Source: an uncultured Pseudomonadales bacterium (lineage in GTDB: Bacteria > Patescibacteriota > Microgenomatia > UBA1400 > CAYXSR01). Taken from it: a stretch of DNA of 64,000 bases. Each line of letters starts with the position of its first letter. Position 1 is the stretch's first letter. The notes below the pieces were generated by a model. The model was not told the origin of the DNA, did no database searches, and saw nothing but the letters and a program-made list of their open reading frames with translations. The stretch is from contig CAYXSR010000003.1 in the NCBI GenBank assembly GCA_964467735.1, positions 1,078 to 65,077 on the forward strand. Direction: 5' to 3'. Made by a program: the position numbers and the translations under genes. Positions 1 to 64,000 of this stretch are shown here, piece after piece.

Positions 1-1
1 T

Positions 2-484
2 GTTATAGGAGATGGTATAAATACGATTAAAAAACTTATTGATCGATTAAATAATAAGAAAAACGTCAGAAATGAACAAATCGGAATTGCTACTTTTAGC
101 CCAGTAATTATTGATGATAGTTTAAGACAAACTCTTGAAAAACAAAACCTAAGGTTAAATTCTGTTCCTTCAAGAGATCAAAAAGTTAATTTGTTAGAAA
201 CTGCCAATCGAGCCTCCGGAGGTTTTACTTATGTTATAAATAATTGGAATGAGGTTGTTCATCCTGAGATTTTAGAAACTATGATCGATGCGACCAAAGC
301 GCTGGCTTTAAAGTTCGCCGCCATTGATGTTGTTTTGAAAAGTTTAGAAATGCCGCTTGGAAAAAAGAACGGTAAGATAATTGAAATCAATTCATCTCCG
401 GGAATTAATATGTTTCACTATCCGGATTCTGGCAAACCACAATTTGTTGCCAAAAAAATAATCAGTTACATCGTCAAAAATTAA
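2..484 (+). CDS. ATP-grasp family ligase, C-terminal portion (5' end lies upstream of the window)
   Basis: Open frame runs from window position 2 (VIGDGINTIKKLIDRLNN...) to the stop at 484. The GDG...TIK motif and the C-terminal '...IEINSSPG' resemble the ATP-binding/C-terminal subdomains of RimK/cyanophycin-synthetase-type ATP-grasp enzymes. Convergent with the next ATP-grasp gene. Confidence 0.45.
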   Translation, partial: VIGDGINTIKKLIDRLNNKKNVRNEQIGIATFSPVIIDDSLRQTLEKQNLRLNSVPSRDQKVNLLETANRASGGFTYVINNWNEVVHPEILETMIDATKALALKFAAIDVVLKSLEMPLGKKNGKIIEINSSPGINMFHYPDSGKPQFVAKKIISYIVKN

Positions 485-511
485 AATTCTTAGATTTCTA
501 CGAATGAAGGA

Positions 512-1966
512 TTAAATTCTTCTCTTTTTGATCTTTCTTAATCCAAACTCTTTATAAACTAGTTTAATAATTTTTTTAACAGATGGTGCCAGTTTTGTAC
601 TATCCTTCTTATCTAATACTCGTTTTTTGAAAACTAACTTACCAATTCTTAAAATTGGCTTTACTACTTGACCTTTTTGTGGCAAACCATCAGTTACTAG
701 AAGTTCATTTTCCAAATCATGAATATCAAAAGTGGTAAAACCAGGACGAATAAAATTAATTTTATTTTTATCAAATCGATAGATGCCTGGTCTTACATCT
801 TTGGTAACTAACTGATAATCATGGGTTAAATTATTGAGAACCAAATGGCTTCCTTGCTTTGGTCTTTTATAAAGATTATCGATTGTTTTAAAATCCATCT
901 GATAGTTAAGTTTTAAAAGTTCTAATAGGTGAAAAACGTCAAAAGGTGGCTCTTCTTGTTCCATTTGCAACATTGAATAAATTGGAAAAGCGCCAGTATA
1001 ACGCGGATTACATTCACAAGGATAAACTTCTTCAGTTTTCTTATCAACCAATAAATCAATTCCAAAAATGCCTCGATAACTGTGTTTCCACATATATTCA
1101 CCCACTTTTTGAGCAATCAATTCTGCTTGTTTTTGAACTTTTTCAGAATAAACTTTAAAACTCCAATCATGACCACAAAACAAACCACTACCTTTGTCTA
1201 GATTTACAATTGTTGGTTGATCTAAAATTTGTGTTTGAACCGGTCCAGTTAGAATTCCAAAACGAGTAACACAACCAGTAATACTTGGCGAAAAAGCATC
1301 AATGTATTTGGTAACAATCACATGACGCAAATTAAATTGAGAAGACCAAGTAGCAACTTTTTCTTTAAATTTATTAAAATCAGTTATCTTTTTGACAAAC
1401 ACTAAAGAGTACCCTCCTCCTTTCGTAAGCTCTGGCAGAATCAACACTACTTTTTTCCATTTTTTTAAAAAGATTGCTAATTTTTGCTTTGTCAATTCAG
1501 ATATTTTTAATTTCTCTCCAGGAGCAACTTTCACTTTTACCTTCTTAAGTAAAGATCGAAAAAAATCTTTGTTTTCATATGGATCTCTTATTGATGCTCG
1601 ATTAGCAACAATATGCCAGCCAAACTTATCACAAACTTTCTCAATATTCTCTGTTGAGCGATATAAAACTAAATAGGGTTTTGTAGCTAAAGAATTTAGA
1701 TATTCCTGCACTCTAGGATTTTTGACAATTGTCAACGTATTATATTTACCTGCTTTCTCTCCTCTTTTAGTAAAGTTCCTTTCTACCGAAAGAGTTTTCA
1801 TTTTTTGAGCAATTAAATCATTTTCCGCGGCATCCTTCATTCCAATTAACTGATAATCTTTTTTTATTAACCCCGGAACAACTCGATGAAAAGCATTAAT
1901 ATCTAAACCAATTAAAGGCTTTTTAAACTTCAATAATGGAGAAAAGTAATCAGTTTTCATTTTCAA
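512..1966 (-). CDS. ATP-grasp domain carboxylate-amine ligase (484 aa)
   Basis: Full-length ORF. Central and C-terminal ATP-grasp signatures (…GGGYSLVFVKK…, …GIFGIDLLVD…EVYPCECNPR). 17-bp overlap with the upstream ATP-grasp/protease gene, so it sits in the same operon. Confidence 0.6.
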   Translation of the reverse strand: MKMKTDYFSPLLKFKKPLIGLDINAFHRVVPGLIKKDYQLIGMKDAAENDLIAQKMKTLSVERNFTKRGEKAGKYNTLTIVKNPRVQEYLNSLATKPYLVLYRSTENIEKVCDKFGWHIVANRASIRDPYENKDFFRSLLKKVKVKVAPGEKLKISELTKQKLAIFLKKWKKVVLILPELTKGGGYSLVFVKKITDFNKFKEKVATWSSQFNLRHVIVTKYIDAFSPSITGCVTRFGILTGPVQTQILDQPTIVNLDKGSGLFCGHDWSFKVYSEKVQKQAELIAQKVGEYMWKHSYRGIFGIDLLVDKKTEEVYPCECNPRYTGAFPIYSMLQMEQEEPPFDVFHLLELLKLNYQMDFKTIDNLYKRPKQGSHLVLNNLTHDYQLVTKDVRPGIYRFDKNKINFIRPGFTTFDIHDLENELLVTDGLPQKGQVVKPILRIGKLVFKKRVLDKKDSTKLAPSVKKIIKLVYKEFGLRKIKKRRI

Positions 1967-3260
1967 TATTGATCATAAAACCTTTTAGGTCTCGACGGCC
2001 AATAATCATTGGTCTTTTTAATTTTGAGCGGTCAGAAATGTTGGCTACTGTTTTAATTTTTCTGTCTTTTAACCAAAAAACTAATTCTACTAATGGCCTT
2101 CTTTCTCTTCCTAAAGCGCTTCGATAATATTTTTCCAGCAAGACATTTTCCGGATTTAAAAGTCCTAATTGTTCAGCTAACTTTTCATCGATTGATGTCC
2201 GGTAAGCACCAGTGTCAATTTTTGCCTTAACAGGGACTCTTTCTCCTAAAAATGTTCTTACTTCTATTGTTTCAAAAACATCAACGGTTCTCTTACCAGT
2301 TCCAATGTCTCTTAATTTCGGATTGGCAAATAATTCTTTAGAGATTTTTATTCCTTTTTCAGCTGATTCTACTTTTAATCCTTCTATTCTTAGTAAACGA
2401 CGTCTTAAGCCAGCTCGGTTAGCTAATTGAATTTTTAGACCTGGTTGAGCATTCAACTCTAAAACCTTAGGAAATGTTTTTCCGGGTTTTTTTAAAGATG
2501 GCTGAAGAGTAATATCAGCTCTCATAAACCCCAATTTCGGAATCGCAATTTGACAATTAACTGCCAGCTTTAAAACCTCGTCCCACTCGGGAATTTTAAT
2601 TCCTGATAATTTCCTTCTTGTTCCGGGGAAAAACTTTATTGGATCTGTCCATTTAATTGCATAAGTTGTAATTCCGGTTGCCATATCAATTCCACAAGCA
2701 ATTGCCCCTTGGAACATATTGGCTCGGCCGCCAGATTCTTTTGTTGGCAGTCTAAGGTAAGCCATCACTGGCACTCGATTAAAAACCAAAACCCCAATAT
2801 CTGGAGTTCCTCCCCAACAAACTTTTTTAAAAGCAGGGTGAATTCTTATTCTTTCTTCAACAAAAGCAATATCGGGTTTGTTTTCCATAGAAAACCGACC
2901 CTCTAAGATGTCTTGAATAAGCAGCTTAAAATCACCAATTGTTTTTGTTTCCCCTGTAGTTGTAACCCATTCTCCAGCATATTTACCATGTTTAGCAATT
3001 ACTAATATTCCTTCTCCCCCTAAAGAGTTATCTGGTTTTATAACAAAACTCTCTGGGAGTTTTTTTATAAAATCAAACTTATCAATTTCTTCAACTTTTC
3101 TAAAAACTCGATAAAGCTTTGGAATAGGCAATTTTGCTTTTCTTAAGGCTGATTTTGTCAATAATTTATGATTAGCAATTTTTTTTCCGGAGACTCTATT
3201 ATATCGAGAAAGGAAAAGAGTATTGCGGGCATTCATGCCCAAAATGTCTCGAATTTTCAT
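1950..3260 (-). CDS. alpha-L-glutamate-ligase-like (RimK-related) ATP-grasp enzyme fused to a C-terminal retropepsin-like 'ATP-dependent Zn protease' domain
   Basis: N-terminus 'ILGMNARNTLFLSRYN' and the body match the RimK-related alpha-L-glutamate ligase-like family. The C-terminal ~120 aa ('VPVKAKIDTGAYRTSID…') matches the retropepsin-like Zn_protease domain that is normally a separate neighbouring gene. 4-bp overlap with the upstream 7TM gene. Confidence 0.6.
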   Translation of the reverse strand: MKIRDILGMNARNTLFLSRYNRVSGKKIANHKLLTKSALRKAKLPIPKLYRVFRKVEEIDKFDFIKKLPESFVIKPDNSLGGEGILVIAKHGKYAGEWVTTTGETKTIGDFKLLIQDILEGRFSMENKPDIAFVEERIRIHPAFKKVCWGGTPDIGVLVFNRVPVMAYLRLPTKESGGRANMFQGAIACGIDMATGITTYAIKWTDPIKFFPGTRRKLSGIKIPEWDEVLKLAVNCQIAIPKLGFMRADITLQPSLKKPGKTFPKVLELNAQPGLKIQLANRAGLRRRLLRIEGLKVESAEKGIKISKELFANPKLRDIGTGKRTVDVFETIEVRTFLGERVPVKAKIDTGAYRTSIDEKLAEQLGLLNPENVLLEKYYRSALGRERRPLVELVFWLKDRKIKTVANISDRSKLKRPMIIGRRDLKGFMINIENEN

Positions 3261-4204
3261 TTTAGAAGACTCTTAAATTTCTTATATTCTAATAGTCTTA
3301 AACCAGCATACTTCCCCACAAAAATATCAAAAACAGCTATTCCAATAATACTTGCTTCTGGATAAAGCAGAACAAATTTCTGTAAAAATTCTAGCTGTAA
3401 AAATAAAGAACAAAATAAGGCAATTACTAAAGTTTCAAAAGTCATCTTCACCGCCTGTTTCATTGACATACCAATATGAATACTAATAAAGTTTTCTGCT
3501 AAAAGAATCAAAATTAAAATTGGAAAAATTGAAAGAGTCATAATTGTCGTAAAATTTAAAACCGGAGCGATAAACAAAACTGCTAAAACACCCAAAGACA
3601 CAAACCACAAAAGTAAGGCCATTCTTGGTAAATATTGAATCTTTATCTTTCGCAAAACTATTCTTGCCCCTGTTGCCACAATGATAATGGTTAAAAAAAG
3701 AAGCAGACCTTCAAAAACACCTGTGGAGACAAAGACAACAGAAAGAACTACGGGCAGAAAAATACCAAAACCTTCCATTCCTATTAAATGTCTCAAACCA
3801 GCAATAATCGCCGCCACTAAAGGAAATAAAAGAATTAAAACCACTGTGTTTGCAGGAACTCCTCTTTTAATAATAAAGCGGATTGCGTGCTGAAGAGGAT
3901 TAGTAAATGTTAATGGCTTTAAGGGATGTTCTGCCAAATGTCTTTCTAATTTATCTTTAATCTCTGGAGTTGGTTCAGTAATATCTGGTTTTTTTTCAAC
4001 TACTCTTTCGACTATTGGTTGAGCTGATTCGCTTGCCTGGGCAGTTGAAGTTGACTCTAAACTTTCATCTACATTTTCAGTGGTAATATTGGAAACCACT
4101 GTTTGTGCCTCTACAAGCTGAGGCTTAAAATTAAAGAAAAATAGAAATACAATTAGAAATAGAAAAATCTTCTTCATCTTCTCTATATTATAACAAAGAA
4201 GCAT
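3257..4204 (-). CDS. polytopic (about 7 TM) membrane protein with N-terminal signal/secreted region; 7TM partner of the ligase/protease system
   Basis: Signal-like N-terminus, a Ser/Thr/Glu-rich extracytoplasmic segment, then about 7 hydrophobic helices. The position corresponds to the 7TM component of the 7TM-transglutaminase / ATP-grasp / retropepsin triads, but no transglutaminase domain is recognisable here. Confidence 0.45.
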   Translation of the reverse strand: MLLCYNIEKMKKIFLFLIVFLFFFNFKPQLVEAQTVVSNITTENVDESLESTSTAQASESAQPIVERVVEKKPDITEPTPEIKDKLERHLAEHPLKPLTFTNPLQHAIRFIIKRGVPANTVVLILLFPLVAAIIAGLRHLIGMEGFGIFLPVVLSVVFVSTGVFEGLLLFLTIIIVATGARIVLRKIKIQYLPRMALLLWFVSLGVLAVLFIAPVLNFTTIMTLSIFPILILILLAENFISIHIGMSMKQAVKMTFETLVIALFCSLFLQLEFLQKFVLLYPEASIIGIAVFDIFVGKYAGLRLLEYKKFKSLLK

Positions 4205-4228
4205 TAGTCAACAATTAGTAAAGAAATT

Positions 4229-5203
4229 TTACTGACAACCGCCAGTATCTCCAGTTGCAGCTTGAGAAGATAAAGTTGTTTTGCATTCTTTTGGTGGATT
4301 ATCAAAAGAATTACAAATAGCGCTCTTCAAGGCCTCTGGTGTTCGCAGCTGAGTAGCATTAAAGTCTGTCTCATTAATCCTTAATCCTTTATTATAGGCT
4401 TCATTGGGTGGATACAAGACGCCATTAATAAAGATTGTTGGTGAGCCGCTAACTCCACCCATCTGCTCAGCAGCCGCTATATCAGTTCTTAACAAATCAG
4501 TTCCCTGGTTATTAGCACATTCCTCAATCTTGGCGACATCAAATCCTGCTTTTTCTGCCCATTGCTGCCAACACTCACCAATATTATCTAAAGTACAGTT
4601 AGTATTTAAATCATTTACAAATTGCCACCATTTAGTTTTATCCTCAGCCATGTTAAAAGCACAAATTTCGCGGACATCTTGTTTTAACTCCTCTTCTCCG
4701 TGAAGAGAATCGAATGTGCCGATTTCTAAAGGATCACATTCTCCAGTAATACATTCATCAACTGTGTTATAAGGAAAATATTGTTTACAAGTTTCCATGT
4801 CTGGCAATTGACCCTGCTTTATTGCATCTTCACAGCGTTTTTTATTCTCATCATTAAAAAGCCGCTGAGGACAACTTGTTTGGCAAGCATCTTTTGTTTC
4901 TTGAGTAATCTCAGAAACAATATAGCGTGGTTGCCATTCGACTTTATCGCCTAATAAATCAGCGACTGGCTTCAACCCTGTCTCAGCTTGATTACCATAA
5001 GGACAATAACTCATAACAAAAAACTCAATTTTAGGTTTTTTATTCTTAGAAGCTTCAAAAATAGCCGGATCTTCTAATTTTACTTGAGCTCCTTGGACAT
5101 TTTTATTGGTTTTTTCTGCCTGAATTTTATTAAATAAATTTCCCGCTCCAAAAGCTACTATCACTAATAATCCTATTAAAATAGTGTTTGTTTTTAGCTT
5201 CAT
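4229..5203 (-). CDS. secreted/anchored cysteine-rich thioredoxin-fold (DsbA-like) protein
   Basis: The likely start is the internal Met (MKLKTNTILIGLLVIVAF… signal/anchor); the 5245 start in the ORF track would overlap the ferredoxin. A thioredoxin-like 'FFVMSYCPYG' segment is followed by more than 14 further Cys residues and a 'GSPTIFINGV' DsbA-like C-terminus. Confidence 0.5.
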   Translation of the reverse strand: MKLKTNTILIGLLVIVAFGAGNLFNKIQAEKTNKNVQGAQVKLEDPAIFEASKNKKPKIEFFVMSYCPYGNQAETGLKPVADLLGDKVEWQPRYIVSEITQETKDACQTSCPQRLFNDENKKRCEDAIKQGQLPDMETCKQYFPYNTVDECITGECDPLEIGTFDSLHGEEELKQDVREICAFNMAEDKTKWWQFVNDLNTNCTLDNIGECWQQWAEKAGFDVAKIEECANNQGTDLLRTDIAAAEQMGGVSGSPTIFINGVLYPPNEAYNKGLRINETDFNATQLRTPEALKSAICNSFDNPPKECKTTLSSQAATGDTGGCQ

Positions 5204-5403
5204 TTTTGCTCCATTTCCTGCCAGGAAATTGCTTGAACCGGACAACCATCTATGGCTGATTGAATTGTTTGTTCATCATCTCCTGTTGGATTAACAACAA
5301 CACTTTTACCATTATCATTCAATTTAAAAGTCTTCCCGGCTATCCCCACACAAGCGCTACAACCAATACATTTATTCGCATCAACAATTGGGTTTTTTGC
5401 CAT
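5200..5403 (-). CDS. small ferredoxin (single 4Fe-4S/3Fe-4S cluster type)
   Basis: 67 aa with CIGCSACVGIAG…CP, the classic Cx2Cx2C…CP motif of small mono-cluster ferredoxins. Confidence 0.75.
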   Translation of the reverse strand: MAKNPIVDANKCIGCSACVGIAGKTFKLNDNGKSVVVNPTGDDEQTIQSAIDGCPVQAISWQEMEQK

Positions 5404-5476
5404 TTTTTTCTCCTTTTTAAATTTGGTTTTTAAATATAGAGGAAGTATACCAGAATCTTTTTCTGATTGCTATATT

Positions 5477-6454
5477 CTAAATTCCTCGCTGTTGAGGAGC
5501 CATTTCTTTTCTTAAATAAACATAAGCTGATCGGCTAGCCAACGCTCCCATTCCACAAGCAGTTATCATTTGAGCAAAACCATAAATAAAATCAGTACAA
5601 TCACCAGCTGCAAAAATTCCTGAGATGTTCGTATTCATCCACTTATCTACTTTAATAAACCCCTGTTCGTTCATTTCTATCCCCATTTCTTGCGCCAAAT
5701 TTGTTCCAGGAACGCCACCTATCTCAATAAATACTCCATCCACAATAAGTTCTTTCTGATTTTTGTAAGGCTTATCTAAAATTATTTGAGTAACCTTCTG
5801 GCCATCCCCTTTAATTTCAACAACATTAGTATCATAAATTGTTTCTCCTTTGCCTGATTTCTCGATATTTTTCCATTCATTTATCCAAGCTGGTTCAGCC
5901 CGTAATTGATCTTTACGATAAATAATGTAAACTTTTTTAGCATATTCTGAGGCATGAACTGCTCCAGAAACTGCTCCATCTGAACCGCCAACTAAGACAA
6001 CAATCTTGTCTTTATAGAAAGGAGCATCACAAGTAGTACAGTAGGAAACTCCTTTTCCTAAATATTCATCTTCGCCATTAATTCCTAAGGTTCGTCTTTC
6101 TGTCCCACTGCTAATAATTAGAGATTTCGCCTGATAAGTTTGTCCTGAAAGAGTATAAACAACGAAGTCTTGTTCATTATTTTTAGTAATTTTTTGAACC
6201 GGATCATAGACAACTGACGTTCCCAAACCCTTAGCATGTTCTTCAATTTTCGTCATTAAATCAAGTCCAGGAATACTCCTGAAACCGGGGTAATTTTCTA
6301 CTTTATGAGCTAAACCAATTGTTCCCCCAATTTTTTTACCTAAAACTAGGTTGGTCAAATTATAACGGCTGGCATATATTGAGGCAGTCAAGCCAGCCGG
6401 ACCGGAACCGATAATAATTAAATCATAAACCATTTTTCGAGTCCCAATAAGCAA
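5477..6454 (-). CDS. trxB: thioredoxin reductase (NADPH)
   Basis: FAD motif IIIGSGPAGLTA, redox-active CTTCD disulfide motif, second NAD(P)H Rossmann motif VVLVGGSDGA; about 325 aa. Confidence 0.9.
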   Translation of the reverse strand: MLIGTRKMVYDLIIIGSGPAGLTASIYASRYNLTNLVLGKKIGGTIGLAHKVENYPGFRSIPGLDLMTKIEEHAKGLGTSVVYDPVQKITKNNEQDFVVYTLSGQTYQAKSLIISSGTERRTLGINGEDEYLGKGVSYCTTCDAPFYKDKIVVLVGGSDGAVSGAVHASEYAKKVYIIYRKDQLRAEPAWINEWKNIEKSGKGETIYDTNVVEIKGDGQKVTQIILDKPYKNQKELIVDGVFIEIGGVPGTNLAQEMGIEMNEQGFIKVDKWMNTNISGIFAAGDCTDFIYGFAQMITACGMGALASRSAYVYLRKEMAPQQRGI

Positions 6455-6476
6455 TCAAGTACAAGCTTGAGATAAT

Positions 6477-6800
6477 TTATTTATTATACTTTTTTAAAGT
6501 CTCTATTATTTCTTCTTTTGGTCTTGCTCCCACTAATCTTTCCATTTCTTGACCATTTTTAAATACCACCATTGTGGGTACACTCATAATACCATACTTA
6601 CTGGCTGTTCCAGCAGCCTTATCGACATCGACTTTAGCAATTTTATATTTATTACCAACTTCTCCGGCAACTTCTTCGATTATTGGTCCTAGCATTCGAC
6701 AAGGAGGACACCAAGTCGCCCAAAAATCAACTAATACTACGCCTTTCTCGTCCAAGACTTCTTTTTGAAACTTATCATCAGTTAAATGTAAAACTGTCAT
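6477..6800 (-). CDS. trxA: thioredoxin (active site WCPPC)
   Basis: 107 aa with 'VLVDFWATWCPPCRMLGP…MSVPT…F.NG' thioredoxin fold; active site CPPC rather than the canonical CGPC. Confidence 0.9.
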   Translation of the reverse strand: MTVLHLTDDKFQKEVLDEKGVVLVDFWATWCPPCRMLGPIIEEVAGEVGNKYKIAKVDVDKAAGTASKYGIMSVPTMVVFKNGQEMERLVGARPKEEIIETLKKYNK

Positions 6801-6808
6801 TTTTCTCC

Positions 6809-7045
6809 TTAGAAATTAGAAATCTTTTTTAACATTTCTCTTACTTTTTCTTCTTTATTTTCTCTTAAACAAGAAACGGTTTCCTCAGTTAAAATTTCTC
6901 TAGCTAAACTAGCCAAAGCACTTCTTACCGCACTTATTTGCTGAACAACTTCTAAACATTTCCTTCTCTCTTTATACATTCTTTCTATACCATCAAGTTG
7001 TCCCTTTATTCTAGCTATTCTGGTTATTATTTTATCTTCTGGCAT
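6809..7045 (-). CDS. CsoR/RcnR-family metal/persulfide-sensing transcriptional repressor (Cys-x-Cys type, CstR-like)
   Basis: 78 aa all-helical protein with the CsoR/DUF156 pattern. The sensing positions are Cys30 and Cys59 with Glu, not His, at the 'Y' position, as in the persulfide sensor CstR rather than the Cu sensor CsoR. Confidence 0.75.
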   Translation of the reverse strand: MPEDKIITRIARIKGQLDGIERMYKERRKCLEVVQQISAVRSALASLAREILTEETVSCLRENKEEKVREMLKKISNF

Positions 7046-7068
7046 CTTTAAATTGCTTCTTCCTTATC

Positions 7069-7110
7069 TATACTCCCACCCAGTATATTCATCTGTTCGT
7101 CTTTTGTCAA
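7069..7110 (-). promoter_or_regulatory. sigma70-like promoter (TTGACA-17-TATACT) with an overlapping ATACT-GGGTGGG-AGTAT inverted-repeat operator, upstream of the csoR-like gene
   Basis: On the minus strand: TTGACAaaagacgaacagatgaaTATACTgggtgggAGTATA. The -35 is 7105-7110, the -10 is 7082-7087 and the palindrome is 7069-7087. CsoR-family operators are G/C-tract-centred inverted repeats of this type. Confidence 0.45.
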
Positions 7111-8216
7111 GTATTTAATAAAAATCTAACTTTTCTGGACCTAATAATTTTTGATTTTTCTTTTACTTTCTCCCAGTTTTTTTCTCCTTCTTTTTTGGCT
7201 GCCATTGTGCCTTGTCGCGGAGAATAGCGGAAAACATGTGTCTTTCTAAATCTCTTGCCAAGTAATTTTTTAAATTTTTTTAAAGTAATCATCGTTTCTT
7301 CAAATTCTTCTTGGGTTTCTCCTGGAAAACCAACAATGATATCGGTCGAAAAAGAAAAATTAGGAATAATTTTTTTCAAAATTTGAAGTTTTCTAAAAAA
7401 GTCTTCAACGCCATATTTTCTTCTCATTCTTGCTAAAACATTGTTACAGCCAGATTGAAGAGGAATATGAAAATGACTAGTCAGTCTAGGTTGGATTTTT
7501 TTATCTTCGTATAATTTTAAAAATTCCCTATTAAAAGCATTGATATTAATTGAACCAAAAGATATTTTGTCTATTTTTGTGAATTTTAAAATATCTTTAA
7601 CTAGTTTAGCTAAACTAGGCTGATAATCACTTACTTCTACTCCTGTTAAAATTATTTCTTTTATCCCCTCTTTTATTTGTATATTAACTTCTTTAATAAT
7701 TTCCTTAATAGGTCTTGAAATTGAACGACCCCGCAAAAAGGGCACGATACAATAAGTACAAAAATTATTGCAACCTTCTTGAATTTTAATTAATGCTTTT
7801 CCTGAACTGGCATATTTGTCTTTATAAAAATTAGCCAACAAGGGTTTTTTAAAACAGCCTAATTTCTTTTTCAAAATTTCTGGAAGCTTCATTTTATTCT
7901 TATTCTCTATCAATAAATCAATTGAGGAAGAAAATTTTCGAGGAGATTTTTTAAATAGCTTTTCTGCCCAACAGCCAGAAACAATTAAAAAACAATCAGG
8001 ATTCTCTCTTTTAATTTTCCTGATCATTTGCCGTACCTCTTTATCAGCCTTTTGAGTCACACTACAGCTGTTAATAATAACAATATCTGCTATTGATAAA
8101 CTATTAACAACCTTTAATCCGGGAAACCGAGAACATAAAGCTTCTCCCATCATTCGGCTCTCTGCTTGGTTTAAACGACAACCAAAAGTTATTAATTTCA
8201 AATTGAACCTAACCAT
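7107..8216 (-). CDS. radical-SAM methylthiotransferase (MiaB/MtaB/RimO family, no obvious TRAM domain)
   Basis: N-terminal MTTase Cys triad (FGCRLN…NSCSV…SGCWAE) plus radical-SAM CNNFCTYC motif. Confidence 0.8.
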   Translation of the reverse strand: MVRFNLKLITFGCRLNQAESRMMGEALCSRFPGLKVVNSLSIADIVIINSCSVTQKADKEVRQMIRKIKRENPDCFLIVSGCWAEKLFKKSPRKFSSSIDLLIENKNKMKLPEILKKKLGCFKKPLLANFYKDKYASSGKALIKIQEGCNNFCTYCIVPFLRGRSISRPIKEIIKEVNIQIKEGIKEIILTGVEVSDYQPSLAKLVKDILKFTKIDKISFGSININAFNREFLKLYEDKKIQPRLTSHFHIPLQSGCNNVLARMRRKYGVEDFFRKLQILKKIIPNFSFSTDIIVGFPGETQEEFEETMITLKKFKKLLGKRFRKTHVFRYSPRQGTMAAKKEGEKNWEKVKEKSKIIRSRKVRFLLNT

Positions 8217-8235
8217 ATTTGAAGATTAGAGGTTT

Positions 8236-8964
8236 TTATTTTTCAGCAACTAAAGTTCCAATCTGTGCTCCTCGAACAATTTCTGGAATCTTACCAATAT
8301 CTTTAACACTAAAAACAATAATTGGTTTTTTCTTTTTCCAACATAAAGCAAATGCCGTTGCATCCATTACTTCTAAATTTTTCTCAATTGCTTGTTTATA
8401 GGTTAATTTAGAAAAACGGGTAGCTTTTGGATTTTTCTGAGGATCTTCAGAATAAATACCATCTACATTTGTTGCTTTCAAAATAGCATCGCAATTAATT
8501 TCACAAGCCCTTAAAGCTGCTGCTGAATCAGTAGTGAAAAAAGGGCTTCCTGTTCCGCCAGCAAAAATAACAATTCTACCTTTTTCTAAATGACGAATGG
8601 CTTTCCTACGAATAAAAGGTTCAGCAATAGCTTTCATCTCTAAAGCAGTCATCATTCTGGTCGGCATTCCTAATCTCTCCAAGGCCTCCTGTAACGCCAG
8701 ACCATTAATTACTGTTCCTAACATCCCCATATAGTCAGCTACTGTTTCATCAACACTTCGTCCCTCTATTTCGCGACCGCGAAAAATGTTACCGGCGCCA
8801 ACCACAATCGCTAACTGAATAGAATTCTTCTCTTTTATTTTAATAATATTGTGGGCAATCTTTTCATAGGCAGAAAAGGAAATACCCCAACCGTCTTTCT
8901 TTCCAAAAAGTTCGCCGCCTAATTTTAAAATTACTCTTTTATATTTAAGTTTTGTATCAACCAT
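8236..8964 (-). CDS. pyrH: UMP kinase
   Basis: 'RVILKLGGELF' N-terminus and amino-acid-kinase fold signature throughout; 242 aa. Confidence 0.9.
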   Translation of the reverse strand: MVDTKLKYKRVILKLGGELFGKKDGWGISFSAYEKIAHNIIKIKEKNSIQLAIVVGAGNIFRGREIEGRSVDETVADYMGMLGTVINGLALQEALERLGMPTRMMTALEMKAIAEPFIRRKAIRHLEKGRIVIFAGGTGSPFFTTDSAAALRACEINCDAILKATNVDGIYSEDPQKNPKATRFSKLTYKQAIEKNLEVMDATAFALCWKKKKPIIVFSVKDIGKIPEIVRGAQIGTLVAEK

Positions 8965-9086
8965 ACTCCCCCTTCTTTATAAAAAGAACACCTAAAAGGT
9001 GCTCTTTTGAATTTCAAAATAATTTATAAAAATAGTCTTTGGGCTCAAAAAAAAATTCCTCATTTGTAAGATATTATACAAAAATA

Positions 9087-9818
9087 TTAATTTTTAGCAA
9101 ATTTTTTATTAATTAAAAAGAAAATGGAAAAAAATATCAGGACAAGACTTATCAATTGGTTAATCCTAAATTTGCCTACCAACCAGCTGTCAATCCGTAA
9201 AAATTCCAACCAAAAACGGCCTAAGCAATATAAAAAGAGATATAACAAAAATAGTTTTCCATTTTTAAGTTTATCCTTATTTTTTATTAAAATTAAAAAA
9301 ATAGCTAAATCCCAAAAACTCTCATATAAAAATAGAGGGTGAAATCTTGAGAAATTTTCATAGCCTGGAAGTCTGTTTTCAGGACTAATGAAAATACCCC
9401 AAGGAAGTTTAGTAGGTAAACCATATAATTCCTCGTTAAGGAAATTCCCCCAGCGACCAATTGCTTGAGCTAAAGGTAAGCTCAAACAGATAACGTCCAC
9501 CAATTTCAAAAAGTCTTTTCTTGTTAGTTTGGTAAACTTAGCAAATAAAAATAGACCTAATACTCCACCAACCAAGGCTCCAAAAATTCCAAGTCCTCCT
9601 TGCCAGATTAGAAATATCTCTCCAGGGTTTTGTTTGTAATATGGCCGGAAGCTAATCATATGGTATATTCGTGCTCCAATTATTCCGGGAATAACAATCC
9701 AGGGGAAAATATCAAAAACAGAGATTCCAATTTCAAAAGGCTTATTTTTTCTAAATTTTTCAACTACAAAAATTGCTATTAAAATTCCTAGAGCAATTAA
9801 AAAACCATAAAAATTCAC
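9087..9818 (-). CDS. lgt: prolipoprotein diacylglyceryl transferase
   Basis: Polytopic membrane protein with the Lgt signature region '…QAIGRWGNFLNEELYG…'. Confidence 0.85.
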   Translation of the reverse strand: MNFYGFLIALGILIAIFVVEKFRKNKPFEIGISVFDIFPWIVIPGIIGARIYHMISFRPYYKQNPGEIFLIWQGGLGIFGALVGGVLGLFLFAKFTKLTRKDFLKLVDVICLSLPLAQAIGRWGNFLNEELYGLPTKLPWGIFISPENRLPGYENFSRFHPLFLYESFWDLAIFLILIKNKDKLKNGKLFLLYLFLYCLGRFWLEFLRIDSWLVGKFRINQLISLVLIFFSIFFLINKKFAKN

Positions 9819-9828
9819 TTTTGTTTCC

Positions 9829-10389
9829 TTAAACCATTAATGAAAGAAGGACAAAAAAAGTTGTAACAATATATAAATAAAATTTTTGCTCTTCTAGGGT
9901 TACTTCTCTTTTAACTTGCCAAAAAAGCCAATCAAACCTTTTCCACTTTTTAAAGTCTTGCCATTCTTTCAAAAGAAGATGTAAACCAACACCCATAATT
10001 ACTCCCTTACCCAATAAGTTTGGTGTTGAAGTTAAAACAAAAATTGCTAGCACCAACCAACAAACTTGAAAAAGAACACTTTTAAAAGCTAAATGTCTCA
10101 TTTCATTTTCTTTCGCTTTCAAAATATTGATTCCTTGCTTCCATTTCTTCTGATTAAATAGAAATTTAACTTCTTCGGAAATTTTATTATCTGATTCAGT
10201 AAAATAAACCCAAATTAATTGATCTAGAAGTAAAAAATTCCAACCAATCAATCCACCACTAAACCATAAAAGTATTTTACTAAGATTTGTTAATAAAAAA
10301 GCTGTTGAAAAATAAAGTCCACTCCTAAAAAGAATTTTTAGAAAGATTAATAAAAAATATCCCAAAAACAGGGCAGAATTTCTTTTCAT
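9829..10389 (-). CDS. hypothetical membrane protein
   Basis: 186 aa ORF with several hydrophobic helices, tightly packed between lgt and the downstream genes; no recognisable motif. Confidence 0.4.
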   Translation of the reverse strand: MKRNSALFLGYFLLIFLKILFRSGLYFSTAFLLTNLSKILLWFSGGLIGWNFLLLDQLIWVYFTESDNKISEEVKFLFNQKKWKQGINILKAKENEMRHLAFKSVLFQVCWLVLAIFVLTSTPNLLGKGVIMGVGLHLLLKEWQDFKKWKRFDWLFWQVKREVTLEEQKFYLYIVTTFFVLLSLMV

Positions 10390-10432
10390 TAAATCTAGTA
10401 TAACAAAAAGAGAATTAAAAGAAAGATTTGCT

Positions 10433-10696
10433 TTATATATAAAAGGGAAATCCAGTCAAACGAAACATTACTAATTCTTGGAGTTGTGGATTTGGTAAAA
10501 TTGGTGTTACACCTTTTTCTACCATTGCTTGTCTCACCTGAAATGCTGCGTCTGACAATTCAGTCAAATCTTGAGCCTCTCGATAACCAACTCTTTCTCC
10601 TTTGCTATTTACCAAAGGAACTAATCCTTGTTCAGCTATAATTAAAGAAAGATCTTGTAGGCCAAATGGACTAAATTCAGATAAATTTAATGTCAT
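10433..10696 (-). CDS. hypothetical protein, or C-terminal extension of the PP-loop ATPase via frameshift
   Basis: 87 aa ORF overlapping the 3' end of the PP-loop gene by 20 nt in another frame. It could be a separate small protein or a frameshifted C-terminal domain. Confidence 0.3.
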   Translation of the reverse strand: MTLNLSEFSPFGLQDLSLIIAEQGLVPLVNSKGERVGYREAQDLTELSDAAFQVRQAMVEKGVTPILPNPQLQELVMFRLTGFPFYI

Positions 10697-11606
10697 AAAC
10701 AGGGATTATATCATATTTCCCGTATTTCTCTATTAAAGCCTTAGTTTTTTTAATATTTTGTTTTTGAACTAACTGATTATTATTCTTAATATTTTTCTTA
10801 ATTAAGGCCGTCGGACCTCCAAAGTTTTTAGGAATAATTAAAATATCGCCTTCTAATACTTTCTTTTCTAACTGCTGATTTTCTCGTTCATTTCTTCCTA
10901 AAATAATCTGTGTTTTTCCTCGCCAAAAATGACGACCAATCCTTAAAAGTTCTATATCTTTCGGCTGACAATCTGGATTTTTCTTAAATAAATCAAGTAG
11001 CTTTTTAGAAAATCCTTTCTCTGTCAAAATACAGCCACCAGCTGGCTGAGGAAAAATTAATTTATATTTCTTAGCTAATTTAAGTTGTTCATATCTTCCC
11101 CTACCTTTTACGAAAAGAAGAAATTCTGACTTTACCCAACCTTTTTCTTCTGGAATTGTCTTTGGTAATAATTTTGCTGAAAGGGGCCTTAATAAAAGTT
11201 CTTTTAAACCAGATTTTTGGGCAATTAAAATCAACGCCTTTTTATTTTGAGAAAAAGGTCTTTCACCTAAAACTTCGCCGGTAGCGACAAAATCAAATCC
11301 TTTTTCTTCCATTACCTTTCTCGCTTTTTTAAGCATTAAAAGATGACAATCAATACATGGATTAGCGGCTGATCCTCTGCTAAACTTTGGTTTCTTAACA
11401 ATTTGAAGGTGCTCTTCAGAAATATCAATTATTCGACAAGGAATTTTTAGCTGTTGACAGGCTTGCTTACCTTTTCTTTCATTAAAAAAACAACTTTTAA
11501 AAACCAAACCAGTAACATCAATATCGCTTTCTTTTAAAAGTTTTGCGGCTAACATTGAATCTAAACCTCCGGAGATTAAAACAAGCGCTTTTCTTTCCAT
11601 CTTCAT
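10677..11606 (-). CDS. PP-loop superfamily ATP pyrophosphatase, ThiI/TtuA/MnmA-like tRNA thiolation enzyme
   Basis: N-terminal PP-loop 'ALVLISGGLDSMLAAKLL' (SGGxDS) and a downstream 'ATGEVLGERPFSQN' segment resembling the ThiI 'TGESLGQVASQT' region. Confidence 0.6.
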   Translation of the reverse strand: MKMERKALVLISGGLDSMLAAKLLKESDIDVTGLVFKSCFFNERKGKQACQQLKIPCRIIDISEEHLQIVKKPKFSRGSAANPCIDCHLLMLKKARKVMEEKGFDFVATGEVLGERPFSQNKKALILIAQKSGLKELLLRPLSAKLLPKTIPEEKGWVKSEFLLFVKGRGRYEQLKLAKKYKLIFPQPAGGCILTEKGFSKKLLDLFKKNPDCQPKDIELLRIGRHFWRGKTQIILGRNERENQQLEKKVLEGDILIIPKNFGGPTALIKKNIKNNNQLVQKQNIKKTKALIEKYGKYDIIPVYDIKFI

Positions 11607-11872
11607 CTAATAACTTTAAAATCTTTAAATCCTTCTGGTTTTTCTTCTTCAATCTTTACATCAGAGACTTGAGCTAATGGTGGGCCTTGCCAACACCATT
11701 CAACCATTTGATTCACTTGTTCTTCATTGCCTTCAAATACAGCTTCCACTCCGCCATTGTGGGCATTTCTTACCCAACCATTAATTCCTAATTTCTCAGC
11801 CTTATGCCGACAAAAAGCCCTAAAACCTACTCCTTGAACCCGACCAATTATAAAAACTTTAACTTTTTTCAT
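11603..11872 (-). CDS. acyP: acylphosphatase
   Basis: 'VFIIGRVQGVGFRAF…GINGWVRNAHNGGVEAVFEGNEEQV' are the two acylphosphatase signatures. The start is taken at the internal MKKVKV rather than the over-extended 11953 start. Confidence 0.8.
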   Translation of the reverse strand: MKKVKVFIIGRVQGVGFRAFCRHKAEKLGINGWVRNAHNGGVEAVFEGNEEQVNQMVEWCWQGPPLAQVSDVKIEEEKPEGFKDFKVIR

Positions 11873-12203
11873 TCTTTTTCTCCTTTTTAAGCTGTTGAAC
11901 TTTCCACATAAACAACCTTCCTTTACTTTTAACATTAGTGGCGTCTTTAACAAAATTTTTTGCCCGTTCCAAAATATCCCTTGGTAGCTCTTTGGCCATT
12001 TTAATAAAAAGACTAGCTCGCTTTTCCTCGTCTAACTCACAAGCCAAACGATAACCATAATCCTGAAATTCTCGAGTAATATATTTTTTCTTTGAATAAT
12101 CCCAGGATTTCAATATCTTACCTAAAGATTGCATGCCAGTGATCGTTTTTCTTTTAACCACTCCTCCCTCCAATCTTAATATCTTTTTTAGTATATGATA
12201 CAA
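11859..12203 (-). CDS. hypothetical protein
   Basis: 114 aa, Lys-rich, no recognisable motif; directly upstream of acyP on the same strand. Confidence 0.35.
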   Translation of the reverse strand: MYHILKKILRLEGGVVKRKTITGMQSLGKILKSWDYSKKKYITREFQDYGYRLACELDEEKRASLFIKMAKELPRDILERAKNFVKDATNVKSKGRLFMWKVQQLKKEKKNEKS

Positions 12204-12214
12204 TACTCACTTGT

Positions 12215-12775
12215 ATGATCAAAGCAATTAACTTAAATCGAGGTTCATTTCTAAATTACAAAAATCGTCCTTACGTTGTTACTGAACGAGAATTTTATTC
12301 TCCCGGCAAAGGTTCAGCAATTGTCCGACTAAAACTTAAAGATGTCAAAACTGGCGTGGTAAACAAAGTTGTTTTTAAGACTACTGAAATGGTTGAAGAA
12401 ATTAGTGTTGAACAACAAGAATTTCAATATCTTTATCAAGGTAATGGTGCTTTTTGTTTTATGAGTCCCCAGACGTTTGAACAAATAGAGATTCCTGAAG
12501 AATTAGTTATTGATGATAAATACTTTCTAAAAGAAGGTGAGACTTATAAGATCCTTTTTTATGAAGATAAACCAATAAAAATAAAACTCCCTTTAAAAAT
12601 GGAAATGGAAGTTACTGAAGCCGAAAATGCTGTTAAAGGCGACACCGTCACTGGAGCTACTAAAGAGGTTAAATTAGAGACTGGACTTGTTATAAAAGTA
12701 CCTCTTTTCATCAAAAAAGGCGAAAAAATTTTGGTTAATACTGAAAATAAAGAATACGTTGGCCGTTCTAATTAG
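12215..12775 (+). CDS. efp: elongation factor P
   Basis: 186 aa with 'YSPGKGSAIVRLKLKDVKTG' loop (the modifiable Lys is conserved) and three-domain EF-P length. Confidence 0.9.
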   Translation: MIKAINLNRGSFLNYKNRPYVVTEREFYSPGKGSAIVRLKLKDVKTGVVNKVVFKTTEMVEEISVEQQEFQYLYQGNGAFCFMSPQTFEQIEIPEELVIDDKYFLKEGETYKILFYEDKPIKIKLPLKMEMEVTEAENAVKGDTVTGATKEVKLETGLVIKVPLFIKKGEKILVNTENKEYVGRSN

Positions 12776-13817
12776 AAGACCATAAATCTTCTCCGGAGAA
12801 CAAAATTACTTCATCTAGTTTTTTCGAATTACAAAAAATCATTACTAATCGATCTACTCCTAAGGCTACCCCACTACAATCCGGCAAACCAGTTTTTAAA
12901 GCATCAATAAACTCCCAGTCAACTGGATAATCTAGTTTTCCTAATTTTTTGCGTTTCTCAACTTCCTTTTTAAATTGGTCTTTTTGTTCTTGCCAATCAT
13001 TAAGTTCATTGTAGGCATCAGCCAACTCAATCCCAAACATATACAATTCAAAACGCTCTTTTATGCGCGGGTCAGTTTTTTTTGTTTTACTCAACGGCGC
13101 GAATTGGGCTGGAAAATCATAAATAAAAGTAGGTTTTTCTATTCCTAATTTTGGCTCAATAAAAGAAACGTAAAGCCAATTGTAAATTTCTTCCCAGCTA
13201 TCATTATTTCCTGGTCTATAATCTTTTGTTTGAGCAAATTTTAACAGCTTATCTCTATTAAAAAAAATGCATTCATCAACTTTTAAATATTTTTTAAACG
13301 CCTTAACAACTGATAGTCGCTCGAAACTTTGGCTGATATCTAATCTTTTACCTTGATAAGTTATAAATTTTTTATGATTATTTATTAGTCTTATTAGATT
13401 TTCACAATCAGCCATTGTCTTTTCCAAACTATTGCCTAGTCGATACCATTCAAGAATCGTGAATTCTGGACTGTGTAAACTGCTACCGAGATCAGTGTTG
13501 CGAAAGCTTTTAGTTATTTCAAAACAATTACCAACTCCTGCCACCAAAAGTTTTTTTAACCACATTTCTGGAGAGGTGGTTAGAAACGATCGATAAATCT
13601 TACCCTGCTTATTTTTGAGCTGAGTTTCGAAAACTTCTAAATAAGACTCAGGAATTAAGTAAGGTGCCAGCAAAGGTGTCTGAACTTCTAAGAAATTTTC
13701 TTTCTCAAAAAATAAACGAATTTTTTTAAAAATCGCCAATCTTTTTTTGATATTTTCTAGTAAATTGGGATTATTTTGTAATTGTTTCCATGAAGTCATA
13801 AAGTTTTTATTCAACAT
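12768..13817 (-). CDS. epmA: EF-P-lysine lysyltransferase (truncated class II LysRS paralogue)
   Basis: Class II aaRS motifs plus a near-identical C-terminal block 'GLPDCSGVALGVDRLVM' and 'FRNTDLGSSLHSPEFTILEWY', as in E. coli EpmA/PoxA. No anticodon-binding domain. Convergent with efp, overlapping by 8 bp. Confidence 0.85.
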   Translation of the reverse strand: MLNKNFMTSWKQLQNNPNLLENIKKRLAIFKKIRLFFEKENFLEVQTPLLAPYLIPESYLEVFETQLKNKQGKIYRSFLTTSPEMWLKKLLVAGVGNCFEITKSFRNTDLGSSLHSPEFTILEWYRLGNSLEKTMADCENLIRLINNHKKFITYQGKRLDISQSFERLSVVKAFKKYLKVDECIFFNRDKLLKFAQTKDYRPGNNDSWEEIYNWLYVSFIEPKLGIEKPTFIYDFPAQFAPLSKTKKTDPRIKERFELYMFGIELADAYNELNDWQEQKDQFKKEVEKRKKLGKLDYPVDWEFIDALKTGLPDCSGVALGVDRLVMIFCNSKKLDEVILFSGEDLWSSN

Positions 13818-14223
13818 CCGATAAACTTAATTCCCAACCTAAAGGATTATCCCTTCCGCCAAAGCATTCTCTTAGGAAGGATAATTCCCAACCTTGTAAA
13901 AGACCAATATCAACCCTATCTGCATTGGTTGATTCTAGAATATTAGCTCCTTGCATAGCCAAAACCTCCTCTATGGGAGTTCCAGCACTAACACCTGAAG
14001 GAAATGCAACTGCCCAACGATCTCCATCTAAATCAAAGGGGCCTCTAGAATAAATTAAGGAAAAATCTACATCTAAAATTGAAGGTTTACCATGAAGAAT
14101 AGATCCGGGTAAAACACACATTATATAATATGGAGAAATTATAAATTCAGGAGTTAAATGCGGACAACCTGCCTGATCAAGAGCTTCTAAAATGCCAACA
14201 TTTTCTGGTTTTACTTTAGCCAT
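13807..14223 (-). CDS. conserved hypothetical protein co-transcribed with epmA
   Basis: 138 aa ORF whose stop overlaps the epmA start by 11 bp; no recognisable motif. Confidence 0.4.
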   Translation of the reverse strand: MAKVKPENVGILEALDQAGCPHLTPEFIISPYYIMCVLPGSILHGKPSILDVDFSLIYSRGPFDLDGDRWAVAFPSGVSAGTPIEEVLAMQGANILESTNADRVDIGLLQGWELSFLRECFGGRDNPLGWELSLSDVE

Positions 14224-14235
14224 GCCAGTATTATA

Positions 14236-14874
14236 TCACTGGAGTTTCTTTTGAAGTAAATCAATCACTTCTTTATCGTCTACCTGAGGAAAATTCTCAT
14301 AAAATTGACCAACCGCAAAAAAATCGCTCGGTGTTTCTAAAACAACTACTTCATCAGCTTCTTTCTCCAATTTATGAAGGGTATCAATAGGAGCCACTGG
14401 TAAAGCAATCACTACTTTTTTCGGCTCATTATTCCAAACTTCTCTTATGGCGGCAATTGCCGTTGCACCTGTAGCTGTCCCATCATCAACAATAATAACA
14501 ACCTTTTCTTTTAAATTTAGGGGAGGTTTTGTTTGACGATACAAAGTCTCTCTTCTTTTAATCTCTTCCTTTAACTTCTCGCTTTGTTCTTTAAGATACT
14601 GCTGACTTACTCTTAGCTCACTAATTAATTTTTCATCTAGGTAACTACTTCCTTTTGTTTCTCCAATTGCGCCAATTGCCAACTCTTGTTCATTAGGAGC
14701 TCCAATTTTTTTAACTACAATAATATCCAAAGGACAATTTAATTCCTGAGCAATTCTTTTGGCAGTTACCACCCCTCCTCTTGGGATACCCAAAACCACC
14801 ACATTTTCTTTTGCTTTGTAGTGGTTTAGTTTTTCTGCCAATTGTTGACTAGCTTCTTGTCTATTTTTAAACAT
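14236..14874 (-). CDS. predicted phosphoribosyltransferase (COG1926-like)
   Basis: PRTase PRPP-binding motif 'VVIIVDDGTATGAT' in a 212-aa protein. Confidence 0.7.
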   Translation of the reverse strand: MFKNRQEASQQLAEKLNHYKAKENVVVLGIPRGGVVTAKRIAQELNCPLDIIVVKKIGAPNEQELAIGAIGETKGSSYLDEKLISELRVSQQYLKEQSEKLKEEIKRRETLYRQTKPPLNLKEKVVIIVDDGTATGATAIAAIREVWNNEPKKVVIALPVAPIDTLHKLEKEADEVVVLETPSDFFAVGQFYENFPQVDDKEVIDLLQKKLQ

Positions 14875-14877
14875 TTT

Positions 14878-16197
14878 TTAACTGAAAAGAGCCATTTGCT
14901 CTTTTTGTTCATTTAGGTCTTGGTTTTCTGATTCAGTTTGCCAAATTTTAACTATCCCAAAAACACCATCAAAACCAGGTTTGATAACAATATTTCCTTG
15001 TCTAACCTTATCAATTCCTTCAGCAATTTTAGGATTACTTACCAAGATAATTTCTTCGGTATTTATTTGGGTTAGAATTTCGAATTCAGATTTAAAACTT
15101 TTTATTAACTTTTCGTACTCGTTTTTAACTCTTTGACTTGATACAGTAGAACTTAATGCCTCTGCAATTATTTCTAATAAAGGAACTAACATTACATATG
15201 GTGGTCTTGATTTATCGTTTTTATTATAGATTCCTAACAATCCTGAATTATTACTTTGCTTTGCTAATTCCACTTTGTTATCCTCTGCTAATTGATCAAC
15301 TCGATACATTACTCCCAAAGTTAATGGTCGACCACAAACAGGACAACTCATACCTTTCTTCTCTACGTCTTCTGAACCATAGGTTACTCCACAATTACGA
15401 TGGCCTGAATAATGATATTTTCCTTCTTCTGGATAAAACTCTATTGTATAAAGAATCCTATTATTGCTTTTTTCTTTCAAATCTAAAGCCTTGCTCAAAG
15501 AAGAAAAACTAAGCTTTTCTAAATCGAAAATTGTCAATTCTCTGCCCATTTTGGCTGGACTATGAGCATCAGAAAAGGAAACAATTGATCGATCTTCTAA
15601 ATCTTTTATTCGCCAGTTCATTGCTGGATCACTAGAAAGACCAGTTTCTATGGCCAAAATTTGACCAGTAAAGTTACCAAAACACTCTTCTATTGAATCA
15701 AAACCGGATTTAGATCCATATAAAGAAAACCACGGTGTCCAGACATGAGCTGGAATTATTAATGCCTTTTTATCAATTGACCAAACCAATTCTGCTAAAG
15801 CCATACTAGATAACCCTATAATCGGTCGACCGTCACTCATAAGATTACAGCCGCGTTTTATAAGTTCACTATTTATCTTACGCACTGTATCAAAAGAAGG
15901 CGCTAGAACTAAATTATGGATTCGGCGAACCTGTCCTCCTTGAGAATAGATTGAAGAAATTTCTGTAGAAAGAATAAATTTAACTTCTTTATTGTCTTTT
16001 AATTGAAAAATCCCCTCTTCTACTTCCTCCAACTGACTTTCTATTTCCTTTAACCATAAAGGATGGGTCCAATCAGCTGTTGCCAAAAGATTTATTCCTT
16101 TTTTCTGGGCCCATTCTGCCATAATAGGTAGTTCCATTTGTTTAGACACTGCCCTTGAGTATTTAGAATGTAAGTGGAGATCAGCGATTATTTTCAT
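14878..16197 (-). CDS. PHP-domain nuclease of the archaeal endonuclease Q (EndoQ) type
   Basis: 'MKIIADLHLHSKYSRAVSKQM', 'PAHVWTPWFSLYG', 'SDAHSP…GRE', a Zn-ribbon 'CPVCGRP' and 'RPPYVMLVPLLEIIA' match the remembered architecture of Pyrococcus EndoQ. The start is taken at internal Met to avoid overlap with the divergent gene at 16251. Confidence 0.6.
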   Translation of the reverse strand: MKIIADLHLHSKYSRAVSKQMELPIMAEWAQKKGINLLATADWTHPLWLKEIESQLEEVEEGIFQLKDNKEVKFILSTEISSIYSQGGQVRRIHNLVLAPSFDTVRKINSELIKRGCNLMSDGRPIIGLSSMALAELVWSIDKKALIIPAHVWTPWFSLYGSKSGFDSIEECFGNFTGQILAIETGLSSDPAMNWRIKDLEDRSIVSFSDAHSPAKMGRELTIFDLEKLSFSSLSKALDLKEKSNNRILYTIEFYPEEGKYHYSGHRNCGVTYGSEDVEKKGMSCPVCGRPLTLGVMYRVDQLAEDNKVELAKQSNNSGLLGIYNKNDKSRPPYVMLVPLLEIIAEALSSTVSSQRVKNEYEKLIKSFKSEFEILTQINTEEIILVSNPKIAEGIDKVRQGNIVIKPGFDGVFGIVKIWQTESENQDLNEQKEQMALFS

Positions 16198-16250
16198 TGG
16201 TCCCATTTTATCACAAAAGAAAAGCCAGAAATGATAAAATGATTTAATCA

Positions 16251-17423
16251 ATGAAAAAAAAAGCTTTAATTTTTACCAGTACGTGTGGACATTTAAGTCT
16301 TGCTAAAGCTATTGGAGATATTCTTAAACAAAACAATTGGCAACCAGAATTAGTTGATCTTATAAACAATCAAAGTGATTTTTCTCATAATACTGATGTC
16401 TTTTATAAATCTTTTTATTTATATTTTCCTTCTTTATTTAAAATTCCTTTCAAATTTAGCCAACAAAAATTTCTCCAAAAAGAGATTAAAAATTTTCTCA
16501 AAAGAAATTATCAAAAAACCATTGAAGAAAAACTTAATAAAATCCAACCTAACTTAATAATTACTACTTATTTTGCTTATAACTATCCCTTGGTAAATAT
16601 TATTAAACAAAAAGTTCCTTTTTTAAATATTCCCGCCGATCCCCTTACTTTTCATCCTTTGGAAATAGAACCCCAAGCAGATTTTAATTTTATTTATGAT
16701 AAACAAGCCAAAAAAATCTGCCAGAAGCTAGGAGTTTCTGATGAGAAAATAAAAGTCTCCGGCTGGTTTGTTCAAAAAAAATTCTATAACACTAAGCCAG
16801 ATAAAAAACTTTTGAAAATTTTAAATTTTAAATCAAACGTTTTAACCATTCTTATTTGTGGGGGATCTGAAGGAGCAAATTCTATTTTAAAAATTATACC
16901 CATTCTTTTAGTCACTAAAAAACCTCTCCAATTGATTGTCGTCTGTGGTAATAATGCTGTTCTTTTTAAAGCTTTAAATAGTTTCAAAAAAACGTTTATT
17001 AAGATTCCTTCTGGTTTGTCCAAAAATAGAATCAAGCTAAAAATAATTCAAAAAACTAACAAAATGGCTGATTTTATGGCGCTGGCTGATCTTGTAATTG
17101 GTAAGGCTGGCCCAAATCTTTTATTTGAATCAGTAGCTAGTGGTAAGCCTTTTTTTGCTATTTGTCATATTAGCGGCCAAGAAGATGGCAATTTAGAAAT
17201 TATTAGAAAGAAAAAACTTGGCTTTGTTGAAGAAAATCCTTTAAGAGCGATTACTCTTCTTAAAAAAATTATTGACAATCCAACAGTTCTCCATCGGTTT
17301 CAGAAAGAAGTTAAAAAAGAACGGCAACGGAATCAACAGGCAGAAAAAATCCTAATGGAAACAATTAATTCTCTTCAGCTACCATTAAGCCGCCAAAACT
17401 CAACAAATACGAAGATAAAATAA
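16251..17423 (+). CDS. MGDG-synthase/UgtP-like (GT28-type) diacylglycerol glycosyltransferase
   Basis: 390 aa. The N-terminal 'ALIFTSTCGHLSLAKAIGD' and C-terminal 'GKAGPNLLFESVASGKPF' patterns are typical of monogalactosyl-diacylglycerol synthase-type glycosyltransferases. Confidence 0.65.
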   Translation: MKKKALIFTSTCGHLSLAKAIGDILKQNNWQPELVDLINNQSDFSHNTDVFYKSFYLYFPSLFKIPFKFSQQKFLQKEIKNFLKRNYQKTIEEKLNKIQPNLIITTYFAYNYPLVNIIKQKVPFLNIPADPLTFHPLEIEPQADFNFIYDKQAKKICQKLGVSDEKIKVSGWFVQKKFYNTKPDKKLLKILNFKSNVLTILICGGSEGANSILKIIPILLVTKKPLQLIVVCGNNAVLFKALNSFKKTFIKIPSGLSKNRIKLKIIQKTNKMADFMALADLVIGKAGPNLLFESVASGKPFFAICHISGQEDGNLEIIRKKKLGFVEENPLRAITLLKKIIDNPTVLHRFQKEVKKERQRNQQAEKILMETINSLQLPLSRQNSTNTKIK

Positions 17424-18346
17424 AATAAAATAAGCAGTGCTCCTTCCCAACGTTCGAGCTTCTTTTTTGTCCGGACAAAAAACCAGAAAATAGCAAAAAT
17501 TAATACAAAAGCTACACTCGCTAGTAAATAAACTTTAAAGCCTCCATCTAAATATATTGGTCTAATTAAAGCTGTTAAACCTAAAATTAATGTAGAATTA
17601 GCCACAATACTTCCCAGTAAGTCTCCAAAAACCATACTCACTTGTTTTTTAGTTATTGCTCTTAATTCAAAAGATAACTCTGGCAAACTTGTCCCAACAG
17701 CAACTAAAAAAAGACCAATTAACATAACCGGAACTCCAAAGCTTCCGGCTAGTAATACCGCTATTTTTACAAGATTATCAGCACTAAAAATCAAAAGCGC
17801 CGCTCCAAAAAAAATCCAAGCTAGGTGACGCTCAACATGATTATATCCAATTCTGCGTAAAAACTTTCTAGGACTGGTCTTTCTTTTTAAAGCTCTTCTC
17901 TCGCTTCTTAAAAGAGTAAAATTATATACTCCATAAATTGTTATTAACAATAAACCTTCTACTTGGGTTAATTTATCATCCATTAATAAAAGCAAAGGTA
18001 GAATTCCTGCCAAAAAAGCATAAAAAATATCCTGTTTTAAAAAATCTCCCACTACCGCAACAGAGCCGCCAACTAAAGCTGCTCCGCCAATTACTAAAGA
18101 AACATTGGCAATATTTGAACCCAAAATATTTCCCAAAGCTAAATTCTGTTGTCTTTCCAAAGCGGCGGTAATGCCAACAAAAAGCTCAGGAAGAGATGTC
18201 GCTAAAGCCAGTAAAAAAGAAGTCAGGGCAAATTTATCAATTCCAGAGGCTCTTGATAAACGATTTAAAGCTCCTACTAAAATTTCGGTCGATTTTATAA
18301 GTAAAAAAGAAAAGAAAACCATTAAAAGCAAATAAACTAAAAGCAT
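17375..18346 (-). CDS. Ca2+/Na+ antiporter (CaCA family, YrbG-like)
   Basis: Two alpha-repeat signatures 'GNILGSNIANVSLVIG' and 'GDLLGSIVANSTLILG' in a 10-TM protein. Confidence 0.8.
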   Translation of the reverse strand: MLLVYLLLMVFFSFLLIKSTEILVGALNRLSRASGIDKFALTSFLLALATSLPELFVGITAALERQQNLALGNILGSNIANVSLVIGGAALVGGSVAVVGDFLKQDIFYAFLAGILPLLLLMDDKLTQVEGLLLITIYGVYNFTLLRSERRALKRKTSPRKFLRRIGYNHVERHLAWIFFGAALLIFSADNLVKIAVLLAGSFGVPVMLIGLFLVAVGTSLPELSFELRAITKKQVSMVFGDLLGSIVANSTLILGLTALIRPIYLDGGFKVYLLASVAFVLIFAIFWFFVRTKKKLERWEGALLILFYFIFVFVEFWRLNGS

Positions 18347-18532
18347 ATTCTTATAGTAGCAAATTTTTTAATCTTTAAAAACAGCCGTCTTTTTTGGACA
18401 AAAAAAAGACCCTCATTTCCCCAGCTAAGTAACTAACTTGTGTTCTTCTCGCTTTTCAGCAAGAAAAAAACAAATCAGCACTCGCCGATCAATGGGAAAT
18501 AAGGGCCATCAATAAAGATCTACGGGAAAACT

Positions 18533-20251
18533 CTAGTGGTTTCGCACCAGCATAGGCAGATAAAGCTTGTTCGGTAAGGCAAGGCCGCTCACTACACGGA
18601 ACCCATTGCTATAACCTTCTACGGTGATTGAACACCGTCCGAAGATGAACAACATTGGTTCTTGGTAGCCAACGGCTACCGTAGTCGCCGTGAACACTGC
18701 GCGAGATTCGGGTATTGGCCAAATATTCCTATAGGGTCTAAAACCCACAATCGAGCCGCCCAGCTCAACGATTTCCTCTCCGCACTCCATATCCCATGGA
18801 GTAAAGAAAGGTGGATTGCCCCAATCATCCTCGATTGCTGCAGTCCAGGTAAAAACCGTGTGAATTTGAACTTCGGAAGGAATCTCCGCCCGCAAGTGTG
18901 TTGCCCGGCCGCCCGGCCGAACCATCAAAAAATGCTTACTTCCAACCCCTTGCCAAGTGAAAGGAATGGTGTAGGTAACGACCTGTCCCGTGGAATTTGG
19001 CGAATCCCAGTAAATAACCGCCGTCTCACCTGACACTGGAGGACTGAACTCTCCCCATTCCATCTCATACCATTTTTCCGGAGAAGATAGAGTTATCTGA
19101 CCCCCATCGCTAAATGTCGCCGTCACTGGTAAGTTTACCAGGTTTTCAAGTTGTCCCCGATAAAACTGCTTGCTGGTACCCTCGATAGCCACCGGGTATG
19201 GCGGTTCTGGCGTCGAGGTTGGCGGCACTGGCGTGGTTGGTGTCGGGGTTGGCTCTTCCGTCCGAAATTCCACTTGTACCGGCAAGCTGCCGGTCACCCA
19301 ATGAGCTAGTTTCGGTGAGTACCACTCGTACTCGATATCCACCGAATAGTTCCCGGGTTGGGCCCCGACTACCTCAAGCATTCCTGTAATGATCTGGCCA
19401 CCGGCCAAAGTGGTCCAAGAAAAGCTTCCGGTGACCGTCACGCCCGCTGGCGCGTTGACGCTGATCCACCCATAGTAACCTGGTAACACCTCGCTGCACG
19501 GCTCCTCCACTGCTTGGGTGGAAGAGATATAGAAGCTATTCCAGTCAGTGAAGTGGACAAAAGTGCCGTTCCAGCTTCCATCCGTTCCCAAGGCGATATC
19601 TCCAAACAAATTGAGGTTATTTTGGCTAGGATCCTCTCCTACCAAAATAGTGTAGTGCTGGTTCCCCTCTCCGTGCGAAAGAATCGCCTGTTGACGCGCA
19701 GCAGTGTAAGGATCACTCGGGTGCGTCGGCTCCCCGTCGCCCACCAAGACCATCCTCCGCTGATCAATCCCCCCGCAGGTGGCCAGTTCACTCCGAGACA
19801 ACTGAATTGCCTCGGCAATGTTAGTCCATCCGCTGGGAGAAACTCCGGTGAGCGCCTGTGCTACTGCGCTAGGATCCGGCGCTCCCATTGGCAGAAGCAC
19901 GCTGGCGGCATCATTGAACACGATATACGCTGCTCTTGCTGATTGACTGATAATTCCTGTGTATTCGACTACTGCTTGCGTAGCCGTATACCAGGAGCCT
20001 GACATGGAGCCCGAGCGATCTAGAACTATGGTTTCGCAGCTTGGAGCCCTACACATCCCGCTCGTGGCCGAAAAGGCCTCAGCTCTAATAATGATCGTTG
20101 CTGTCAGCGGCCAGTTTACTGGATTCGAACTGGCACTCCAGGTCACTGTCCCTTCCTGCGCCGCAATCGGCGCCGAAAAGGCTAACAAAACCAATACCGA
20201 AAGCGTAATGCCACCCAAAAGACTTGCCAACAAACTCCAATACTTCTTCAC
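18533..20251 (-). CDS. secreted von Willebrand factor A (VWA) domain protein with Pro/Thr-rich linker, encoded in a high-GC island
   Basis: MIDAS motif 'IVLDRSGSMSG'. Likely GTG start at 20251, preceded by a GGAGG Shine-Dalgarno; signal peptide KKYWSLLASLLGGITLSVLVLLAFSAPIAAQ; PT-rich linker 'EEPTPTPTTPVPPTSTPEPP'. The local GC is far above the flanks. Confidence 0.7.
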   Translation of the reverse strand: MKKYWSLLASLLGGITLSVLVLLAFSAPIAAQEGTVTWSASSNPVNWPLTATIIIRAEAFSATSGMCRAPSCETIVLDRSGSMSGSWYTATQAVVEYTGIISQSARAAYIVFNDAASVLLPMGAPDPSAVAQALTGVSPSGWTNIAEAIQLSRSELATCGGIDQRRMVLVGDGEPTHPSDPYTAARQQAILSHGEGNQHYTILVGEDPSQNNLNLFGDIALGTDGSWNGTFVHFTDWNSFYISSTQAVEEPCSEVLPGYYGWISVNAPAGVTVTGSFSWTTLAGGQIITGMLEVVGAQPGNYSVDIEYEWYSPKLAHWVTGSLPVQVEFRTEEPTPTPTTPVPPTSTPEPPYPVAIEGTSKQFYRGQLENLVNLPVTATFSDGGQITLSSPEKWYEMEWGEFSPPVSGETAVIYWDSPNSTGQVVTYTIPFTWQGVGSKHFLMVRPGGRATHLRAEIPSEVQIHTVFTWTAAIEDDWGNPPFFTPWDMECGEEIVELGGSIVGFRPYRNIWPIPESRAVFTATTVAVGYQEPMLFIFGRCSITVEGYSNGFRVVSGLALPNKLYLPMLVRNH

Positions 20252-20629
20252 CGCTTGACCTCCTACATTTTGAGAGCCTTTTGGCTCGGCGGGTAAACAC
20301 TGTTTAACTGTCTTTTCCATTTTCTTTTTTCTCCTTATTGTGAAAGGTTACGAAAAAATTCAGCAATTTCTTGCCCCAATCATAATCACCAAAATCAGTT
20401 TGATAACTATAATTGGAGCAAGAAAAACCATAAAAAGGAGAAAAGTTTTCCCGTATGTTGTTTTGAAATCTGTTTTTAAAGCCGCTTTTAGCTTTTAAAC
20501 AAATTCCAAACCAATTTTTTCAAAGTACATATGTCTTATAGTTTTTTACTATAATACATATTAGGGGTGTATTTTACCACAAAAATGCAATAAAAACGAA
20601 TAAAACTATAGAATTAAAAAGGAGTTATT

Positions 20630-23152
20630 TTAGCCTGTTTTAGGGCGATGATTACGAAGAAAAGCCCATTTTACAGCTTCTATGCCTAAAACCGTCAAAA
20701 AAGCCTTAAAAATTATTAAAATCCAAAAGTAGGGATGTAAGGGTACTGTTTTTAAGATTAGGTTAAAAAAAGGCAGATACACTCCAACAAAAAGCATCAC
20801 AAATCCTATTCCTACACTAAATATTAAAAAAGTATTAGAAAAAATATTTTCATGCCAGATGTTTTTTCTAAGTGTCTTGCAAGAAAAAATATATAAAAGG
20901 GAGTCCATTGCTAAACCAGCAAAAATGATTGTCCTTATTACTTCTAAGGACAATTGTATCTTCAATAAAAATAAAAATATTAGTAACAGAAGAAAGTCTG
21001 CCATTAGACCAATGATAAAAATTATTATTTTTATTTCTCTATCTAAAATAGAAATATGTTTCGGCCGAGGTGGATCATCCATTAATCCCTCATCTTTTGG
21101 TTCGAAAGCTAAGGCCAAACCTGGCAATCCATCTTCAACTAAATTTACCCAAAGAATTTGGGCTGGTAATAAAGGGCTTGGTAACCCCAGTAAAAGACTT
21201 CCGCCAATTAAAACTACTTCGGTAAAACTATCAGATAAAAGATATAAAACAACTTTTTTAATATTTTCAAAAATCCCTCTTCCTTCCTCTACTGCCGCCA
21301 CAATTGTTTTAAAGTTTGAGTCCAATAAAACCATATCTGCCGTTTCTTTAGCTACTTCTGAAGCTTCTCCTACCACCACTCCAATATCCGATTTTTTTAA
21401 AGCCAATGCATCGTTTACCCCATCACCCATCATCGCCACAGAATGGCCTTTAGTTTGAAGTGCCTCAACAATTCTTATTTTTTGTTCTGGTGTTGTCCGA
21501 ACAAATAAAACGATTTCATCAATTCTATGAATCAACTCCTCTTCAGAAATCTTTTCTAATTCCCATCCTTCCATAATTTGTTCATCTCTAATATCCCCGT
21601 CATTTATTTCTAATCTATCTAGAATTGCCCGTGCAGTATTTAGGTAATCTCCGGTGATAACTTTTACTTCAATTCCAGCTTTCTTACATAATTGCAAAGA
21701 TTCCTTTACTTCTGTTCTTACTGGATCCTCAAACAATAATAAACCTAACCACTCTAATTTAAAATTCTTCCAAACAGATTTTGTTTTATTACCATAGCCT
21801 CCAAGTTTTTTTAATTTAGTAAAGATGCTCTTCATTTTTTTCAAATTTCCGCTGGTATAGCTAAAAGCGACTACTCGAAGCCCTTTTTTAGTGAAATGGT
21901 CGAGCTTAGTCAACCATTTCTCTTTGTCTTTTTTGCTCAGATCAGACATTTCCATAACCATTTCCGGGGCACCCGATAAAAAAATATCAGCTTTTGGTGG
22001 TGATTTCTGTCTGTTTAAAGTAGCAATAAATTTCTTTTCCGAAGAAAAAGGAATTTCATCAACTCTAGAATTTGCCAATAAAAGATTTTCTCCATCTGAT
22101 TTTAATTTTGCTTTAGCCCAATCCATCATCGCTATTTCTAATGGATTAATCATATTGTTACACAATATTGCCCCTTTTATTCCTTTAGTCTTGTTAACAA
22201 ATTCTGCCTCTACCACTCTCATTTTCCCTTCAGTCAAAGTACCTGTTTTATCGGTACAAATAACATCGACTGAACCTAATGTTTCGGCCGCCAAGAGCTT
22301 ACGTACCAAACTTTTTCTCTGTAAAATTCTTTGCATTCCTAAAGTTAAAATAACTGTTAAAGAAACTACTAAGCCTTCTGGAATAGCGGCTACAGCCACT
22401 GCCACTGATAAAGTAAAAATTTCAATAAAACTTCTCCCTCGCCAAAGGCCTTCAAAAAAAATAATGACACAAATCAAGCTAAAAATAATTGCTAAGACTT
22501 TTGAAAATTTAGCAATTTGTTTTTTAAGAGGTGTTTCTTCTTCGTCAGTCTTCTCAAGTTTACCAGCAATTTTTCCCATTTTTGTTAATAAACCCGTCTT
22601 TGTTACCTTCATTTTTCCTCTACCTGAAACTATTACTGTTCCCATAAATACTTCTTGCTTTATATTTTTTTTCACTGGCGCACTTTCTCCAGTTAAAATC
22701 GCCTCGTTTATATGAATATCTACTTCTTTTAGTAAAACACCATCAACCGGCACTTTATCTCCAGTTGACAAAATTACTACATCACCAGGCACTAATTTTG
22801 TGGCTTCAATTATGTCTTGTTTCCCATCTCTAATAACCTTTGCATGAGGAACTAATAGATCTTTTAAAGCAATTAAGGCTTTTTCTGCTTTAAATTCCTG
22901 AGCAAAACCTAAAATTGTATTTACTCCCACAGCCATAAAAATAACAACTGAATCTGTCCATTCTTTTAGAAATAAAGTAATTAAACCAGCAAAAAACAAA
23001 ATGTAGATTAATGGGGAAGAAAATTGATTAAATAAAAGTTTTAGCCAACGAACTCTCTTTTTAAGACTAATTTCATTAAGTCCATATTTTTCTAATCTTT
23101 TTTTTGCTTCTTGAGAAGTAAGACCAACGGAATCTATTTTTGACTCATTCAT
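20630..23152 (-). CDS. P-type cation-transporting ATPase (P2-type, Ca2+/Mg2+-like)
   Basis: 840 aa with the phosphorylation motif 'CTDKTGTLT', the hinge 'MMGDGVNDALALKKSDIGV', the TGES-like 'LTGES' and 10 TM helices. Confidence 0.9.
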   Translation of the reverse strand: MNESKIDSVGLTSQEAKKRLEKYGLNEISLKKRVRWLKLLFNQFSSPLIYILFFAGLITLFLKEWTDSVVIFMAVGVNTILGFAQEFKAEKALIALKDLLVPHAKVIRDGKQDIIEATKLVPGDVVILSTGDKVPVDGVLLKEVDIHINEAILTGESAPVKKNIKQEVFMGTVIVSGRGKMKVTKTGLLTKMGKIAGKLEKTDEEETPLKKQIAKFSKVLAIIFSLICVIIFFEGLWRGRSFIEIFTLSVAVAVAAIPEGLVVSLTVILTLGMQRILQRKSLVRKLLAAETLGSVDVICTDKTGTLTEGKMRVVEAEFVNKTKGIKGAILCNNMINPLEIAMMDWAKAKLKSDGENLLLANSRVDEIPFSSEKKFIATLNRQKSPPKADIFLSGAPEMVMEMSDLSKKDKEKWLTKLDHFTKKGLRVVAFSYTSGNLKKMKSIFTKLKKLGGYGNKTKSVWKNFKLEWLGLLLFEDPVRTEVKESLQLCKKAGIEVKVITGDYLNTARAILDRLEINDGDIRDEQIMEGWELEKISEEELIHRIDEIVLFVRTTPEQKIRIVEALQTKGHSVAMMGDGVNDALALKKSDIGVVVGEASEVAKETADMVLLDSNFKTIVAAVEEGRGIFENIKKVVLYLLSDSFTEVVLIGGSLLLGLPSPLLPAQILWVNLVEDGLPGLALAFEPKDEGLMDDPPRPKHISILDREIKIIIFIIGLMADFLLLLIFLFLLKIQLSLEVIRTIIFAGLAMDSLLYIFSCKTLRKNIWHENIFSNTFLIFSVGIGFVMLFVGVYLPFFNLILKTVPLHPYFWILIIFKAFLTVLGIEAVKWAFLRNHRPKTG

Positions 23153-23191
23153 ATTTTAATACTAACAGAAGGTTAAAGCTTTGGGCAATTA

Positions 23192-24958
23192 TTATTTGTT
23201 CGTGCTAGCTAATTTTTCAAGTTCTTTTAACGAAATTGACTCTTGTGATTTCTTATCATCTCTAAATCTTTTTAAACGAGGAAATCTTAAAGCTAATCCA
23301 GCTGTATGAATTGGTGATTTAGTAATGGTATCTGCCTCAATTTCTACAACTAATTCTGGTTTACACCAAATATCAGGTCTTAAATTTTTATCAATTTTGT
23401 ATTCTTTTGGTTGATCTTTTATTTTTATTTTTTCACAGCGTTCATACATTTCTCTCCATTGCTCATCAGTTAACCCAGTGCCAATTTTAGAAACGCTTAA
23501 AATTTGATTTTTCGAAATAATCCCAACTAAAAATGCTCCAATACCGAATGATGCTCTTTTTCCTTTTCCCCGATAATAACCCATTACTATACAATCGATT
23601 GTATCTGCGAGTTCTGATTTCATTCCTGCTTTATACTTTACCCAGTTATAATTCCGACTACCAGCCTGATAGACAGCATTAATTTTTTTTGCCATCAAAC
23701 CCTCTAAACCTTCGCCGACAACCTGTTTGAAAAAAACATCAAAATCTTTCGCTTTACTGACTATCTTTTGTTCAGTTAAAATAATCCCTTTTTCTTCACC
23801 TTTGCTCTTATTTAAAACTTCTTCTAATAGCTTCCGCCTGTTCTTAAAAGAGTCTAACAGTAAGGCTTGATTATTCAAAAAAAGTAAATCAAAAACAAAA
23901 ACTTTTAAGGGTAGTTCTTTAATTTTCTTTCCTATCCCGTGTTTTCTTTTTCGCTGAACTGTTTCTTGGAAAGGCAAAAAATCGCCAGTTTTAGGATTAT
24001 AAGCAATTGCTTCACCATCCAAAATTGCATTTTTAATTTTTAACTTATAGGCTGCTTCAACAATGTCTGGAAACATGTGAGTTGTATTTTCTAGATTTCT
24101 GGAAAAAATTCTAACAAAAAATTGTTTTTTACCTTGAAAAAGGTTTAAGTTAGTGTCTTTCTTCAAACTCATTTTTTTTGTTTTATCAATATGAATTTGA
24201 CAACGAAAACCATCATATTTTGGCTCTAAGGCACATTTACCATCCATTTTTTCTAAAATTTTGCTTGGCTCTGTTAGTCTTTCAGCTAAAGCAGCTCGAA
24301 TCGGTGTTCCAATTTCACTTTTTATTTTCTTTATTCCATTTATTCCCTTCCCTTTAAAAATTCTAGCTATTTTGCCAATATCAGCCAAAACATTAAAAGC
24401 TTTTTCCAAGTCTTTCCGTAATGATTTATCCCCTTTTTTCATCCAAGATAGGGCATCCAAAATTGTCATATCAGAAAATCCCAAACGAAGTTTATTTACT
24501 GGCATTCTTACTATATATTTACCGCTCAAAGAGTCTAAACTATCCAAAAGTTGGGTAGTTTCTTTTATCTTTCTTTCTACTGAACCCTCACCTGAATCTT
24601 GAGCAATTTCTAATAATTTTTGGTAAACAGCCGTCACTGTCAATTTAGATTTTTTTGTTTTCGGTTTTAAGTTATAGAATAGATCTCCTAAGTCTCCTGT
24701 TTTTTTGAATTCTTTGGTTACTTTTTTTTCATCTCCTTTTAAAGATCGAGCAATACTTCTAATTACCATTTTTTCTGCCATATTAAACTCAATTCCTTCA
24801 TATTTTGGCGCCAATTGACCTCGACAAAGATAACAGACTTTATCAATCTCTTCTGGAGGACAACTCTTAAACAATTTTGCCAAAATCTCAGTCATTTGGT
24901 TTCGAGAAGCAGTTTTTTCTAATTGGAAAAAAAATGAAGCCAGCTGTTGAAACAACAT
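23192..24958 (-). CDS. lig: ATP-dependent DNA ligase (archaeal/eukaryal type)
   Basis: Adenylation motif I 'EPKYDGFRCQIH' (KxDGxR) plus an OB-fold region; 588 aa. Confidence 0.85.
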   Translation of the reverse strand: MLFQQLASFFFQLEKTASRNQMTEILAKLFKSCPPEEIDKVCYLCRGQLAPKYEGIEFNMAEKMVIRSIARSLKGDEKKVTKEFKKTGDLGDLFYNLKPKTKKSKLTVTAVYQKLLEIAQDSGEGSVERKIKETTQLLDSLDSLSGKYIVRMPVNKLRLGFSDMTILDALSWMKKGDKSLRKDLEKAFNVLADIGKIARIFKGKGINGIKKIKSEIGTPIRAALAERLTEPSKILEKMDGKCALEPKYDGFRCQIHIDKTKKMSLKKDTNLNLFQGKKQFFVRIFSRNLENTTHMFPDIVEAAYKLKIKNAILDGEAIAYNPKTGDFLPFQETVQRKRKHGIGKKIKELPLKVFVFDLLFLNNQALLLDSFKNRRKLLEEVLNKSKGEEKGIILTEQKIVSKAKDFDVFFKQVVGEGLEGLMAKKINAVYQAGSRNYNWVKYKAGMKSELADTIDCIVMGYYRGKGKRASFGIGAFLVGIISKNQILSVSKIGTGLTDEQWREMYERCEKIKIKDQPKEYKIDKNLRPDIWCKPELVVEIEADTITKSPIHTAGLALRFPRLKRFRDDKKSQESISLKELEKLASTNK

Positions 24959-24965
24959 ATCTTTA

Positions 24966-26039
24966 TCAATGACTTAAAAAATAATGAGCCGCTTTAGTTT
25001 TGCCTTTCTTCTTCAATATACCTTTTTTCATTAGGTCTTTCAAATCTCGGAGAATGGTATCTTCAGAGACCATTGGTAAAATTTTTCTTGCCTCTCTCAT
25101 GAATAATTTTTCATTACTTTTAAGATATTCAACAATAGTTATTTGTCTTTCAGAAAGAGCAATCTGTCTGCCAAGCCGATCGCGAAATTTTTTATCCAAA
25201 GAAAGTTGTTTTACCTTCTCTTTTACACGAGTCAGTTCAATCGCCAAGGCTTCAGTAAAATATTCAAGCCAACCTGTTAAATCGCCTTTTAAGTGCTCAA
25301 CAGACTGTAAAGCATAATAATAAGCGGCGGCATCTTTATCAAAATGTTCCTCAATTGAAAAAAGCCGGCGGATATCATAGTCTTCTGCAAAAAGAATTAA
25401 GGTCGCAAATGCCCGGGCTACTCGACCATTACCATCAATAAAAGGATGAATTCTAGCCAATTCATAATGAGCAATTCCTGCTCTTAAAACCGGATGAATA
25501 TCTCTTGATGTTGATGAATTAAGCCATTTAAAAAAATCCTCCATTTGAAACGAAACTTCGATGGCTAGTGGTGGCCGGAAAGCTACCTCTCCAGTAATTC
25601 CATTTCTAATTACCACTTGCGTATTTCTATATTTTCCAGATCTATCCTCTGATAAAATTTTTTCAACTGTTTTTTTATGAATCTCTTTTAGTGTTTTTTG
25701 TTTATAAGTAATCTTTTCGTTCTTTTTTAATTTTTTAGCTTCTTTTTTTCCTAATTTACCGATTAATTGTAAAACGTTGCGATAATTAATAATTTCTTGA
25801 ATATCTCTTTCACGACCCGTTACCTCTTCTCCTTCAATCACTTTTTTTGCTTGAGTAAAAGAAAGTTCGTTACCTTCTATATGAGTTCCGTAATGAATTG
25901 TTCTTATTTGGGCTTCTTTTTGAAATTGAGCTTCCCAAGCAGGAATTAAAGGAGCCTCATTGATAATCTCCTTACAAGCTTCAATGACGCCAATACTTTT
26001 AAGAACTTTATTGGTAATCTTAAATTTTGGAGAAAACAT
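24966..26039 (-). CDS. Fic/Doc family protein (adenylyltransferase-type) with C-terminal wHTH-like region
   Basis: Canonical Fic motif 'HPFIDGNGRVARAF'; 357 aa. Confidence 0.85.
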   Translation of the reverse strand: MFSPKFKITNKVLKSIGVIEACKEIINEAPLIPAWEAQFQKEAQIRTIHYGTHIEGNELSFTQAKKVIEGEEVTGRERDIQEIINYRNVLQLIGKLGKKEAKKLKKNEKITYKQKTLKEIHKKTVEKILSEDRSGKYRNTQVVIRNGITGEVAFRPPLAIEVSFQMEDFFKWLNSSTSRDIHPVLRAGIAHYELARIHPFIDGNGRVARAFATLILFAEDYDIRRLFSIEEHFDKDAAAYYYALQSVEHLKGDLTGWLEYFTEALAIELTRVKEKVKQLSLDKKFRDRLGRQIALSERQITIVEYLKSNEKLFMREARKILPMVSEDTILRDLKDLMKKGILKKKGKTKAAHYFLSH

Positions 26040-26085
26040 AATTTGGTTTAATAATTATTGCACAAATTGCGGAAAAAGCCAATCA

Positions 26086-26655
26086 TCAGGAACTAAAGTT
26101 TATTTGTTCTATCGGAAAATACTGAGATCCTAAACGAGATAACTTACTTTCATAAATCTTTATATTATCGATTAATATTTTACTTTTAAAATTAAGTTCC
26201 CTTAAGGCCTTCATTTGTCGACCGATTTCTTTCCTTTGAGCTACTCTTACTCTCTTAATCCTACCTAAAGTAATATGGGGTGTAAAAAGTTTATCACTAA
26301 TCTTAAACCCTTTGTTTTTTAACTTTTTATTAATTGTTTTTTGTAAGAAAGCGAGTCTTTTTAAATCACCTTTTAAACCAATCCAAATAATTCTGGGCCA
26401 GTCAAAATCAGGAAAAACACCTAAACCTTTAAATAAAAGTATGAACGGTTGGGTTTCTCTGACTACTTGTCTACAAATTTTTTTTATTTCTAGCAATTTC
26501 TCTTTTTCAATATTTCCTAAAAAAACTAAAGTCTGATGAAGTTTATCGGGCTTTTCCCATCTAACATCCCAACCCTTTTTTGATAGTTTTTTTAAAAGCT
26601 GCTCTATTTCTTTTTTGGCTTGATCAGACAAGTCAACGCTAATAAAAACTCTCAT
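26086..26655 (-). CDS. thpR: RNA 2',3'-cyclic phosphodiesterase (2H phosphoesterase, LigT/ThpR)
   Basis: Two H-x-T/S-x motifs, 'HQTLVFLG' and 'HITLGR', at the expected spacing in a 189-aa protein. Confidence 0.75.
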   Translation of the reverse strand: MRVFISVDLSDQAKKEIEQLLKKLSKKGWDVRWEKPDKLHQTLVFLGNIEKEKLLEIKKICRQVVRETQPFILLFKGLGVFPDFDWPRIIWIGLKGDLKRLAFLQKTINKKLKNKGFKISDKLFTPHITLGRIKRVRVAQRKEIGRQMKALRELNFKSKILIDNIKIYESKLSRLGSQYFPIEQINFSS

Positions 26656-26664
26656 TTAGATAAA

Positions 26665-27885
26665 TTATGCTCCGTAAAGTTCTGACCTCCCCAAAAGATC
26701 AATAATAATTGGCATTATATTTACGCCTCTTAATTGACCTAAACCACCTTGAACACAGTCTCTCTCACCAAAGGAGCTGACTTTATCTGTCCTAACAGAT
26801 TTGTTCCAAATCAAAACTGGCACTGGATCAGCACTGTGAGCTTTCAACTCACAAGGCGTAGTATGATCAGCGGTTATTACTATTAGGGCATCTTTCAATT
26901 GTGTTAAGAGTTCTATCGCCTGATCAATTTTCTCAATAAACTCTTTTTTTGCTTGACAGTTACCATCCTCCCCTAAAGTATCTGCTCCTTTAAAATGAAC
27001 AAAAAAGAAATCAAATTTACTATATACTTTCTTTAACTCGTCAATTTTAACTTTAAGATTAGAGTCTGGTTTTCCAGTTGCTCCTTTTAAATCTGGGGTT
27101 ACCATTCCTAATATTTTCCCTATTCCCTTATAAAGACCAGCACCTGCTAGGCAAACAGCTTTCAAACCATATTTTTCCTCAAAAGAGGGCAGTTCGGGAA
27201 AAACACCAGCTCCGCGAACTAAAATGAAATTAGCTGGTAATTTTCCAGCTTTCTCTCTTTGTTTATTAGAAGGTAAATCTTTTAATTTCTCATGAGTTAA
27301 TTTTAAAAATTTATTTAAAACCGCGGCAGTAAAATCTGCTTCTTTACTACCATCAGTACCTTTTACTTTATGAACCTTTTCACCTACCTCATGAGGATCA
27401 GCATCAATTATTTTTGAGCTTAAACCTTTTCCTCTCATTATTAACCCTACTCGGTGACCAGTTCCTTTTTTAAGTAAAAAGACTACTCCATCAACTACCA
27501 TTCCGTTAAAAAGATTAGCAAATTCAGAAGTATCATCAATTCTTCCTGCTCGCCTATCAATTACTGTCATTTTCTCGTCTACTGTTCCCATATTCGCTCG
27601 GAAACAAATATCTCCTGGCTTCATTTCCATATTAATGCCCGCAGTTTCAAAAGGACCCCTGCCAGTATAGTAAATCTTGGGATCATAACCAAATAAACCC
27701 AAATGAGAAGTGTCACTTCCCGGCCGAATACCAATTCCTACAGTGTGGACTAAACCACAAATTCCTTCTTTAGCTAAACGATCTAGGTTGGGTGTATTGG
27801 CGGCCTCTAAAGGAGTTTTTCCTCCAAGGTCTTGAATCGGTCGATCGCCCAGCCCATCACAAACAATGAAAATTACTTTAGTCAT
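26665..27885 (-). CDS. apgM: 2,3-bisphosphoglycerate-independent phosphoglycerate mutase, archaeal type
   Basis: 'MTKVIFIVCDGLGDRP' is the ApgM N-terminal metal-binding motif; the start is taken at this internal Met (the 27969 start overlaps eno). Alkaline-phosphatase-superfamily body. Confidence 0.85.
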   Translation of the reverse strand: MTKVIFIVCDGLGDRPIQDLGGKTPLEAANTPNLDRLAKEGICGLVHTVGIGIRPGSDTSHLGLFGYDPKIYYTGRGPFETAGINMEMKPGDICFRANMGTVDEKMTVIDRRAGRIDDTSEFANLFNGMVVDGVVFLLKKGTGHRVGLIMRGKGLSSKIIDADPHEVGEKVHKVKGTDGSKEADFTAAVLNKFLKLTHEKLKDLPSNKQREKAGKLPANFILVRGAGVFPELPSFEEKYGLKAVCLAGAGLYKGIGKILGMVTPDLKGATGKPDSNLKVKIDELKKVYSKFDFFFVHFKGADTLGEDGNCQAKKEFIEKIDQAIELLTQLKDALIVITADHTTPCELKAHSADPVPVLIWNKSVRTDKVSSFGERDCVQGGLGQLRGVNIMPIIIDLLGRSELYGA

Positions 27886-27913
27886 CTTGCCTCCCTTTTT
27901 TAATAAATGCTTT

Positions 27914-30278
<2,365 letters not shown>

Positions 30279-30281
30279 AAT

Positions 30282-31133
30282 TTATCTTTGGCATCGTGGG
30301 CAGTAAAATGTTCCCCGATTACCTATCTTTATCTTTTTTATTAAGCTTCCGCATTTCCTACACTTCTGTTTCTGTCTTTGATAAACACGAAAATGATCTT
30401 GATAAGAACCTTTTTCACCAGTAGGCTGAATATAGGCCTCATCGGCTGCCGAAGACCCTTTATATTTAATTCCTTCTTTTAAAACTTTTATTATTGCTTT
30501 TCTTAATTTTTCAATCTCTTTTTCTGTTAAACTATTTGTTGGTCTTAAAGGTTTTATTCCCGCTTCAAATAAAGCTTCATTAGCATAAATATTGCCGATT
30601 CCGGCAATTTTGTTTTGATCTAGTAAAAATAATTTTATTGCTTTTCGAGAACGAGAAAAATTTTTTTTCAAATAGTCGGTGATAAATTTTTTTGAAAATG
30701 GTTCTGGGCCAAATTTTTTTATTTCTTTTTCAACGGCTTTTTGATCAACCACTTTAATCCAACCAAATTGCCTTAAATCATTATAAAATAACTTGCCACC
30801 ATCAATAGAAAAAATTATGTGGGTAGTTTTTCCCGGAAGATGATTATTGCTAAAAGGAATTGGGTGACCTAAAGATATTTGATCACCTGCCTTAGGAACC
30901 CAAACTAATTGGCCGCTCATTTTAAGATGAATCATTAAAAACTTTCCATTAGAAAGTTTAATGAAAATGACTTTAGCGTGCCGTTCAATGCCAGTAATTT
31001 TACTTCCGACAATCTCCTTAGGATTACCATGAAATAATTTCTGTTTTAAAATTTTTATCTCTTTGATTGTTTTGTTAATTATTTTTGAACTAAGAACTCT
31101 TTTGACTGTTTCTACTTCGGGTAATTCTGGCAT
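30282..31133 (-). CDS. mutM: formamidopyrimidine-DNA glycosylase
   Basis: N-terminal 'MPELPEVETV' catalytic Pro2/Glu3, a H2TH region and a C-terminal zinc finger 'CRKCG…CPRCQ'. Confidence 0.9.
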   Translation of the reverse strand: MPELPEVETVKRVLSSKIINKTIKEIKILKQKLFHGNPKEIVGSKITGIERHAKVIFIKLSNGKFLMIHLKMSGQLVWVPKAGDQISLGHPIPFSNNHLPGKTTHIIFSIDGGKLFYNDLRQFGWIKVVDQKAVEKEIKKFGPEPFSKKFITDYLKKNFSRSRKAIKLFLLDQNKIAGIGNIYANEALFEAGIKPLRPTNSLTEKEIEKLRKAIIKVLKEGIKYKGSSAADEAYIQPTGEKGSYQDHFRVYQRQKQKCRKCGSLIKKIKIGNRGTFYCPRCQR

Positions 31134-31189
31134 ACAAATCCTTTCTAAAAAATTACCAACTAATTTCTTCCTTATTATATAATAGATGT

Positions 31190-31948
31190 ATGCCTAATAT
31201 CGAACTAATTACTATCTTTTCGGTTATCATTTTCGCTTCGGCATTGGCTTACAAATCTTCTTTTTTACAAAATAAAAAAATTGGCTATATTTCTTTGCTT
31301 CAGGTTTTTTATTTAATACTTATTCCTGGCATCTTATATTCCATTATTTTCTCTTATTTACTAGAAATTTTAGATCGCCCATTAAATAATAATATTTTTT
31401 TGAAAGATCGGCTTCTAATTACTCTTTTATTATTATCAATTCTTTATACTTATGGTGGTATTGTTATCCATAGTATCGGCAAAACACTTAATTCTTACTT
31501 TAAAAAAAAACAATCACTGGCTTTTAAAGTTAATAGTTATTTTCATCGTGATTTCAGTCATAATCTAGTTTTTATTGGCGCGATCGCTAGTGGCACTTTT
31601 TTTTCTCTTCTGGAGTTAAACCACATTTCTCCTTATCCGGAACAAACTAAGTTTTTAATAATAGTCTTAAATGGTTTGTTTATTGGCTTAGCTTCAATTC
31701 TGAGTTTAAGTTTTTACAAAAGAAATTGGTTGGAGCTTAAGTTTTTCTTTTTATCTTTGTGGATAATGATTATTATTGTTAGTTATGCTAGTAAGCCTTA
31801 TTTAAAAATTTTAAAAAGTTATCCTTTTACTTTAACCATGTTAATTGTTTTCTCTTTTCTGGCTAGCTTAAACATTTTTCTTTTCGTCCGAAAGTTTAAA
31901 CACAAAATAAAAATCATCTGGCGCATTCCGAAAAAATTATTTGAATAA
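31190..31948 (+). CDS. hypothetical polytopic membrane protein
   Basis: 252 aa with about 6-7 hydrophobic helices; no motif recognised. Confidence 0.4.
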   Translation: MPNIELITIFSVIIFASALAYKSSFLQNKKIGYISLLQVFYLILIPGILYSIIFSYLLEILDRPLNNNIFLKDRLLITLLLLSILYTYGGIVIHSIGKTLNSYFKKKQSLAFKVNSYFHRDFSHNLVFIGAIASGTFFSLLELNHISPYPEQTKFLIIVLNGLFIGLASILSLSFYKRNWLELKFFFLSLWIMIIIVSYASKPYLKILKSYPFTLTMLIVFSFLASLNIFLFVRKFKHKIKIIWRIPKKLFE

Positions 31949-31954
31949 AAGAAG

Positions 31955-33067
31955 CTAAGTAATACTATTTACAAAATCTTTTATCTGTTTTTTAAACCTA
32001 TCTTTTGAAAATTTTCTTGCTTGATTCAGACAATCTTTTGGTTTTGTTTTTTTTGTTTCTAGTTTTTTAATTGCTTTTGTTAATTTGCTTATTTTCAACT
32101 CATCTATAAATAGTCCTGTTTTTTTATCAACAACAGACTCGACTACTCCGCCTGATTTTAAAGCAATTACTGGTTTTCCAAAAGCCATTGCCTCAACTGG
32201 TGTAATACCAAAATCTTCTTCTTCAGCTAAATATAAGACTGCTTTACAATTACTGTATAATTCTTTTAATTTTTTATCATTTACATATCCTAAAAATTCA
32301 ATAAAAGTGCTTCCAGCGGCTAATTTTTTAAGATTTTTTTCTTCTGGCCCGCTACCAGCAACTTTTAACTTAAGCTTTAATCTTTTACAAGTTTTGATTG
32401 CCAAAGCAACATTTTTATGCTGAACCAAACGATTAACCATTAAAAAGTAATCTCCTTTTTCCATTGAACCAATATCTTGCTTGTGAGCTGTTAAAATTGG
32501 TGGGTAAATTACTTTTGCGTCTCGGCGATAAAATTTAGCAATTCGTTTTTGAACCTCTTTACTATTACAAATAAAAAAATCAACCGTCTGACTACTTTTA
32601 AAATCATAATAACGCATAAATGGATTAACAATATTGGCGTATAACCTCCCCCACCAAAATTGTTTGAAATTTAAAGCGGTTGGATAACCATATAAATAGC
32701 GTGGCGGGGTGTGACAATAACAAATATAAATCGGTTTTTTAGCTTTTTTAGTCAGAGAAACACCTTTCGACATGTACCAAGCTGATGAAGAAATTACGAT
32801 ATCAAAATCAGAAAAATCAAAACTCTTCCAAATCTTTGGCGCTAAAAAACGTAAAGGTGAACATAAAAAATTTTTAAAGGGGATCTTGTCAAACCATGAA
32901 GGAATAATTTTCCAGTTTTTCCATTCTGGTTTTTCTTTCTTTAACCAATACCAATCAACCCAAGCAGTATAAATCGGCGCTTCCGGCCAAATTTCAGATA
33001 AAGCTTCCAAAACCCGCTCAGCTCCACCGTAGGTATATAAATAGTCATGAACTAAGGCAATTTTCAT
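31955..33067 (-). CDS. glycosyltransferase family 4 (GT-B, RfaB-like)
   Basis: C-terminal 'EEEDFGITPVEAMAFGKPVIA' (the EX7E region) and a GT4 N-terminal Rossmann domain. Confidence 0.8.
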   Translation of the reverse strand: MKIALVHDYLYTYGGAERVLEALSEIWPEAPIYTAWVDWYWLKKEKPEWKNWKIIPSWFDKIPFKNFLCSPLRFLAPKIWKSFDFSDFDIVISSSAWYMSKGVSLTKKAKKPIYICYCHTPPRYLYGYPTALNFKQFWWGRLYANIVNPFMRYYDFKSSQTVDFFICNSKEVQKRIAKFYRRDAKVIYPPILTAHKQDIGSMEKGDYFLMVNRLVQHKNVALAIKTCKRLKLKLKVAGSGPEEKNLKKLAAGSTFIEFLGYVNDKKLKELYSNCKAVLYLAEEEDFGITPVEAMAFGKPVIALKSGGVVESVVDKKTGLFIDELKISKLTKAIKKLETKKTKPKDCLNQARKFSKDRFKKQIKDFVNSIT

Positions 33068-33074
33068 AAAAACA

Positions 33075-34004
33075 TTAAAACAAACTTGTTTGTTGTCCTT
33101 TTTTCTTTGCTTTTTTATGAACTAATATTTCCTCTACTTCTTCTTCCCAGTTATCATTAGGTAATTTGTTGATTAAACTTTTAAACTCTAATTTTTTAAA
33201 AATAGCAACTGCTTTTTGTTTATCATAATCTGTTAGCCGACAGTCTTTCAATTTAAAATCTATCGGAACATCAGCTACAATCTCAGCCAATTTGTAAGAC
33301 AGAAGGGCTTGTTCTTCTTCATCTTTAAGTTTAGTGATAGTTTTTTTATCAATTTTATCTAAATTATCGTAAATTTCTTTCAAACCACCAAATTGGGTGA
33401 TAAGCTTGGTAGCGGTTTTTGGACCAATGCCTTTAACTCCAGGAATACCATCAGAAGCATCACCAGCCAAAGATTTAAAATCAACTAGGCGTCGTGGTTC
33501 AAAACTATATTTTTCCAAAAATGCTTTTCTATCAAACATTAGGGCGGGTTTCCTACCCCTTCCTGGAACAAAAACTTTAATTTTATTATCAATTAATTGA
33601 AAAGCATCTCGATCGCCAGTCACGATAATAACTTCGTCTACTTGAGCTCTTTTGGCTAGAGTTCCAATAACATCGTCTGCTTCATAACCTTCTACTTCAA
33701 AGATGGGAATATTTAGAATCTCTACTACCTGGTGGGTACGGGGAATCTGTTTGGTTAGCTCTTCATCAACTTTGGGCCGGTGAGCTTTATAAGCTTCAAA
33801 TTCTTTATGTCTGAAAGTAGGTTTAGGTAAGTCAAAAGCTACGACAACGTACTTTGGTTTTAATTGCTTCAAAACTGTTAGTAAAATACTAGTAAATCCA
33901 TAAACAGCACTAATAAGTTCTCCTTTTGAAGTCATCAGTGGTGGATAAGCGTGATAAGCCCGATGTAAAATTGCATGCCCATCAATTAGAACTAGTCTAC
34001 TCAT
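33075..34004 (-). CDS. 5'-3' exonuclease / flap endonuclease (Pol I N-terminal domain homologue)
   Basis: 'LVLIDGHAILHRAYHA', acidic metal-binding clusters and a helix-hairpin-helix 'GIPGVKGIGPKTATKLI'. Confidence 0.85.
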   Translation of the reverse strand: MSRLVLIDGHAILHRAYHAYPPLMTSKGELISAVYGFTSILLTVLKQLKPKYVVVAFDLPKPTFRHKEFEAYKAHRPKVDEELTKQIPRTHQVVEILNIPIFEVEGYEADDVIGTLAKRAQVDEVIIVTGDRDAFQLIDNKIKVFVPGRGRKPALMFDRKAFLEKYSFEPRRLVDFKSLAGDASDGIPGVKGIGPKTATKLITQFGGLKEIYDNLDKIDKKTITKLKDEEEQALLSYKLAEIVADVPIDFKLKDCRLTDYDKQKAVAIFKKLEFKSLINKLPNDNWEEEVEEILVHKKAKKKGQQTSLF

Positions 34005-34066
34005 AAACCTATTTTAACATGAAACTAAATCGAAATTTGGGAACCTGGAGGTTTTTTGGGTAATTA

Positions 34067-35938
34067 TTATTTCCCCATTAGTTTTTCGAAGTCTTCTTGT
34101 TCAAGTGTCTCTTTCTTTAAGAGACTGTCTGCAATCTTATCTAAGTTCTTTTTGTTTTTTTTCAAAATTTCTTTTGCTTTTCTATATCCCTCATCAACAA
34201 TTCTTTTAACTTCTTTGTCTACCTTAGCACTCATTTCATCAGAAATTCTTGAGGGTTCAACCCAGCTCCTACCCCACTCTGTTTCATCAATAATTGGTCC
34301 AAGATTAACTGGTCCTAAATCACTCATACCGTATTCAATAACCATTTTCCTGGCAATTTGAGTAGCCTTAATTATGTCTGACGAGGCACCACTAGTAAAT
34401 TCATTGAAAATCATTTCTTCGGCCGCTCGACCGCCTAAAAGCGAACTAATCATTTCTAAAAGATGAGAGCGAGTCTCATGAATTCTGTCTTTTTTAGGTG
34501 GAATTACTGTATACCCTAAAGCCATTCCTCTAGATACAATAGAAATTCTATGAACTGGGTCCATATGAGGTAAATTAAAAGTCACAACTGCATGACCAGC
34601 TTCATGATAAGCAGTCATTTTCCGGTCAAGCTTGGTTTGCAACCGTTTTTTTTCTGGACCTAATTTAACTTTCATAGCTGCTTCTTCAATATCAGCCATT
34701 GAAATTTCTTTACGATTGTTACGGGCTGCCCAAATTGCCGCTTCATTTAACATATTTTCCAAGTCAGCACCAGAAAAACCAACGGTTCTTTTGGCCACCT
34801 TCTCCCAATCAACCGCCTTAGTAAAGGGTTTGCCTTTCTTATGAATATTCAAAACTTTTTTTCTTCCTTCAATATCTGGCAAATCCAAAACTACTCGTCT
34901 ATCAAATCTACCTGGTCTCATTAAAGCTGGATCAAGTAGGTCTGCTCTGTTAGTAGCGGCAATTACAATTACATGATCATTAGGAGTAAATCCATCCATT
35001 TCTACCAAAATTTGATTTAAAGTTTGTTCTCTCTCATCATGACCGCCAGCCGCACCAAGACCCCGAATTCTCCCAATAGCATCAATCTCGTCAATAAAAA
35101 TAATTGAAGAGCCGGCTTTTTTGGCAGTGTTAAAAAGGTCACGAACTCTGCTAGCTCCAACTCCAACCAACATTTCCATAAATTCTGAACCGGCCATTGA
35201 GAAAAAAGGAACACCTGCCTCACCGGCAACCGCCTTTGCTAATAAGGTCTTGCCTGTTCCACTCGGACCAACTAATAAAACACCCTTAGGAGTTCTTGCC
35301 CCAAGCAAATGATATTTTCTTGGATGTTTTAAAAAATCAACAATTTCTTCCAACTCCTTCTTAGCCTCATCCACACCTCCAACGTCTTTAAAAGTGACAC
35401 TTTGTTTACCTTTGAAAAAAAGTTTTGCCCGAGATTTACCAAAAGAGAAAATAGAATCCTGACTGCCACGAGCTTGTTTAAAAATAAATAAGAAAATTGC
35501 CCCAGTTAAAATTACTGGCAATAAGATCTCTAAAATCCCAAACCAAACCTTAGCAGCTGATTGATCCTTAATTTTAAAGTTAACGTCAGCCGGATTGATT
35601 TGGGCATTATGTAAAATTTCGACAAATGATTCTTGGGGTTCTTTTCTAGAAACATACAAACCATCATCTTTGTAATTAATATAAAGACTTTCTCCTTCTA
35701 CCTCTATTTTCTCAATCTTATCTTCTTTAATATCTTTCAAAACCGTTGGCAGGTCCTTATCGCCTTCAGGAATTGGCCCTTTTAGAGCAAAAATGAAATT
35801 TAAGGCAATGAAAGCAATAAATAGCCACAAAATAATTTTTTTGAAACTTATTTTTATTTCAAATTTTTTCATCACTTTTTGCTTTTTAGGATCGAATTTT
35901 AAAATATGTTCTGGATTGGGTTTAGTAGTTTTTGCCAT
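34067..35938 (-). CDS. ftsH: ATP-dependent zinc metalloprotease FtsH
   Basis: N-terminal TM, AAA Walker A 'GPSGTGKT', SRH, and the Zn motif 'HEAGHA'. Confidence 0.95.
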
Positions 35939-36020
35939 GCTCCAATCTTAGCAAAAAAACCGCCTAAAAACAAACTTTTAGGCGGTAAAAAGTTGCTTGT
36001 TTATCCCACAATTATCAAAT

Positions 36021-37013
36021 TCACAATCCCCCCGTTAATCCCATTTTTTGCTTAACTTCTTTTAATGTTTCACAAGCTATTTTTCTGGCTTTTTCAGCTC
36101 CTTCACGAATTATTTTTTCTACATATTTAGGATTTTTTATCAATTTTTTTCTTTTTTCTTGAATTGGTCTCAATACTTTATAAATAGAGTCTGTCAAATC
36201 AACTTTCAATGCATAATATCTAATTCCATTACCCAAATATTTTTCTTCATAATCTTTTCTTTTTTTCTCTCCTTGAAACAACTCTACCAATTTTAATAAA
36301 CTTGCTAGATTACCTTTTTCGGGTATACTTTCTCCTTTACCAGAATCTGTAGGAATTTTTGCTAATTTTTGATGAATCATTTCTTTATTATCATCTAAAT
36401 TAATATAACTTCCTTCCACACTTTTACTCATTTTCCCCTCTCCTTTTAAACTTGGTACATATTCCCCTTTGGTAGCAAATCTTTTTGGCTCGGGGAAATT
36501 GGTTCCATATTCACTGTTCATCTTTCTGGCTATTTCTCGGGCAACTTCCAAATGCGGTTCTTGATCAATTCCCACCGGTACCAAACTGGCTTTATAAACC
36601 AAAATATCGGCTGCCATTAAAACTGGATAGTTAAGCAACGCCATTGTCACGTTTTTAGGATATTGTTTTACCTTATCTTTAAAAGTTGGCAAATGTTGCA
36701 TTCTGGCTACATTTACAACTGATGATAATAAAAAGCTTAATTGAGTATGTTCTGGCACTAAAGACTGAGCAGCAATGATAGCTTTTTTGGGATCTAATCC
36801 CGCTGCTAAATAGTCAATAATGACTTCTCGACTCAATTGGGACAAAATTTTCTTATCGTAGGGAGTTGTAATAGCATGCAAATCCATAACCATATATAAA
36901 CACTCATATTCTGGTTTGTTTTGTAATTCAATATAGCCTTTGATTGCCCCTAAATAATTTCCCAAATGTAGTCTCCCAGTTGCTCTGGTTCCAGAAAAAA
37001 CTATTTTTTTCAT
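36021..37013 (-). CDS. trpS: tryptophan--tRNA ligase
   Basis: HIGH-type 'TGRLHLGNYLG' and 'KMSKS' motifs; 330 aa. Confidence 0.9.
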   Translation of the reverse strand: MKKIVFSGTRATGRLHLGNYLGAIKGYIELQNKPEYECLYMVMDLHAITTPYDKKILSQLSREVIIDYLAAGLDPKKAIIAAQSLVPEHTQLSFLLSSVVNVARMQHLPTFKDKVKQYPKNVTMALLNYPVLMAADILVYKASLVPVGIDQEPHLEVAREIARKMNSEYGTNFPEPKRFATKGEYVPSLKGEGKMSKSVEGSYINLDDNKEMIHQKLAKIPTDSGKGESIPEKGNLASLLKLVELFQGEKKRKDYEEKYLGNGIRYYALKVDLTDSIYKVLRPIQEKRKKLIKNPKYVEKIIREGAEKARKIACETLKEVKQKMGLTGGL

Positions 37014-37060
37014 ATTTTTTTTCGCCGATAAAGGCGAACTCCTTTAATATTATTTTATAC

Positions 37061-37104
37061 TAAAAAACCCTTGTTAATGTCGAATAAATCGACGCTAACA
37101 AGGG
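37061..37104 (-). terminator. rho-independent terminator (minus-strand orientation) between the tRNA-Met/small-ORF unit and trpS
   Basis: On the minus strand: CCCTTGTTAgcGTCG-ATTTATT-CGACatTAACAAGGG followed by TTTTTT. Confidence 0.55.
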
Positions 37105-37249
37105 CTCTTTATCTATTTAATAAAGGGCGGTGCCACCTTTTATTATACTCATTTCTGCTATTACGGGCTTACCCGATCCGCTTTTAAACGGACAGCTCCC
37201 GAGTCCCAACCATACTCGGTCTTAACGCTTTTTATTATTTTCAATTATA

Positions 37250-37351
37250 TCACAAATTAGCTTTTTTCTGTTTCTTTTTGTCCTTCTTCTTTTTTATCCT
37301 TTGTTTTTGTCTAATTTTCATGCGGCGCCTTTTCTTGCGTTCTATTCCCAT
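37250..37351 (-). CDS. possible 33-aa highly basic micro-protein (MGIERKKRRRMKIRQKQRIKKKKDKKKQKKANL)
   Basis: Found by manual translation; it is too short for the ORF track. A strong GGAGGGGG Shine-Dalgarno sits 6-8 nt upstream of the ATG, and it lies inside a strongly strand-skewed polypyrimidine/polypurine tract. No family match is recognised. Confidence 0.25.
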   Translation of the reverse strand: MGIERKKRRRMKIRQKQRIKKKKDKKKQKKANL

Positions 37352-37437
37352 CTTCCCCCTCCCTTCTTAATCAAACTTCTTAATCTTATTAAGATTATCT
37401 CAACTCAGACAATCCAAATAACGAAGATTATTATAAG

Positions 37438-37510
37438 TGACAGGGGTGGGAGTTGAACCCACGACCGCCGGTTTATGAGTCCGGTGCTCTACCAACTGAG
37501 CTACCCTGCC
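37438..37510 (-). tRNA. tRNA-Met (anticodon CAT; elongator or Ile-lysidine type not distinguishable)
   Basis: Reverse complement GGCAGGGTAGCTCAGTTGGTAGAGCACCGGACTCATAAACCGGCGGTCGTGGGTTCAACTCCCACCCCTGTCA folds as a cloverleaf with a GGTTCAACTCC T-arm; CCA is not encoded. Confidence 0.85.
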
Positions 37511-37642
37511 TTAAAATTATTAAATGTATCAGTTAATAATCTAAATACTTAACAGCTTATTTTAACAAAACTAGCCTGGAAAATGAAGCTTTGAAAAACT
37601 TTCCTAATTGCCCTTGCTAAAAACTTTTTCTACAATTACATT

Positions 37643-38041
37643 ATGACACCAGTAACACCCGATTTATCTATCAATATTAGCCACACGATCTATGCTATGT
37701 TTATTCATAATTATATTTTGGCCGCCTATCTTTTAGGTCTGTTTATTTCGATAGTCTTGGCGATTAAAAAACCGACGCGATTTACTATCCTTCTTATTTT
37801 AGGCTTTGCTATTTTAGCTTTCTCTTTTGAATATGATAAACATATCGCCGAAGGATTAAGAGAACAAACTCTTCAATCACTAATCACTACTAAACCTCAT
37901 TATCAGGCACAGAAATGGATAAATATAATTATTGGCGAAGTTATGCCGATTTTTCTTTATATTATAGGTTGGCTCTTAATCTATCTTGCAATTATCATTG
38001 CTTGTCTGAAAAATAAAAAAAATGTAGCGGGTTCTAGGTAA
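37643..38041 (+). CDS. hypothetical small membrane protein
   Basis: 132 aa with 3-4 hydrophobic helices. Confidence 0.4.
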   Translation: MTPVTPDLSINISHTIYAMFIHNYILAAYLLGLFISIVLAIKKPTRFTILLILGFAILAFSFEYDKHIAEGLREQTLQSLITTKPHYQAQKWINIIIGEVMPIFLYIIGWLLIYLAIIIACLKNKKNVAGSR

Positions 38042-38100
38042 CGCTCCTAGATTAAGTGAGGTTATGAGCCTCACGGGATACTTACCCCCCACCCGCTATC

Positions 38101-38478
38101 TCACTCGCCTATCTTAGCAAAGTCTCCTCTTGAAAGCAAGTTCAACCACTGTTGCCAATTTGATAACTCTTGCCTATTTTTCTGTTCTTCTTTGTCTTTA
38201 GTAACTGTTAATTTCTCAGGAAGAATTACAACAATTTCATCAGGTTTCGCCATTCCTAATTTATCTCTTATCTGCTCTTCTAAAAACAATTCATCTTGAG
38301 CGGCTTTTTTTTCTTTAATTTCTTTATTTTTTTGCTTTTCTTCTTCTAGTTTTTGTCTGGCATCTTCAATTTTTTCGTCGGCATGCCAAAGCCTCCAAAT
38401 ATCTCTAGAAAGATTAACCAACAAAATTAAAATTAAACCCAAAATAACGTAATTAAACATTTTTTTTAGAATTGACAT
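38101..38478 (-). CDS. FtsB/DivIC-like septum formation initiator (coiled-coil bitopic protein)
   Basis: N-terminal TM, a Glu/Lys-rich coiled coil, and an '…EEQIRDKLGMAKPDEIVV' FtsB-like tail. Confidence 0.5.
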   Translation of the reverse strand: MSILKKMFNYVILGLILILLVNLSRDIWRLWHADEKIEDARQKLEEEKQKNKEIKEKKAAQDELFLEEQIRDKLGMAKPDEIVVILPEKLTVTKDKEEQKNRQELSNWQQWLNLLSRGDFAKIGE

Positions 38479-38542
38479 TTATCCCCTCTGATGTTATTAT
38501 AAGACATTATTTTCTTATAAATTCCTGCCCTGAAATAAAATT

Positions 38543-39412
38543 ATGACAAATGATATTAGTGGCCTTAATTCGGCCTATAAAATTTTTTTACAAGAACTCA
38601 AGACTGAAAGTCGTAGTCCTTCGACTATTTTAGCATATGGATGTGACCTCAAACAGTTAATAAAATTTTTAGCTGATAGAGGAAAAGTTAATCCCAACCA
38701 AATTTCTCTCCAGGATTTAAGAGACTTTAAAGAATCTTTAAAAAAAGATGGTTATACTTTAAAATCTGTTTCTAGAAAAATAAATTCTTTACGGACTTTT
38801 TTCCGTTTTTTATCCTCTAAAGGAATCATCAAAGAAAATTTATCTTTAAGAGTCCCTCATCCCAAGGTTCAAATTAAACCTCCTCGAATTTTAACTAAAA
38901 CTGAATATCGAGCTTTACGTGATGCTTGTCGTGGAGATCTAAGAATTTCGGCAATCGTAGAATTACTTCTACAAACAGGAATTCGCGTAAGTGAACTGGC
39001 TAATCTTAAAACTGATGATATGTCTGATACCCATCTCAATATTACGGGTTCCGGAAAAAATTCCCCTCGAGAAATACCATTAAATCGAGCCGCCAAAAGT
39101 GCTTTAGAAAAATATCTAAAAGTCAGACCAGAAACAAAAAATAAAACTCTTTTTGTTACTAAAAAAGGAACTTCTTTTTTAATCAGAAATATTCGTACTT
39201 CAGTTGATCGATATTTTAGAGAAGCAGGAATAAAAGATGCGAAACTTAATGATTTACGACATACTTTTATTGTTCAACAATTACGCTCTGGTATTCCCTT
39301 AACTACTGTCTCTGAACTTGTTGGTCACAAAAGAATTACGACTACAGAAAAATATCTTCAATTCACTAAACTTTTAAATAGTAATACTAAAATAAAATTA
39401 AAAGAACTTTAA
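38543..39412 (+). CDS. tyrosine site-specific recombinase (XerC/XerD-like)
   Basis: N-terminal SAM-like core-binding domain; catalytic 'RISAIVELLLQTGIRVSE', 'LRHTF', 'HKRITTTEKY' (R…HxxR…Y). Confidence 0.8.
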   Translation: MTNDISGLNSAYKIFLQELKTESRSPSTILAYGCDLKQLIKFLADRGKVNPNQISLQDLRDFKESLKKDGYTLKSVSRKINSLRTFFRFLSSKGIIKENLSLRVPHPKVQIKPPRILTKTEYRALRDACRGDLRISAIVELLLQTGIRVSELANLKTDDMSDTHLNITGSGKNSPREIPLNRAAKSALEKYLKVRPETKNKTLFVTKKGTSFLIRNIRTSVDRYFREAGIKDAKLNDLRHTFIVQQLRSGIPLTTVSELVGHKRITTTEKYLQFTKLLNSNTKIKLKEL

Positions 39413-41758
39413 TTATAATCTTGCCCGTTTATTTATTTCCGCTTCAATAATTTCTTTATCTTTACCGTATTTTAATCTAGAAAGTTGCTTAACCATTTGA
39501 GAAACTTTTGGGTTGCGAAGTTTTTCTATTGTCTCCATATTTTTTGTTAAATCCATGGAAAAAGGAGTCATTGGTTCGTTATTAACAATGGTTTTAATGA
39601 AAGTATGGTATTTTTCAACATTAATAAGGTCTGTTTCAGAAAAAGTCGGCTGAAATTCATGCTGAAGATAGTTTGCATCAGTAACTCCAACACGAAAAGC
39701 AACTAGAGTCCCCACATTTCCAAAAACCGCATTTTTAACTTCTTCCTCTATTTGACCGATAAATTGGTTAGCGACGCATAAATTTAGTCGGTATTTCCGA
39801 GCTTCTGATAGAATTTGAGCAAAGTCAGGTGTTGCAAAATTTTGAAACTCATCAACATATAAATAAAAATCTTTCCTTTCTTTTTCGGAAATATCTTGTC
39901 GACTCATAGCAGCAATTAAAATTCTGGGGACTAAAATTAAACCAAGAAAATTACTATTCTCTTCTCCAATTTTTCCTTTCGCCAAACTAATTAACAATAT
40001 TTTTCCCTCATCCATCACTTTTCGAAAATCAAAAGAAGATTTGCTCTGACCAATAATATTACGCATCATTTTATTGGTAACAAAGCGACCGAATTTAGAA
40101 ACAATATAGTCTAAAACTTCTGATTTATGAAAATCTGAAGTTTGAGCAATCTGATCAGTCCAGTAGCGTCTAACCATCGGATCTTTTACTTTTGGTAAAA
40201 GCTCTTGAACAAATTTAGGATCAGTTAAACAGCGAACTACCTCAATAAAAGTATTTCCTGGTTCACTCATGACTGTTAACATGGCATTACGAATCGCGTG
40301 TTCAAATCGAGGACCAATAATTCCAGTCTTATGAGGATCATAAAGTTTATACATCAAACCAATAATGGAGGTTACTACATAATGTTGCTGTTGTTCTGTT
40401 TCTGCCTCTAACATATTTAGCCCCATTGGTCTTTCGGTATCCGAAGGATCAAAGAAAATAACATCCTCTGCTCTTTCTGGAGGAATAAGTTCCATTATTT
40501 GCTCAACCGTATCATGAGGATCAATGAAGCACACTCCTTTTCCTGCTCGAATGTCTTGTAAAATCATATCTTTCATTAATTCTGATTTACCAACACCTGT
40601 TTTTCCAATAATATAAATATGTCGACGTCTGTCTTCGTCAGTAATACAAACTGGTCTAGTTATTCCTCGATAAACACTTTTTCCTAAAAAAAGCCCTGTT
40701 TTAGGTATCTGGGCGGGGGCGGGGGCCGTTTTTGCTGATAACCAATAAATATGAGGAGTTTCTACCGATTTATTAGGAAAGTGGTAGAGGGTAGCCAACT
40801 CATCAACTGACAAAATACTTCTTTGGTCAAAAATAGGTAAATAACGATAAATAAAATCAATCATAAAGAATTTTTTAAACCAAATCTTAGCTTTAGTAAA
40901 ACGATTTAAAGAAGAAGTAAATTGACTAAAGCTAGCAATTATATTATCTAGATGGTTTTTTGCTTGTTCTTTTGTTCCGGCTGAAACAACAATTCTAATT
41001 GTTGTTTCAAAGCCAACTCGGCTACATTTGTTTTCAATCATTTCTAACTGTTTTGGATCAACATTATATTTCGCCTGTTCTGGATTAGACTCGGATTTTT
41101 TAGTTTTAGAAATATAAGATCTGCCAGCGCTTTGCCAACCAGAGGCAGCCGGTGAAACAATAATTTGAATCCCTGCTCCCTCTCCCTCTTGCATCTTTGC
41201 TAAAGCTGAAGTTATTCCTGATAAAGCGTCTGTTGGTAAGTCTTTATATTGTTTTATCGGATAATAAGAACTACTTTTAAGAACTAAACTAGTGAAAACA
41301 ACCTTTCCTTCTTTTGAGAAGATATTATATTCATCCACTTCTTTCACTTCTGCCCCAGGATAAGCACCGTGAATTTGTTTTTCAACTAAATCACGAAGAC
41401 TATTAGGAACAGAAGCATAAAACCGAATATCTTCTTTTTCGGCTACTATTTCAAAAGAAAGATGGCTTTGAGCTTTAAAACGGGACCAAAAGCCACCCTT
41501 TTTTATTGAATACAAAGAAGCAAACATTTGTTCGGCCGCATCAATCTTTGTTTCATTATCTCTTGGAAGAGCAATTTGAAGTAGAACAGAATCCAAAGAT
41601 TCTTCCTCACGATCCCGGAATTTCAACCATAAAATTAGAATGTAAACAACACCAATTATTCCTAAAACTATTAATCCAGCAATTAAAAATAAAATTATAA
41701 AATAACCCAAGAAACCGATCGCCTGATCTATAATATCCATTCTACTTATCTCCTTCAC
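39413..41758 (-). CDS. TrwB/VirD4/TraD-like (type IV coupling protein family) membrane-anchored P-loop ATPase, copy 1
   Basis: N-terminal TM helix, Walker A 'IIGKTGVGKSE', 'CFIDPHDT' (compare TrwB 'VDPNGD'), Walker B 'LYVDEFQNF'; 781 aa. Confidence 0.6.
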   Translation of the reverse strand: MKEISRMDIIDQAIGFLGYFIILFLIAGLIVLGIIGVVYILILWLKFRDREEESLDSVLLQIALPRDNETKIDAAEQMFASLYSIKKGGFWSRFKAQSHLSFEIVAEKEDIRFYASVPNSLRDLVEKQIHGAYPGAEVKEVDEYNIFSKEGKVVFTSLVLKSSSYYPIKQYKDLPTDALSGITSALAKMQEGEGAGIQIIVSPAASGWQSAGRSYISKTKKSESNPEQAKYNVDPKQLEMIENKCSRVGFETTIRIVVSAGTKEQAKNHLDNIIASFSQFTSSLNRFTKAKIWFKKFFMIDFIYRYLPIFDQRSILSVDELATLYHFPNKSVETPHIYWLSAKTAPAPAQIPKTGLFLGKSVYRGITRPVCITDEDRRRHIYIIGKTGVGKSELMKDMILQDIRAGKGVCFIDPHDTVEQIMELIPPERAEDVIFFDPSDTERPMGLNMLEAETEQQQHYVVTSIIGLMYKLYDPHKTGIIGPRFEHAIRNAMLTVMSEPGNTFIEVVRCLTDPKFVQELLPKVKDPMVRRYWTDQIAQTSDFHKSEVLDYIVSKFGRFVTNKMMRNIIGQSKSSFDFRKVMDEGKILLISLAKGKIGEENSNFLGLILVPRILIAAMSRQDISEKERKDFYLYVDEFQNFATPDFAQILSEARKYRLNLCVANQFIGQIEEEVKNAVFGNVGTLVAFRVGVTDANYLQHEFQPTFSETDLINVEKYHTFIKTIVNNEPMTPFSMDLTKNMETIEKLRNPKVSQMVKQLSRLKYGKDKEIIEAEINKRARL

Positions 41759-42308
41759 TTATAGTTGGTGATTGACTATAAACAAGTCTATCAGGAATCA
41801 TTTTTATTAATCGTAGGCACCACTCCGCCATCCAACGAATTGAATCAGCTATTTTATGTTGTAATCCTATTTTCACTCCCTTATCATCTAATGGTAAATT
41901 AAATTGTGGTTTTGTAATTTTGGCTGCTTCCATTAAAATTTGACCAAAATCATCTTTGATTGGTCCAGGAAAAGAGATTTCTTCTCCCTCTTCAATTTGT
42001 TGCATCCAATCTTTTGCCTCAGGTGGAATTTCAAATTCCTTCTTTCCTGAAACTTCTGGCTGTACTTCTTGGAAAGCCGGTCCTCCAAAAGCTTCTTTTT
42101 GTTCCTTTCCAATTCCAGAAGATACTTCCTCTCCAACCTTTGATAACTGTCTGTTGATGTTAGTTGGCGACTCTGGTTGAGTTACTACACCTACTGGAGT
42201 TTGTTTACCAACAAAATTAGGATCTTGTATATTACTATTTGGAGAACCACTCATTAAATTGTCATTAGACAATAGACTAGCGTCACTCATATTTTTATGA
42301 TAACACAA
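41742..42308 (-). CDS. hypothetical protein, upstream partner of ATPase copy 1
   Basis: 188 aa, Ser/Pro/Glu-rich, overlaps the ATPase start by 17 bp. Confidence 0.35.
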   Translation of the reverse strand: MCYHKNMSDASLLSNDNLMSGSPNSNIQDPNFVGKQTPVGVVTQPESPTNINRQLSKVGEEVSSGIGKEQKEAFGGPAFQEVQPEVSGKKEFEIPPEAKDWMQQIEEGEEISFPGPIKDDFGQILMEAAKITKPQFNLPLDDKGVKIGLQHKIADSIRWMAEWCLRLIKMIPDRLVYSQSPTISEGDK

Positions 42309-42344
42309 GCTATCTAAATTATTAAGAAGAATTAAGTCTTAAAA

Positions 42345-43757
42345 TCAAACTTCTAAGACACGCAACATATTTGTTCTTCCCGGAGTTCCCCAATCAGTTC
42401 CACAAATCAAAATTAACTTTTCTCCCTTTTTAACTAGCCCTTTTTTATCTAAAAAAGTTATCATTTTCTTTATTTGCTGTTCACTTAATTTCTTATAATC
42501 AAAAAGGTATGGTCTAATTCCCCAAACCAAATGTAGTTTATCTCTTGTTGATTGTTTATGGGTAAAAACGTAGATTGGCATTTTAGGACGAAAGCGAGAT
42601 AACATTTTGGCTGTATAACCACTTTCTGTAAGAACTACAAAACCCTTTATTCCGTTAAGGTTCTTCTCTAATTCACAAGCTGCCTCAGCAATGGCGGCAG
42701 TTTGATCTGGAAAAGTAAATTCATTATCACAACCACAACTACAAAGAGTTCTATTGTCTTCCAAGAAAAAAGCTGAACGGGTCATCCATTTAACTGCCTC
42801 AATAGGATGCTTACCATTAGCTGTTTCTCCAGACAACATTAATACGTCAGTCTTATCTAAAATTGCATTACCAACATCAGAGATTTCTGCCCTTGTCGGC
42901 ATAGGATTTTTTATCATACTCTCCAGCATATGGGTAGCAGTTATTACTGGCTTTCCAACACTTAAACACTTTTTAATTATTGTTTTTTGCCAAAAAGGAA
43001 TTTGTTCCATCGGTGTTTCTATTCCTAAATCTCCCCTTGCTACCATTATTCCTTCAGAAGTATCAATAATTTCATCAATATTTTCTAAGGATTGCTGTGT
43101 TTCAATTTTAGCAATCACGTCAGCATTCATTTTTCTCTTTTTAAGTTCAGCTTTAAGATCTAAAATATCTTTTTTATCGCGAACAAAAGATAAAGCAACA
43201 TAATCAATATCTAGCTTATTTCCTAAACTTAAACAATCAAAGTCTCTTTCTGCCAATGATTTTATTCCTAAGTTCACTCCTGGAAGGTTGACACTTTTCC
43301 TTCCCCCTAATGAACCCCCATCAATAACTCGAAGCTTAACTTTTTTATCAGATTTATTTAAAACTTTAAACTTTAACCGACCATCATCAATAAACAAATC
43401 ATCTCCTTCTTTTACATCTCTTATCACCTCCGCTTTATCAATTAATATATCTGTCTTGCCTTGAGCTTTTTTTTGAACGCCCATTGTTACTGTCTCACCA
43501 GTTCTAAATAAATCTTTTGTGCCTACTGCTCTAATTTCTGGACCCTGTAAATCCATCAAAATACAAATACTCATACCTTCCTGTTCAGCAATTTTTCTTA
43601 ACAGCTTCATTTTCTCTTCATGCCAAACCGTATCACTATGTTTCATATTAAATCGGAAAGCTCTGACGCCTAATTGAAGTAATTTTTTTATTTTAACAGG
43701 AGAATCGCATGAGGGTCCAAAAGTAACTAAAATGTTGGTCTTTGGTCTAGTAATCAT
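42345..43757 (-). CDS. pyk: pyruvate kinase
   Basis: '…DLQGPEIR…', 'IMVARGDLGIE' and the K+/Mg2+ site pattern; 470 aa. Confidence 0.85.
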   Translation of the reverse strand: MITRPKTNILVTFGPSCDSPVKIKKLLQLGVRAFRFNMKHSDTVWHEEKMKLLRKIAEQEGMSICILMDLQGPEIRAVGTKDLFRTGETVTMGVQKKAQGKTDILIDKAEVIRDVKEGDDLFIDDGRLKFKVLNKSDKKVKLRVIDGGSLGGRKSVNLPGVNLGIKSLAERDFDCLSLGNKLDIDYVALSFVRDKKDILDLKAELKKRKMNADVIAKIETQQSLENIDEIIDTSEGIMVARGDLGIETPMEQIPFWQKTIIKKCLSVGKPVITATHMLESMIKNPMPTRAEISDVGNAILDKTDVLMLSGETANGKHPIEAVKWMTRSAFFLEDNRTLCSCGCDNEFTFPDQTAAIAEAACELEKNLNGIKGFVVLTESGYTAKMLSRFRPKMPIYVFTHKQSTRDKLHLVWGIRPYLFDYKKLSEQQIKKMITFLDKKGLVKKGEKLILICGTDWGTPGRTNMLRVLEV

Positions 43758-43839
43758 TTTTTTATATATTTATTATATAAATCTTACTTCTTCATTATAG
43801 CTCAAAAATAAATGAAGTCAATTCATAATCCATATGAAT

Positions 43840-44454
43840 TTATTCGAGTAATTTTGGTTTATTTTTAATCTTTATCCCCATTTTTTTTAAACTCTTTGCG
43901 ATCCTAATTAATGGTAATCCTAAGATATTTGAATAATCTCCTTCAAATTTTTCAACAAAAACACATCTTTCATCTTGAATTCCATAAGCTCCTGCTCTAT
44001 CAAGATAGGTACCAGTATCTAAGTAATCATTCATTTGTTTGTTAGTAAAGTTTTTAAAAAAAACTCTACTTTCTTCAAAAAAGTTTTCTTGAATTCCTTT
44101 TTGGTTAATCAGAACTATTCCGGTTAAAATTTTGTGCATTCTATTTTTTAATGAAGAAAGCATTCTTTCTGATTCCTTCCTATTCTCTGGTTTGCCTAAA
44201 ATTTGGAGACTTCTTTTGTTTTTAAAAACAACAATTGTATCCGCACTAATAATTAAAAACTTTTTTTCTTTAATTTTTTTCCTAATTTTCAATCCTTTTG
44301 CTAAAGCTATCTTTTGGGCGATTTCTTCTGGTCTTTTTGACAATCTAAAAAATTTACTTTCATCGATTTCACTCGGTAATATATCAAAAGAAATTCCCAA
44401 AGAGCTTAAAAGCTCTTTCCTTCGTTGAGAAGCTGAAGCAAGAATAATCTTCAC
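43840..44454 (-). CDS. maf: Maf-like nucleoside-triphosphate pyrophosphatase
   Basis: 'MKIILASASQRRKELL…' Maf N-terminus and a 'GAYGIQ' C-terminal motif. Confidence 0.85.
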   Translation of the reverse strand: MKIILASASQRRKELLSSLGISFDILPSEIDESKFFRLSKRPEEIAQKIALAKGLKIRKKIKEKKFLIISADTIVVFKNKRSLQILGKPENRKESERMLSSLKNRMHKILTGIVLINQKGIQENFFEESRVFFKNFTNKQMNDYLDTGTYLDRAGAYGIQDERCVFVEKFEGDYSNILGLPLIRIAKSLKKMGIKIKNKPKLLE

Positions 44455-44477
44455 TAACCAACTCCAACTCTTTAAAC

Positions 44478-44885
44478 TTATTTTGCTTGAATAACCACTG
44501 TCTTTGCTATCTTATCATGCCAGCCTTGCTTCCTCTCATCCCAAATGATCCATAAAAATCCCAAACCCAAAACCGCACTAGAAATCATATAGCCAATATA
44601 TCTTAAAAATGCCTCTGGGTAACCTACTGGCTTCTGATTTTCTTTGACTACTTTTATCCCTACTAACCTTTTACCTATTGTTTGACCATTCCAATTTACC
44701 AAAAGTAAAATTGAATATAAGGCTCCTATTAGAATATTAAAGGTCCTATTAAAAAATAAAGGCCTTGTTCTGCCAAATATCCTACTAATAAAAATTATCA
44801 CTAAACCATCAACAATAGTAGCCAACAATCTAATACCAAAACCAGCATATTCTATTTTCTTTTTAGTTTTTTTCATTAGTATCAC
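44478..44885 (-). CDS. RDD family membrane protein
   Basis: The R…D…D pattern ('RLLATIVDGL…', '…WHDKIAKTVV') with 2-3 TM helices. Confidence 0.65.
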   Translation of the reverse strand: MILMKKTKKKIEYAGFGIRLLATIVDGLVIIFISRIFGRTRPLFFNRTFNILIGALYSILLLVNWNGQTIGKRLVGIKVVKENQKPVGYPEAFLRYIGYMISSAVLGLGFLWIIWDERKQGWHDKIAKTVVIQAK

Positions 44886-44920
44886 CCCCTTTATTTCTAT
44901 TGAACACTATTTTATCTAGA

Positions 44921-45661
44921 TTAATCAATACCTCTAATTTTTGTTCTCGGTAAAAAAATTTTCACTGCCTTTAATATTTCTTTAATCTGAATTTCAGAAA
45001 AAGGCTCCAGCTTTAAAAATTTTTTATTTAAACAGTTTTGGGGTTGAAATTGCTGAAGAAAATAATTAATCTTCTCAATTGGATAATTAGATTCGAGGCT
45101 AAGATCAGCTAATTGTTTGGCTAATTTCATTAAAATTTTTTTATTATGGATACCTGGAACAACGGTTGTTCTTAGCTCATATGGTAAACCAGATTGCCAA
45201 ATGATTTTTAAAGTTTTTTTAATCTTATTGATCGAAAAATTAGTTCCTGTTGCTTGTTGGTAATTATCAAAAGGTCTCTTAATATCCATCGCTATAAAAT
45301 CAATTAGTTTTTTATCGATTAATTTGCTGACTATTTCTGGGTTGGTTCCATTTGTATCTAATTTAACTTCCAAATCTAACAATTTAATTTTTTGACAAAA
45401 ATTAATTAAATCTTTCTGAAGGGTTGGTTCGCCGCCAGTAATACAAACACCGTCTAAAATCTTTTTTCTTTTTTTTAAAAATAAAAAAAATTCACTTTCT
45501 TTTAAGAATGAAAGTTTGCTTTTTTCAAAAAGTTCTTTACTAACAAGATCTTTATTATGACAAAATGGACAACGTAAATTACAGCCGACTGTAAAAACTG
45601 TACAAGCTAATCGACCAGGAAAATCAATAACCGTCGTTTTCTGTAAACCCCCAATAAGCAT
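44921..45661 (-). CDS. nrdG: anaerobic ribonucleoside-triphosphate reductase activating protein (radical SAM)
   Basis: 'CNLRCPFCHN' cluster, 'GGEPTLQ', about 246 aa; immediately downstream of nrdD. Confidence 0.85.
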   Translation of the reverse strand: MLIGGLQKTTVIDFPGRLACTVFTVGCNLRCPFCHNKDLVSKELFEKSKLSFLKESEFFLFLKKRKKILDGVCITGGEPTLQKDLINFCQKIKLLDLEVKLDTNGTNPEIVSKLIDKKLIDFIAMDIKRPFDNYQQATGTNFSINKIKKTLKIIWQSGLPYELRTTVVPGIHNKKILMKLAKQLADLSLESNYPIEKINYFLQQFQPQNCLNKKFLKLEPFSEIQIKEILKAVKIFLPRTKIRGID

Positions 45662-45837
45662 TAATCTTAAAACCTATCAATTGGATAAATTTATCCTATA
45701 AAGTTTACGTTTATAAAATTCCGCTTCTTTTCCTGGATTCCATTGAGAGACTGGTCTTAAATAACCAACAATCCGCGAATAAACTTCGCATCTTGTTCTT
45801 TTTTCAGAATTGTTACTGTTCATCTTCCCTCCTTTTT

Positions 45838-47883
45838 TTAACTTTTTTTATAGCCTATTTCTTGATCACATTTAGGACAATATTTCCATTTGCCTTTTAA
45901 ATATCCATGAATTGGACAAATTGAGAATGTTGGGGTTAAAGAAAAATATGGCAAATGATAGTTTTCCGCAATCTTTTTTACCAATTTTTTGACAACTTTT
46001 ATATTAGGAGGACTTTCACCAATAAACCCATGGAGAACAGTTCCTCCTGTATATTTACATTGCAAGTCATCTTGATGATCAAAGGCTTCAAAAATATCAT
46101 CCGTATAATCAACCGGTAAATGAGTTGAATTAGTATAAAACGGGGCTATGTTTTTGTTTTGTACATCCTTGTTATTGGCACAAATAATCTTACCATTAAA
46201 TTGTTCTTTATCGAGTTTGGCAAAACGATAAGAAGTCCCTTCTGCTGGTGTAGCTTCTAAATTAAACATTTCTCCGCTTTCCTTTTGGTATTCTAAAAGT
46301 TTTTTTCTCATAAAATTCATTATTTCTAAAGCAAAGGCTTTTGCTTTTGGATCAGAAATTGACCTACCCATGAAGTTGATTAAACATTCATTCATTCCGT
46401 TTATTCCGATTGTATTAAAATGATTCCGCCAATATTCGCCGGTTCGTTTTTTAATATCAGATAAATAATAGCGACAATATGGATAGAGACCTTTTTCAGT
46501 AAATTCTTCTACCATTTTTCTTTTAATCATTAATGATTCTTTTGCTAACTTCATTAATTTTTGCAATCTAGAAAAAAAATCTTTTTTTGTCTTAGATAAA
46601 AACCCAATCCTTGGAAGATTAATTGTAACTACCCCAATGGAACCGGTTAAGGGATTAGCAGCAAACAACCCTCCCCTTTTGCGCAAAACTCTATTATCTA
46701 ATCGCAAACGACAACACATGCTTCGGGCATCCTCTGGTTTCATGTCAGAATTTATAAAGTTTGAAAAATAAGGAATTCCATATTTCCTGGTCATTTCCCA
46801 AACTGGCTCCAAAACTGGATTATCCCAATTAAAATCTTTTGTAATGGAGTAAGTGGGAATGGGGAAAGTAAATACTCTACCTTGAGCATCACCCTCCATC
46901 ATTACTTCGGCAAAAACCTGATTAAAAAGATCAACTTCTTTTTGAAAATCTCCATATTTTTCTTTTTTTAGCTTTCCGCCGATAATTACATTCTCTTTGG
47001 CAACAATGTCTGGAATAACTAAATCTAAAGAAACATTGGTAAAAGGAGTCTGAAAACCAACTCTGGTCGGCACATTCATATTAAAAATAAATTCCTGCAT
47101 TGCTTGCTTCACTTCTTTACGAGAAAGTTTGTCAAAGGCAATAAAAGGAGCCAGATAACTATCAAAATTGGCCACAGCAATTGCTCCGGCTACTTCGCCT
47201 TGGAGGGTATAAAAGAAATTAACTAATTGACCTAAGGCTGTCCGAAAATGTTTAGGTGGCTTTGAATGAACTTTCCCTGAAACACCGCCAAAACCTCGCA
47301 TTAATAAATCTTTTAAATCCCAACCAGTACAATAAGCAGAAATTAAAGCTAAATCATGAATATGTAACGCTCCACTAGTGTGAGCTTTACGAATATTTCG
47401 AAGATAAATTTTATTAAGCCAAAAACTGGAGGAAATAATTGAAGCGACATGATTATTTAATCCTTGAAGAGAATAAGTCATGTTAGCATTTTCTTTAACT
47501 AGCCAGTCCGCTTTTTTGAGGTATTGATCTATCAACTCATTAGAATCAACCAAACTAGAAATATCACGTAGTTTACTATGGAGGTCACGATAAAGAGTAA
47601 ACGCTTTATAAGTTCGGCCATGACCTCTTTTTAATAAAGTTTTCTCAACAATATCCTGAACTTGTTCCACTTCTGGAACTAAAGTAGCATTAAATCTTTT
47701 TTCTAATTCTTTTATAACAAGAGTTGCCAAAAAATGCGCTCTTGCTCTATCTTCTCCTCCAGCAGCCTTAGCGGCTTGCCAAATTGTTCTTTCAATTTTT
47801 GCCGGTCGAAAAGCAACAATTCTACCACTTCGTTTTTTAATTTTTTTAATAATAGAATAAATTTTATTTTTTTTTATTTCCAT
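45838..47883 (-). CDS. nrdD: class III (anaerobic) ribonucleotide reductase catalytic subunit
   Basis: N-terminal ATP-cone, a large NrdD body, and a C-terminal Cys4 Zn ribbon flanking the glycyl-radical loop '…CPIHGYL…CPKC'. Confidence 0.9.
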   Translation of the reverse strand: MEIKKNKIYSIIKKIKKRSGRIVAFRPAKIERTIWQAAKAAGGEDRARAHFLATLVIKELEKRFNATLVPEVEQVQDIVEKTLLKRGHGRTYKAFTLYRDLHSKLRDISSLVDSNELIDQYLKKADWLVKENANMTYSLQGLNNHVASIISSSFWLNKIYLRNIRKAHTSGALHIHDLALISAYCTGWDLKDLLMRGFGGVSGKVHSKPPKHFRTALGQLVNFFYTLQGEVAGAIAVANFDSYLAPFIAFDKLSRKEVKQAMQEFIFNMNVPTRVGFQTPFTNVSLDLVIPDIVAKENVIIGGKLKKEKYGDFQKEVDLFNQVFAEVMMEGDAQGRVFTFPIPTYSITKDFNWDNPVLEPVWEMTRKYGIPYFSNFINSDMKPEDARSMCCRLRLDNRVLRKRGGLFAANPLTGSIGVVTINLPRIGFLSKTKKDFFSRLQKLMKLAKESLMIKRKMVEEFTEKGLYPYCRYYLSDIKKRTGEYWRNHFNTIGINGMNECLINFMGRSISDPKAKAFALEIMNFMRKKLLEYQKESGEMFNLEATPAEGTSYRFAKLDKEQFNGKIICANNKDVQNKNIAPFYTNSTHLPVDYTDDIFEAFDHQDDLQCKYTGGTVLHGFIGESPPNIKVVKKLVKKIAENYHLPYFSLTPTFSICPIHGYLKGKWKYCPKCDQEIGYKKS

Positions 47884-47886
47884 TTT

Positions 47887-48333
47887 TTAACAAAGCTCTC
47901 TTATTTGTTCCTTAAATTCATCAATGTTTTTAAAATCTAAAAAAACGGAAGCAAATCTTAAATAAGCAATCTTATCAACTTTTTTTAATCTGGTTAAAAC
48001 CATTCTGCCAATGTCACTTGAGGATACTTCTGTTGATTTTCTATTTAAAAGTCTTAACTCTATATCATCGATAATTCTTTCTATTTCTTCCCCGTCAATA
48101 TTTCTTTTCTCACATGCCTTTTGAATTCCTTGTTTAATTTTTTCTCGATCAAAATCTTCTTTTTCGCCGTCTTTTTTCACTACTTTTAAATCAATTATTT
48201 CCACTCTTTCATAAGTAGTAAATCTTTTCCCACAACTTTGACATTCTCGTCGGCGGCGAGTAACTTCACCATCTTCGCTTTCGCGTGATTCTAAAACTGA
48301 AGTATCATTACCTTTACAATAAGGACAAAGCAT
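47887..48333 (-). CDS. nrdR: transcriptional repressor NrdR
   Basis: 'MLCPYCKG…SVLESRE…RRRRECQSCGKRFTTYE' Zn ribbon plus ATP-cone; the start is taken at the internal Met. Confidence 0.9.
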   Translation of the reverse strand: MLCPYCKGNDTSVLESRESEDGEVTRRRRECQSCGKRFTTYERVEIIDLKVVKKDGEKEDFDREKIKQGIQKACEKRNIDGEEIERIIDDIELRLLNRKSTEVSSSDIGRMVLTRLKKVDKIAYLRFASVFLDFKNIDEFKEQIRELC

Positions 48334-48370
48334 TAAACGACCTTTTTTAAAAATTTTATTTTTCTTCTTT

Positions 48371-48386
48371 ACACTATTCCTAGTGT
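48371..48386 (-). promoter_or_regulatory. NrdR box (16-bp palindrome ACACTATTCCTAGTGT) upstream of nrdR-nrdD-nrdG
   Basis: The perfect ACACTA/TAGTGT arms match the NrdR-box consensus acaCwAtATaTwGtgt; it sits about 38-53 nt upstream of the nrdR start. Confidence 0.6.
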
Positions 48387-48649
48387 ACAAAAAGAATGTA
48401 ATCCCCTAATCCTAGCTTGTCAACTAGAAATTAATACATCAAAAAATATCAATCAAAATTTACTGGCGAAAAATTTTTTTGGCGTTTAGTTTATTTAAAA
48501 AAGTGGCTTTAAAATATAAAATTAAATTGAAATTAAAATGTTGAAAAATTTAAATAATAAGCTCTTGGATATAATTTACTCTTAACGTATATTTTCAGTT
48601 GAATAATCAATCTTATTTTAATTATTAATTCTAATAAAAGACTTCTTTA

Positions 48650-48684
48650 AAACAGCAAAGTTAGAGTGTTCATACTCTAACTTT
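48650..48684 (-). terminator. rho-independent terminator downstream of the 48710-49315 gene
   Basis: 11-bp perfect stem AAAGTTAGAGT / ACTCTAACTTT with a 6-nt loop, followed by a U-rich stretch on the minus strand. Confidence 0.5.
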
Positions 48685-48709
48685 GTTTTACAGAAACTTA
48701 AACTAATTT

Positions 48710-49315
48710 TTATTTCAACAAATTCCTTAAATCCATAAGTTTGCTAATCATTTGATTAAATACCTCTTCTGATCCTTCTGCCTTCGTTACTATCTCCTTT
48801 AAAACCTCTTCATGTTTATCAATTGCTTTAGACAAACGATTTTTAAACTCATCATCTTTTGTTTTCTCCCATTCTAAAACTGCTTTCTCAAGATATTTTT
48901 CTCCTTTTGTTACTGTAGTCACCCCAAGCTGAACTTTATTTTTTTCAATTAAGCTTTTCCCAGCGCCTAATCTCTTATCAGCATACAAAAGTAATTTCTC
49001 TGTTTTCTGAGAAGAGGTAGACAAGGTCAATAATAATCTGTCCCTTATCATCTTAAGCCAATAAAAAGGATTATCAGGTAAAATACCAGGATAAGCTAAA
49101 AAATAGTCATTTTTCTCTTCTTTAACAGTCTCTCCCACCTCCCCTTCGTCACTTACTAAATCTTCTTGGGGATTGAGTATTGGTTCTAATGATGGTTCAC
49201 TCACCTCTGCTCTCACGGGTCGAGAACAGGTTTTTAAAACAGAAATTATCATAACTGCTATTCCCAAAGCTAAAGCAGTTACCGATAAAAGAAAAAATTT
49301 CAATTTAACTTTCAT
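48710..49315 (-). CDS. hypothetical secreted/anchored protein, downstream partner of ATPase copy 2
   Basis: N-terminal signal/TM 'KFFLLSVTALALGIAVMIISVL', then a charged helical body; overlaps the ATPase stop by 11 bp. Confidence 0.4.
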   Translation of the reverse strand: MKVKLKFFLLSVTALALGIAVMIISVLKTCSRPVRAEVSEPSLEPILNPQEDLVSDEGEVGETVKEEKNDYFLAYPGILPDNPFYWLKMIRDRLLLTLSTSSQKTEKLLLYADKRLGAGKSLIEKNKVQLGVTTVTKGEKYLEKAVLEWEKTKDDEFKNRLSKAIDKHEEVLKEIVTKAEGSEEVFNQMISKLMDLRNLLK

Positions 49316-51485
49316 TTTCTTCCTCCTTTTGTTGTTTTGGTGTTTTTGTATATCTTTCTCTAGATAATTTTAAAACTTTCATTCTATTTTTATTAGTACA
49401 GCTAGGCAAAGACAATGTCTTAGCTGAAAAAGGCTCTGACGTACGATTATCAATTGATAGCTTAATAATTGTTTGAAAATTGTCCAAAGCTACTAAGTCC
49501 TCTTCACTATAAGTTTTACCAAATTCTCTTGATAAATATTGAGCATCCTGAGCCCCAACTAGAAAAGAAATTAAAGTCCCTGCATTTCCAAAAATTGCTT
49601 TCTGAATTTCCTCTGGAAGCTGACCCATATATTGATTGGCAACAGTAATATTAAGCCGATATTTTCGAGCTTCTGATAAAATTTTAGCAAAAGAGTCGGT
49701 AGCAAAATTTTGAAACTCATCAACATATAAATAAAAATCTTTTCTTTGAGATTCAGAAATTTTAACTCTGTTCATCGCGGCCAACTGCATTTTAGTGATA
49801 AACATTGCTCCTAATAAAGTGGCATTATCTTCTCCTAAACGACCTTGAGAAAAATTACAAATTAGAATTTTCCCCTTATCCATAAATTCCTGAAGATTTA
49901 TTGTTGAATGGGGATAACCAATAATTTCTCTAATCATTGGTGAAGTTACAAATTGACCAACTTTATTTAAAATCGGCGAAATTGACTCTGATCTTAATTT
50001 AGCAGGCATTTTGTTATACTCATTCAACCAAAAGTTTTTTAAAACATTGTCGCAATATTTTTCAATTATTTTTTGGCGAAAATTATCATCTCCTAAAATT
50101 CTTGGAACATCAACTAAGGTACTTCCTGGTCGTTGAACTAAAGTCATAATTGTGTTACGTAAAATATATTCCAACCTTGGTCCCCAAGAATAAGAATAAA
50201 GTTTATAAAAAATTGAAACTATTCCTGAAGCAACTAACTCTGCGTGTTCTTTTTCTTTAACCTCTAAAGGATTTAAATGAAAAGGGTGCTTTATGTCAGC
50301 AGGATCTAAAAAACAAACATCATTTAATCGATAAGAAGGAACATAATCCAGTAAAACATCACATAAATCACCATGAGGGTCAATCACTGCTAAACCTTCA
50401 TTGTGACGGATATCATTTATCGCCATATTAGCAATTAAAGTTGTCTTACCAACACCAGTCTTACCAATAATATAAACGTGTTTTCTTCTATCCTCTCTTT
50501 TAATTCCAAAGTTAGTTTGTTTATTTTTAAATTCTGTTTGAGCAAAAAAATTAATTTCTTTTTTTTCTTCTTCAGAAAGATCGTCTACTACTGGTAAATT
50601 CTCCGGTGGCTCTCCAATTAATTTACCTCCCCAAGAAATATTTTTAATACGAGAAAGTTTATCATTTGGTAAATGAAAAATTGTCGCCAGCTCATTGATA
50701 TTTAAGAATTGGTGTTTGGGAACTAGTTTAAATTCTCTTTCTAGAATTGCTGTTAGTAACTTCTTTTTAAAAACTTTTTCTTTTTTCAAAGCTAAATCAT
50801 TCCCTTCTCCTAAGGTAAAACCACCAAAACTACCAACTAAATGGTTTAAAAAAGCACTACTTGACTTTTTGTTTATAGAAATCGCTAAAATTCTTAAGCC
50901 TGCTCGAAAAGCTTTTTGAGTTAGTTTTTGAGTAATAAGAGCTGACTGTGGATGGCTTTTAGTTGATTGCCCATCTGGAGTTGGTACCCCTTTTTCCAAA
51001 ATCTTTCTTGCGGCTAATTGGTAAGAAGAACCAGCCGGAACAATCACTAGCTGAATTAAAGCTTTATCATCTGGACCGGCTTTTGCTAAGGTTCCTAAAA
51101 CAGAAGCTAAAGGATCTGTGTCTTGGAAATCTTTATAGGTTTTTAAAGGCAACCAATAGGGTTTACTTAATACTAACTGGCCAAAATCAGCCTTATCTAA
51201 ATCCCAATTAATTAAAAAATTTTCACTTTCAAAAATAGAACTTTTTGGATACTGAGCAGTTAATTGAGAAAGAAGATAAGGTTCAAACTCTTTTTCTATT
51301 ACCGTGTAAAAATGGATCGTTTGATTAAAAAGACCAATTTCAAAAACTAAACATTTTTCTTTATTAACTAGTTTTTGCCAACCTGAAGATTGATAAGTAG
51401 AAAGAGAGGCAAAAACACCAGCTGCTAATTCTAAAGAATCTTCACTGTCCTTAGGAATTTTGATTTCCAAAACCTTTTTATCCAT
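49305..51485 (-). CDS. TrwB/VirD4/TraD-like (type IV coupling protein family) P-loop ATPase, copy 2
   Basis: Walker A 'IIGKTGVGKTT', 'VIDPHGDL', Walker B 'LYVDEFQNF'; the C-terminal about 230 aa is nearly collinear with copy 1. Confidence 0.6.
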   Translation of the reverse strand: MDKKVLEIKIPKDSEDSLELAAGVFASLSTYQSSGWQKLVNKEKCLVFEIGLFNQTIHFYTVIEKEFEPYLLSQLTAQYPKSSIFESENFLINWDLDKADFGQLVLSKPYWLPLKTYKDFQDTDPLASVLGTLAKAGPDDKALIQLVIVPAGSSYQLAARKILEKGVPTPDGQSTKSHPQSALITQKLTQKAFRAGLRILAISINKKSSSAFLNHLVGSFGGFTLGEGNDLALKKEKVFKKKLLTAILEREFKLVPKHQFLNINELATIFHLPNDKLSRIKNISWGGKLIGEPPENLPVVDDLSEEEKKEINFFAQTEFKNKQTNFGIKREDRRKHVYIIGKTGVGKTTLIANMAINDIRHNEGLAVIDPHGDLCDVLLDYVPSYRLNDVCFLDPADIKHPFHLNPLEVKEKEHAELVASGIVSIFYKLYSYSWGPRLEYILRNTIMTLVQRPGSTLVDVPRILGDDNFRQKIIEKYCDNVLKNFWLNEYNKMPAKLRSESISPILNKVGQFVTSPMIREIIGYPHSTINLQEFMDKGKILICNFSQGRLGEDNATLLGAMFITKMQLAAMNRVKISESQRKDFYLYVDEFQNFATDSFAKILSEARKYRLNITVANQYMGQLPEEIQKAIFGNAGTLISFLVGAQDAQYLSREFGKTYSEEDLVALDNFQTIIKLSIDNRTSEPFSAKTLSLPSCTNKNRMKVLKLSRERYTKTPKQQKEEENES

Positions 51486-51518
51486 CTGTTTTATTGTAAC
51501 ACAATCAGTTTTTGAATT

Positions 51519-51767
51519 TTAATGAGAAAGACGTCGAGCGCTAATTTGAGCAAGTAATAATAATTCCTCTTTAGCAGCTTTCTCTGGAGAAAAAGGTGGT
51601 AATTCTAGAACTCCTCCTATACTATAAGCCGCCCAACCTTCCACTTGTATTCCTGTTTCTGTTGAATAAACTTCAAAAGGCAAAACTAGCGGTCTAACTA
51701 AATCTGCTCCTTCTGATCCTTTACCAATTGCATAAGAAATACTTTGGCTATCTTCTTCAATAGGCAT
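51519..51767 (-). CDS. hypothetical protein
   Basis: 82 aa ORF, no motif. Confidence 0.3.
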   Translation of the reverse strand: MPIEEDSQSISYAIGKGSEGADLVRPLVLPFEVYSTETGIQVEGWAAYSIGGVLELPPFSPEKAAKEELLLLAQISARRLSH

Positions 51768-51780
51768 TATTAAAATAATA

Positions 51781-52308
51781 TTAGTTTCTGACTAAAACAT
51801 CAACTAATTGTCTGCCAAATTCTTGAGCTGCCTGAGGACCTTGAGCAGTAACTATTTTTCCATCAACAACAACTGGTTGCTCAAGATAATTAACTCCTTT
51901 TGTTTTTAAATTTTCTGCTTTTGAAGGAAAAGTGGTGGCCTTCTTACCTACCAAAACACCGGCATTTGCTAAAATTATTGACCCAAAACAAATACCTCCA
52001 ATAATTTTATTTTTATCTGCGGCTTTTTTTACTAAAGTTAATACTTGTCCATCATTAAAATAAATAGCTGAACCGGGACCACCAATAAAAACTAGCGCAT
52101 CAGAATCTTCTACTCTAAGATCTTGCAATCTAACATCAACTTTAACTACAGAACCCAAAATGCCTTTTGCTTCTCCTACGCCTTTTGAGACAGTAATAAC
52201 TTTAGCTCCATTTTCTTCTAGAATTTTTTTGGGCTCCATATATTCTTCGTCACGAAAGTTATCAGGAGCAATAACTAATAACACTTTTTTATCTTTTAAA
52301 AGCTCCAT
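51781..52308 (-). CDS. DJ-1/PfpI family protein (class I glutamine-amidotransferase-like)
   Basis: Nucleophile elbow 'IGGICFGSIILANAG' at the expected position; 175 aa. Confidence 0.8.
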   Translation of the reverse strand: MELLKDKKVLLVIAPDNFRDEEYMEPKKILEENGAKVITVSKGVGEAKGILGSVVKVDVRLQDLRVEDSDALVFIGGPGSAIYFNDGQVLTLVKKAADKNKIIGGICFGSIILANAGVLVGKKATTFPSKAENLKTKGVNYLEQPVVVDGKIVTAQGPQAAQEFGRQLVDVLVRN

Positions 52309-52344
52309 TGTGCCTCCTTTTAAATAATTAAATCTAAATTGTTT

Positions 52345-53208
52345 CTAACCGATGTTTTGGCTAATTTTATTTTTATATTTCTCCAGAATCAAATCTGTTT
52401 GGTTTTGGGGATGAAAAAAAGCAAAATGAGGAGAAACTTCCTCAATAGTTTTTTTTGACTCCATGTATTTAATTTGCAGTTTATAAAAAATATCTTCAAG
52501 GAAGTCAAAAAATCCTAATTTTTTTAATCTTTTTTTCGGTTTCTTTGCAAAGGATATTAAAACTTTATCTAAAGCGTTTGGTAAAAATTTTGCCACCCAT
52601 TGATTTGAGGCCAAAAATTTCTCATAAGTCTGTTGACGGTTTAAAATTGGTCTTATTTGATAAAGTTCATGGGCAATAAAAAGATTACGTTTATTTTTGG
52701 GCAACTTTAAAGCCTTCTCATCTAAAAAAAGGTTCAAACAAATTTTATCTTTAGTTTCTTTTGTTCTTGGGCCTCTTCTCTTTCTTAATATTTCTAAGAT
52801 TAATGTTACTAAAATTCTTGTTAGCCACAGTCTCTTTGTTTTAGTAATGATTAACAAATCAATATCATCTTTTAGTCTGGCATTTTTCATTGCTAATGTT
52901 CCAGTTATAGCAATCATTTCTACCCAAGGAATAAAACTAAGATAAAACGCTATATTTTTAGCAATTATTATCTTATTTTTACTATATCGCTCTCTTCTCT
53001 CTCTTAATAAAACTATTTCCTCTCTTTTTGGTAAAAAGTAAAAACCATTCTTCTGAAGAATTTTCTTCTTCTTTCTTAAAATATCTAAATGTTTTTGAAT
53101 ATTTAATTTTGTCCTTAGGGGTATAAATTGGTGGATTTCTTCCTTTTTCAGCGGATAATCAAAAATATCATAGTATACAAGCGTGGCCAAAATAGCTTTG
53201 CTCAACAT
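52345..53208 (-). CDS. hypothetical protein
   Basis: 287 aa, Lys-rich, no recognisable catalytic motif. Confidence 0.35.
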   Translation of the reverse strand: MLSKAILATLVYYDIFDYPLKKEEIHQFIPLRTKLNIQKHLDILRKKKKILQKNGFYFLPKREEIVLLRERRERYSKNKIIIAKNIAFYLSFIPWVEMIAITGTLAMKNARLKDDIDLLIITKTKRLWLTRILVTLILEILRKRRGPRTKETKDKICLNLFLDEKALKLPKNKRNLFIAHELYQIRPILNRQQTYEKFLASNQWVAKFLPNALDKVLISFAKKPKKRLKKLGFFDFLEDIFYKLQIKYMESKKTIEEVSPHFAFFHPQNQTDLILEKYKNKISQNIG

Positions 53209-54830
53209 TATTGTGTTGCTTGGGCAGTTCCTACTCCATATTGAGAAAGAACTTGAGAAATACCCGAAGTAGCAATGTTTAAAACATCGGCGGCGGTTTC
53301 TCCTTGGAGAAAACTGTTAATTGCGTCTTCAAAGTATTTGATGATTTTATCATCAATTCCATTATCCCAAGTCCGGCCACATAAATACCAAGATTTTGCA
53401 TAGGAACCTTGTTTCACAACCGCGCCAACAATTGGATCTTGTTCTATTTGAGAAACTAAATCTATCCTAGGATAAGGTTCTCCAAATTGACGTATTTGGG
53501 AAGCCGCATTATAAAAATTAATGAGTGTTTGTTTTTGTGTTAAAAATTGAAGAAATTTCCAAGCTTCTTCTTGATTATTACTTTTATTCCATACTCCTTC
53601 TGCCCAATAAGTGGCCCAGCCAATTTTCTGTCCTGGCAGTTGAGGAACTGGTAGTGTTTTAAAATTAAGGTTAGGATCGATCTTTCTAATTTCATGTGCC
53701 TGCCATGAAGGAGCAAAAATCATGGCCACTTTTTCCGTAGCAAAAGCATAAACCGAAGGTGGTAAAGTTTCATCCCAAACTTTATCGGTAGTTTTGAAAA
53801 TAGTATAAAATTTTAAGGCATCCTGAGCCGCTTCACTATTTGGCTGGCTTAAGTTAACACCATTCTGCATCATCATCAAACCTAAAATATCACTCCAGTG
53901 ATCAACATTGTTGGTTGTTCCTAAAGCTACTCCGGCAGTTTGAATTCGACCATCGACATCTTTAACTGTCAGGTCAATTGCTGTTGTTCGTAATTCTTCC
54001 CAAGTAGTGGGGGGTGTTTTTCCTGCCTGATTAAATATTTTTGTATTATAAAATAAAACTAAAGTATCAAAGCCAATTGGAATACCTAGAGCCTGATTAT
54101 TTAAAGTTAAGTCTGTGGATATTACTTGAAAAAAATTTGCCGATAGATTAATGGTTGAATTTACATTGGTCGGTGCGGGGGCTAGTTCTTTTTTTAACAT
54201 TGGTACCCAAGAATTATGAAATCGAAAAATATCCGGACCTTCACCTCTAGCAAGAGCTGATTGAAGTCTCTCTCGATAATCTTTTGGTGACTGCTGAGAA
54301 TATTCAATGCTTACTTCGGGATTTTCTTTTTTATACTCAGCAATAAGTTGGGTCATAACACTTTCTGGTTCCCATAATCCCCAATATTTTAAAGATACTG
54401 GTTTTTTTGTTGTTTTTGTCGATGTCGGACTCGCTCCTGAAGTTTCTTCTTTAGTTGACTTTTGAGTTAATTTTGGGAAAATTTTAATCCCTAAAAAGAA
54501 AAGTAAACCAATAACTAAAATTGCTCCAGCAATTGGTATAATCCTTTTAAATGGTGATTCTTTCACAAAATTTGCCTCATTTGGTGAAGAAGGAGAATTT
54601 AATTCTTCTTTAGGAACACTAGGAGAAATCGAAGGAATAGAACTAGGGGTTTCAGGAGGGTTTTTTTTTGTAGAAGCTGGAGCTTGTTTATTCCCGCTTT
54701 CTACTGGTACTGATTTTTCTTGTTGCTGGGGAGGCGGATTTGGATTCTGCTTTGAATCTCCAGAATTGCTTATCCACGGTGGGAAAACTTGAGTATTATT
54801 TTTATCAGTGGGAGAATTGCTGTCAGCCAT
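53208..54830 (-). CDS. extracellular solute-binding protein (ABC transporter SBP family 1, sugar-type) with N-terminal low-complexity Pro/Ser-rich region and membrane anchor
   Basis: 'LKYWGLWEPESVMTQLIAEYKKENPEVSIEY…' is a typical SBP_bac_1 N-lobe; an about 100-aa PS-rich leader and a TM anchor precede it. Confidence 0.7.
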   Translation of the reverse strand: MADSNSPTDKNNTQVFPPWISNSGDSKQNPNPPPQQQEKSVPVESGNKQAPASTKKNPPETPSSIPSISPSVPKEELNSPSSPNEANFVKESPFKRIIPIAGAILVIGLLFFLGIKIFPKLTQKSTKEETSGASPTSTKTTKKPVSLKYWGLWEPESVMTQLIAEYKKENPEVSIEYSQQSPKDYRERLQSALARGEGPDIFRFHNSWVPMLKKELAPAPTNVNSTINLSANFFQVISTDLTLNNQALGIPIGFDTLVLFYNTKIFNQAGKTPPTTWEELRTTAIDLTVKDVDGRIQTAGVALGTTNNVDHWSDILGLMMMQNGVNLSQPNSEAAQDALKFYTIFKTTDKVWDETLPPSVYAFATEKVAMIFAPSWQAHEIRKIDPNLNFKTLPVPQLPGQKIGWATYWAEGVWNKSNNQEEAWKFLQFLTQKQTLINFYNAASQIRQFGEPYPRIDLVSQIEQDPIVGAVVKQGSYAKSWYLCGRTWDNGIDDKIIKYFEDAINSFLQGETAADVLNIATSGISQVLSQYGVGTAQATQ

Positions 54831-54870
54831 TGTTCAATCTTTCCTTATTAGTTAAAATATTCTTATTCTT

Positions 54871-56664
54871 ATGATAAACAAGCTAAAAGCTATTTTGCAA
54901 GTAGAAAAGAGAAAAATTATATCCCTTGTCCTTTACTTTAGTATGGGAATTTTGTTGATGGTTTTTTTATCCACTGTTTTTTTTGTTATCTTCCAAGTTA
55001 ACTTTTATAGAAAAATTTATCCGGGAGTTAAAATAAACGATTTATCTTTAGAAGGAAAAACTCATAAACAGGCAGAAATAATTTTAAAAGATTATCTTCA
55101 AAGTCAACAGTTTGAAAAAATAACCTTCAGGTATGAAGAGAAAATTTTTACAATCTCTTCCAAAGAAATACAATTAACTTATTCTCCAGAAAAAACTGCT
55201 GAAAAAGCTTATCTTTGGGGAAGAAGCTCTAATTTATTAGATAATTCTAAAAAACAGCTACTGTCTTTAAAAAGAGAGGTCCAACTTGGTTTTAGCTACG
55301 AATTAGACAATTCTTTGTTAGAAGAAAAGATTAATATTATTACTGCCCAGATTGAGACTCCTGCTATTCCTCCAGTTATTACTGTTGACAAAACGAAGGA
55401 GGAGAAAATTAGAATTGAAAAGGGAAAATCCGGTATTGCTGTTGATAAACAACAATTAAATCAAATAATTGAAAATCAATTAGCTTTTTTCAAACAAGAA
55501 ACAATTGATGTTCCGATAAAAATTATTTTTCCTCCTATTAGTGATGAAAAAATTCAGCAAACCCAAAAAAGGGCAGAAAAACTTCTAGGAAAAACCATTA
55601 TTATTCTTTCTGATGAAAATGAATGGCGTTTAACTGATGAAGAGATTATTAATTTTCTCAGCTTTAATAATGATGTTGATGAAGATAAAGTCGCTGTTTG
55701 GGTATCTCAATTAGCAAAAACTATAAACCAACCAGCCCAAAATGCTTTATTTAATTTCCAAAATGAGAAAGTAGTCGAATTCAAAGCTGCCAAAAGAGGC
55801 GAAGAACTTGATCAAGAAAAAACTATTGATTTAATTAAAAAATCTATTGTCGGTCTAGAAAAAGAAGAAAATAAGGAGGCCCAAGTTCATCTTCCAATTG
55901 TTTTTACTGAACCTAAAATTAAAACTGAAGAGGTTAATAATTTAGGGATAAAAGAACTTATTGGTGAAGGCTCTTCTTATTTCCGTGGTTCAATTTCTTC
56001 ACGTATTTTTAATATCGAATTGGCTTCCAGTCGTTTCAACGGTATCCTTATTCCTCCTGGTGAAACTTTCTCTTTTAATAATATTTTAGGTGAAGTGTCT
56101 CAAGTTACTGGTTTTAAACAAGCCTATATTATTAAAGATGGGAAAACTGTTTTAGGGGATGGAGGAGGTGTATGTCAAGTTTCTACTACTCTTTTCCGGG
56201 CGGCTCTAAATGCTGGTTTACCAATAGAGGAACGACAAGCTCATGCCTATCGAGTTTCTTATTATGAACAAAATTCTGCTGTTGGTCTAGATGCAACTGT
56301 TTTTGAACCAACTGTTGACTTAAAATTTAAAAATAACACTTCTGGTTATGTTTTAATCCAGAACATTTTTAATCGTTCACAAATGAAATTAACCTTTCAA
56401 CTCTATGGAACTAGTGATGGCCGCCAAGTTACTATCTCTCCTTCAAAAATCTGGGACCAAACTCCTCCCCCACCTGATCTTTATCAAGATGATCCTTCAC
56501 TGCCAGTAGGAGTTATTAAACAAATCGACTGGAAAGCTTGGGGAGCTAAAGCTTCTTTTGGGTATAAAGTAGTCAGAAATGAAGAAGTTTTAGAAGACAC
56601 AACTTTTTATTCTTTTTATAAACCTTGGCAGGCAATCTTTCTGAAAGGAACTGGTGGTCAGTAA
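54871..56664 (+). CDS. VanW-domain protein
   Basis: N-terminal TM, then the VanW core '…GETFSFNNILGEVS…GFKQAYIIKDGKTVLGDGGGVCQVSTTLFRAALNAGLPIEERQAH'. Confidence 0.75.
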   Translation: MINKLKAILQVEKRKIISLVLYFSMGILLMVFLSTVFFVIFQVNFYRKIYPGVKINDLSLEGKTHKQAEIILKDYLQSQQFEKITFRYEEKIFTISSKEIQLTYSPEKTAEKAYLWGRSSNLLDNSKKQLLSLKREVQLGFSYELDNSLLEEKINIITAQIETPAIPPVITVDKTKEEKIRIEKGKSGIAVDKQQLNQIIENQLAFFKQETIDVPIKIIFPPISDEKIQQTQKRAEKLLGKTIIILSDENEWRLTDEEIINFLSFNNDVDEDKVAVWVSQLAKTINQPAQNALFNFQNEKVVEFKAAKRGEELDQEKTIDLIKKSIVGLEKEENKEAQVHLPIVFTEPKIKTEEVNNLGIKELIGEGSSYFRGSISSRIFNIELASSRFNGILIPPGETFSFNNILGEVSQVTGFKQAYIIKDGKTVLGDGGGVCQVSTTLFRAALNAGLPIEERQAHAYRVSYYEQNSAVGLDATVFEPTVDLKFKNNTSGYVLIQNIFNRSQMKLTFQLYGTSDGRQVTISPSKIWDQTPPPPDLYQDDPSLPVGVIKQIDWKAWGAKASFGYKVVRNEEVLEDTTFYSFYKPWQAIFLKGTGGQ

Positions 56665-58120
56665 AACATCTTCTTATCAAAAACAAAAAACAGTTCTTCA
56701 AAATATAAGTCTTATTTTTCTTTTAGTCTTCGGTTTTATCTTATTTTTTCATAGAATTAAAAGCATCAATCAGGATCTTGGTCGACATCTAAAAATTGGG
56801 GAAATAATTGTTTTAGAAAAACAGTTCCCTAAAACTAATCTTTTTTCCTATACTAATTCCAATTTCCCTTTTATTAATCATCATTGGCTTCCAGAAGTTA
56901 TCTTCTATCTTCTAGTTGATAATTTTGGTTTCAATAGTTTAATTATCTTAAAAACAATTGTTAATTTGTTGGCTTTTCTTCTGCTTTTTATTGTTTGTTG
57001 GAAACGATTTAACAAAACTATTACTCTTCTTGTTGGATTTTTAACTCTGCTTGTTTTTAGTCAAAGAACTGAAGTACGGCCAGAAATCTTCAGTTATTTA
57101 TTTACCAGTATTTATCTTTTTTTTCTTTTCTTCAAAAAAAACTATCGTTTCTTCTGGTTTTTAATTTTAATTCAAGTTTTATGGGTCAATTCCCATATTT
57201 ATTTCTTTGTTGGTCCAGCTTTGCTATTTTTCTATTTTTTGGCTGGAATTTTTGAAAAAAAAGAAATTATTAAACGAAGTTTTTATTTTATTCTCAGTTG
57301 TCTTGCTTGTCTTGTGAATCCCAATTTTTTTAAGGGTGCAATTTATCCTTTTTTTGTCCTTAAAAACTATGGCTATCAAATTGTTGAAAACCAGTCGCCT
57401 TTTTTTATGAGCCGCTATACCGGACAATTATATTTACCTTTCTTTTGGTTAAGTCTTGTCGTTGCAACTGTCAGCATTCTCTTCACTATTAAAAAACAAG
57501 AATTTTTTCCTATTATTACTTTTCTTTTTTTTACTGCTTTAAGTTTTAAAGCTATTCGTAGTACTCCTTTTTTTGGTTTAGTTTTTTTACCGATTAGTAG
57601 TTTAAATTTACAGGTTATAAAGCAAAAGTTTTTTAAAAAAACTTCTTTAGAAATAAAAACTAATTTGGTTCTTTTAATTTTTACAATCTTAATACCTCTT
57701 CTTATTTTCTCTAGCTACCAAATGGCTAAAGAAAAAAAATTTGGATTAGGAATAGAGATTGGCGCTAGTAAGGCCGTTGATTTTTTGTTGGAAAAAAACA
57801 TCCCTGGTCCAATTTTTAATAATTTTGATATTGGTGGCTATCTTATCTATCGACTACATCCTAAATATCGAGTATTTGTAGATAATCGTCCAGAAGCTTA
57901 TCCGGCTGAGTTTTTTCAAAATATTTATATTCCTGCTCAACAAAATGAACAAAAATGGAAAAACTTAGACCAACAATATAATTTTAATATTATAATTCTT
58001 AGCCATACTGATATTACTCCTTGGGCTCAAATTTTTTTGAAAAGAATCTCTCAAAATAAAAATTGGGAACAAATATATCTTGATGAAAAGGCAGTAATTT
58101 TTGAAAAAAGATCTTTTTAA
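56654..58120 (+). CDS. large polytopic membrane protein (GT-C/ArnT-like architecture, function unknown)
   Basis: 488 aa with more than 10 hydrophobic helices in the N-terminal two-thirds and a soluble C-terminal domain; 11-bp overlap with VanW. Confidence 0.4.
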   Translation: MVSKTSSYQKQKTVLQNISLIFLLVFGFILFFHRIKSINQDLGRHLKIGEIIVLEKQFPKTNLFSYTNSNFPFINHHWLPEVIFYLLVDNFGFNSLIILKTIVNLLAFLLLFIVCWKRFNKTITLLVGFLTLLVFSQRTEVRPEIFSYLFTSIYLFFLFFKKNYRFFWFLILIQVLWVNSHIYFFVGPALLFFYFLAGIFEKKEIIKRSFYFILSCLACLVNPNFFKGAIYPFFVLKNYGYQIVENQSPFFMSRYTGQLYLPFFWLSLVVATVSILFTIKKQEFFPIITFLFFTALSFKAIRSTPFFGLVFLPISSLNLQVIKQKFFKKTSLEIKTNLVLLIFTILIPLLIFSSYQMAKEKKFGLGIEIGASKAVDFLLEKNIPGPIFNNFDIGGYLIYRLHPKYRVFVDNRPEAYPAEFFQNIYIPAQQNEQKWKNLDQQYNFNIIILSHTDITPWAQIFLKRISQNKNWEQIYLDEKAVIFEKRSF

Positions 58121-58234
58121 ACCTCTCCTTCAGTTAAAAAGCTCAATTTTTTAAAGTTTTTTATTTATTCTACAGAACTTCATTTTTTGCTCTGTTTTTG
58201 TTAAAATTAGGCCAGTTGACAATCTAAATAACAA

Positions 58235-58308
58235 GCCAATGTAGCTCAGTTGGTTAGAGCAGCTGTTTTGTAAACAGCAGGTCGTCGGTTCGAATCCGAC
58301 CGTTGGCT
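58235..58308 (+). tRNA. tRNA-Thr (anticodon TGT)
   Basis: GCCAATGTAGCTCAGTTGGTTAGAGCAGCTGTTTTGTAAACAGCAGGTCGTCGGTTCGAATCCGACCGTTGGCT folds as a cloverleaf with the 7-nt loop TTTGTAA and a GGTTCGAATCC T-arm. Confidence 0.85.
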
Positions 58309-58318
58309 CTTATAAAAT

Positions 58319-58402
58319 GCGTAGGTGGCGGAGCAGCAATCGCACCAGTCTGTAAAACTGGCGGTCTAACGGCCTTCGGGGGTGCAAGTCCCTCCCTACG
58401 CA
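58319..58402 (+). tRNA. tRNA-Tyr (anticodon GTA), class II with long variable arm; atypical T-loop
   Basis: Perfect 7-bp acceptor GCGTAGG/CCTACGC; 3-bp D-stem; anticodon arm CCAGT-CTGTAAA-ACTGG; variable hairpin GGTC-TAAC-GGCC. The T-arm is GGGGG-TGCAAGT-CCCTC (G at position 55). Confidence 0.6.
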
Positions 58403-58434
58403 CAAATATGAGAGAAATACTAAATCGTCGTACT

Positions 58435-58860
58435 ATGGCTTATATAAAGGCCCTTATTCCTTTAGCACTACTAATGGTTACTGCTCCTCTTAGCGCTGAA
58501 GGAGAATGTCCTCAAAATGGAGTAGTTTTTTACGGCGAACCCGATTTTGTTTGTAGCCAAACAGATCCTGGTTTTATTCAAATGATTGAAACAAGAGAAA
58601 TTACTAATATACCTCCAGATCTTGGAATTTCTTCTTTTAAAATACCCTCTGGTTCTGTTCTAGTTTCTGATCATCCTGATCTTGGAGGTATGCATATATG
58701 CGTAGAAGGAGATGATCCTGATCTTTCTGATAATTTTGTAACTGATCCTAAAGGAGGAGTCATTATATTAAACGACAATATTAGGTCTGCTGAAGCCTTT
58801 ATCGAACCAGGATGTCCACAAATAAAGATCTTTCTACCAATAGTGATAAGAGAAAATTAA
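58435..58860 (+). CDS. small secreted hypothetical protein
   Basis: Signal peptide MAYIKALIPLALLMVTAPLSAEG after the tRNAs. The ORF-track start at 58303 runs through the tRNAs and is rejected. Confidence 0.4.
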   Translation: MAYIKALIPLALLMVTAPLSAEGECPQNGVVFYGEPDFVCSQTDPGFIQMIETREITNIPPDLGISSFKIPSGSVLVSDHPDLGGMHICVEGDDPDLSDNFVTDPKGGVIILNDNIRSAEAFIEPGCPQIKIFLPIVIREN

Positions 58861-58887
58861 GTTTAGTTTATATAAGACAACTCTTCT

Positions 58888-59934
58888 TTGTTTATGAAAA
58901 AATTTCTTTTTAACAATATAATTTTAGGCGGTACTTTTGACCATTTTCATAAAGGCCATGAAAAATTTTTAAAACAGGCTTTTAATTTATCTAAATTTGT
59001 TTACTGCGGAATTGTCAAAAAACAATTCCAAAATAAAAAATTCCCCCATTCAATCCAAACATACAAACAACGTCTAAAAGAAGTTAAAAACTTTATCAAT
59101 AAAAATAAACTCCAATCAAGAATTAAGATTTTTTCTATTAATAATCAATTTAGTGATGAAATTAATAATCCATCTTTAGAGGCAATTATCATCACTAAAG
59201 ATACTTTAAAAGGAGCGAAACTTTTTAATCAAAAACGAGAGTCTCTAGGATTGCCTGTTTTAAAAATTATCAATATTACTCTTTTAAAAGATAAAAAGGG
59301 CCTAGCAATTTCCTCTACTCGCATTAGAAAAGGAGAAATCGATCGGCTTGGTCATTCATATTTATCGCATTTTACCAGAACTCTTAATTTACCTAAAAAA
59401 CAAAGACAACTTTGTAAAAGACCAATTAGTAAATTAATTAAGGATTCTCATCCTAATCTTGGTTCAGCCAGTTTAAAAATAAAAAAAACTATATTCCGAA
59501 AAAAACATCCTCTTATTATTAGTGTTGGCGATATTGTTACTTATTCCTTAAAGCTCCAAAAAATTCCTCTTGATCTTGCTATAGTAGACTTTAAAAGTCA
59601 TCGAAAACCAATAGATATAAAAATTTATCGCTCATTGTTTAAAATAAAAACTAAATTTATAACTATAAATAATCCTGGGAGTATTGATAAAAAACTCGTA
59701 CATACTCTTTATAAAGCTATTAGCAAGGCATTAATATCGACAGAACCACAAAAAATTTTTGTTCATGGTGAAGAAGATTTGGCTGTTTTACCATTAATTC
59801 TTCTTTCTCCTTTAAATAGTCTTGTCTTTTATGGCCAACCAGAAAAAGGAATTGTCAAAGTCCAAGTAACTGAGCAAACTAAATTAAAAGCGATAAGGCT
59901 ATTAAAAAAATTCCATTCTACCTTATCGAGCTAA
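58888..59934 (+). CDS. putative bifunctional archaeal-type phosphopantetheine adenylyltransferase (N-term) fused to DUF359-type GTP-dependent dephospho-CoA kinase (C-term)
   Basis: N-terminal cytidylyltransferase-fold motif 'GGTFDHFHKGH'; C-terminal half with 'VGDIVT…', 'VHGEEDLAVLPLIL', 'FYGQPEKGIV', which resemble the archaeal DPCK (DUF359) pattern. Confidence 0.5.
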   Translation: MFMKKFLFNNIILGGTFDHFHKGHEKFLKQAFNLSKFVYCGIVKKQFQNKKFPHSIQTYKQRLKEVKNFINKNKLQSRIKIFSINNQFSDEINNPSLEAIIITKDTLKGAKLFNQKRESLGLPVLKIINITLLKDKKGLAISSTRIRKGEIDRLGHSYLSHFTRTLNLPKKQRQLCKRPISKLIKDSHPNLGSASLKIKKTIFRKKHPLIISVGDIVTYSLKLQKIPLDLAIVDFKSHRKPIDIKIYRSLFKIKTKFITINNPGSIDKKLVHTLYKAISKALISTEPQKIFVHGEEDLAVLPLILLSPLNSLVFYGQPEKGIVKVQVTEQTKLKAIRLLKKFHSTLSS

Positions 59935-60663
59935 ACTTAAAGCCCAAATTTTCTTAATTCCATTTCTTTTTAAAACTTTCGTACATTCTTTTAAAGTAGA
60001 GCCCGTTGTCCAAACATCATCTACTAGTAAAATTTTTTTTAATTTTCTTTTGCTAATCACCGGCAAAAAAAGTTTGTTTATTTGAAAAGCATTCTCAATA
60101 TTTTTTCTTCTTGCCTTACCCTTCAATTCTACTTGAGGAGTTGTATTTTTTACCCGTAAAAGTAAGTCCTCAATGCAGGCTAAATTTAAATTTTTGGCTA
60201 AAAATTTTCCTATTAATATTGACTGATTAAAACCACGCCATGCTTGTCGTTTCCGATGAAGAGGCACTGGAACTATTATTGGCTTCTCTTTTAAAAAACT
60301 CTCAAAAGTAAGATATTTTTGTTTTGCTAAAAATTTAAACATTAAATATCCTACCTCATTTATTAAGTCAGAAACAAATTGATATTTAATTTTCTCAATT
60401 AATTTTTTAGCAAGTGGTTGATGGTATTCTAGAATAGAAATTAATCCATCCAAATGATGTTTATGATCACAAACAGGGTGTGTTTGACCATCTATCGCTG
60501 GTTTGTCACAAATAGGACAAAATTGATTTTCCAGAAAAACAATTTTTTTAAAACAAGAGGGACAAATATATCTTCCAAATTTATTACAGTTAATGCATGT
60601 CCTTGGAAAAAGAAAATCTTTTATTATTTCCACTCTTAAAAAGATAATAACACTTAAAAACAA
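59923..60663 (-). CDS. comFC: ComF-family protein (ComFC-like phosphoribosyltransferase with N-terminal zinc finger)
   Basis: N-terminal 'CINCNKFGRYICPSCF…CPICDKP' double Zn-finger and C-terminal PRTase motif 'LLVDDVWTTGSTL'. Confidence 0.8.
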   Translation of the reverse strand: MFLSVIIFLRVEIIKDFLFPRTCINCNKFGRYICPSCFKKIVFLENQFCPICDKPAIDGQTHPVCDHKHHLDGLISILEYHQPLAKKLIEKIKYQFVSDLINEVGYLMFKFLAKQKYLTFESFLKEKPIIVPVPLHRKRQAWRGFNQSILIGKFLAKNLNLACIEDLLLRVKNTTPQVELKGKARRKNIENAFQINKLFLPVISKRKLKKILLVDDVWTTGSTLKECTKVLKRNGIKKIWALSLAR

Positions 60664-60692
60664 AAATCCCCATTTATTAATGGGGATTTTTT
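60664..60692 (-). terminator. rho-independent terminator immediately 3' of tmRNA (bidirectional hairpin)
   Basis: AAAAATCCCCA-TTTATTAA-TGGGGATTTTTT is a perfect 10-bp stem flanked by A/T runs on both strands. Confidence 0.6.
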
Positions 60693-60696
60693 ATTG

Positions 60697-61091
60697 TGGA
60701 GATGGGGAGAAATGAACTCCCGTCCGAAAAGGTTCTTTTTAAACTTCTACAAGCTTAGTCCGTTTTTTATCCTAAAGAGAGAAACGAACAACCCTTTAAC
60801 CTTCAGGAAATGGTCTTATGCTCCTTCTAAAGCCGACCAACTTTAGAATGATGCCCTGAGTGGGTTTTCACTCTAACTAATCCCCCAGGGAAGACGAGCT
60901 AGAATGCCAGCTTAGGCTGTAAAAGCTAAAGCCGGTTGGCCAAAAAGGGCTAGCTTAACGCTTTCCCAGACTTCGGCCAATTTGTCAGAAATTTTGCTGA
61001 CAGTTATGTTTTGATTCTGTTTAACTCCGATGAATCAACGGAGGCTTGCTGTTTTCAAAGAACAATCTTCCCGTCGAATCTATTCATCCCC
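60697..61091 (-). ncRNA. ssrA: tmRNA (ssrA)
   Basis: The minus-strand RNA starts GGGGAUGAAUAGAUUCGACGGG (consensus GGGGxUGxxxxxAUUCGACGGG) and ends …GGACGGGAGUUCAUUUCUCCCCAUCUCCA (T-arm plus 7-bp acceptor pairing with the 5' end). About 395 nt, GC-richer than the surroundings, lying 3 nt downstream of smpB. Confidence 0.8.
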
Positions 61092-61093
61092 TA

Positions 61094-61537
61094 TTAACTT
61101 ACTGATTTTAATTCCCTGGCTTGTTCTCTTGCCAAATCTCTTTTTCTAATTTTTTCTCTTTTATCCCACTTTTTCTTACCTCTGGCTAATGCCAGTTCTA
61201 ATTTAATTTTGTGACGCGAAGTATAGCAAGAAACAGGCACAATTGTCAAATTTTTACCTTCCATTTTTTTATCTAAGGCCAAAATTTCTTGTTTGTGTAA
61301 TAGAAGTTTCCGCCGTCTAGTTGGATTATAATCTTGATTGTTAGCAAATTTATAGGGAGAAATGTGACAATTAACTAACCAAGCTCCTTGGTTATCTAAT
61401 TGAACAAAACTTTCGTCAAGCTTAATCTGCCCTAACCTGATGCTTTTTACTTCTCTTCCCTCTAAAATAATTCCTGCTTCAAATTTTTCTAAAAATTCAT
61501 AATTAAACTTGGCTTTTTTATTAATAATTTTCATCAC
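61094..61537 (-). CDS. smpB: SsrA-binding protein
   Basis: '…FNYEFLEKFEAGIILEGREVKSIR…GAWLVNCHISPY…RRRKLLLHKQEI' is the SmpB signature; 147 aa. Confidence 0.9.
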   Translation of the reverse strand: MMKIINKKAKFNYEFLEKFEAGIILEGREVKSIRLGQIKLDESFVQLDNQGAWLVNCHISPYKFANNQDYNPTRRRKLLLHKQEILALDKKMEGKNLTIVPVSCYTSRHKIKLELALARGKKKWDKREKIRKRDLAREQARELKSVS

Positions 61538-61589
61538 CCACCCATTATTTTAGTTTATCAGAATACGTCAAGCATAAACTTTCAATAGT

Positions 61590-63581
61590 TTATTCTGCCA
61601 ACTCAATTTCATAAATTCTTTGGCCGGTAAGCAATAAGATTCTACTTTCTTGTTTATCAACAACTATATTAGTAGCGCCAGCAATTCCACTCCAAACATA
61701 TTGTTCTTTATATTCACCAGTTTCTTTATTAATAACCACGATTCTTGTATTTTTAATGTCTAGAATATAAAGATTGTCTAAACCCTCATCAGTATAAATT
61801 TTTATTGGTTCATTGAATTGTTTATCTAAACCAGTTAATACGAAAGTATCTTTCTTTCCCCTGGTAAACTTCATAATCCCCCCATCTTTAAGTAAAACCC
61901 AAACATTGCCATCAATTGCCAAAGAAACCGCGTCTTTGAGTTGAGAATCAGATTTTACTAAATATTCTTTAGCATCAGCTAAACCATCATCAATTCCAAT
62001 ATACTTCCAAATTGTTTCCTTCCCAGTATCAAGTAAATAAATGTTTCCACTAAAACCGACAATTTGTTGAATTTGTCCCCAATTTTCATCGTCTTTTTTG
62101 GCAATTATTTTTTGATTATTAACATCAACAACTTGAATGTTGTCCTCCGCCATTAAAAAAATTCTATTAGAAGAGCTTGCTAATCCGATTGTTCCTTTAA
62201 ATTCATCTCCCCCGGCAACCACTTGAGAAGATTTTGTCTCTAGATCAATTTGTAAAACACTCAACTTATCAGAATCTAAAACAAACAAATTATTATCTTC
62301 TGCTTTTCCCCAATCGTTTCCTCTAAAACCATCTTTAACCAATTGGAAGTCAATAAATATTTTTGGATTTTCTACTAAATATTCTTTTAATACTCCCATT
62401 AACTCTTTTTCTACTCTTTTTAATAATTCTTCTAATCTTTCTTTTTCATCTTTTTTAGTAACCGTCTCTAACGATTGTTGGATTAAATCTTTACTTTCTT
62501 GTAAAAGACTTCGTGACCTTAAAGGATTAAGTTCTTTTAAAGACTCTGCCTGATCATATTTACTAGAAACTTCTTCGATAATCATATCGGCTTTCTTTTT
62601 TTGAGTTAGCCGAGTCTTCTCTTTTGTGCCAAAAAAAATACTTATTACTAAAAGTCCAATTAAAATAATTGCGATTGTTAAATTAACTTTCTTACTTTTC
62701 TCGGTCCGAATATTATTCTTTAAAAAAAGTTCCCTATCTCGCTTAAAACTCCTAATAAATTGATTAGTTAAGGAAGGAACTTTAGAAAAGGCTTTGGTCA
62801 ATTGAGCGATTATCTCTCTAATGTTTAATTTTTGTTTACTTTCTTTGTTGGGAACCTCTACTTCTCCATCGTCAGCCGTCTTGCTTAAATCAGAAAAAAT
62901 TGTTTTGGTAATTATTACTGCCGTTTTACTATTCTCTTCCCCTCCATGAATCGTTGGTGCCCAAGATTCAACGATTTCTTCTGGCTCTTCCGATTTAAGG
63001 CCTAATTTAATTTGTTCTAAAGGAATTGTTTCAAAAAATTGATCGGTGGCTAAAAGAATAAAATCATTATTCTGAAGAAATCCAGAAGTTCCTTCTGTTT
63101 GATCACCTGAAGATGAAAGGATTTTAAAAAGTTTTTCTTTACGATAAATATAAACCTCTCCCTTACCCAGCCGGTAAAAATAAACGACTGGAGACTTATC
63201 TTTTCTATCCAGAATAACACTTACTATCACGGATAACTCAACTTTATCTTTAAACTCTTCATTAAGTTGAGTTAAACTCATCCCTAAAAGATGGAAAATT
63301 TTTAACTCTTCAGAAGAATAATAAATCTCGTGAAAACGAGAAATTATTTCTTTTCCAAAAGAAGTCACATCAATTCGCTCATCTTTTGCCTCAACCGAAA
63401 AAGCGGCCATTAAGTTGCCTGAAGAATGAATTTTTTCTCCTTCTGGAAGAAAAATATGTGTCTGTGCCCAAGATCGTCCGTTAGCCGCCCCGACGATCGT
63501 CGCTGATTTCAAAAAAATCTTCTTCATAAAATTATCCATGCTAGAAGAAAAACAAATAAAGCAATTGCTAGATGAAGCCAA
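61590..63581 (-). CDS. large membrane-anchored hypothetical protein with C-terminal beta-propeller-like (NHL/YVTN-type) repeats
   Basis: 663 aa with a central TM helix (VNLTIAIILIGLLVISIFFG). The C-terminal third has repeated '…NLYILD…RIVVIN…' strands. The N-terminal domain is of unknown fold. Confidence 0.35.
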   Translation of the reverse strand: MASSSNCFICFSSSMDNFMKKIFLKSATIVGAANGRSWAQTHIFLPEGEKIHSSGNLMAAFSVEAKDERIDVTSFGKEIISRFHEIYYSSEELKIFHLLGMSLTQLNEEFKDKVELSVIVSVILDRKDKSPVVYFYRLGKGEVYIYRKEKLFKILSSSGDQTEGTSGFLQNNDFILLATDQFFETIPLEQIKLGLKSEEPEEIVESWAPTIHGGEENSKTAVIITKTIFSDLSKTADDGEVEVPNKESKQKLNIREIIAQLTKAFSKVPSLTNQFIRSFKRDRELFLKNNIRTEKSKKVNLTIAIILIGLLVISIFFGTKEKTRLTQKKKADMIIEEVSSKYDQAESLKELNPLRSRSLLQESKDLIQQSLETVTKKDEKERLEELLKRVEKELMGVLKEYLVENPKIFIDFQLVKDGFRGNDWGKAEDNNLFVLDSDKLSVLQIDLETKSSQVVAGGDEFKGTIGLASSSNRIFLMAEDNIQVVDVNNQKIIAKKDDENWGQIQQIVGFSGNIYLLDTGKETIWKYIGIDDGLADAKEYLVKSDSQLKDAVSLAIDGNVWVLLKDGGIMKFTRGKKDTFVLTGLDKQFNEPIKIYTDEGLDNLYILDIKNTRIVVINKETGEYKEQYVWSGIAGATNIVVDKQESRILLLTGQRIYEIELAE

Positions 63582-63754
63582 GCGATTAGTGATAATAAAT
63601 AATTATTCTTGTCACTAATTGTCTGTCCCATTAATTTTACCTGCCGGACAATTACTACAGCAAAAATTATGTATAAAACTAACGCCAGAATAAAAAACAA
63701 CTTTACGATTCCCCAAATAGAAAAACCTAGCGTTTCTTCCAAAAAATTAATCAT
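63524..63754 (-). CDS. small hypothetical membrane protein
   Basis: 76 aa with two hydrophobic helices; overlaps the start region of the previous ORF, so one of the two starts may be mis-assigned. Confidence 0.25.
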   Translation of the reverse strand: MINFLEETLGFSIWGIVKLFFILALVLYIIFAVVIVRQVKLMGQTISDKNNYLLSLIAWLHLAIALFVFLLAWIIL

Positions 63755-63755
63755 C

Positions 63756-63995
63756 CTATCTTACCCTTCCTTCTATTTTTTCTTTTTCTTCTTGTAAAAT
63801 AAGCTGGTTTAAGATCCTTGCTACTTTGTCTGGCTTGGCAACATCCTCAAATTCTACTCGAGGAACTTTGCCAGCTGTCTGTACTAACACATCTCCATAA
63901 TTAAATAAAGATCTTATTGCTCCACCCATGGTAAAGGTTATGTCCTGAATTTTATCAATCTTTGTTTCAGTAATTTCTTTATAAGCTAAGCTCAC
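63756..63995 (-). CDS. small hypothetical protein (possibly bacterial PH-like domain)
   Basis: 79 aa ORF near the window edge; weak resemblance to bPH-type small proteins. Confidence 0.25.
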   Translation of the reverse strand: MSLAYKEITETKIDKIQDITFTMGGAIRSLFNYGDVLVQTAGKVPRVEFEDVAKPDKVARILNQLILQEEKEKIEGRVR

Positions 63996-64000
63996 AAAAT

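Follow-up and report, generated by a model that had tools for sequence, protein, structure and literature searches.

MIDAS sites bind divalent cations. YLPxxxRN-type motifs are probably typical of Chloroflexota, a piece of background that is not counted as evidence in this analysis. The YLP-box itself is described in NCBIfam as a putative sorting motif. At the level of DNA, single genes of deviant composition that were acquired horizontally are known as genomic islets, which correspond to the compositional islands of Lawrence and Ochman. The locus described here brings these themes together. In a 64-kb stretch of DNA (hereafter, the window) from the low-GC genome of an ultra-small Microgenomates bacterium (CPR/Patescibacteria), a high-GC gene encoding a VWA/MIDAS protein with a C-terminal YLP-box lies between the genes for a P-type ATPase and a CaCA antiporter (Table 1). 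We conclude, with a probability of roughly 0.78, that this is a foreign gene transferred into the ATPase-CaCA spacer from a moderate- or high-GC donor outside the CPR, which would belong to, or be close to, the YLP-box lineage that encodes the gene's two relatives, P0004 and P0005.

Table 1. Features of the insertion between the ATPase and CaCA genes (positions in the window)
Feature	Position	Strand	Basis
Lineage-specific DNA, ATPase stop codon to CaCA start codon, 2283 bp	18347..20629	-	Synteny comparison
Compositionally foreign block, ~53% GC	18476..20293	-	Cumulative-GC change-points
ORF of 595 aa from the ATG; putatively secreted protein with a VWA/MIDAS domain and a YLP-box C-terminus	18533..20320	-	ORF and profile search
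118-nt nested hairpin, 5' flank; inner 26-27-bp stem, 20424-20399 with 20393-20368	20327..20444	-	
AAGGAG Shine-Dalgarno, 10 nt upstream of ATG 20320, in AT-rich DNA	20331..20336	-	
Alternative start: GGAGG (20263-20259), 7-nt spacer, in-frame GTG (20251-20249, V24)	20249..20263	-	
Signal-peptide-like hydrophobic segment, aa 28-55, WSLLASLLGGITLSVLVLLAFSAPIAAQ	20156..20239	-	Translation; cleavage putative
VWA domain, aa 98-262; MIDAS D101/S103/S105 (20006-20020), T166, D195	19535..20029	-	Pfam
Beta-rich middle domain, aa about 274-354	19259..19501	-	No family match
Pro/Thr-rich linker EEPTPTPTTPVPPTSTPEPP, aa 355-374	19199..19258	-	
C-terminal domain, aa 375-584, beta-rich, otherwise present only in P0004 and P0005	18569..19198	-	
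YLP-box KLYLPMLVRNH, C-terminal, aa 585-595	18536..18568	-	
100-nt imperfect hairpin (18507-18408, GAAA loop), then U8 (18407-18400); terminator-like	18400..18507	-	
Second, small hairpin following the terminator-like element	18410-18387		

The insertion site is precisely defined thanks to the conservation of the flanking gene pair across the group. In 28 loci of related Microgenomates, the ATPase gene directly adjoins the CaCA gene, with roughly -21 to +150 bp in between, compared to 2283 bp in the window, and a tblastn search of these 28 loci with the gene yielded no match, implying a lineage-specific insertion. The site is empty in L090, which at 72% identity is the closest known CaCA relative whose upstream DNA is readable; the nearest public CaCA homologue is 75% identical, and its contig ends within the CaCA gene. 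The gene is co-oriented with both transporter genes, each of which is intact. A scan of 24 neighbouring genes detected no integrase, transposase, or recombinase, the closest tRNA is 17 kb off, and neither direct repeats nor significant terminal inverted repeats were found at the insertion. Two perfect 12-nt inverted pairs that flank the gene were rejected as terminal repeats, their occurrence being at chance level (BLAST E = 0.5-0.9; shuffles).

The original prediction drew attention to the location between two Ca2+ transporters, and one could imagine a functional module in which the VWA/MIDAS protein would be an extracellular, divalent cation-binding partner of the ATPase and the CaCA antiporter, co-transcribed with them. 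The shared orientation, the position inside what is a tight, operon-like pair in the relatives, and the established cation binding by MIDAS sites are all compatible with such a module. However, the transporter pair is ancestral and tight, with the gene as an interruption seen in a single lineage, so a link to Ca2+ transport is not supported: the association is found in one genome as against 28 relatives that keep the pair without the gene, terminator-like hairpins separate the gene from its neighbours, and the gene for P0004 adjoins LacI and ABC genes, not cation transporters. We consider this module highly improbable, and the gene is not to be read as part of calcium handling.

The composition of the gene is as distinct as its location. 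The ORF has a GC content of 53.2% vs 32.8% across the remaining window, which corresponds to z = 9.6 among equal-sized windows (the highest value elsewhere is 0.397), and its GC3 is 0.555, whereas the 53 other genes span 0.15-0.31. The tetranucleotide correlation with the background is 0.02 for the island and at least 0.90 in all other places, with z = 12.6 for the tetranucleotide distance. Cumulative-GC change-points show that the GC content rises from ~0.25-0.35 to 0.45-0.65 only between ~18476 and ~20293. The island is, in effect, the gene itself, with AT-rich DNA 309 bp upstream and ~130 bp downstream. The GC profile in 500-bp windows reveals no second excursion within the window; the next-highest values are 0.41-0.42, among them the tRNA-Thr/Tyr cluster near 58.2 kb. 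The encoded protein also has a deviant content of Lys (1.7% vs 10.2%), Pro (7.9 vs 3.9), and Trp (3.2 vs 1.2). Thus, the predicted high-GC island and the foreign amino acid composition of its product are both borne out. The long antisense ORFs that were thought to be peculiar to the island are not, given that ORFs of 199 and 274 aa are also found antisense in the low-GC ATPase gene.

The foreign composition is apparent at all three codon positions of the ORF. GC2 is 0.50 in this gene and is high in P0004 and P0005 as well (0.475-0.52), so part of the GC excess is due to amino acid content. It could be argued, then, that the gene is an old resident whose composition has been kept by selection on a Gly/Ala/Pro/Thr/Trp-rich sequence and which was lost in all sampled relatives. 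The high GC2 shared with the relatives counts in favour of such a scenario, but a GC3 of 0.555 against ~0.22 is beyond what the protein sequence explains, many independent losses would be needed, each leaving a spacer of ~0-150 bp, and an exhaustive HMMER search of 1.84 billion cluster representatives detected no CPR homologue. The probability of long-term residence appears to be close to nil.

A compositional island in a metagenomic contig immediately raises the question of an assembly artefact, namely, a high-GC segment that comes from a different organism of the sample and that the assembler inserted into the CPR contig, an alternative that was also part of the original prediction. The Logan contig L002, from an independent assembly, is 100% identical to positions 20039-27637 of the window and crosses the low-to-high GC border on the ATPase side, so that the ATPase gene is linked through the 309-bp spacer to 282 bp of the high-GC gene, which makes a chimera unlikely. 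The Logan contigs end at 20039 and 18411, such that the CaCA-side junction (18411-18533) and the central part of the gene fall between them. For the exact protein, the NCBI contig is the only recorded source, the neighbours' proteins being present in Logan as well. These are the points in favour of an artefact. However, Logan contigs are short everywhere in this region, with other breaks at 16648 (L001, inside the MGDG synthase gene) and 27637 (L002), so the breaks near the island are not special. A Logan look-up of the partial product expected past the break returned nothing. An artefact would require, moreover, two mis-joins in a single spacer that is normally ~0-150 bp long, with the insert falling exactly between the genes of one syntenic genome, co-oriented with them and leaving both intact, and no shared k-mers capable of mediating a join were found. 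In our assessment, an artefact is very unlikely, and the island is not to be read as contamination.

The translation start of the gene can be assigned in two ways. The GTG codon preceded by GGAGG, the start originally proposed, is present and would yield a classical MKKYW signal peptide, with its site inside the high-GC block; it is not the sole candidate, however, because an in-frame ATG lies 69 nt upstream, at 20320, with its own AAGGAG. For this latter motif (20331..20336), pairing with UUUUCUCCUU (20444-20435) is predicted. The genome has few Shine-Dalgarno motifs, but two strong ones precede the VWA gene.

The predicted VWA domain is confirmed by profile searches. Pfam VWA_2 (PF13519) is matched with 40.2 bits (cut-off 27, 5.8e-10) and VWA (PF00092) with 27.7 bits (cut-off 23.8, 3.7e-6), and these matches are accompanied by the hydrophobic N-terminal segment and the Pro/Thr-rich linker. 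The MIDAS is complete, with D101-R-S103-G-S105, T166 (GWTNI), and D195 (VGDGE) aligning with DKSGS, GETYI, and LTDGK of anthrax toxin receptor 2 (CMG2), whose VWA domain is the closest solved structure by sequence. An AlphaFold2 model built from a 3-sequence alignment, with a low pLDDT of 34.7, gives no more than an alternation of helices and strands in aa 73-253 and puts a helix at aa 19-47. Neither the middle nor the C-terminal domain had a significant match in profile and sequence searches of the PDB, antibody V-domains coming closest (E = 0.05).

The C-terminus carries a further clue. KLYLPMLVRNH occupies the extreme end of a protein with a hydrophobic segment, presumably cleaved, at the opposite end, and matches both 10-11-position YLP models of NCBIfam over the full model length. 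When the C-terminal 27-mer is scanned alone, NF053834 (ultrashort_CTERM) scores 13.3 bits vs a cut-off of 10 and NF050076 (sort_motif_YLP) 13.6 bits vs a cut-off of 15; in the whole-protein NCBIfam scan, neither model is reported at E <= 1. The resemblance to the putative sorting motif thus exceeds the cut-off for one of the two models, and does so for the isolated C-terminal peptide only. Neither the remaining window nor 1.4 Mb of related CPR DNA contains any other YLP-box ORF, the motif thus being foreign to the CPR, and a search of the literature on the YLP-box or on CPR VWA adhesins turned up nothing usable. The motif might serve for sorting in the donor lineage and probably persists in the recipient as a non-functional relic. 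Should the taxonomic range of YLP-box proteins be established, the gene could hint at the organisms with which this bacterium lives.

Among ~15 billion public proteins, only two, P0004 and P0005, share the C-terminal domain, so the gene is one of three members of a nearly unsampled protein family; the HMMER search of 1.84 billion cluster representatives yielded these two relatives and no others. The similarity is limited to the C-terminal 233 aa (aa 363-595), with 35-39% identity and E = 1.8e-37. The genes for the two relatives have 60-64% GC and a GC3 of 0.70-0.80, on contigs with 56-62% GC (56-58% for the P0004 contigs) and gene content of a free-living type. P0004 has the signal peptide, the DxSGSMS VWA domain, the linker, the C-terminal domain, and the terminal YLPxxxRNH in the same order as the protein described here; it differs in the absence of the middle beta-domain (aa about 225-350), in a VWA domain that falls under the Pfam thresholds, and in a gene with a GC3 of 0.70 and a context of the free-living type. 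The donor lineage, which the original prediction expected protein searches to identify, did not emerge beyond these two proteins. Neither a word-indexed search of 5.8 billion proteins nor searches of GTDB genome contigs, IMG/VR viral contigs, JGI metagenome contigs (protein pattern and degenerate DNA pattern), and plasmids and phages (blastn) revealed a donor or a close homologue, so the direction and source of the transfer are read from composition and synteny only. Horizontal acquisition itself, as originally proposed, is strongly supported, with the transporter pair adjacent in 28 CPR loci that lack the gene and with relatives found only in high-GC contigs.

One aspect of the locus is not accounted for by the insertion of a single gene, namely, that the expanded spacer also holds ~440-500 bp of AT-rich, highly structured DNA. 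Unexpectedly, the two AT-rich flanks of the gene exceed all other spacers of the window in folding strength (z = -8.2 and -7.3), compared to z of +0.4 to -2.2 for the nine other spacers without RNA genes. The nested hairpin on the 5' side is part of a leader or spacer of 309 nt that is AT-rich and strongly folded. No Rfam family was detected in the flanks, nothing longer than 15 nt recurs from them elsewhere in the window, and nothing longer than 18 nt (one mismatch) recurs from the high-GC gene. An integron cassette and a hairpin-ended passenger element of the IS200/IS605 type both find no support, considering that the scanned genes include no recombinase and that the flanking hairpins are unrelated in sequence.

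These flanks bear on a two-step transfer, in which the whole 2.28-kb unit, the structured AT-rich flanks together with the high-GC gene, would have been carried in by a phage, another CPR genome, or a small element that was mobile or hairpin-ended. The long hairpins on either side would then derive from the ends of the element or from recombination sites. In favour of this scenario, both flanks are absent from the relatives, their folding stands apart from that of the other spacers, and AT-rich DNA beside an unameliorated gene is unlikely to be decayed donor DNA. Against this scenario, the flanks share no similarity with each other, with perfect 12-mers at chance level; there are no further copies of hairpins or flanks in the window or in 80 CPR loci, no recombinase among the neighbouring genes scanned, and no match in Rfam or in the phage, plasmid, and viral collections; and terminators or insulators would account for the hairpins equally well. 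We therefore regard two-step transfer as unlikely.

Under the preferred reading, direct transfer of a foreign gene, the donor would have been a non-CPR bacterium with a moderate or high GC content, in or near the rare lineage that encodes P0004 and P0005 and uses YLP-box C-terminal motifs, and a single gene, which has its own Shine-Dalgarno sequences and terminator-like hairpin, would have been inserted into the short ATPase-CaCA spacer. Synonymous sites still seem to be far from the AT-rich equilibrium of the host genome, and this unameliorated GC3 is the one observation that suggests a recent transfer. The protein is likely to be exported by Sec, and its MIDAS, set on a stalk made of the beta-domain and the Pro/Thr linker, may bind a ligand outside the cell. 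Judging from the domain architecture, the most plausible role would be that of an adhesin or surface-binding protein of a presumably host-dependent bacterium. A more specific version, which we consider speculative and rather improbable, is that the gene was captured from the host of this presumably episymbiotic Microgenomates bacterium, a bacterium with 55-60% GC that uses YLP-box sorting, and now functions as a host-derived adhesin, the AT-rich flanks being a CPR-specific means to insulate or regulate captured genes. If so, the gene would point, at the molecular level, to the host lineage of a CPR group that has no known host.

Bacterial secreted VWA/MIDAS proteins resemble the product of this gene in the conservation of the five MIDAS residues and in a domain of ~165-190 aa that follows the signal peptide. 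The protein described here differs in that it has ~30% identity to any VWA protein, continues into a beta-domain without a match, the Pro/Thr linker, and a C-terminal domain that only two other proteins share, and is encoded without BatA/B, MoxR ATPase, or pilus genes nearby. As a piece of DNA, the locus is closest to the single-gene genomic islets, from which it differs in having no tRNA target, integrase, direct repeats, or identifiable donor, in the reduced CPR genome of the recipient, and in the extra AT-rich, strongly folded DNA in which the insert is embedded. In other respects, it is an ordinary single-gene horizontal transfer, real but fairly ordinary as a case, and a clean, well-bounded instance of gene gain across phyla by a reduced CPR genome: as in the islets, the sharp deviation in GC, GC3, and tetranucleotide composition is confined to one gene that is absent at the syntenic site in relatives and that comes with its own ribosome-binding site and, here, a terminator-like hairpin.

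A 500-bp scan of the whole window yields a single excursion in base composition, with a GC content of 0.51-0.55 at 18501-20000 versus 0.26-0.40 elsewhere. At 100-bp resolution, the rise is restricted to one minus-strand ORF, the island gene, which encodes a predicted secreted VWA/MIDAS protein; the 309 bp upstream and the DNA past ~18475 are AT-rich again, and cumulative GC has change-points at 18475 and 20293. The ORF has 53.2% GC compared with 32.8% in the rest (z = 9.6; highest value in equal-length windows elsewhere, 39.7%), and 0.537, 0.503 and 0.555 at the three codon positions, the last against a GC3 of 0.15-0.31 in the 53 other long ORFs. Its tetranucleotide correlation with the background is 0.02, whereas that of every other 1.8-kb window is at least 0.90 (z = 12.6), and the amino acid make-up of the protein is equally foreign (for example, 1.7% Lys versus 10.2%). 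The original prediction of a lone high-GC island encoding a protein foreign to its neighbours is thus borne out. It had also held that long antisense ORFs are peculiar to the island, which is not the case: the ATPase gene, at 33% GC, contains two, unusually long for AT-rich DNA and presumably non-coding.

Features of the window and of the island protein (nt unless marked aa)
Feature	Position	Strand	Remarks
CaCA exchanger gene	17375-18346	minus	neighbour of island gene
3' flank	18347-18532		folding z = -8.2
Hairpin in 3' flank	18507-18408		100 nt, GAAA loop
Island gene	18533-20320	minus	595 aa
5' flank	20321-20629		folding z = -7.3
Largest hairpin in 5' flank	20444-20327		118 nt, nested
Mini-ORF	20360-20431	minus	23 aa, hydrophobic; MVFLAPIIVIKLILVIMIGARNC
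P-type cation ATPase gene	20630-23152	minus	neighbour of island gene
Antisense ORF	20859-21458	plus	199 aa
Antisense ORF	21891-22715	plus	274 aa
Two tRNA-Met, tRNA-Thr, tRNA-Tyr, tmRNA	37437-38097, 58235-58403, 60694-61091		tmRNA, 126.8 bits
Longest-ORF call	58303-58860		overlaps tRNA-Thr/Tyr genes; probably spurious or with a later start
Nine other spacers without RNA genes			folding z = +0.4 to -2.2
tmRNA-containing spacer			folding z = -6.2
Signal-peptide-like hydrophobic segment	aa 28-55		ends in PIAAQ
VWA domain	aa 98-262		VWA_2 and VWA both above threshold
MIDAS residues	D101, S103, S105, T166, D195		aligned to those of anthrax toxin receptor 2
Beta-rich segment	about aa 274-354		no family match
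Pro/Thr linker	aa 355-374
C-terminal domain	aa 375-584
Terminal sequence	after C-terminal domain		KLYLPMLVRNH

The wider region consists of core housekeeping genes, among them those for EF-P, an aminoacyl-tRNA synthetase, Lgt, enolase, phosphoglycerate mutase, RecF, Fpg, FtsH and an ATP-dependent DNA ligase, and no integrase or transposase was found among the genes scanned. Using the ATPase as the query against one genome per GTDB species, we recovered 80 loci; those with specific, plausible titles belong to Microgenomates-type CPR/Patescibacteria assemblies, the top match being Candidatus Beckwithbacteria (68% identity). The order ligase-ATPase-CaCA(-MGDG synthase) is conserved in 28 loci, where the ATPase stop and the CaCA start are about -21 to +150 bp apart (mostly 0-44 bp where read directly), as opposed to 2283 bp here; in L090, which of the CaCA relatives with readable upstream DNA is the closest (72% identity), the spacer is 7 nt. 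Given that none of these 28 loci contains a sequence resembling the island gene, it is a lineage-specific insertion, and the flanking AT-rich DNA (~440-500 bp) is likewise lineage-specific, because the spacer is all but missing in the relatives. The CaCA and MGDG-synthase-like genes are convergent, with a 49-bp overlap of their 3' ends (17375-17423) that is likewise called in L090 and in L001, a contig of the independent Logan assembly. Many of the recovered records (L005, L006 and many of L007-L077) carry titles at odds with their CPR-type synteny, often 'uncultured Gammaproteobacteria' or 'Pseudomonadales', and two short contigs with such synteny are listed as part of MAGs labelled Nevskiaceae and Bathyarchaeia. 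Wrong taxonomic labels or contaminated bins in public databases are the probable cause.

The Logan assembly (run SRR14802573) also bears on whether the island could be an assembly chimera. Two of its contigs, L001 (16648-18411) and L002 (20039-27637), are 100% identical to the window, and L002 joins the ATPase gene and the AT-rich spacer to 282 bp of the high-GC gene, so that this border is independently supported. The middle of the gene and the CaCA-side border lie outside both contigs, although these breaks carry little weight because Logan contigs are short throughout the region. A chimera would, however, take two mis-joins within one spacer whose usual length is about 0-150 bp, with an insert that matches the orientation of both neighbours and leaves them intact, and no repeat elsewhere in the window exceeds 15 nt for the flanks or 18 nt (one mismatch) for the gene; we therefore consider it very improbable. 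L001 ends in the final few bases of the 100-nt hairpin's 3' arm and L002 inside the island gene, a short way before the MIDAS codons; poor coverage, strain variation or the palindrome could be the cause.

Of the features originally described, the MIDAS motif and the Pro/Thr linker are present, as is a segment resembling a signal peptide. This segment and the intact MIDAS suggest that the protein is exported and binds a ligand outside the cell in a metal-dependent manner; an adhesin-like role would be plausible for a CPR organism. Scanned alone, the C-terminal peptide scores 13.3 bits against the NCBIfam "YLP-box putative sorting motif" NF053834 (cut-off 10) and 13.6 bits against NF050076 (cut-off 15), and the remainder of the window yielded no YLP-box, nor did the 3230 ORFs examined in 1.4 Mb of related CPR DNA. 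When 5.8 billion proteins were searched through a word index, only the island protein itself came back; HMMER, run exhaustively over 1.84 billion cluster representatives, gave 291 matches, 289 of them generic VWA proteins at ~30% identity. Among these matches, the C-terminal domain is common only to two metagenomic proteins, P0004 (433 aa, E = 1.8e-37) and P0005, a fragment, at 35-39% identity, and both end in the same YLP-box motif. P0004 shares the overall architecture, minus the middle domain, and is encoded on contigs with 56-58% GC, where its neighbours are LacI, ABC transporter, histidine kinase, ThuA and LysW genes, a context of the free-living type. The high GC2 is also seen in the P0004 and P0005 genes (0.475 and 0.52; GC3, 0.70 and 0.80) and is hence a family property, and the lower GC1 and GC3 of the island gene fit either a ~52% GC donor or partial amelioration from ~60%.

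No closer relative was found in GTDB genomes, viral contigs, JGI contigs, plasmids or phages, so the protein search proposed for naming a donor lineage named none. Nevertheless, the foreign composition, the empty site in 28 loci and the high-GC relatives support real horizontal acquisition, as originally proposed, as the best explanation. A non-CPR bacterium of higher GC would have contributed one complete gene, the transferred unit comprising the Shine-Dalgarno site and the ORF, possibly with a terminator, and inserted into the ATPase-CaCA spacer. The suggested functional link to Ca2+ transport lacks comparative support: the association occurs in this genome only, and P0004 has no such neighbours.

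The predicted GTG start (20251, in frame) and its GGAGG site are present, but an in-frame ATG (20320) preceded by AAGGAG is a second possible start. The change-point at 20293 separates the two, leaving GTG and its Shine-Dalgarno motif in foreign-type DNA and ATG in AT-rich DNA; P0004 likewise has an N-terminal extension of ~25 aa ahead of its hydrophobic segment. Strong Shine-Dalgarno motifs precede only ~3-5 of the 54 ORFs in the window, and a TATAAT-like (-10-like) box lies 3-10 nt ahead of many start codons (for example, CaCA, ATPase and ligase), which together suggest that mRNAs of this organism lack a leader or have a very short one.

Besides the near-orphan family and the foreign sorting motif, the flanks stand out for their unusual structure: both fold far better than shuffled sequence, and no other intergenic region of the window is as strongly folded. 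In the 3' flank, the hairpin is followed by U8 and a second small hairpin, a terminator-like arrangement as judged from the predicted fold. The 5' flank has four hairpins; in the outer stem of the largest, UUUUCUCCUU is predicted to pair with the AAGGAG region, and all five mismatches in its 27-bp inner stem form G-U pairs when the sense strand is folded, which fits selection on RNA structure but would be explained equally well if a palindrome that was perfect at first had undergone strand-biased GC-to-AT mutation. The two flanks give no sign of mobility: they show no similarity to each other, neither is repeated elsewhere in the window or among the 80 loci, and neither has an Rfam match. They may act as terminators, insulators or a regulatory leader, or be vehicle remnants. 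The mini-ORF inside the large 5' hairpin resembles in shape the small membrane toxins encoded by type I toxin-antitoxin loci; the U-rich palindrome alone may account for it.

Follow-up and report, generated by a model that had tools for sequence, protein, structure and literature searches.

Two coupling protein-like ATPases with a DUF8128 domain among conserved housekeeping genes of a Microgenomatia chromosome

The locus and its genes

The window, that is, the whole 64-kb stretch of DNA analysed here, derives from a chromosomal contig of a bacterium resembling Candidatus Beckwithbacteria (Patescibacteria, Microgenomatia). It encodes two P-loop ATPases akin to type IV secretion system (T4SS) coupling proteins (T4CPs), referred to below as copy 1 and copy 2 (Table 1). 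All ORF coordinates given in a preliminary description of this DNA matched ours. The recombinase and copy 1 genes are convergent and abut, TAA stop beside TAA stop, and Pfam matches confirm pyk, maf, nrdG, nrdD and nrdR between the two ATPase genes, along with an RDD gene. The small ORFs said to overlap the ATPase genes do so by 17 nt (41742-41758) for copy 1 and by 11 nt (49305-49315) for copy 2; with the start codon called by NCBI for copy 1 (775 aa, P0001), the overlap with the upstream ORF disappears. The signal peptide ascribed to the DUF5667 protein corresponds to an N-terminal hydrophobic signal or anchor. Two tRNA-Met genes, together with the tyrosine recombinase, adjoin copy 1.

Table 1. 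Features of the locus (positions are those of the window).
Feature	Length or residues	Position	Strand	Basis
Xer-like tyrosine recombinase	289 aa	38543..39412	+	Pfam Phage_integrase (2.4e-29), Phage_int_SAM_1
Copy 1, membrane-anchored DUF8128 and T4CP-like P-loop ATPase	781 aa (NCBI: 775 aa)	39413..41758	-	
Copy 1, N-terminal hydrophobic helix, membrane anchor	residues ~14-46	41621..41719	-	Kyte-Doolittle, AF2 model
Copy 1, DUF8128 domain, alpha/beta, VirB4-like predicted fold	residues ~55-345	40724..41596	-	PF26449, domain model
Copy 1, motor domain	residues ~355-740	39539..40696	-	
Copy 1, Walker A GKTGVGKS		40583-40606	-	
Copy 1, all-helical insert in motor	residues ~455-570			AF2 secondary structure
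Copy 1, Walker B FYLYVDEFQNFAT		39830-39868	-	
Copy 1, ILSEARKYRLN		39782-39814	-	
Block of highest inter-copy DNA similarity		39687..39892 (counterpart 49555-49760)	-	
Small upstream partner of copy 1	188 aa (NCBI: 182 aa)	41742..42308	-	
Housekeeping genes pyk, maf, RDD, nrdG, nrdD, nrdR		42345..48390	-	Pfam
DUF5667 protein, N-terminal hydrophobic signal/anchor		48710..49315	-	PF18915 (3.5e-11)
Copy 2, soluble DUF8128 and T4CP-like ATPase	726 aa	49305..51485	-	
Copy 2, DUF8128		50613-51485	-	
Copy 2, Walker A		50442-50465	-	
Copy 2, Walker B		49698-49736	-	
Conserved synteny block upstream of copy 2: 82-aa ORF, DJ-1/PfpI, 287-aa unknown, solute-binding protein, VanW		51519..56664	.	Pfam

Against the NCBIfam XerC, XerD and XerA models, the 289-aa recombinase scored ~165-170 bits, under the equivalog cut-offs (170 and 165 bits for XerC and XerD, versus 335 and 330). 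Only the domains it contains and its conserved place in the chromosome thus make the protein putatively Xer-like. Across the 64 kb, there was no gene for VirB4, a relaxase or a pilin, nor any other T4SS gene, which agrees with the earlier view of the ATPases as orphans outside a canonical conjugative T4SS, and the Pfam tables of six orthologous loci likewise contain no VirB4 or relaxase genes.

Domain architecture of the ATPases and their relatives

Both proteins have the same domain order, with DUF8128 (PF26449) preceding a P-loop motor nearest to TrwB/VirD4, and in both the Walker A (GKTGVGKS/T) and Walker B (hhhhDE) motifs are intact. The PF26449 assignment comes from the precomputed Pfam annotation of database entries 100% identical to copy 1 (P0001; PF26449 and PF12696) and copy 2 (P0121; PF26449, PF10412, PF01935 and PF12696), the name DUF8128 being taken from neighbourhood tables. 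The Pfam models TrwB_AAD_bind (23.1 and 33.1 bits for the two copies; cut-off 20.5) and TraG-D_C (26.2 and 32.6 bits; cut-off 22) matched above gathering, as did DUF87, and the family profile, when compared with PDB sequences, matched TrwB (5e-5), the closest solved sequence, and DotL (2e-3). These matches bear out the assignment of both copies to a TrwB/VirD4-like branch. All curated NCBIfam T4CP models (TraD, VirD4-like CD1115, TrbC) scored far under their cut-offs, the best being SXT_TraD (51 bits versus 366) and VirD4-like CD1115 (49 bits versus 250).

Foldseek searches with the AF2 model of copy 1 (pLDDT 88.6) retrieved VirB4, HerA and TrwB; the target-normalised TM-score to TrwB was ~0.6, and the best E-value (1.7e-16, over ~860 alignment columns) belonged to VirB4. 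For the isolated DUF8128 model (pLDDT 89.5, pTM 0.88), the top 13 PDB matches were all TrwK/VirB4 (E from 1.7e-8 to 4e-6, TM ~0.5), with the next family at 3e-4. Judged from Foldseek alone, the N-domain may therefore be VirB4-like, with a presumed NTD-to-NTD correspondence. VirB4/TrwK and the window ATPases share an alpha/beta N-domain and a RecA-like C-domain within ~800 aa, but no sequence match past the P-loop: the VirB4_CagE model (TIGR00929) scored 26 bits against a cut-off of 643, VirB4 was absent from the family-profile matches among PDB sequences, and hhalign of the family profile with a TcpF-like VirB4 gave a probability of 1.2%, aligning the Walker A region alone.

Membrane anchoring, another element of the preliminary description, holds for copy 1 but not for copy 2. 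In the former, Kyte-Doolittle windows exceed 1.6 solely at residues ~14-46, which lie within a single long AF2 helix (residues 2-46) set apart from the nucleotide-binding domain (NBD) by the 290-aa DUF8128, whereas in the latter the same method yielded no hydrophobic segment. The N-terminal anchor of TrwB (R388), VirD4 and DotL may have a counterpart in copy 1, and these proteins also resemble the window ATPases in motor fold (TM ~0.6) and, apparently, in an insert separating Walker A from Walker B, which the AF2 model of copy 1 shows as ~115 all-helical residues and which is a candidate equivalent of the TrwB AAD. However, the sequence identity is only 13-15%, and in canonical T4CPs a two-helix TMD leads straight into the NBD, with no equivalent of the ~290-aa DUF8128 domain. 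FtsK/SpoIIIE and TcpA-type proteins, similar to the window family, are membrane-anchored hexameric translocases of the ASCE FtsK-HerA superfamily, but FtsK was not among the top structural matches listed, and the window ATPases had neither an FtsK_SpoIIIE (PF01580) match in Pfam at E <= 0.01 nor a gamma-domain-like region.

Full-length homologues with 23-32% identity are found in Bacillus, Streptomyces and archaeal plasmids. For instance, a B. subtilis plasmid protein aligns with copy 1 at 26% identity over 696 aa (E 8e-57) and with copy 2 at 23% over 729 aa, and heads an operon encoding Replic_Relax, conjugal-transfer proteins, a TcpF-like VirB4 and a CD3337-family membrane protein. In both Bacillaceae plasmids examined, the homologue heads a conjugation operon beside a relaxase-type gene and a TcpF-like VirB4. 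One such ATPase (WP_345805471.1, NZ_CP154917.1) is collinear with copy 1 over its full length, including the DUF8128 region (26% over 696 aa, E 8e-57), has the same Walker motifs and matches Pfam DUF87 and, weakly, TrwB_AAD_bind; unlike copy 1, it lacks an N-terminal TM helix within the aligned region and ends in an acidic tail of ~170 aa. Its gene is located directly upstream of those for a Replic_Relax protein and a TcpF-like VirB4 T4SS, whereas the window genes have neither neighbour. This gene position suggests that proteins of the WP_345805471.1 type are the T4CPs of these small Bacillaceae plasmids.

Paralogy and conserved neighbourhoods

Copies 1 and 2 are collinear over ~730 aa at 35-36% amino acid identity (BLASTP E 8e-150); the collinearity reported for the C-terminal ~230 aa is thus real but not restricted to the C-terminus. 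At the nucleotide level, identity is 51% overall, reaches 76.6% over 209 nt in the best block (blastn; 72% over 156 nt in a repeat search) and peaks in one 30-codon window at 82%, with 77% at third positions, so that the DNA identity of more than 80% reported previously applies only to ~90 nt around Walker B. The 209-nt block and its peak had been taken as a sign of recent duplication or gene conversion, and a tandem-type duplication followed by conversion that kept the C-terminal block alike would fit them. However, this is refuted by the comparison with orthologues: copy 1 and copy 2 share 36% identity whether compared inside one genome or between genomes, the paralogues of another genome matching the window copies as well as these match each other, whereas each copy is 71-78% identical to its own orthologue and, in a neighbour-joining tree, the copy-1 clade is apart from the copy-2 clade. 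Within the core block, amino acid identity is 84% within the genome versus 76-81% across genomes, and the same codon is used at 22 of 31 positions (0.71) versus 0.50-0.62 (~17/30), which is not a clear difference; the same block is conserved in protein between the paralogues of another genome. Recent duplication with conversion is accordingly exceedingly improbable, and, as judged from these alignments, the stretch of similar DNA corresponds to the conserved Walker B region and not to a conversion tract. Orthologues of copy 1 (47-80% identity) are present across Microgenomatia and neighbouring classes, and those of copy 2 (55-76%) in Beckwith-, Shapiro-, Blackburn- and Gottesmanbacteria.

The surroundings of both genes are conserved as well. 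In 26 of 48 species-level loci from many orders, an Xer homologue is encoded no more than 5 kb downstream of copy 1 (convergently in 25), usually with DivIC next. Upstream, copy 1 is usually abutted by a same-strand ORF, and of 68, at least 43 belong to one HMM family, which substantiates the 188-aa product as a small partner of copy 1. This protein has no match in Pfam or NCBIfam, aligns with its counterpart in locus L001 at 45% identity over 112 aa and evolves fast, a word-based search retrieving only 9 homologues, but retains a C-terminal motif, '...DS.RWLAEWC.R.LK'. The analogous role proposed for the DUF5667 protein with copy 2 does not stand: DUF5667 is the conserved neighbour of nrdR, being located directly upstream of it in ~20 copy-1 loci without copy 2, and purB is the gene that copy 2 overlaps in other genomes. 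Furthermore, nrdR, an RNR gene and maf are found upstream of copy 1 in other Microgenomatia, and the block upstream of copy 2, from the 82-aa ORF to VanW, has an identical order beside copy-2 orthologues in L002, L086 and L087. Both ATPase genes hence lie within synteny blocks kept across orders, and, on this gene-order evidence, their closeness is best described as the juxtaposition of two conserved housekeeping blocks. The bracketing of housekeeping genes that had seemed odd recurs in one other genome (L087), and the view that the locus is not a simple island is upheld.

The same synteny weighs on the possibility, raised previously, that the locus was left behind or carried by an integrated element of a conjugative or mobilisable kind, in which case an Xer-like integrase and two ATPases would remain from an ICE that had taken up housekeeping genes. 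The recombinase and the two tRNA-Met genes beside copy 1 are in line with such an origin, as is the occurrence of the closest homologues outside Patescibacteria on plasmids (604 records) and, in some cases, on Bacillus phages. However, there are no att-like direct repeats, the repeats detected being the paralogue block and AT-rich chance matches, the GC content (0.30-0.35) equals that of the flanks, and the 64 kb lack the relaxase, VirB4 and pilin genes mentioned above. Moreover, gene order across both ATPases, Xer, DivIC and the flanking regions is shared between orders, with identities of 47-80%, which indicates vertical inheritance. We consider a remnant island highly improbable and, for the present genome, effectively refuted; descent from a conjugative element in the distant past is a distinct matter and is likely.

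Distribution in Patescibacteria and candidate functions

Searches with the family returned 6,291 representative clusters at E <= 1e-30 and 22,516 at E <= 1e-3, the latter count also taking in distant T4CP/HerA-type relatives. Copy 1 is conserved at least as well as FtsH or TrpS, with a median identity of 64-66% in the same loci, compared to 60.5 for FtsH, 57 for TrpS and 50 for both Xer and NrdR. A recent survey reports 5,713 VirD4-type T4CP homologues in 2,918 patescibacterial genomes, ~2 in each, of which just 148 are near virB4, along with VirB4-based T4SS, mostly without relaxase, in 2,417 of 3,035 assemblies and a separate, bona fide patescibacterial VirB4 clade (Quinonero-Coronel et al., 2025, Microb Genom, PMC12102498). 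The window genes are from the same phylum, chromosomal, ~2 per genome, almost never beside virB4 and without relaxase, and their orthologues bear the same NCBI names (e.g. 'type IV secretion system DNA-binding domain-containing protein' and 'TraM recognition domain-containing protein'). They appear to be members of this orphan set, to judge by copy number, naming and Pfam matches. Thus, the locus is an ordinary example of a published, functionally unexplained pattern, in which nearly all Patescibacteria carry ~2 such genes away from T4SS genes. Relative to the available portion of the survey, the present analysis adds the DUF8128/VirB4-like N-domain, the copy-1/copy-2 split, the small partner and the Xer/DivIC synteny.

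On balance, we lean towards the explanation that the two genes go back to an ancient duplication within a chromosomal patescibacterial family of hexameric-type P-loop translocases akin to T4CPs, probably serving a T4SS encoded elsewhere. The ancestor may have been the coupling ATPase of a monoderm (Firmicutes/archaeal-type) conjugation system that became fixed in the chromosome, with the duplication probably preceding the diversification of Microgenomatia. The proteins would most likely use ATP to recruit and translocate a macromolecular substrate at the membrane, probably feeding a relaxase-less, chromosomally encoded patescibacterial T4SS; DUF8128 might be a docking module, the small partner of copy 1 might serve as an adaptor or itself be a substrate, and copy 2 might confer a second specificity or be a soluble co-subunit. 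We only infer the link of both ATPases to a T4SS, because no T4SS gene is present in the window or near any orthologue examined. Several observations count against this explanation. Southlakia epibionticum requires its T4SS but can do without the t4cp homologue, and exaptation of the latter cannot be ruled out according to the survey (PMC12102498, citing PMC10633639 for the essentiality); Wang et al. recognised no coupling protein in the T4SS cluster; and the NCBIfam coupling-protein scores are far below their cut-offs.

Conjugative T4CPs are seldom conserved as strongly as FtsH, and a housekeeping role fits such conservation at least as well. T4CPs and FtsK belong to one FtsK-HerA superfamily, and FtsK partners Xer recombinases. 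By analogy with FtsK-XerCD, the Xer/DivIC link could mean that copy 1 is an exapted, membrane-anchored DNA pump acting in division, segregation or dimer resolution, for which the recurrent convergent Xer gene, the conservation of copy 1 and the dispensability of the t4cp homologue for epibiotic growth all speak. However, Xer and copy 1 are convergent and therefore not co-transcribed, about half of the loci have no nearby Xer, and the entire neighbourhood, from nrdR to trpS-ftsH, is syntenic, so that the Xer linkage may be mere conserved gene order. In addition, the FtsK_SpoIIIE match and gamma domain are missing, and TM7x is annotated with ftsK, which provides the canonical partner in at least some Patescibacteria; an FtsK motif scan over 1.5 Mb of loci gave nothing, which bears on these loci and says nothing of whole genomes. 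We regard this role as unlikely. A more specific version, in which copy 1 would have no part in secretion and be an essential-grade, membrane-anchored DNA translocase domesticated from a conjugative T4CP, working with Xer, DivIC and the small partner to segregate chromosomes or resolve dimers at division, and in which the VirB4-like N-domain and VirD4-like motor of the family would mark an evolutionary intermediate between the two T4SS ATPases, appears quite unlikely.

Involvement in anti-phage defence, as a HerA-like or MADS-type ATPase, is very improbable. PADLOC mad8 (1e-18 for copy 1 and 1.4e-13 for copy 2) and HerA models do match, but only over the generic motor domain, no further defence component is encoded nearby, and near-universal, single-locus, syntenic conservation is unlike that of defence islands.

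Patescibacteria, which are epibionts with tiny genomes, account for a large part of bacterial diversity, and genes that are universally kept and strongly constrained in them are good clues to their lifestyle. The present arrangement is ordinary for the lineage, being neither an island nor a recent duplication. The 'orphan coupling proteins' of the 2025 survey split, in Microgenomatia at least, into two orthologue groups of ancient origin, one soluble and the other membrane-anchored, accompanied by a small partner and conserved at least as well as FtsH. The predicted VirB4-like fold of DUF8128, the full-length homologues heading Bacillaceae plasmid operons for conjugation and the recurrent Xer/DivIC neighbourhood offer handles for distinguishing T4SS feeding from repurposing.

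Gene content and order of the region

The ORF map of the region agrees with the gene coordinates of the preliminary description. The genes for the tyrosine recombinase (Xer) and ATPase copy 1 abut at their stop codons, both TAA. Upstream of the paralogous ATPase, copy 2, lie an 82-aa ORF and, as assigned with Pfam, genes for DJ-1/PfpI, an uncharacterized 287-aa protein, a solute-binding protein and VanW. The remainder of the 64 kb encodes housekeeping functions, including enolase, phosphoglycerate mutase, recF, fpg, ftsH, trpS, an ATP-dependent ligase, efp, lgt, thioredoxin reductase, smpB/tmRNA and a ComFC-like gene. Pfam analysis of essentially all ORFs of at least 90 aa in the 64 kb uncovered no genes for VirB4, VirB6, relaxase or pilins. 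Each ATPase has a 100%-identical database entry, and the closest relatives are found in Candidatus Beckwithbacteria and other Microgenomatia.

Features of the region carrying the two ATPase genes (window coordinates)
Feature	Length (aa)	Position	Strand	Source
Tyrosine recombinase (Xer)	289	38543-39412	+	ORF map
ATPase copy 1	781	39413-41758	-	ORF map
Small ORF	188	41742-42308	-	ORF map
pyk, maf, RDD-family gene, nrdG, nrdD, nrdR		42345-48390	-	ORF map, Pfam
DUF5667 protein	201	48710-49315	-	ORF map, Pfam
ATPase copy 2	726	49305-51485	-	ORF map

A remnant of an integrated element had been among the origins initially considered for the ATPases. The GC content is flat at ~0.32 across the region, and a search for direct and inverted repeats at 36-53 kb yielded no att-like repeats, only the block shared by the paralogues and AT-rich chance matches. 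The strongest argument against an island is the conserved synteny. Comparison of 80 species-level loci delineated a recurrent copy-1 block (DUF5667 - nrdR - (RNR, maf ...) - small ORF - copy 1 - convergent Xer - DivIC - ... - trpS - ftsH), and copy 2 belongs to a block of its own (VanW - solute-binding protein - unknown - ... - copy 2). In the window the two blocks are joined, and the identical join occurs in one other genome (L087), whereas in two further loci (L002 and L086) copy 2 is followed by purB-purA instead. Judged by gene order, the region does not appear to be an island, and this reading is effectively excluded. The DUF5667 protein, initially proposed as the partner of copy 2, recurs upstream of nrdR in the copy-1 block and is therefore a habitual neighbour of nrdR; its 11-nt overlap with copy 2 reflects tight gene packing, and purB, where it takes this place, likewise overlaps copy 2.

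Many of the public MAG records (L006-L085) whose genes near copy 1 clearly follow the Microgenomatia order bear the titles ‘uncultured Gammaproteobacteria’, ‘Pseudomonadales’, ‘Nevskiaceae’, ‘Ignavibacteriaceae’ or ‘Candidatus Bathyarchaeia archaeon’. The bins behind them were probably mislabelled or contaminated, and titles discordant with Microgenomatia synteny were disregarded. In L087 (13470-16620), which shares the arrangement of the window, NrdD is called as 1000 aa plus a 48-aa NRDD fragment, compared to 681 aa in the window, possibly owing to an intein or insertion. The 82-aa ORF directly upstream of copy 2 (51519-51767) has no family match and may be a real small gene; L086 carries an 82-aa ORF in a similar place, just after DJ-1/PfpI, with purine genes between it and copy 2.

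Several other features of the window deserve mention. ARAGORN predicts two tRNA-Met (CAT) genes (37437-37510 and 38024-38097), the first of which alone is recovered by Rfam at the gathering threshold; a 132-aa membrane-protein ORF (37643-38041) overlaps the second with its 3′ end. At 23192-26039, an archaeal/eukaryotic-type ATP-dependent DNA ligase adjoins a Fic/DOC protein with a DeoR-like HTH, and at 59923-61537, the ComFC-like gene (double zinc ribbon plus phosphoribosyltransferase) adjoins tmRNA (60694-61091) and smpB (61094-61537). The stretch 18000-21000, with a GC content of 0.45-0.49 against the background of ~0.32, contains a 595-aa von Willebrand factor A domain ORF (18533-20320, minus strand) and may be a recent horizontal acquisition.

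Age of the paralogy

The similarity between the C-terminal regions of the two ATPases had been taken to suggest a duplication or gene conversion. The locally similar DNA block indeed exists, but the protein similarity extends beyond the C-terminus over the full length (35% identity over ~730 residues, E = 8e-150), with a codon-aligned DNA identity of 51%. The sole DNA-level match is a 209-nt block (76.6% identity, with a 30-codon peak of 82%) spanning Walker B and the ‘ILSEARKYRLN’ region. As a reference, we aligned the codons with those of the two orthologues in a second Beckwithbacteria genome (L001 and L002). The window copies are 77% or 71% identical to their own orthologues, compared to 36% for all copy-1/copy-2 pairs, within or between genomes; gene conversion was rejected, as this comparison revealed no within-genome excess, and a recent duplication is likewise effectively excluded. 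In the core block, paralogue identity is 84% within the genome versus 76-81% across genomes, and the fraction of identical codons is 0.71 (n = 31) versus 0.50-0.62. The block owes its similarity to purifying selection on the catalytic core, in a genome with an AT bias, rather than to gene conversion.

Orthologues of copy 1 (47-80% identity) occur in Gottesman-, Levy-, Curtiss-, Woese-, Roizman-, Davies-, Collier-, Shapiro- and Dojkabacteria and WWE3, and those of copy 2 (55-76%) in Beckwith-, Shapiro-, Blackburn- and Gottesmanbacteria. In a neighbour-joining tree rooted with plasmid homologues and built without bootstrap, the copy-1 clade is separate from the clade that contains copy 2. Overall, the comparisons indicate that the paralogy is old. 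In one further locus (L085, 1173-5821), a copy-1-like gene (1173-3536) and a second DUF8128 ATPase (3623-5821) form a direct tandem; the latter is 38% identical to copy 2 and falls on the copy-2 side of the tree, but not within the clade that the named copy-2 orthologues form.

Family affiliation and predicted structure

The Pfam matches of the ATPases to TrwB_AAD_bind, TraG-D_C and DUF87 are weak but exceed the thresholds. The NCBIfam models for coupling proteins (TraD, CD1115 VirD4-like, TrbC and CedD) and VirB4 all score far below their cut-offs. The N-terminal ~290 residues correspond to PF26449 (DUF8128) in precomputed Pfam data, a domain of which we found no mention in the literature searched. 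The AlphaFold2 model of copy 1 is confident (pLDDT 88.6). In it, a long helix at the N-terminus, which is the sole hydrophobic segment of the protein, precedes the alpha/beta DUF8128 domain, and the RecA-like motor that follows bears an all-helical insert of ~115 residues; copy 2 shares this layout but lacks the membrane helix. Foldseek comparison of the copy 1 model with the PDB retrieved full-length TrwK/VirB4 first (E = 1.7e-16, ~860 aligned columns), followed by HerA (9e-13) and TrwB (9e-12; TM ~0.6 on the target). The DUF8128 domain modelled separately (pLDDT 89.5) matched TrwK/VirB4 chains (E = 1.7e-8 to 4e-6, TM ~0.5), with the next family at 3e-4. At the sequence level, such a link was sought and rejected: the family profile retrieved TrwB (5e-5) and DotL (2e-3), but not VirB4, from PDB sequences, and hhalign against a TcpF-like VirB4 aligned the P-loop only. 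We read the models as a VirB4-like N-domain fold combined with a VirD4-like motor, with the N-domain equivalence confined to the fold level. Many representative proteins (P0279-P0390; 440-930 aa) align with the motor only (query residues ~306-720, ~50% identity) and carry it at their own N-terminus, followed by a different C-terminal extension; they may represent a variant of the family that is split or lacks DUF8128.

Outside Patescibacteria, tblastn identified homologues in 604 plasmid records, mainly from Bacillus, Streptomyces, Staphylococcus, Clostridium, haloarchaea and Sulfolobus (24-32% identity among the matches listed; at least 80% of copy 1 covered in 57 records), and in 53 phage records, mostly of Bacillus phages (e.g., gp156 of phage G). 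Two plasmids, one of B. subtilis (27.5 kb) and one of Shouchella (31 kb), carry the homologue, under the annotation of a DUF87 protein, as the first gene of an operon that continues with a Replic_Relax protein, conjugal-transfer proteins, a TcpF-like VirB4 (836 bits) and a CD3337/EF1877 membrane protein, whereas the window copies lack such neighbours. The B. subtilis protein aligns with copy 1 over 696 residues, including DUF8128 (26% identity, E = 8e-57), and with copy 2 over 729 residues (23%). Given these full-length homologues at the head of plasmid conjugation operons, we infer that the family represents coupling-type ATPases of a monoderm conjugation lineage, in agreement with the published kinship of the patescibacterial type IV secretion system (T4SS) with the monoderm MPF-FATA class. 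With TrwB closest by profile and no T4SS genes in the window, the label of orphan TrwB/VirD4-like ATPases is reasonable. The preliminary description is largely upheld, but its suggestions of a recent duplication or gene conversion, a DUF5667 partner and an element remnant lack support.

Putative function of the ATPases

According to the portions of the survey consulted here (Quinonero-Coronel et al., 2025; PMC12102498), 2918 Patescibacteria genomes encode 5713 homologues of VirD4-type coupling proteins (T4CP), or roughly two for each genome, and just 148 of these lie near virB4; VirB4 is present in 2417 of 3035 assemblies and relaxases are rare. In Southlakia epibionticum, the T4SS is essential and the t4cp homologue is not, for which reason the authors of the survey do not rule out exaptation. 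A T4SS cluster without a recognizable coupling protein or relaxase has also been described (Wang et al., 2023; PMC10633639). The window is one instance of this pattern of orphan T4CP homologues. The same portions of PMC12102498 apparently do not cover the two-orthogroup structure, DUF8128 fold, small partner, conservation level or Xer/DivIC synteny.

The analysis shows intact ATPase motifs in both copies, homology of both to conjugative coupling-type ATPases and their inheritance as core chromosomal genes, as well as a membrane anchor in copy 1. Both would form hexameric translocases that recruit a protein or DNA substrate at the membrane, and would most likely serve a chromosomal relaxase-less T4SS encoded elsewhere. 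The N-domain of VirB4 contacts VirB3 and VirB8; by analogy, DUF8128 could be a docking module, and the small ORF upstream of copy 1 could encode an adaptor or substrate. We consider this joint reading slightly better than an even bet.

The main rival, which we regard as unlikely, posits a DNA translocase domesticated for housekeeping and linked to Xer and DivIC. An Xer homologue indeed recurs within 5 kb downstream of copy 1 in 26 of the 48 loci whose flanks are long enough, but in 25 of the 26 the two genes are convergent, and gene order around copy 1 is conserved in general. The extreme conservation of copy 1 would fit a housekeeping role: its median identity to the window protein (64-66%) exceeds, in the same loci, that of the surrounding FtsH (60.5%), TrpS (57%), Xer and NrdR (50% each) and DivIC (33%). 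The dispensability of the t4cp homologue for epibiosis in Tn-seq points in the same direction, whereas the ftsK annotated in TM7x weakens this rival. The ATPases themselves have no FtsK Pfam match; a regular expression for FtsK Walker motifs found no match in 1.5 Mb of compared loci, a scope of loci rather than whole genomes. A defence system is effectively excluded, as the PADLOC matches (mad8 and HerA) are confined to the motor domain and partner genes are lacking.

Returning to the putative adaptor or substrate of a T4SS-serving translocase, most loci have an ORF of 100-200 aa on the strand of copy 1 that adjoins or overlaps its start. The window protein has no Pfam or NCBIfam match, and a word-seeded homologue search gave 9 matches only and no domain; since the protein evolves too fast for such searches, we resorted to local HMM iteration on neighbouring ORFs. 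The resulting single family holds at least 43 of the 68 upstream ORFs and combines a variable N-terminus with the conserved C-terminal motif ‘LP(L/I)T...DS.RWLAEWC.R.LK’.
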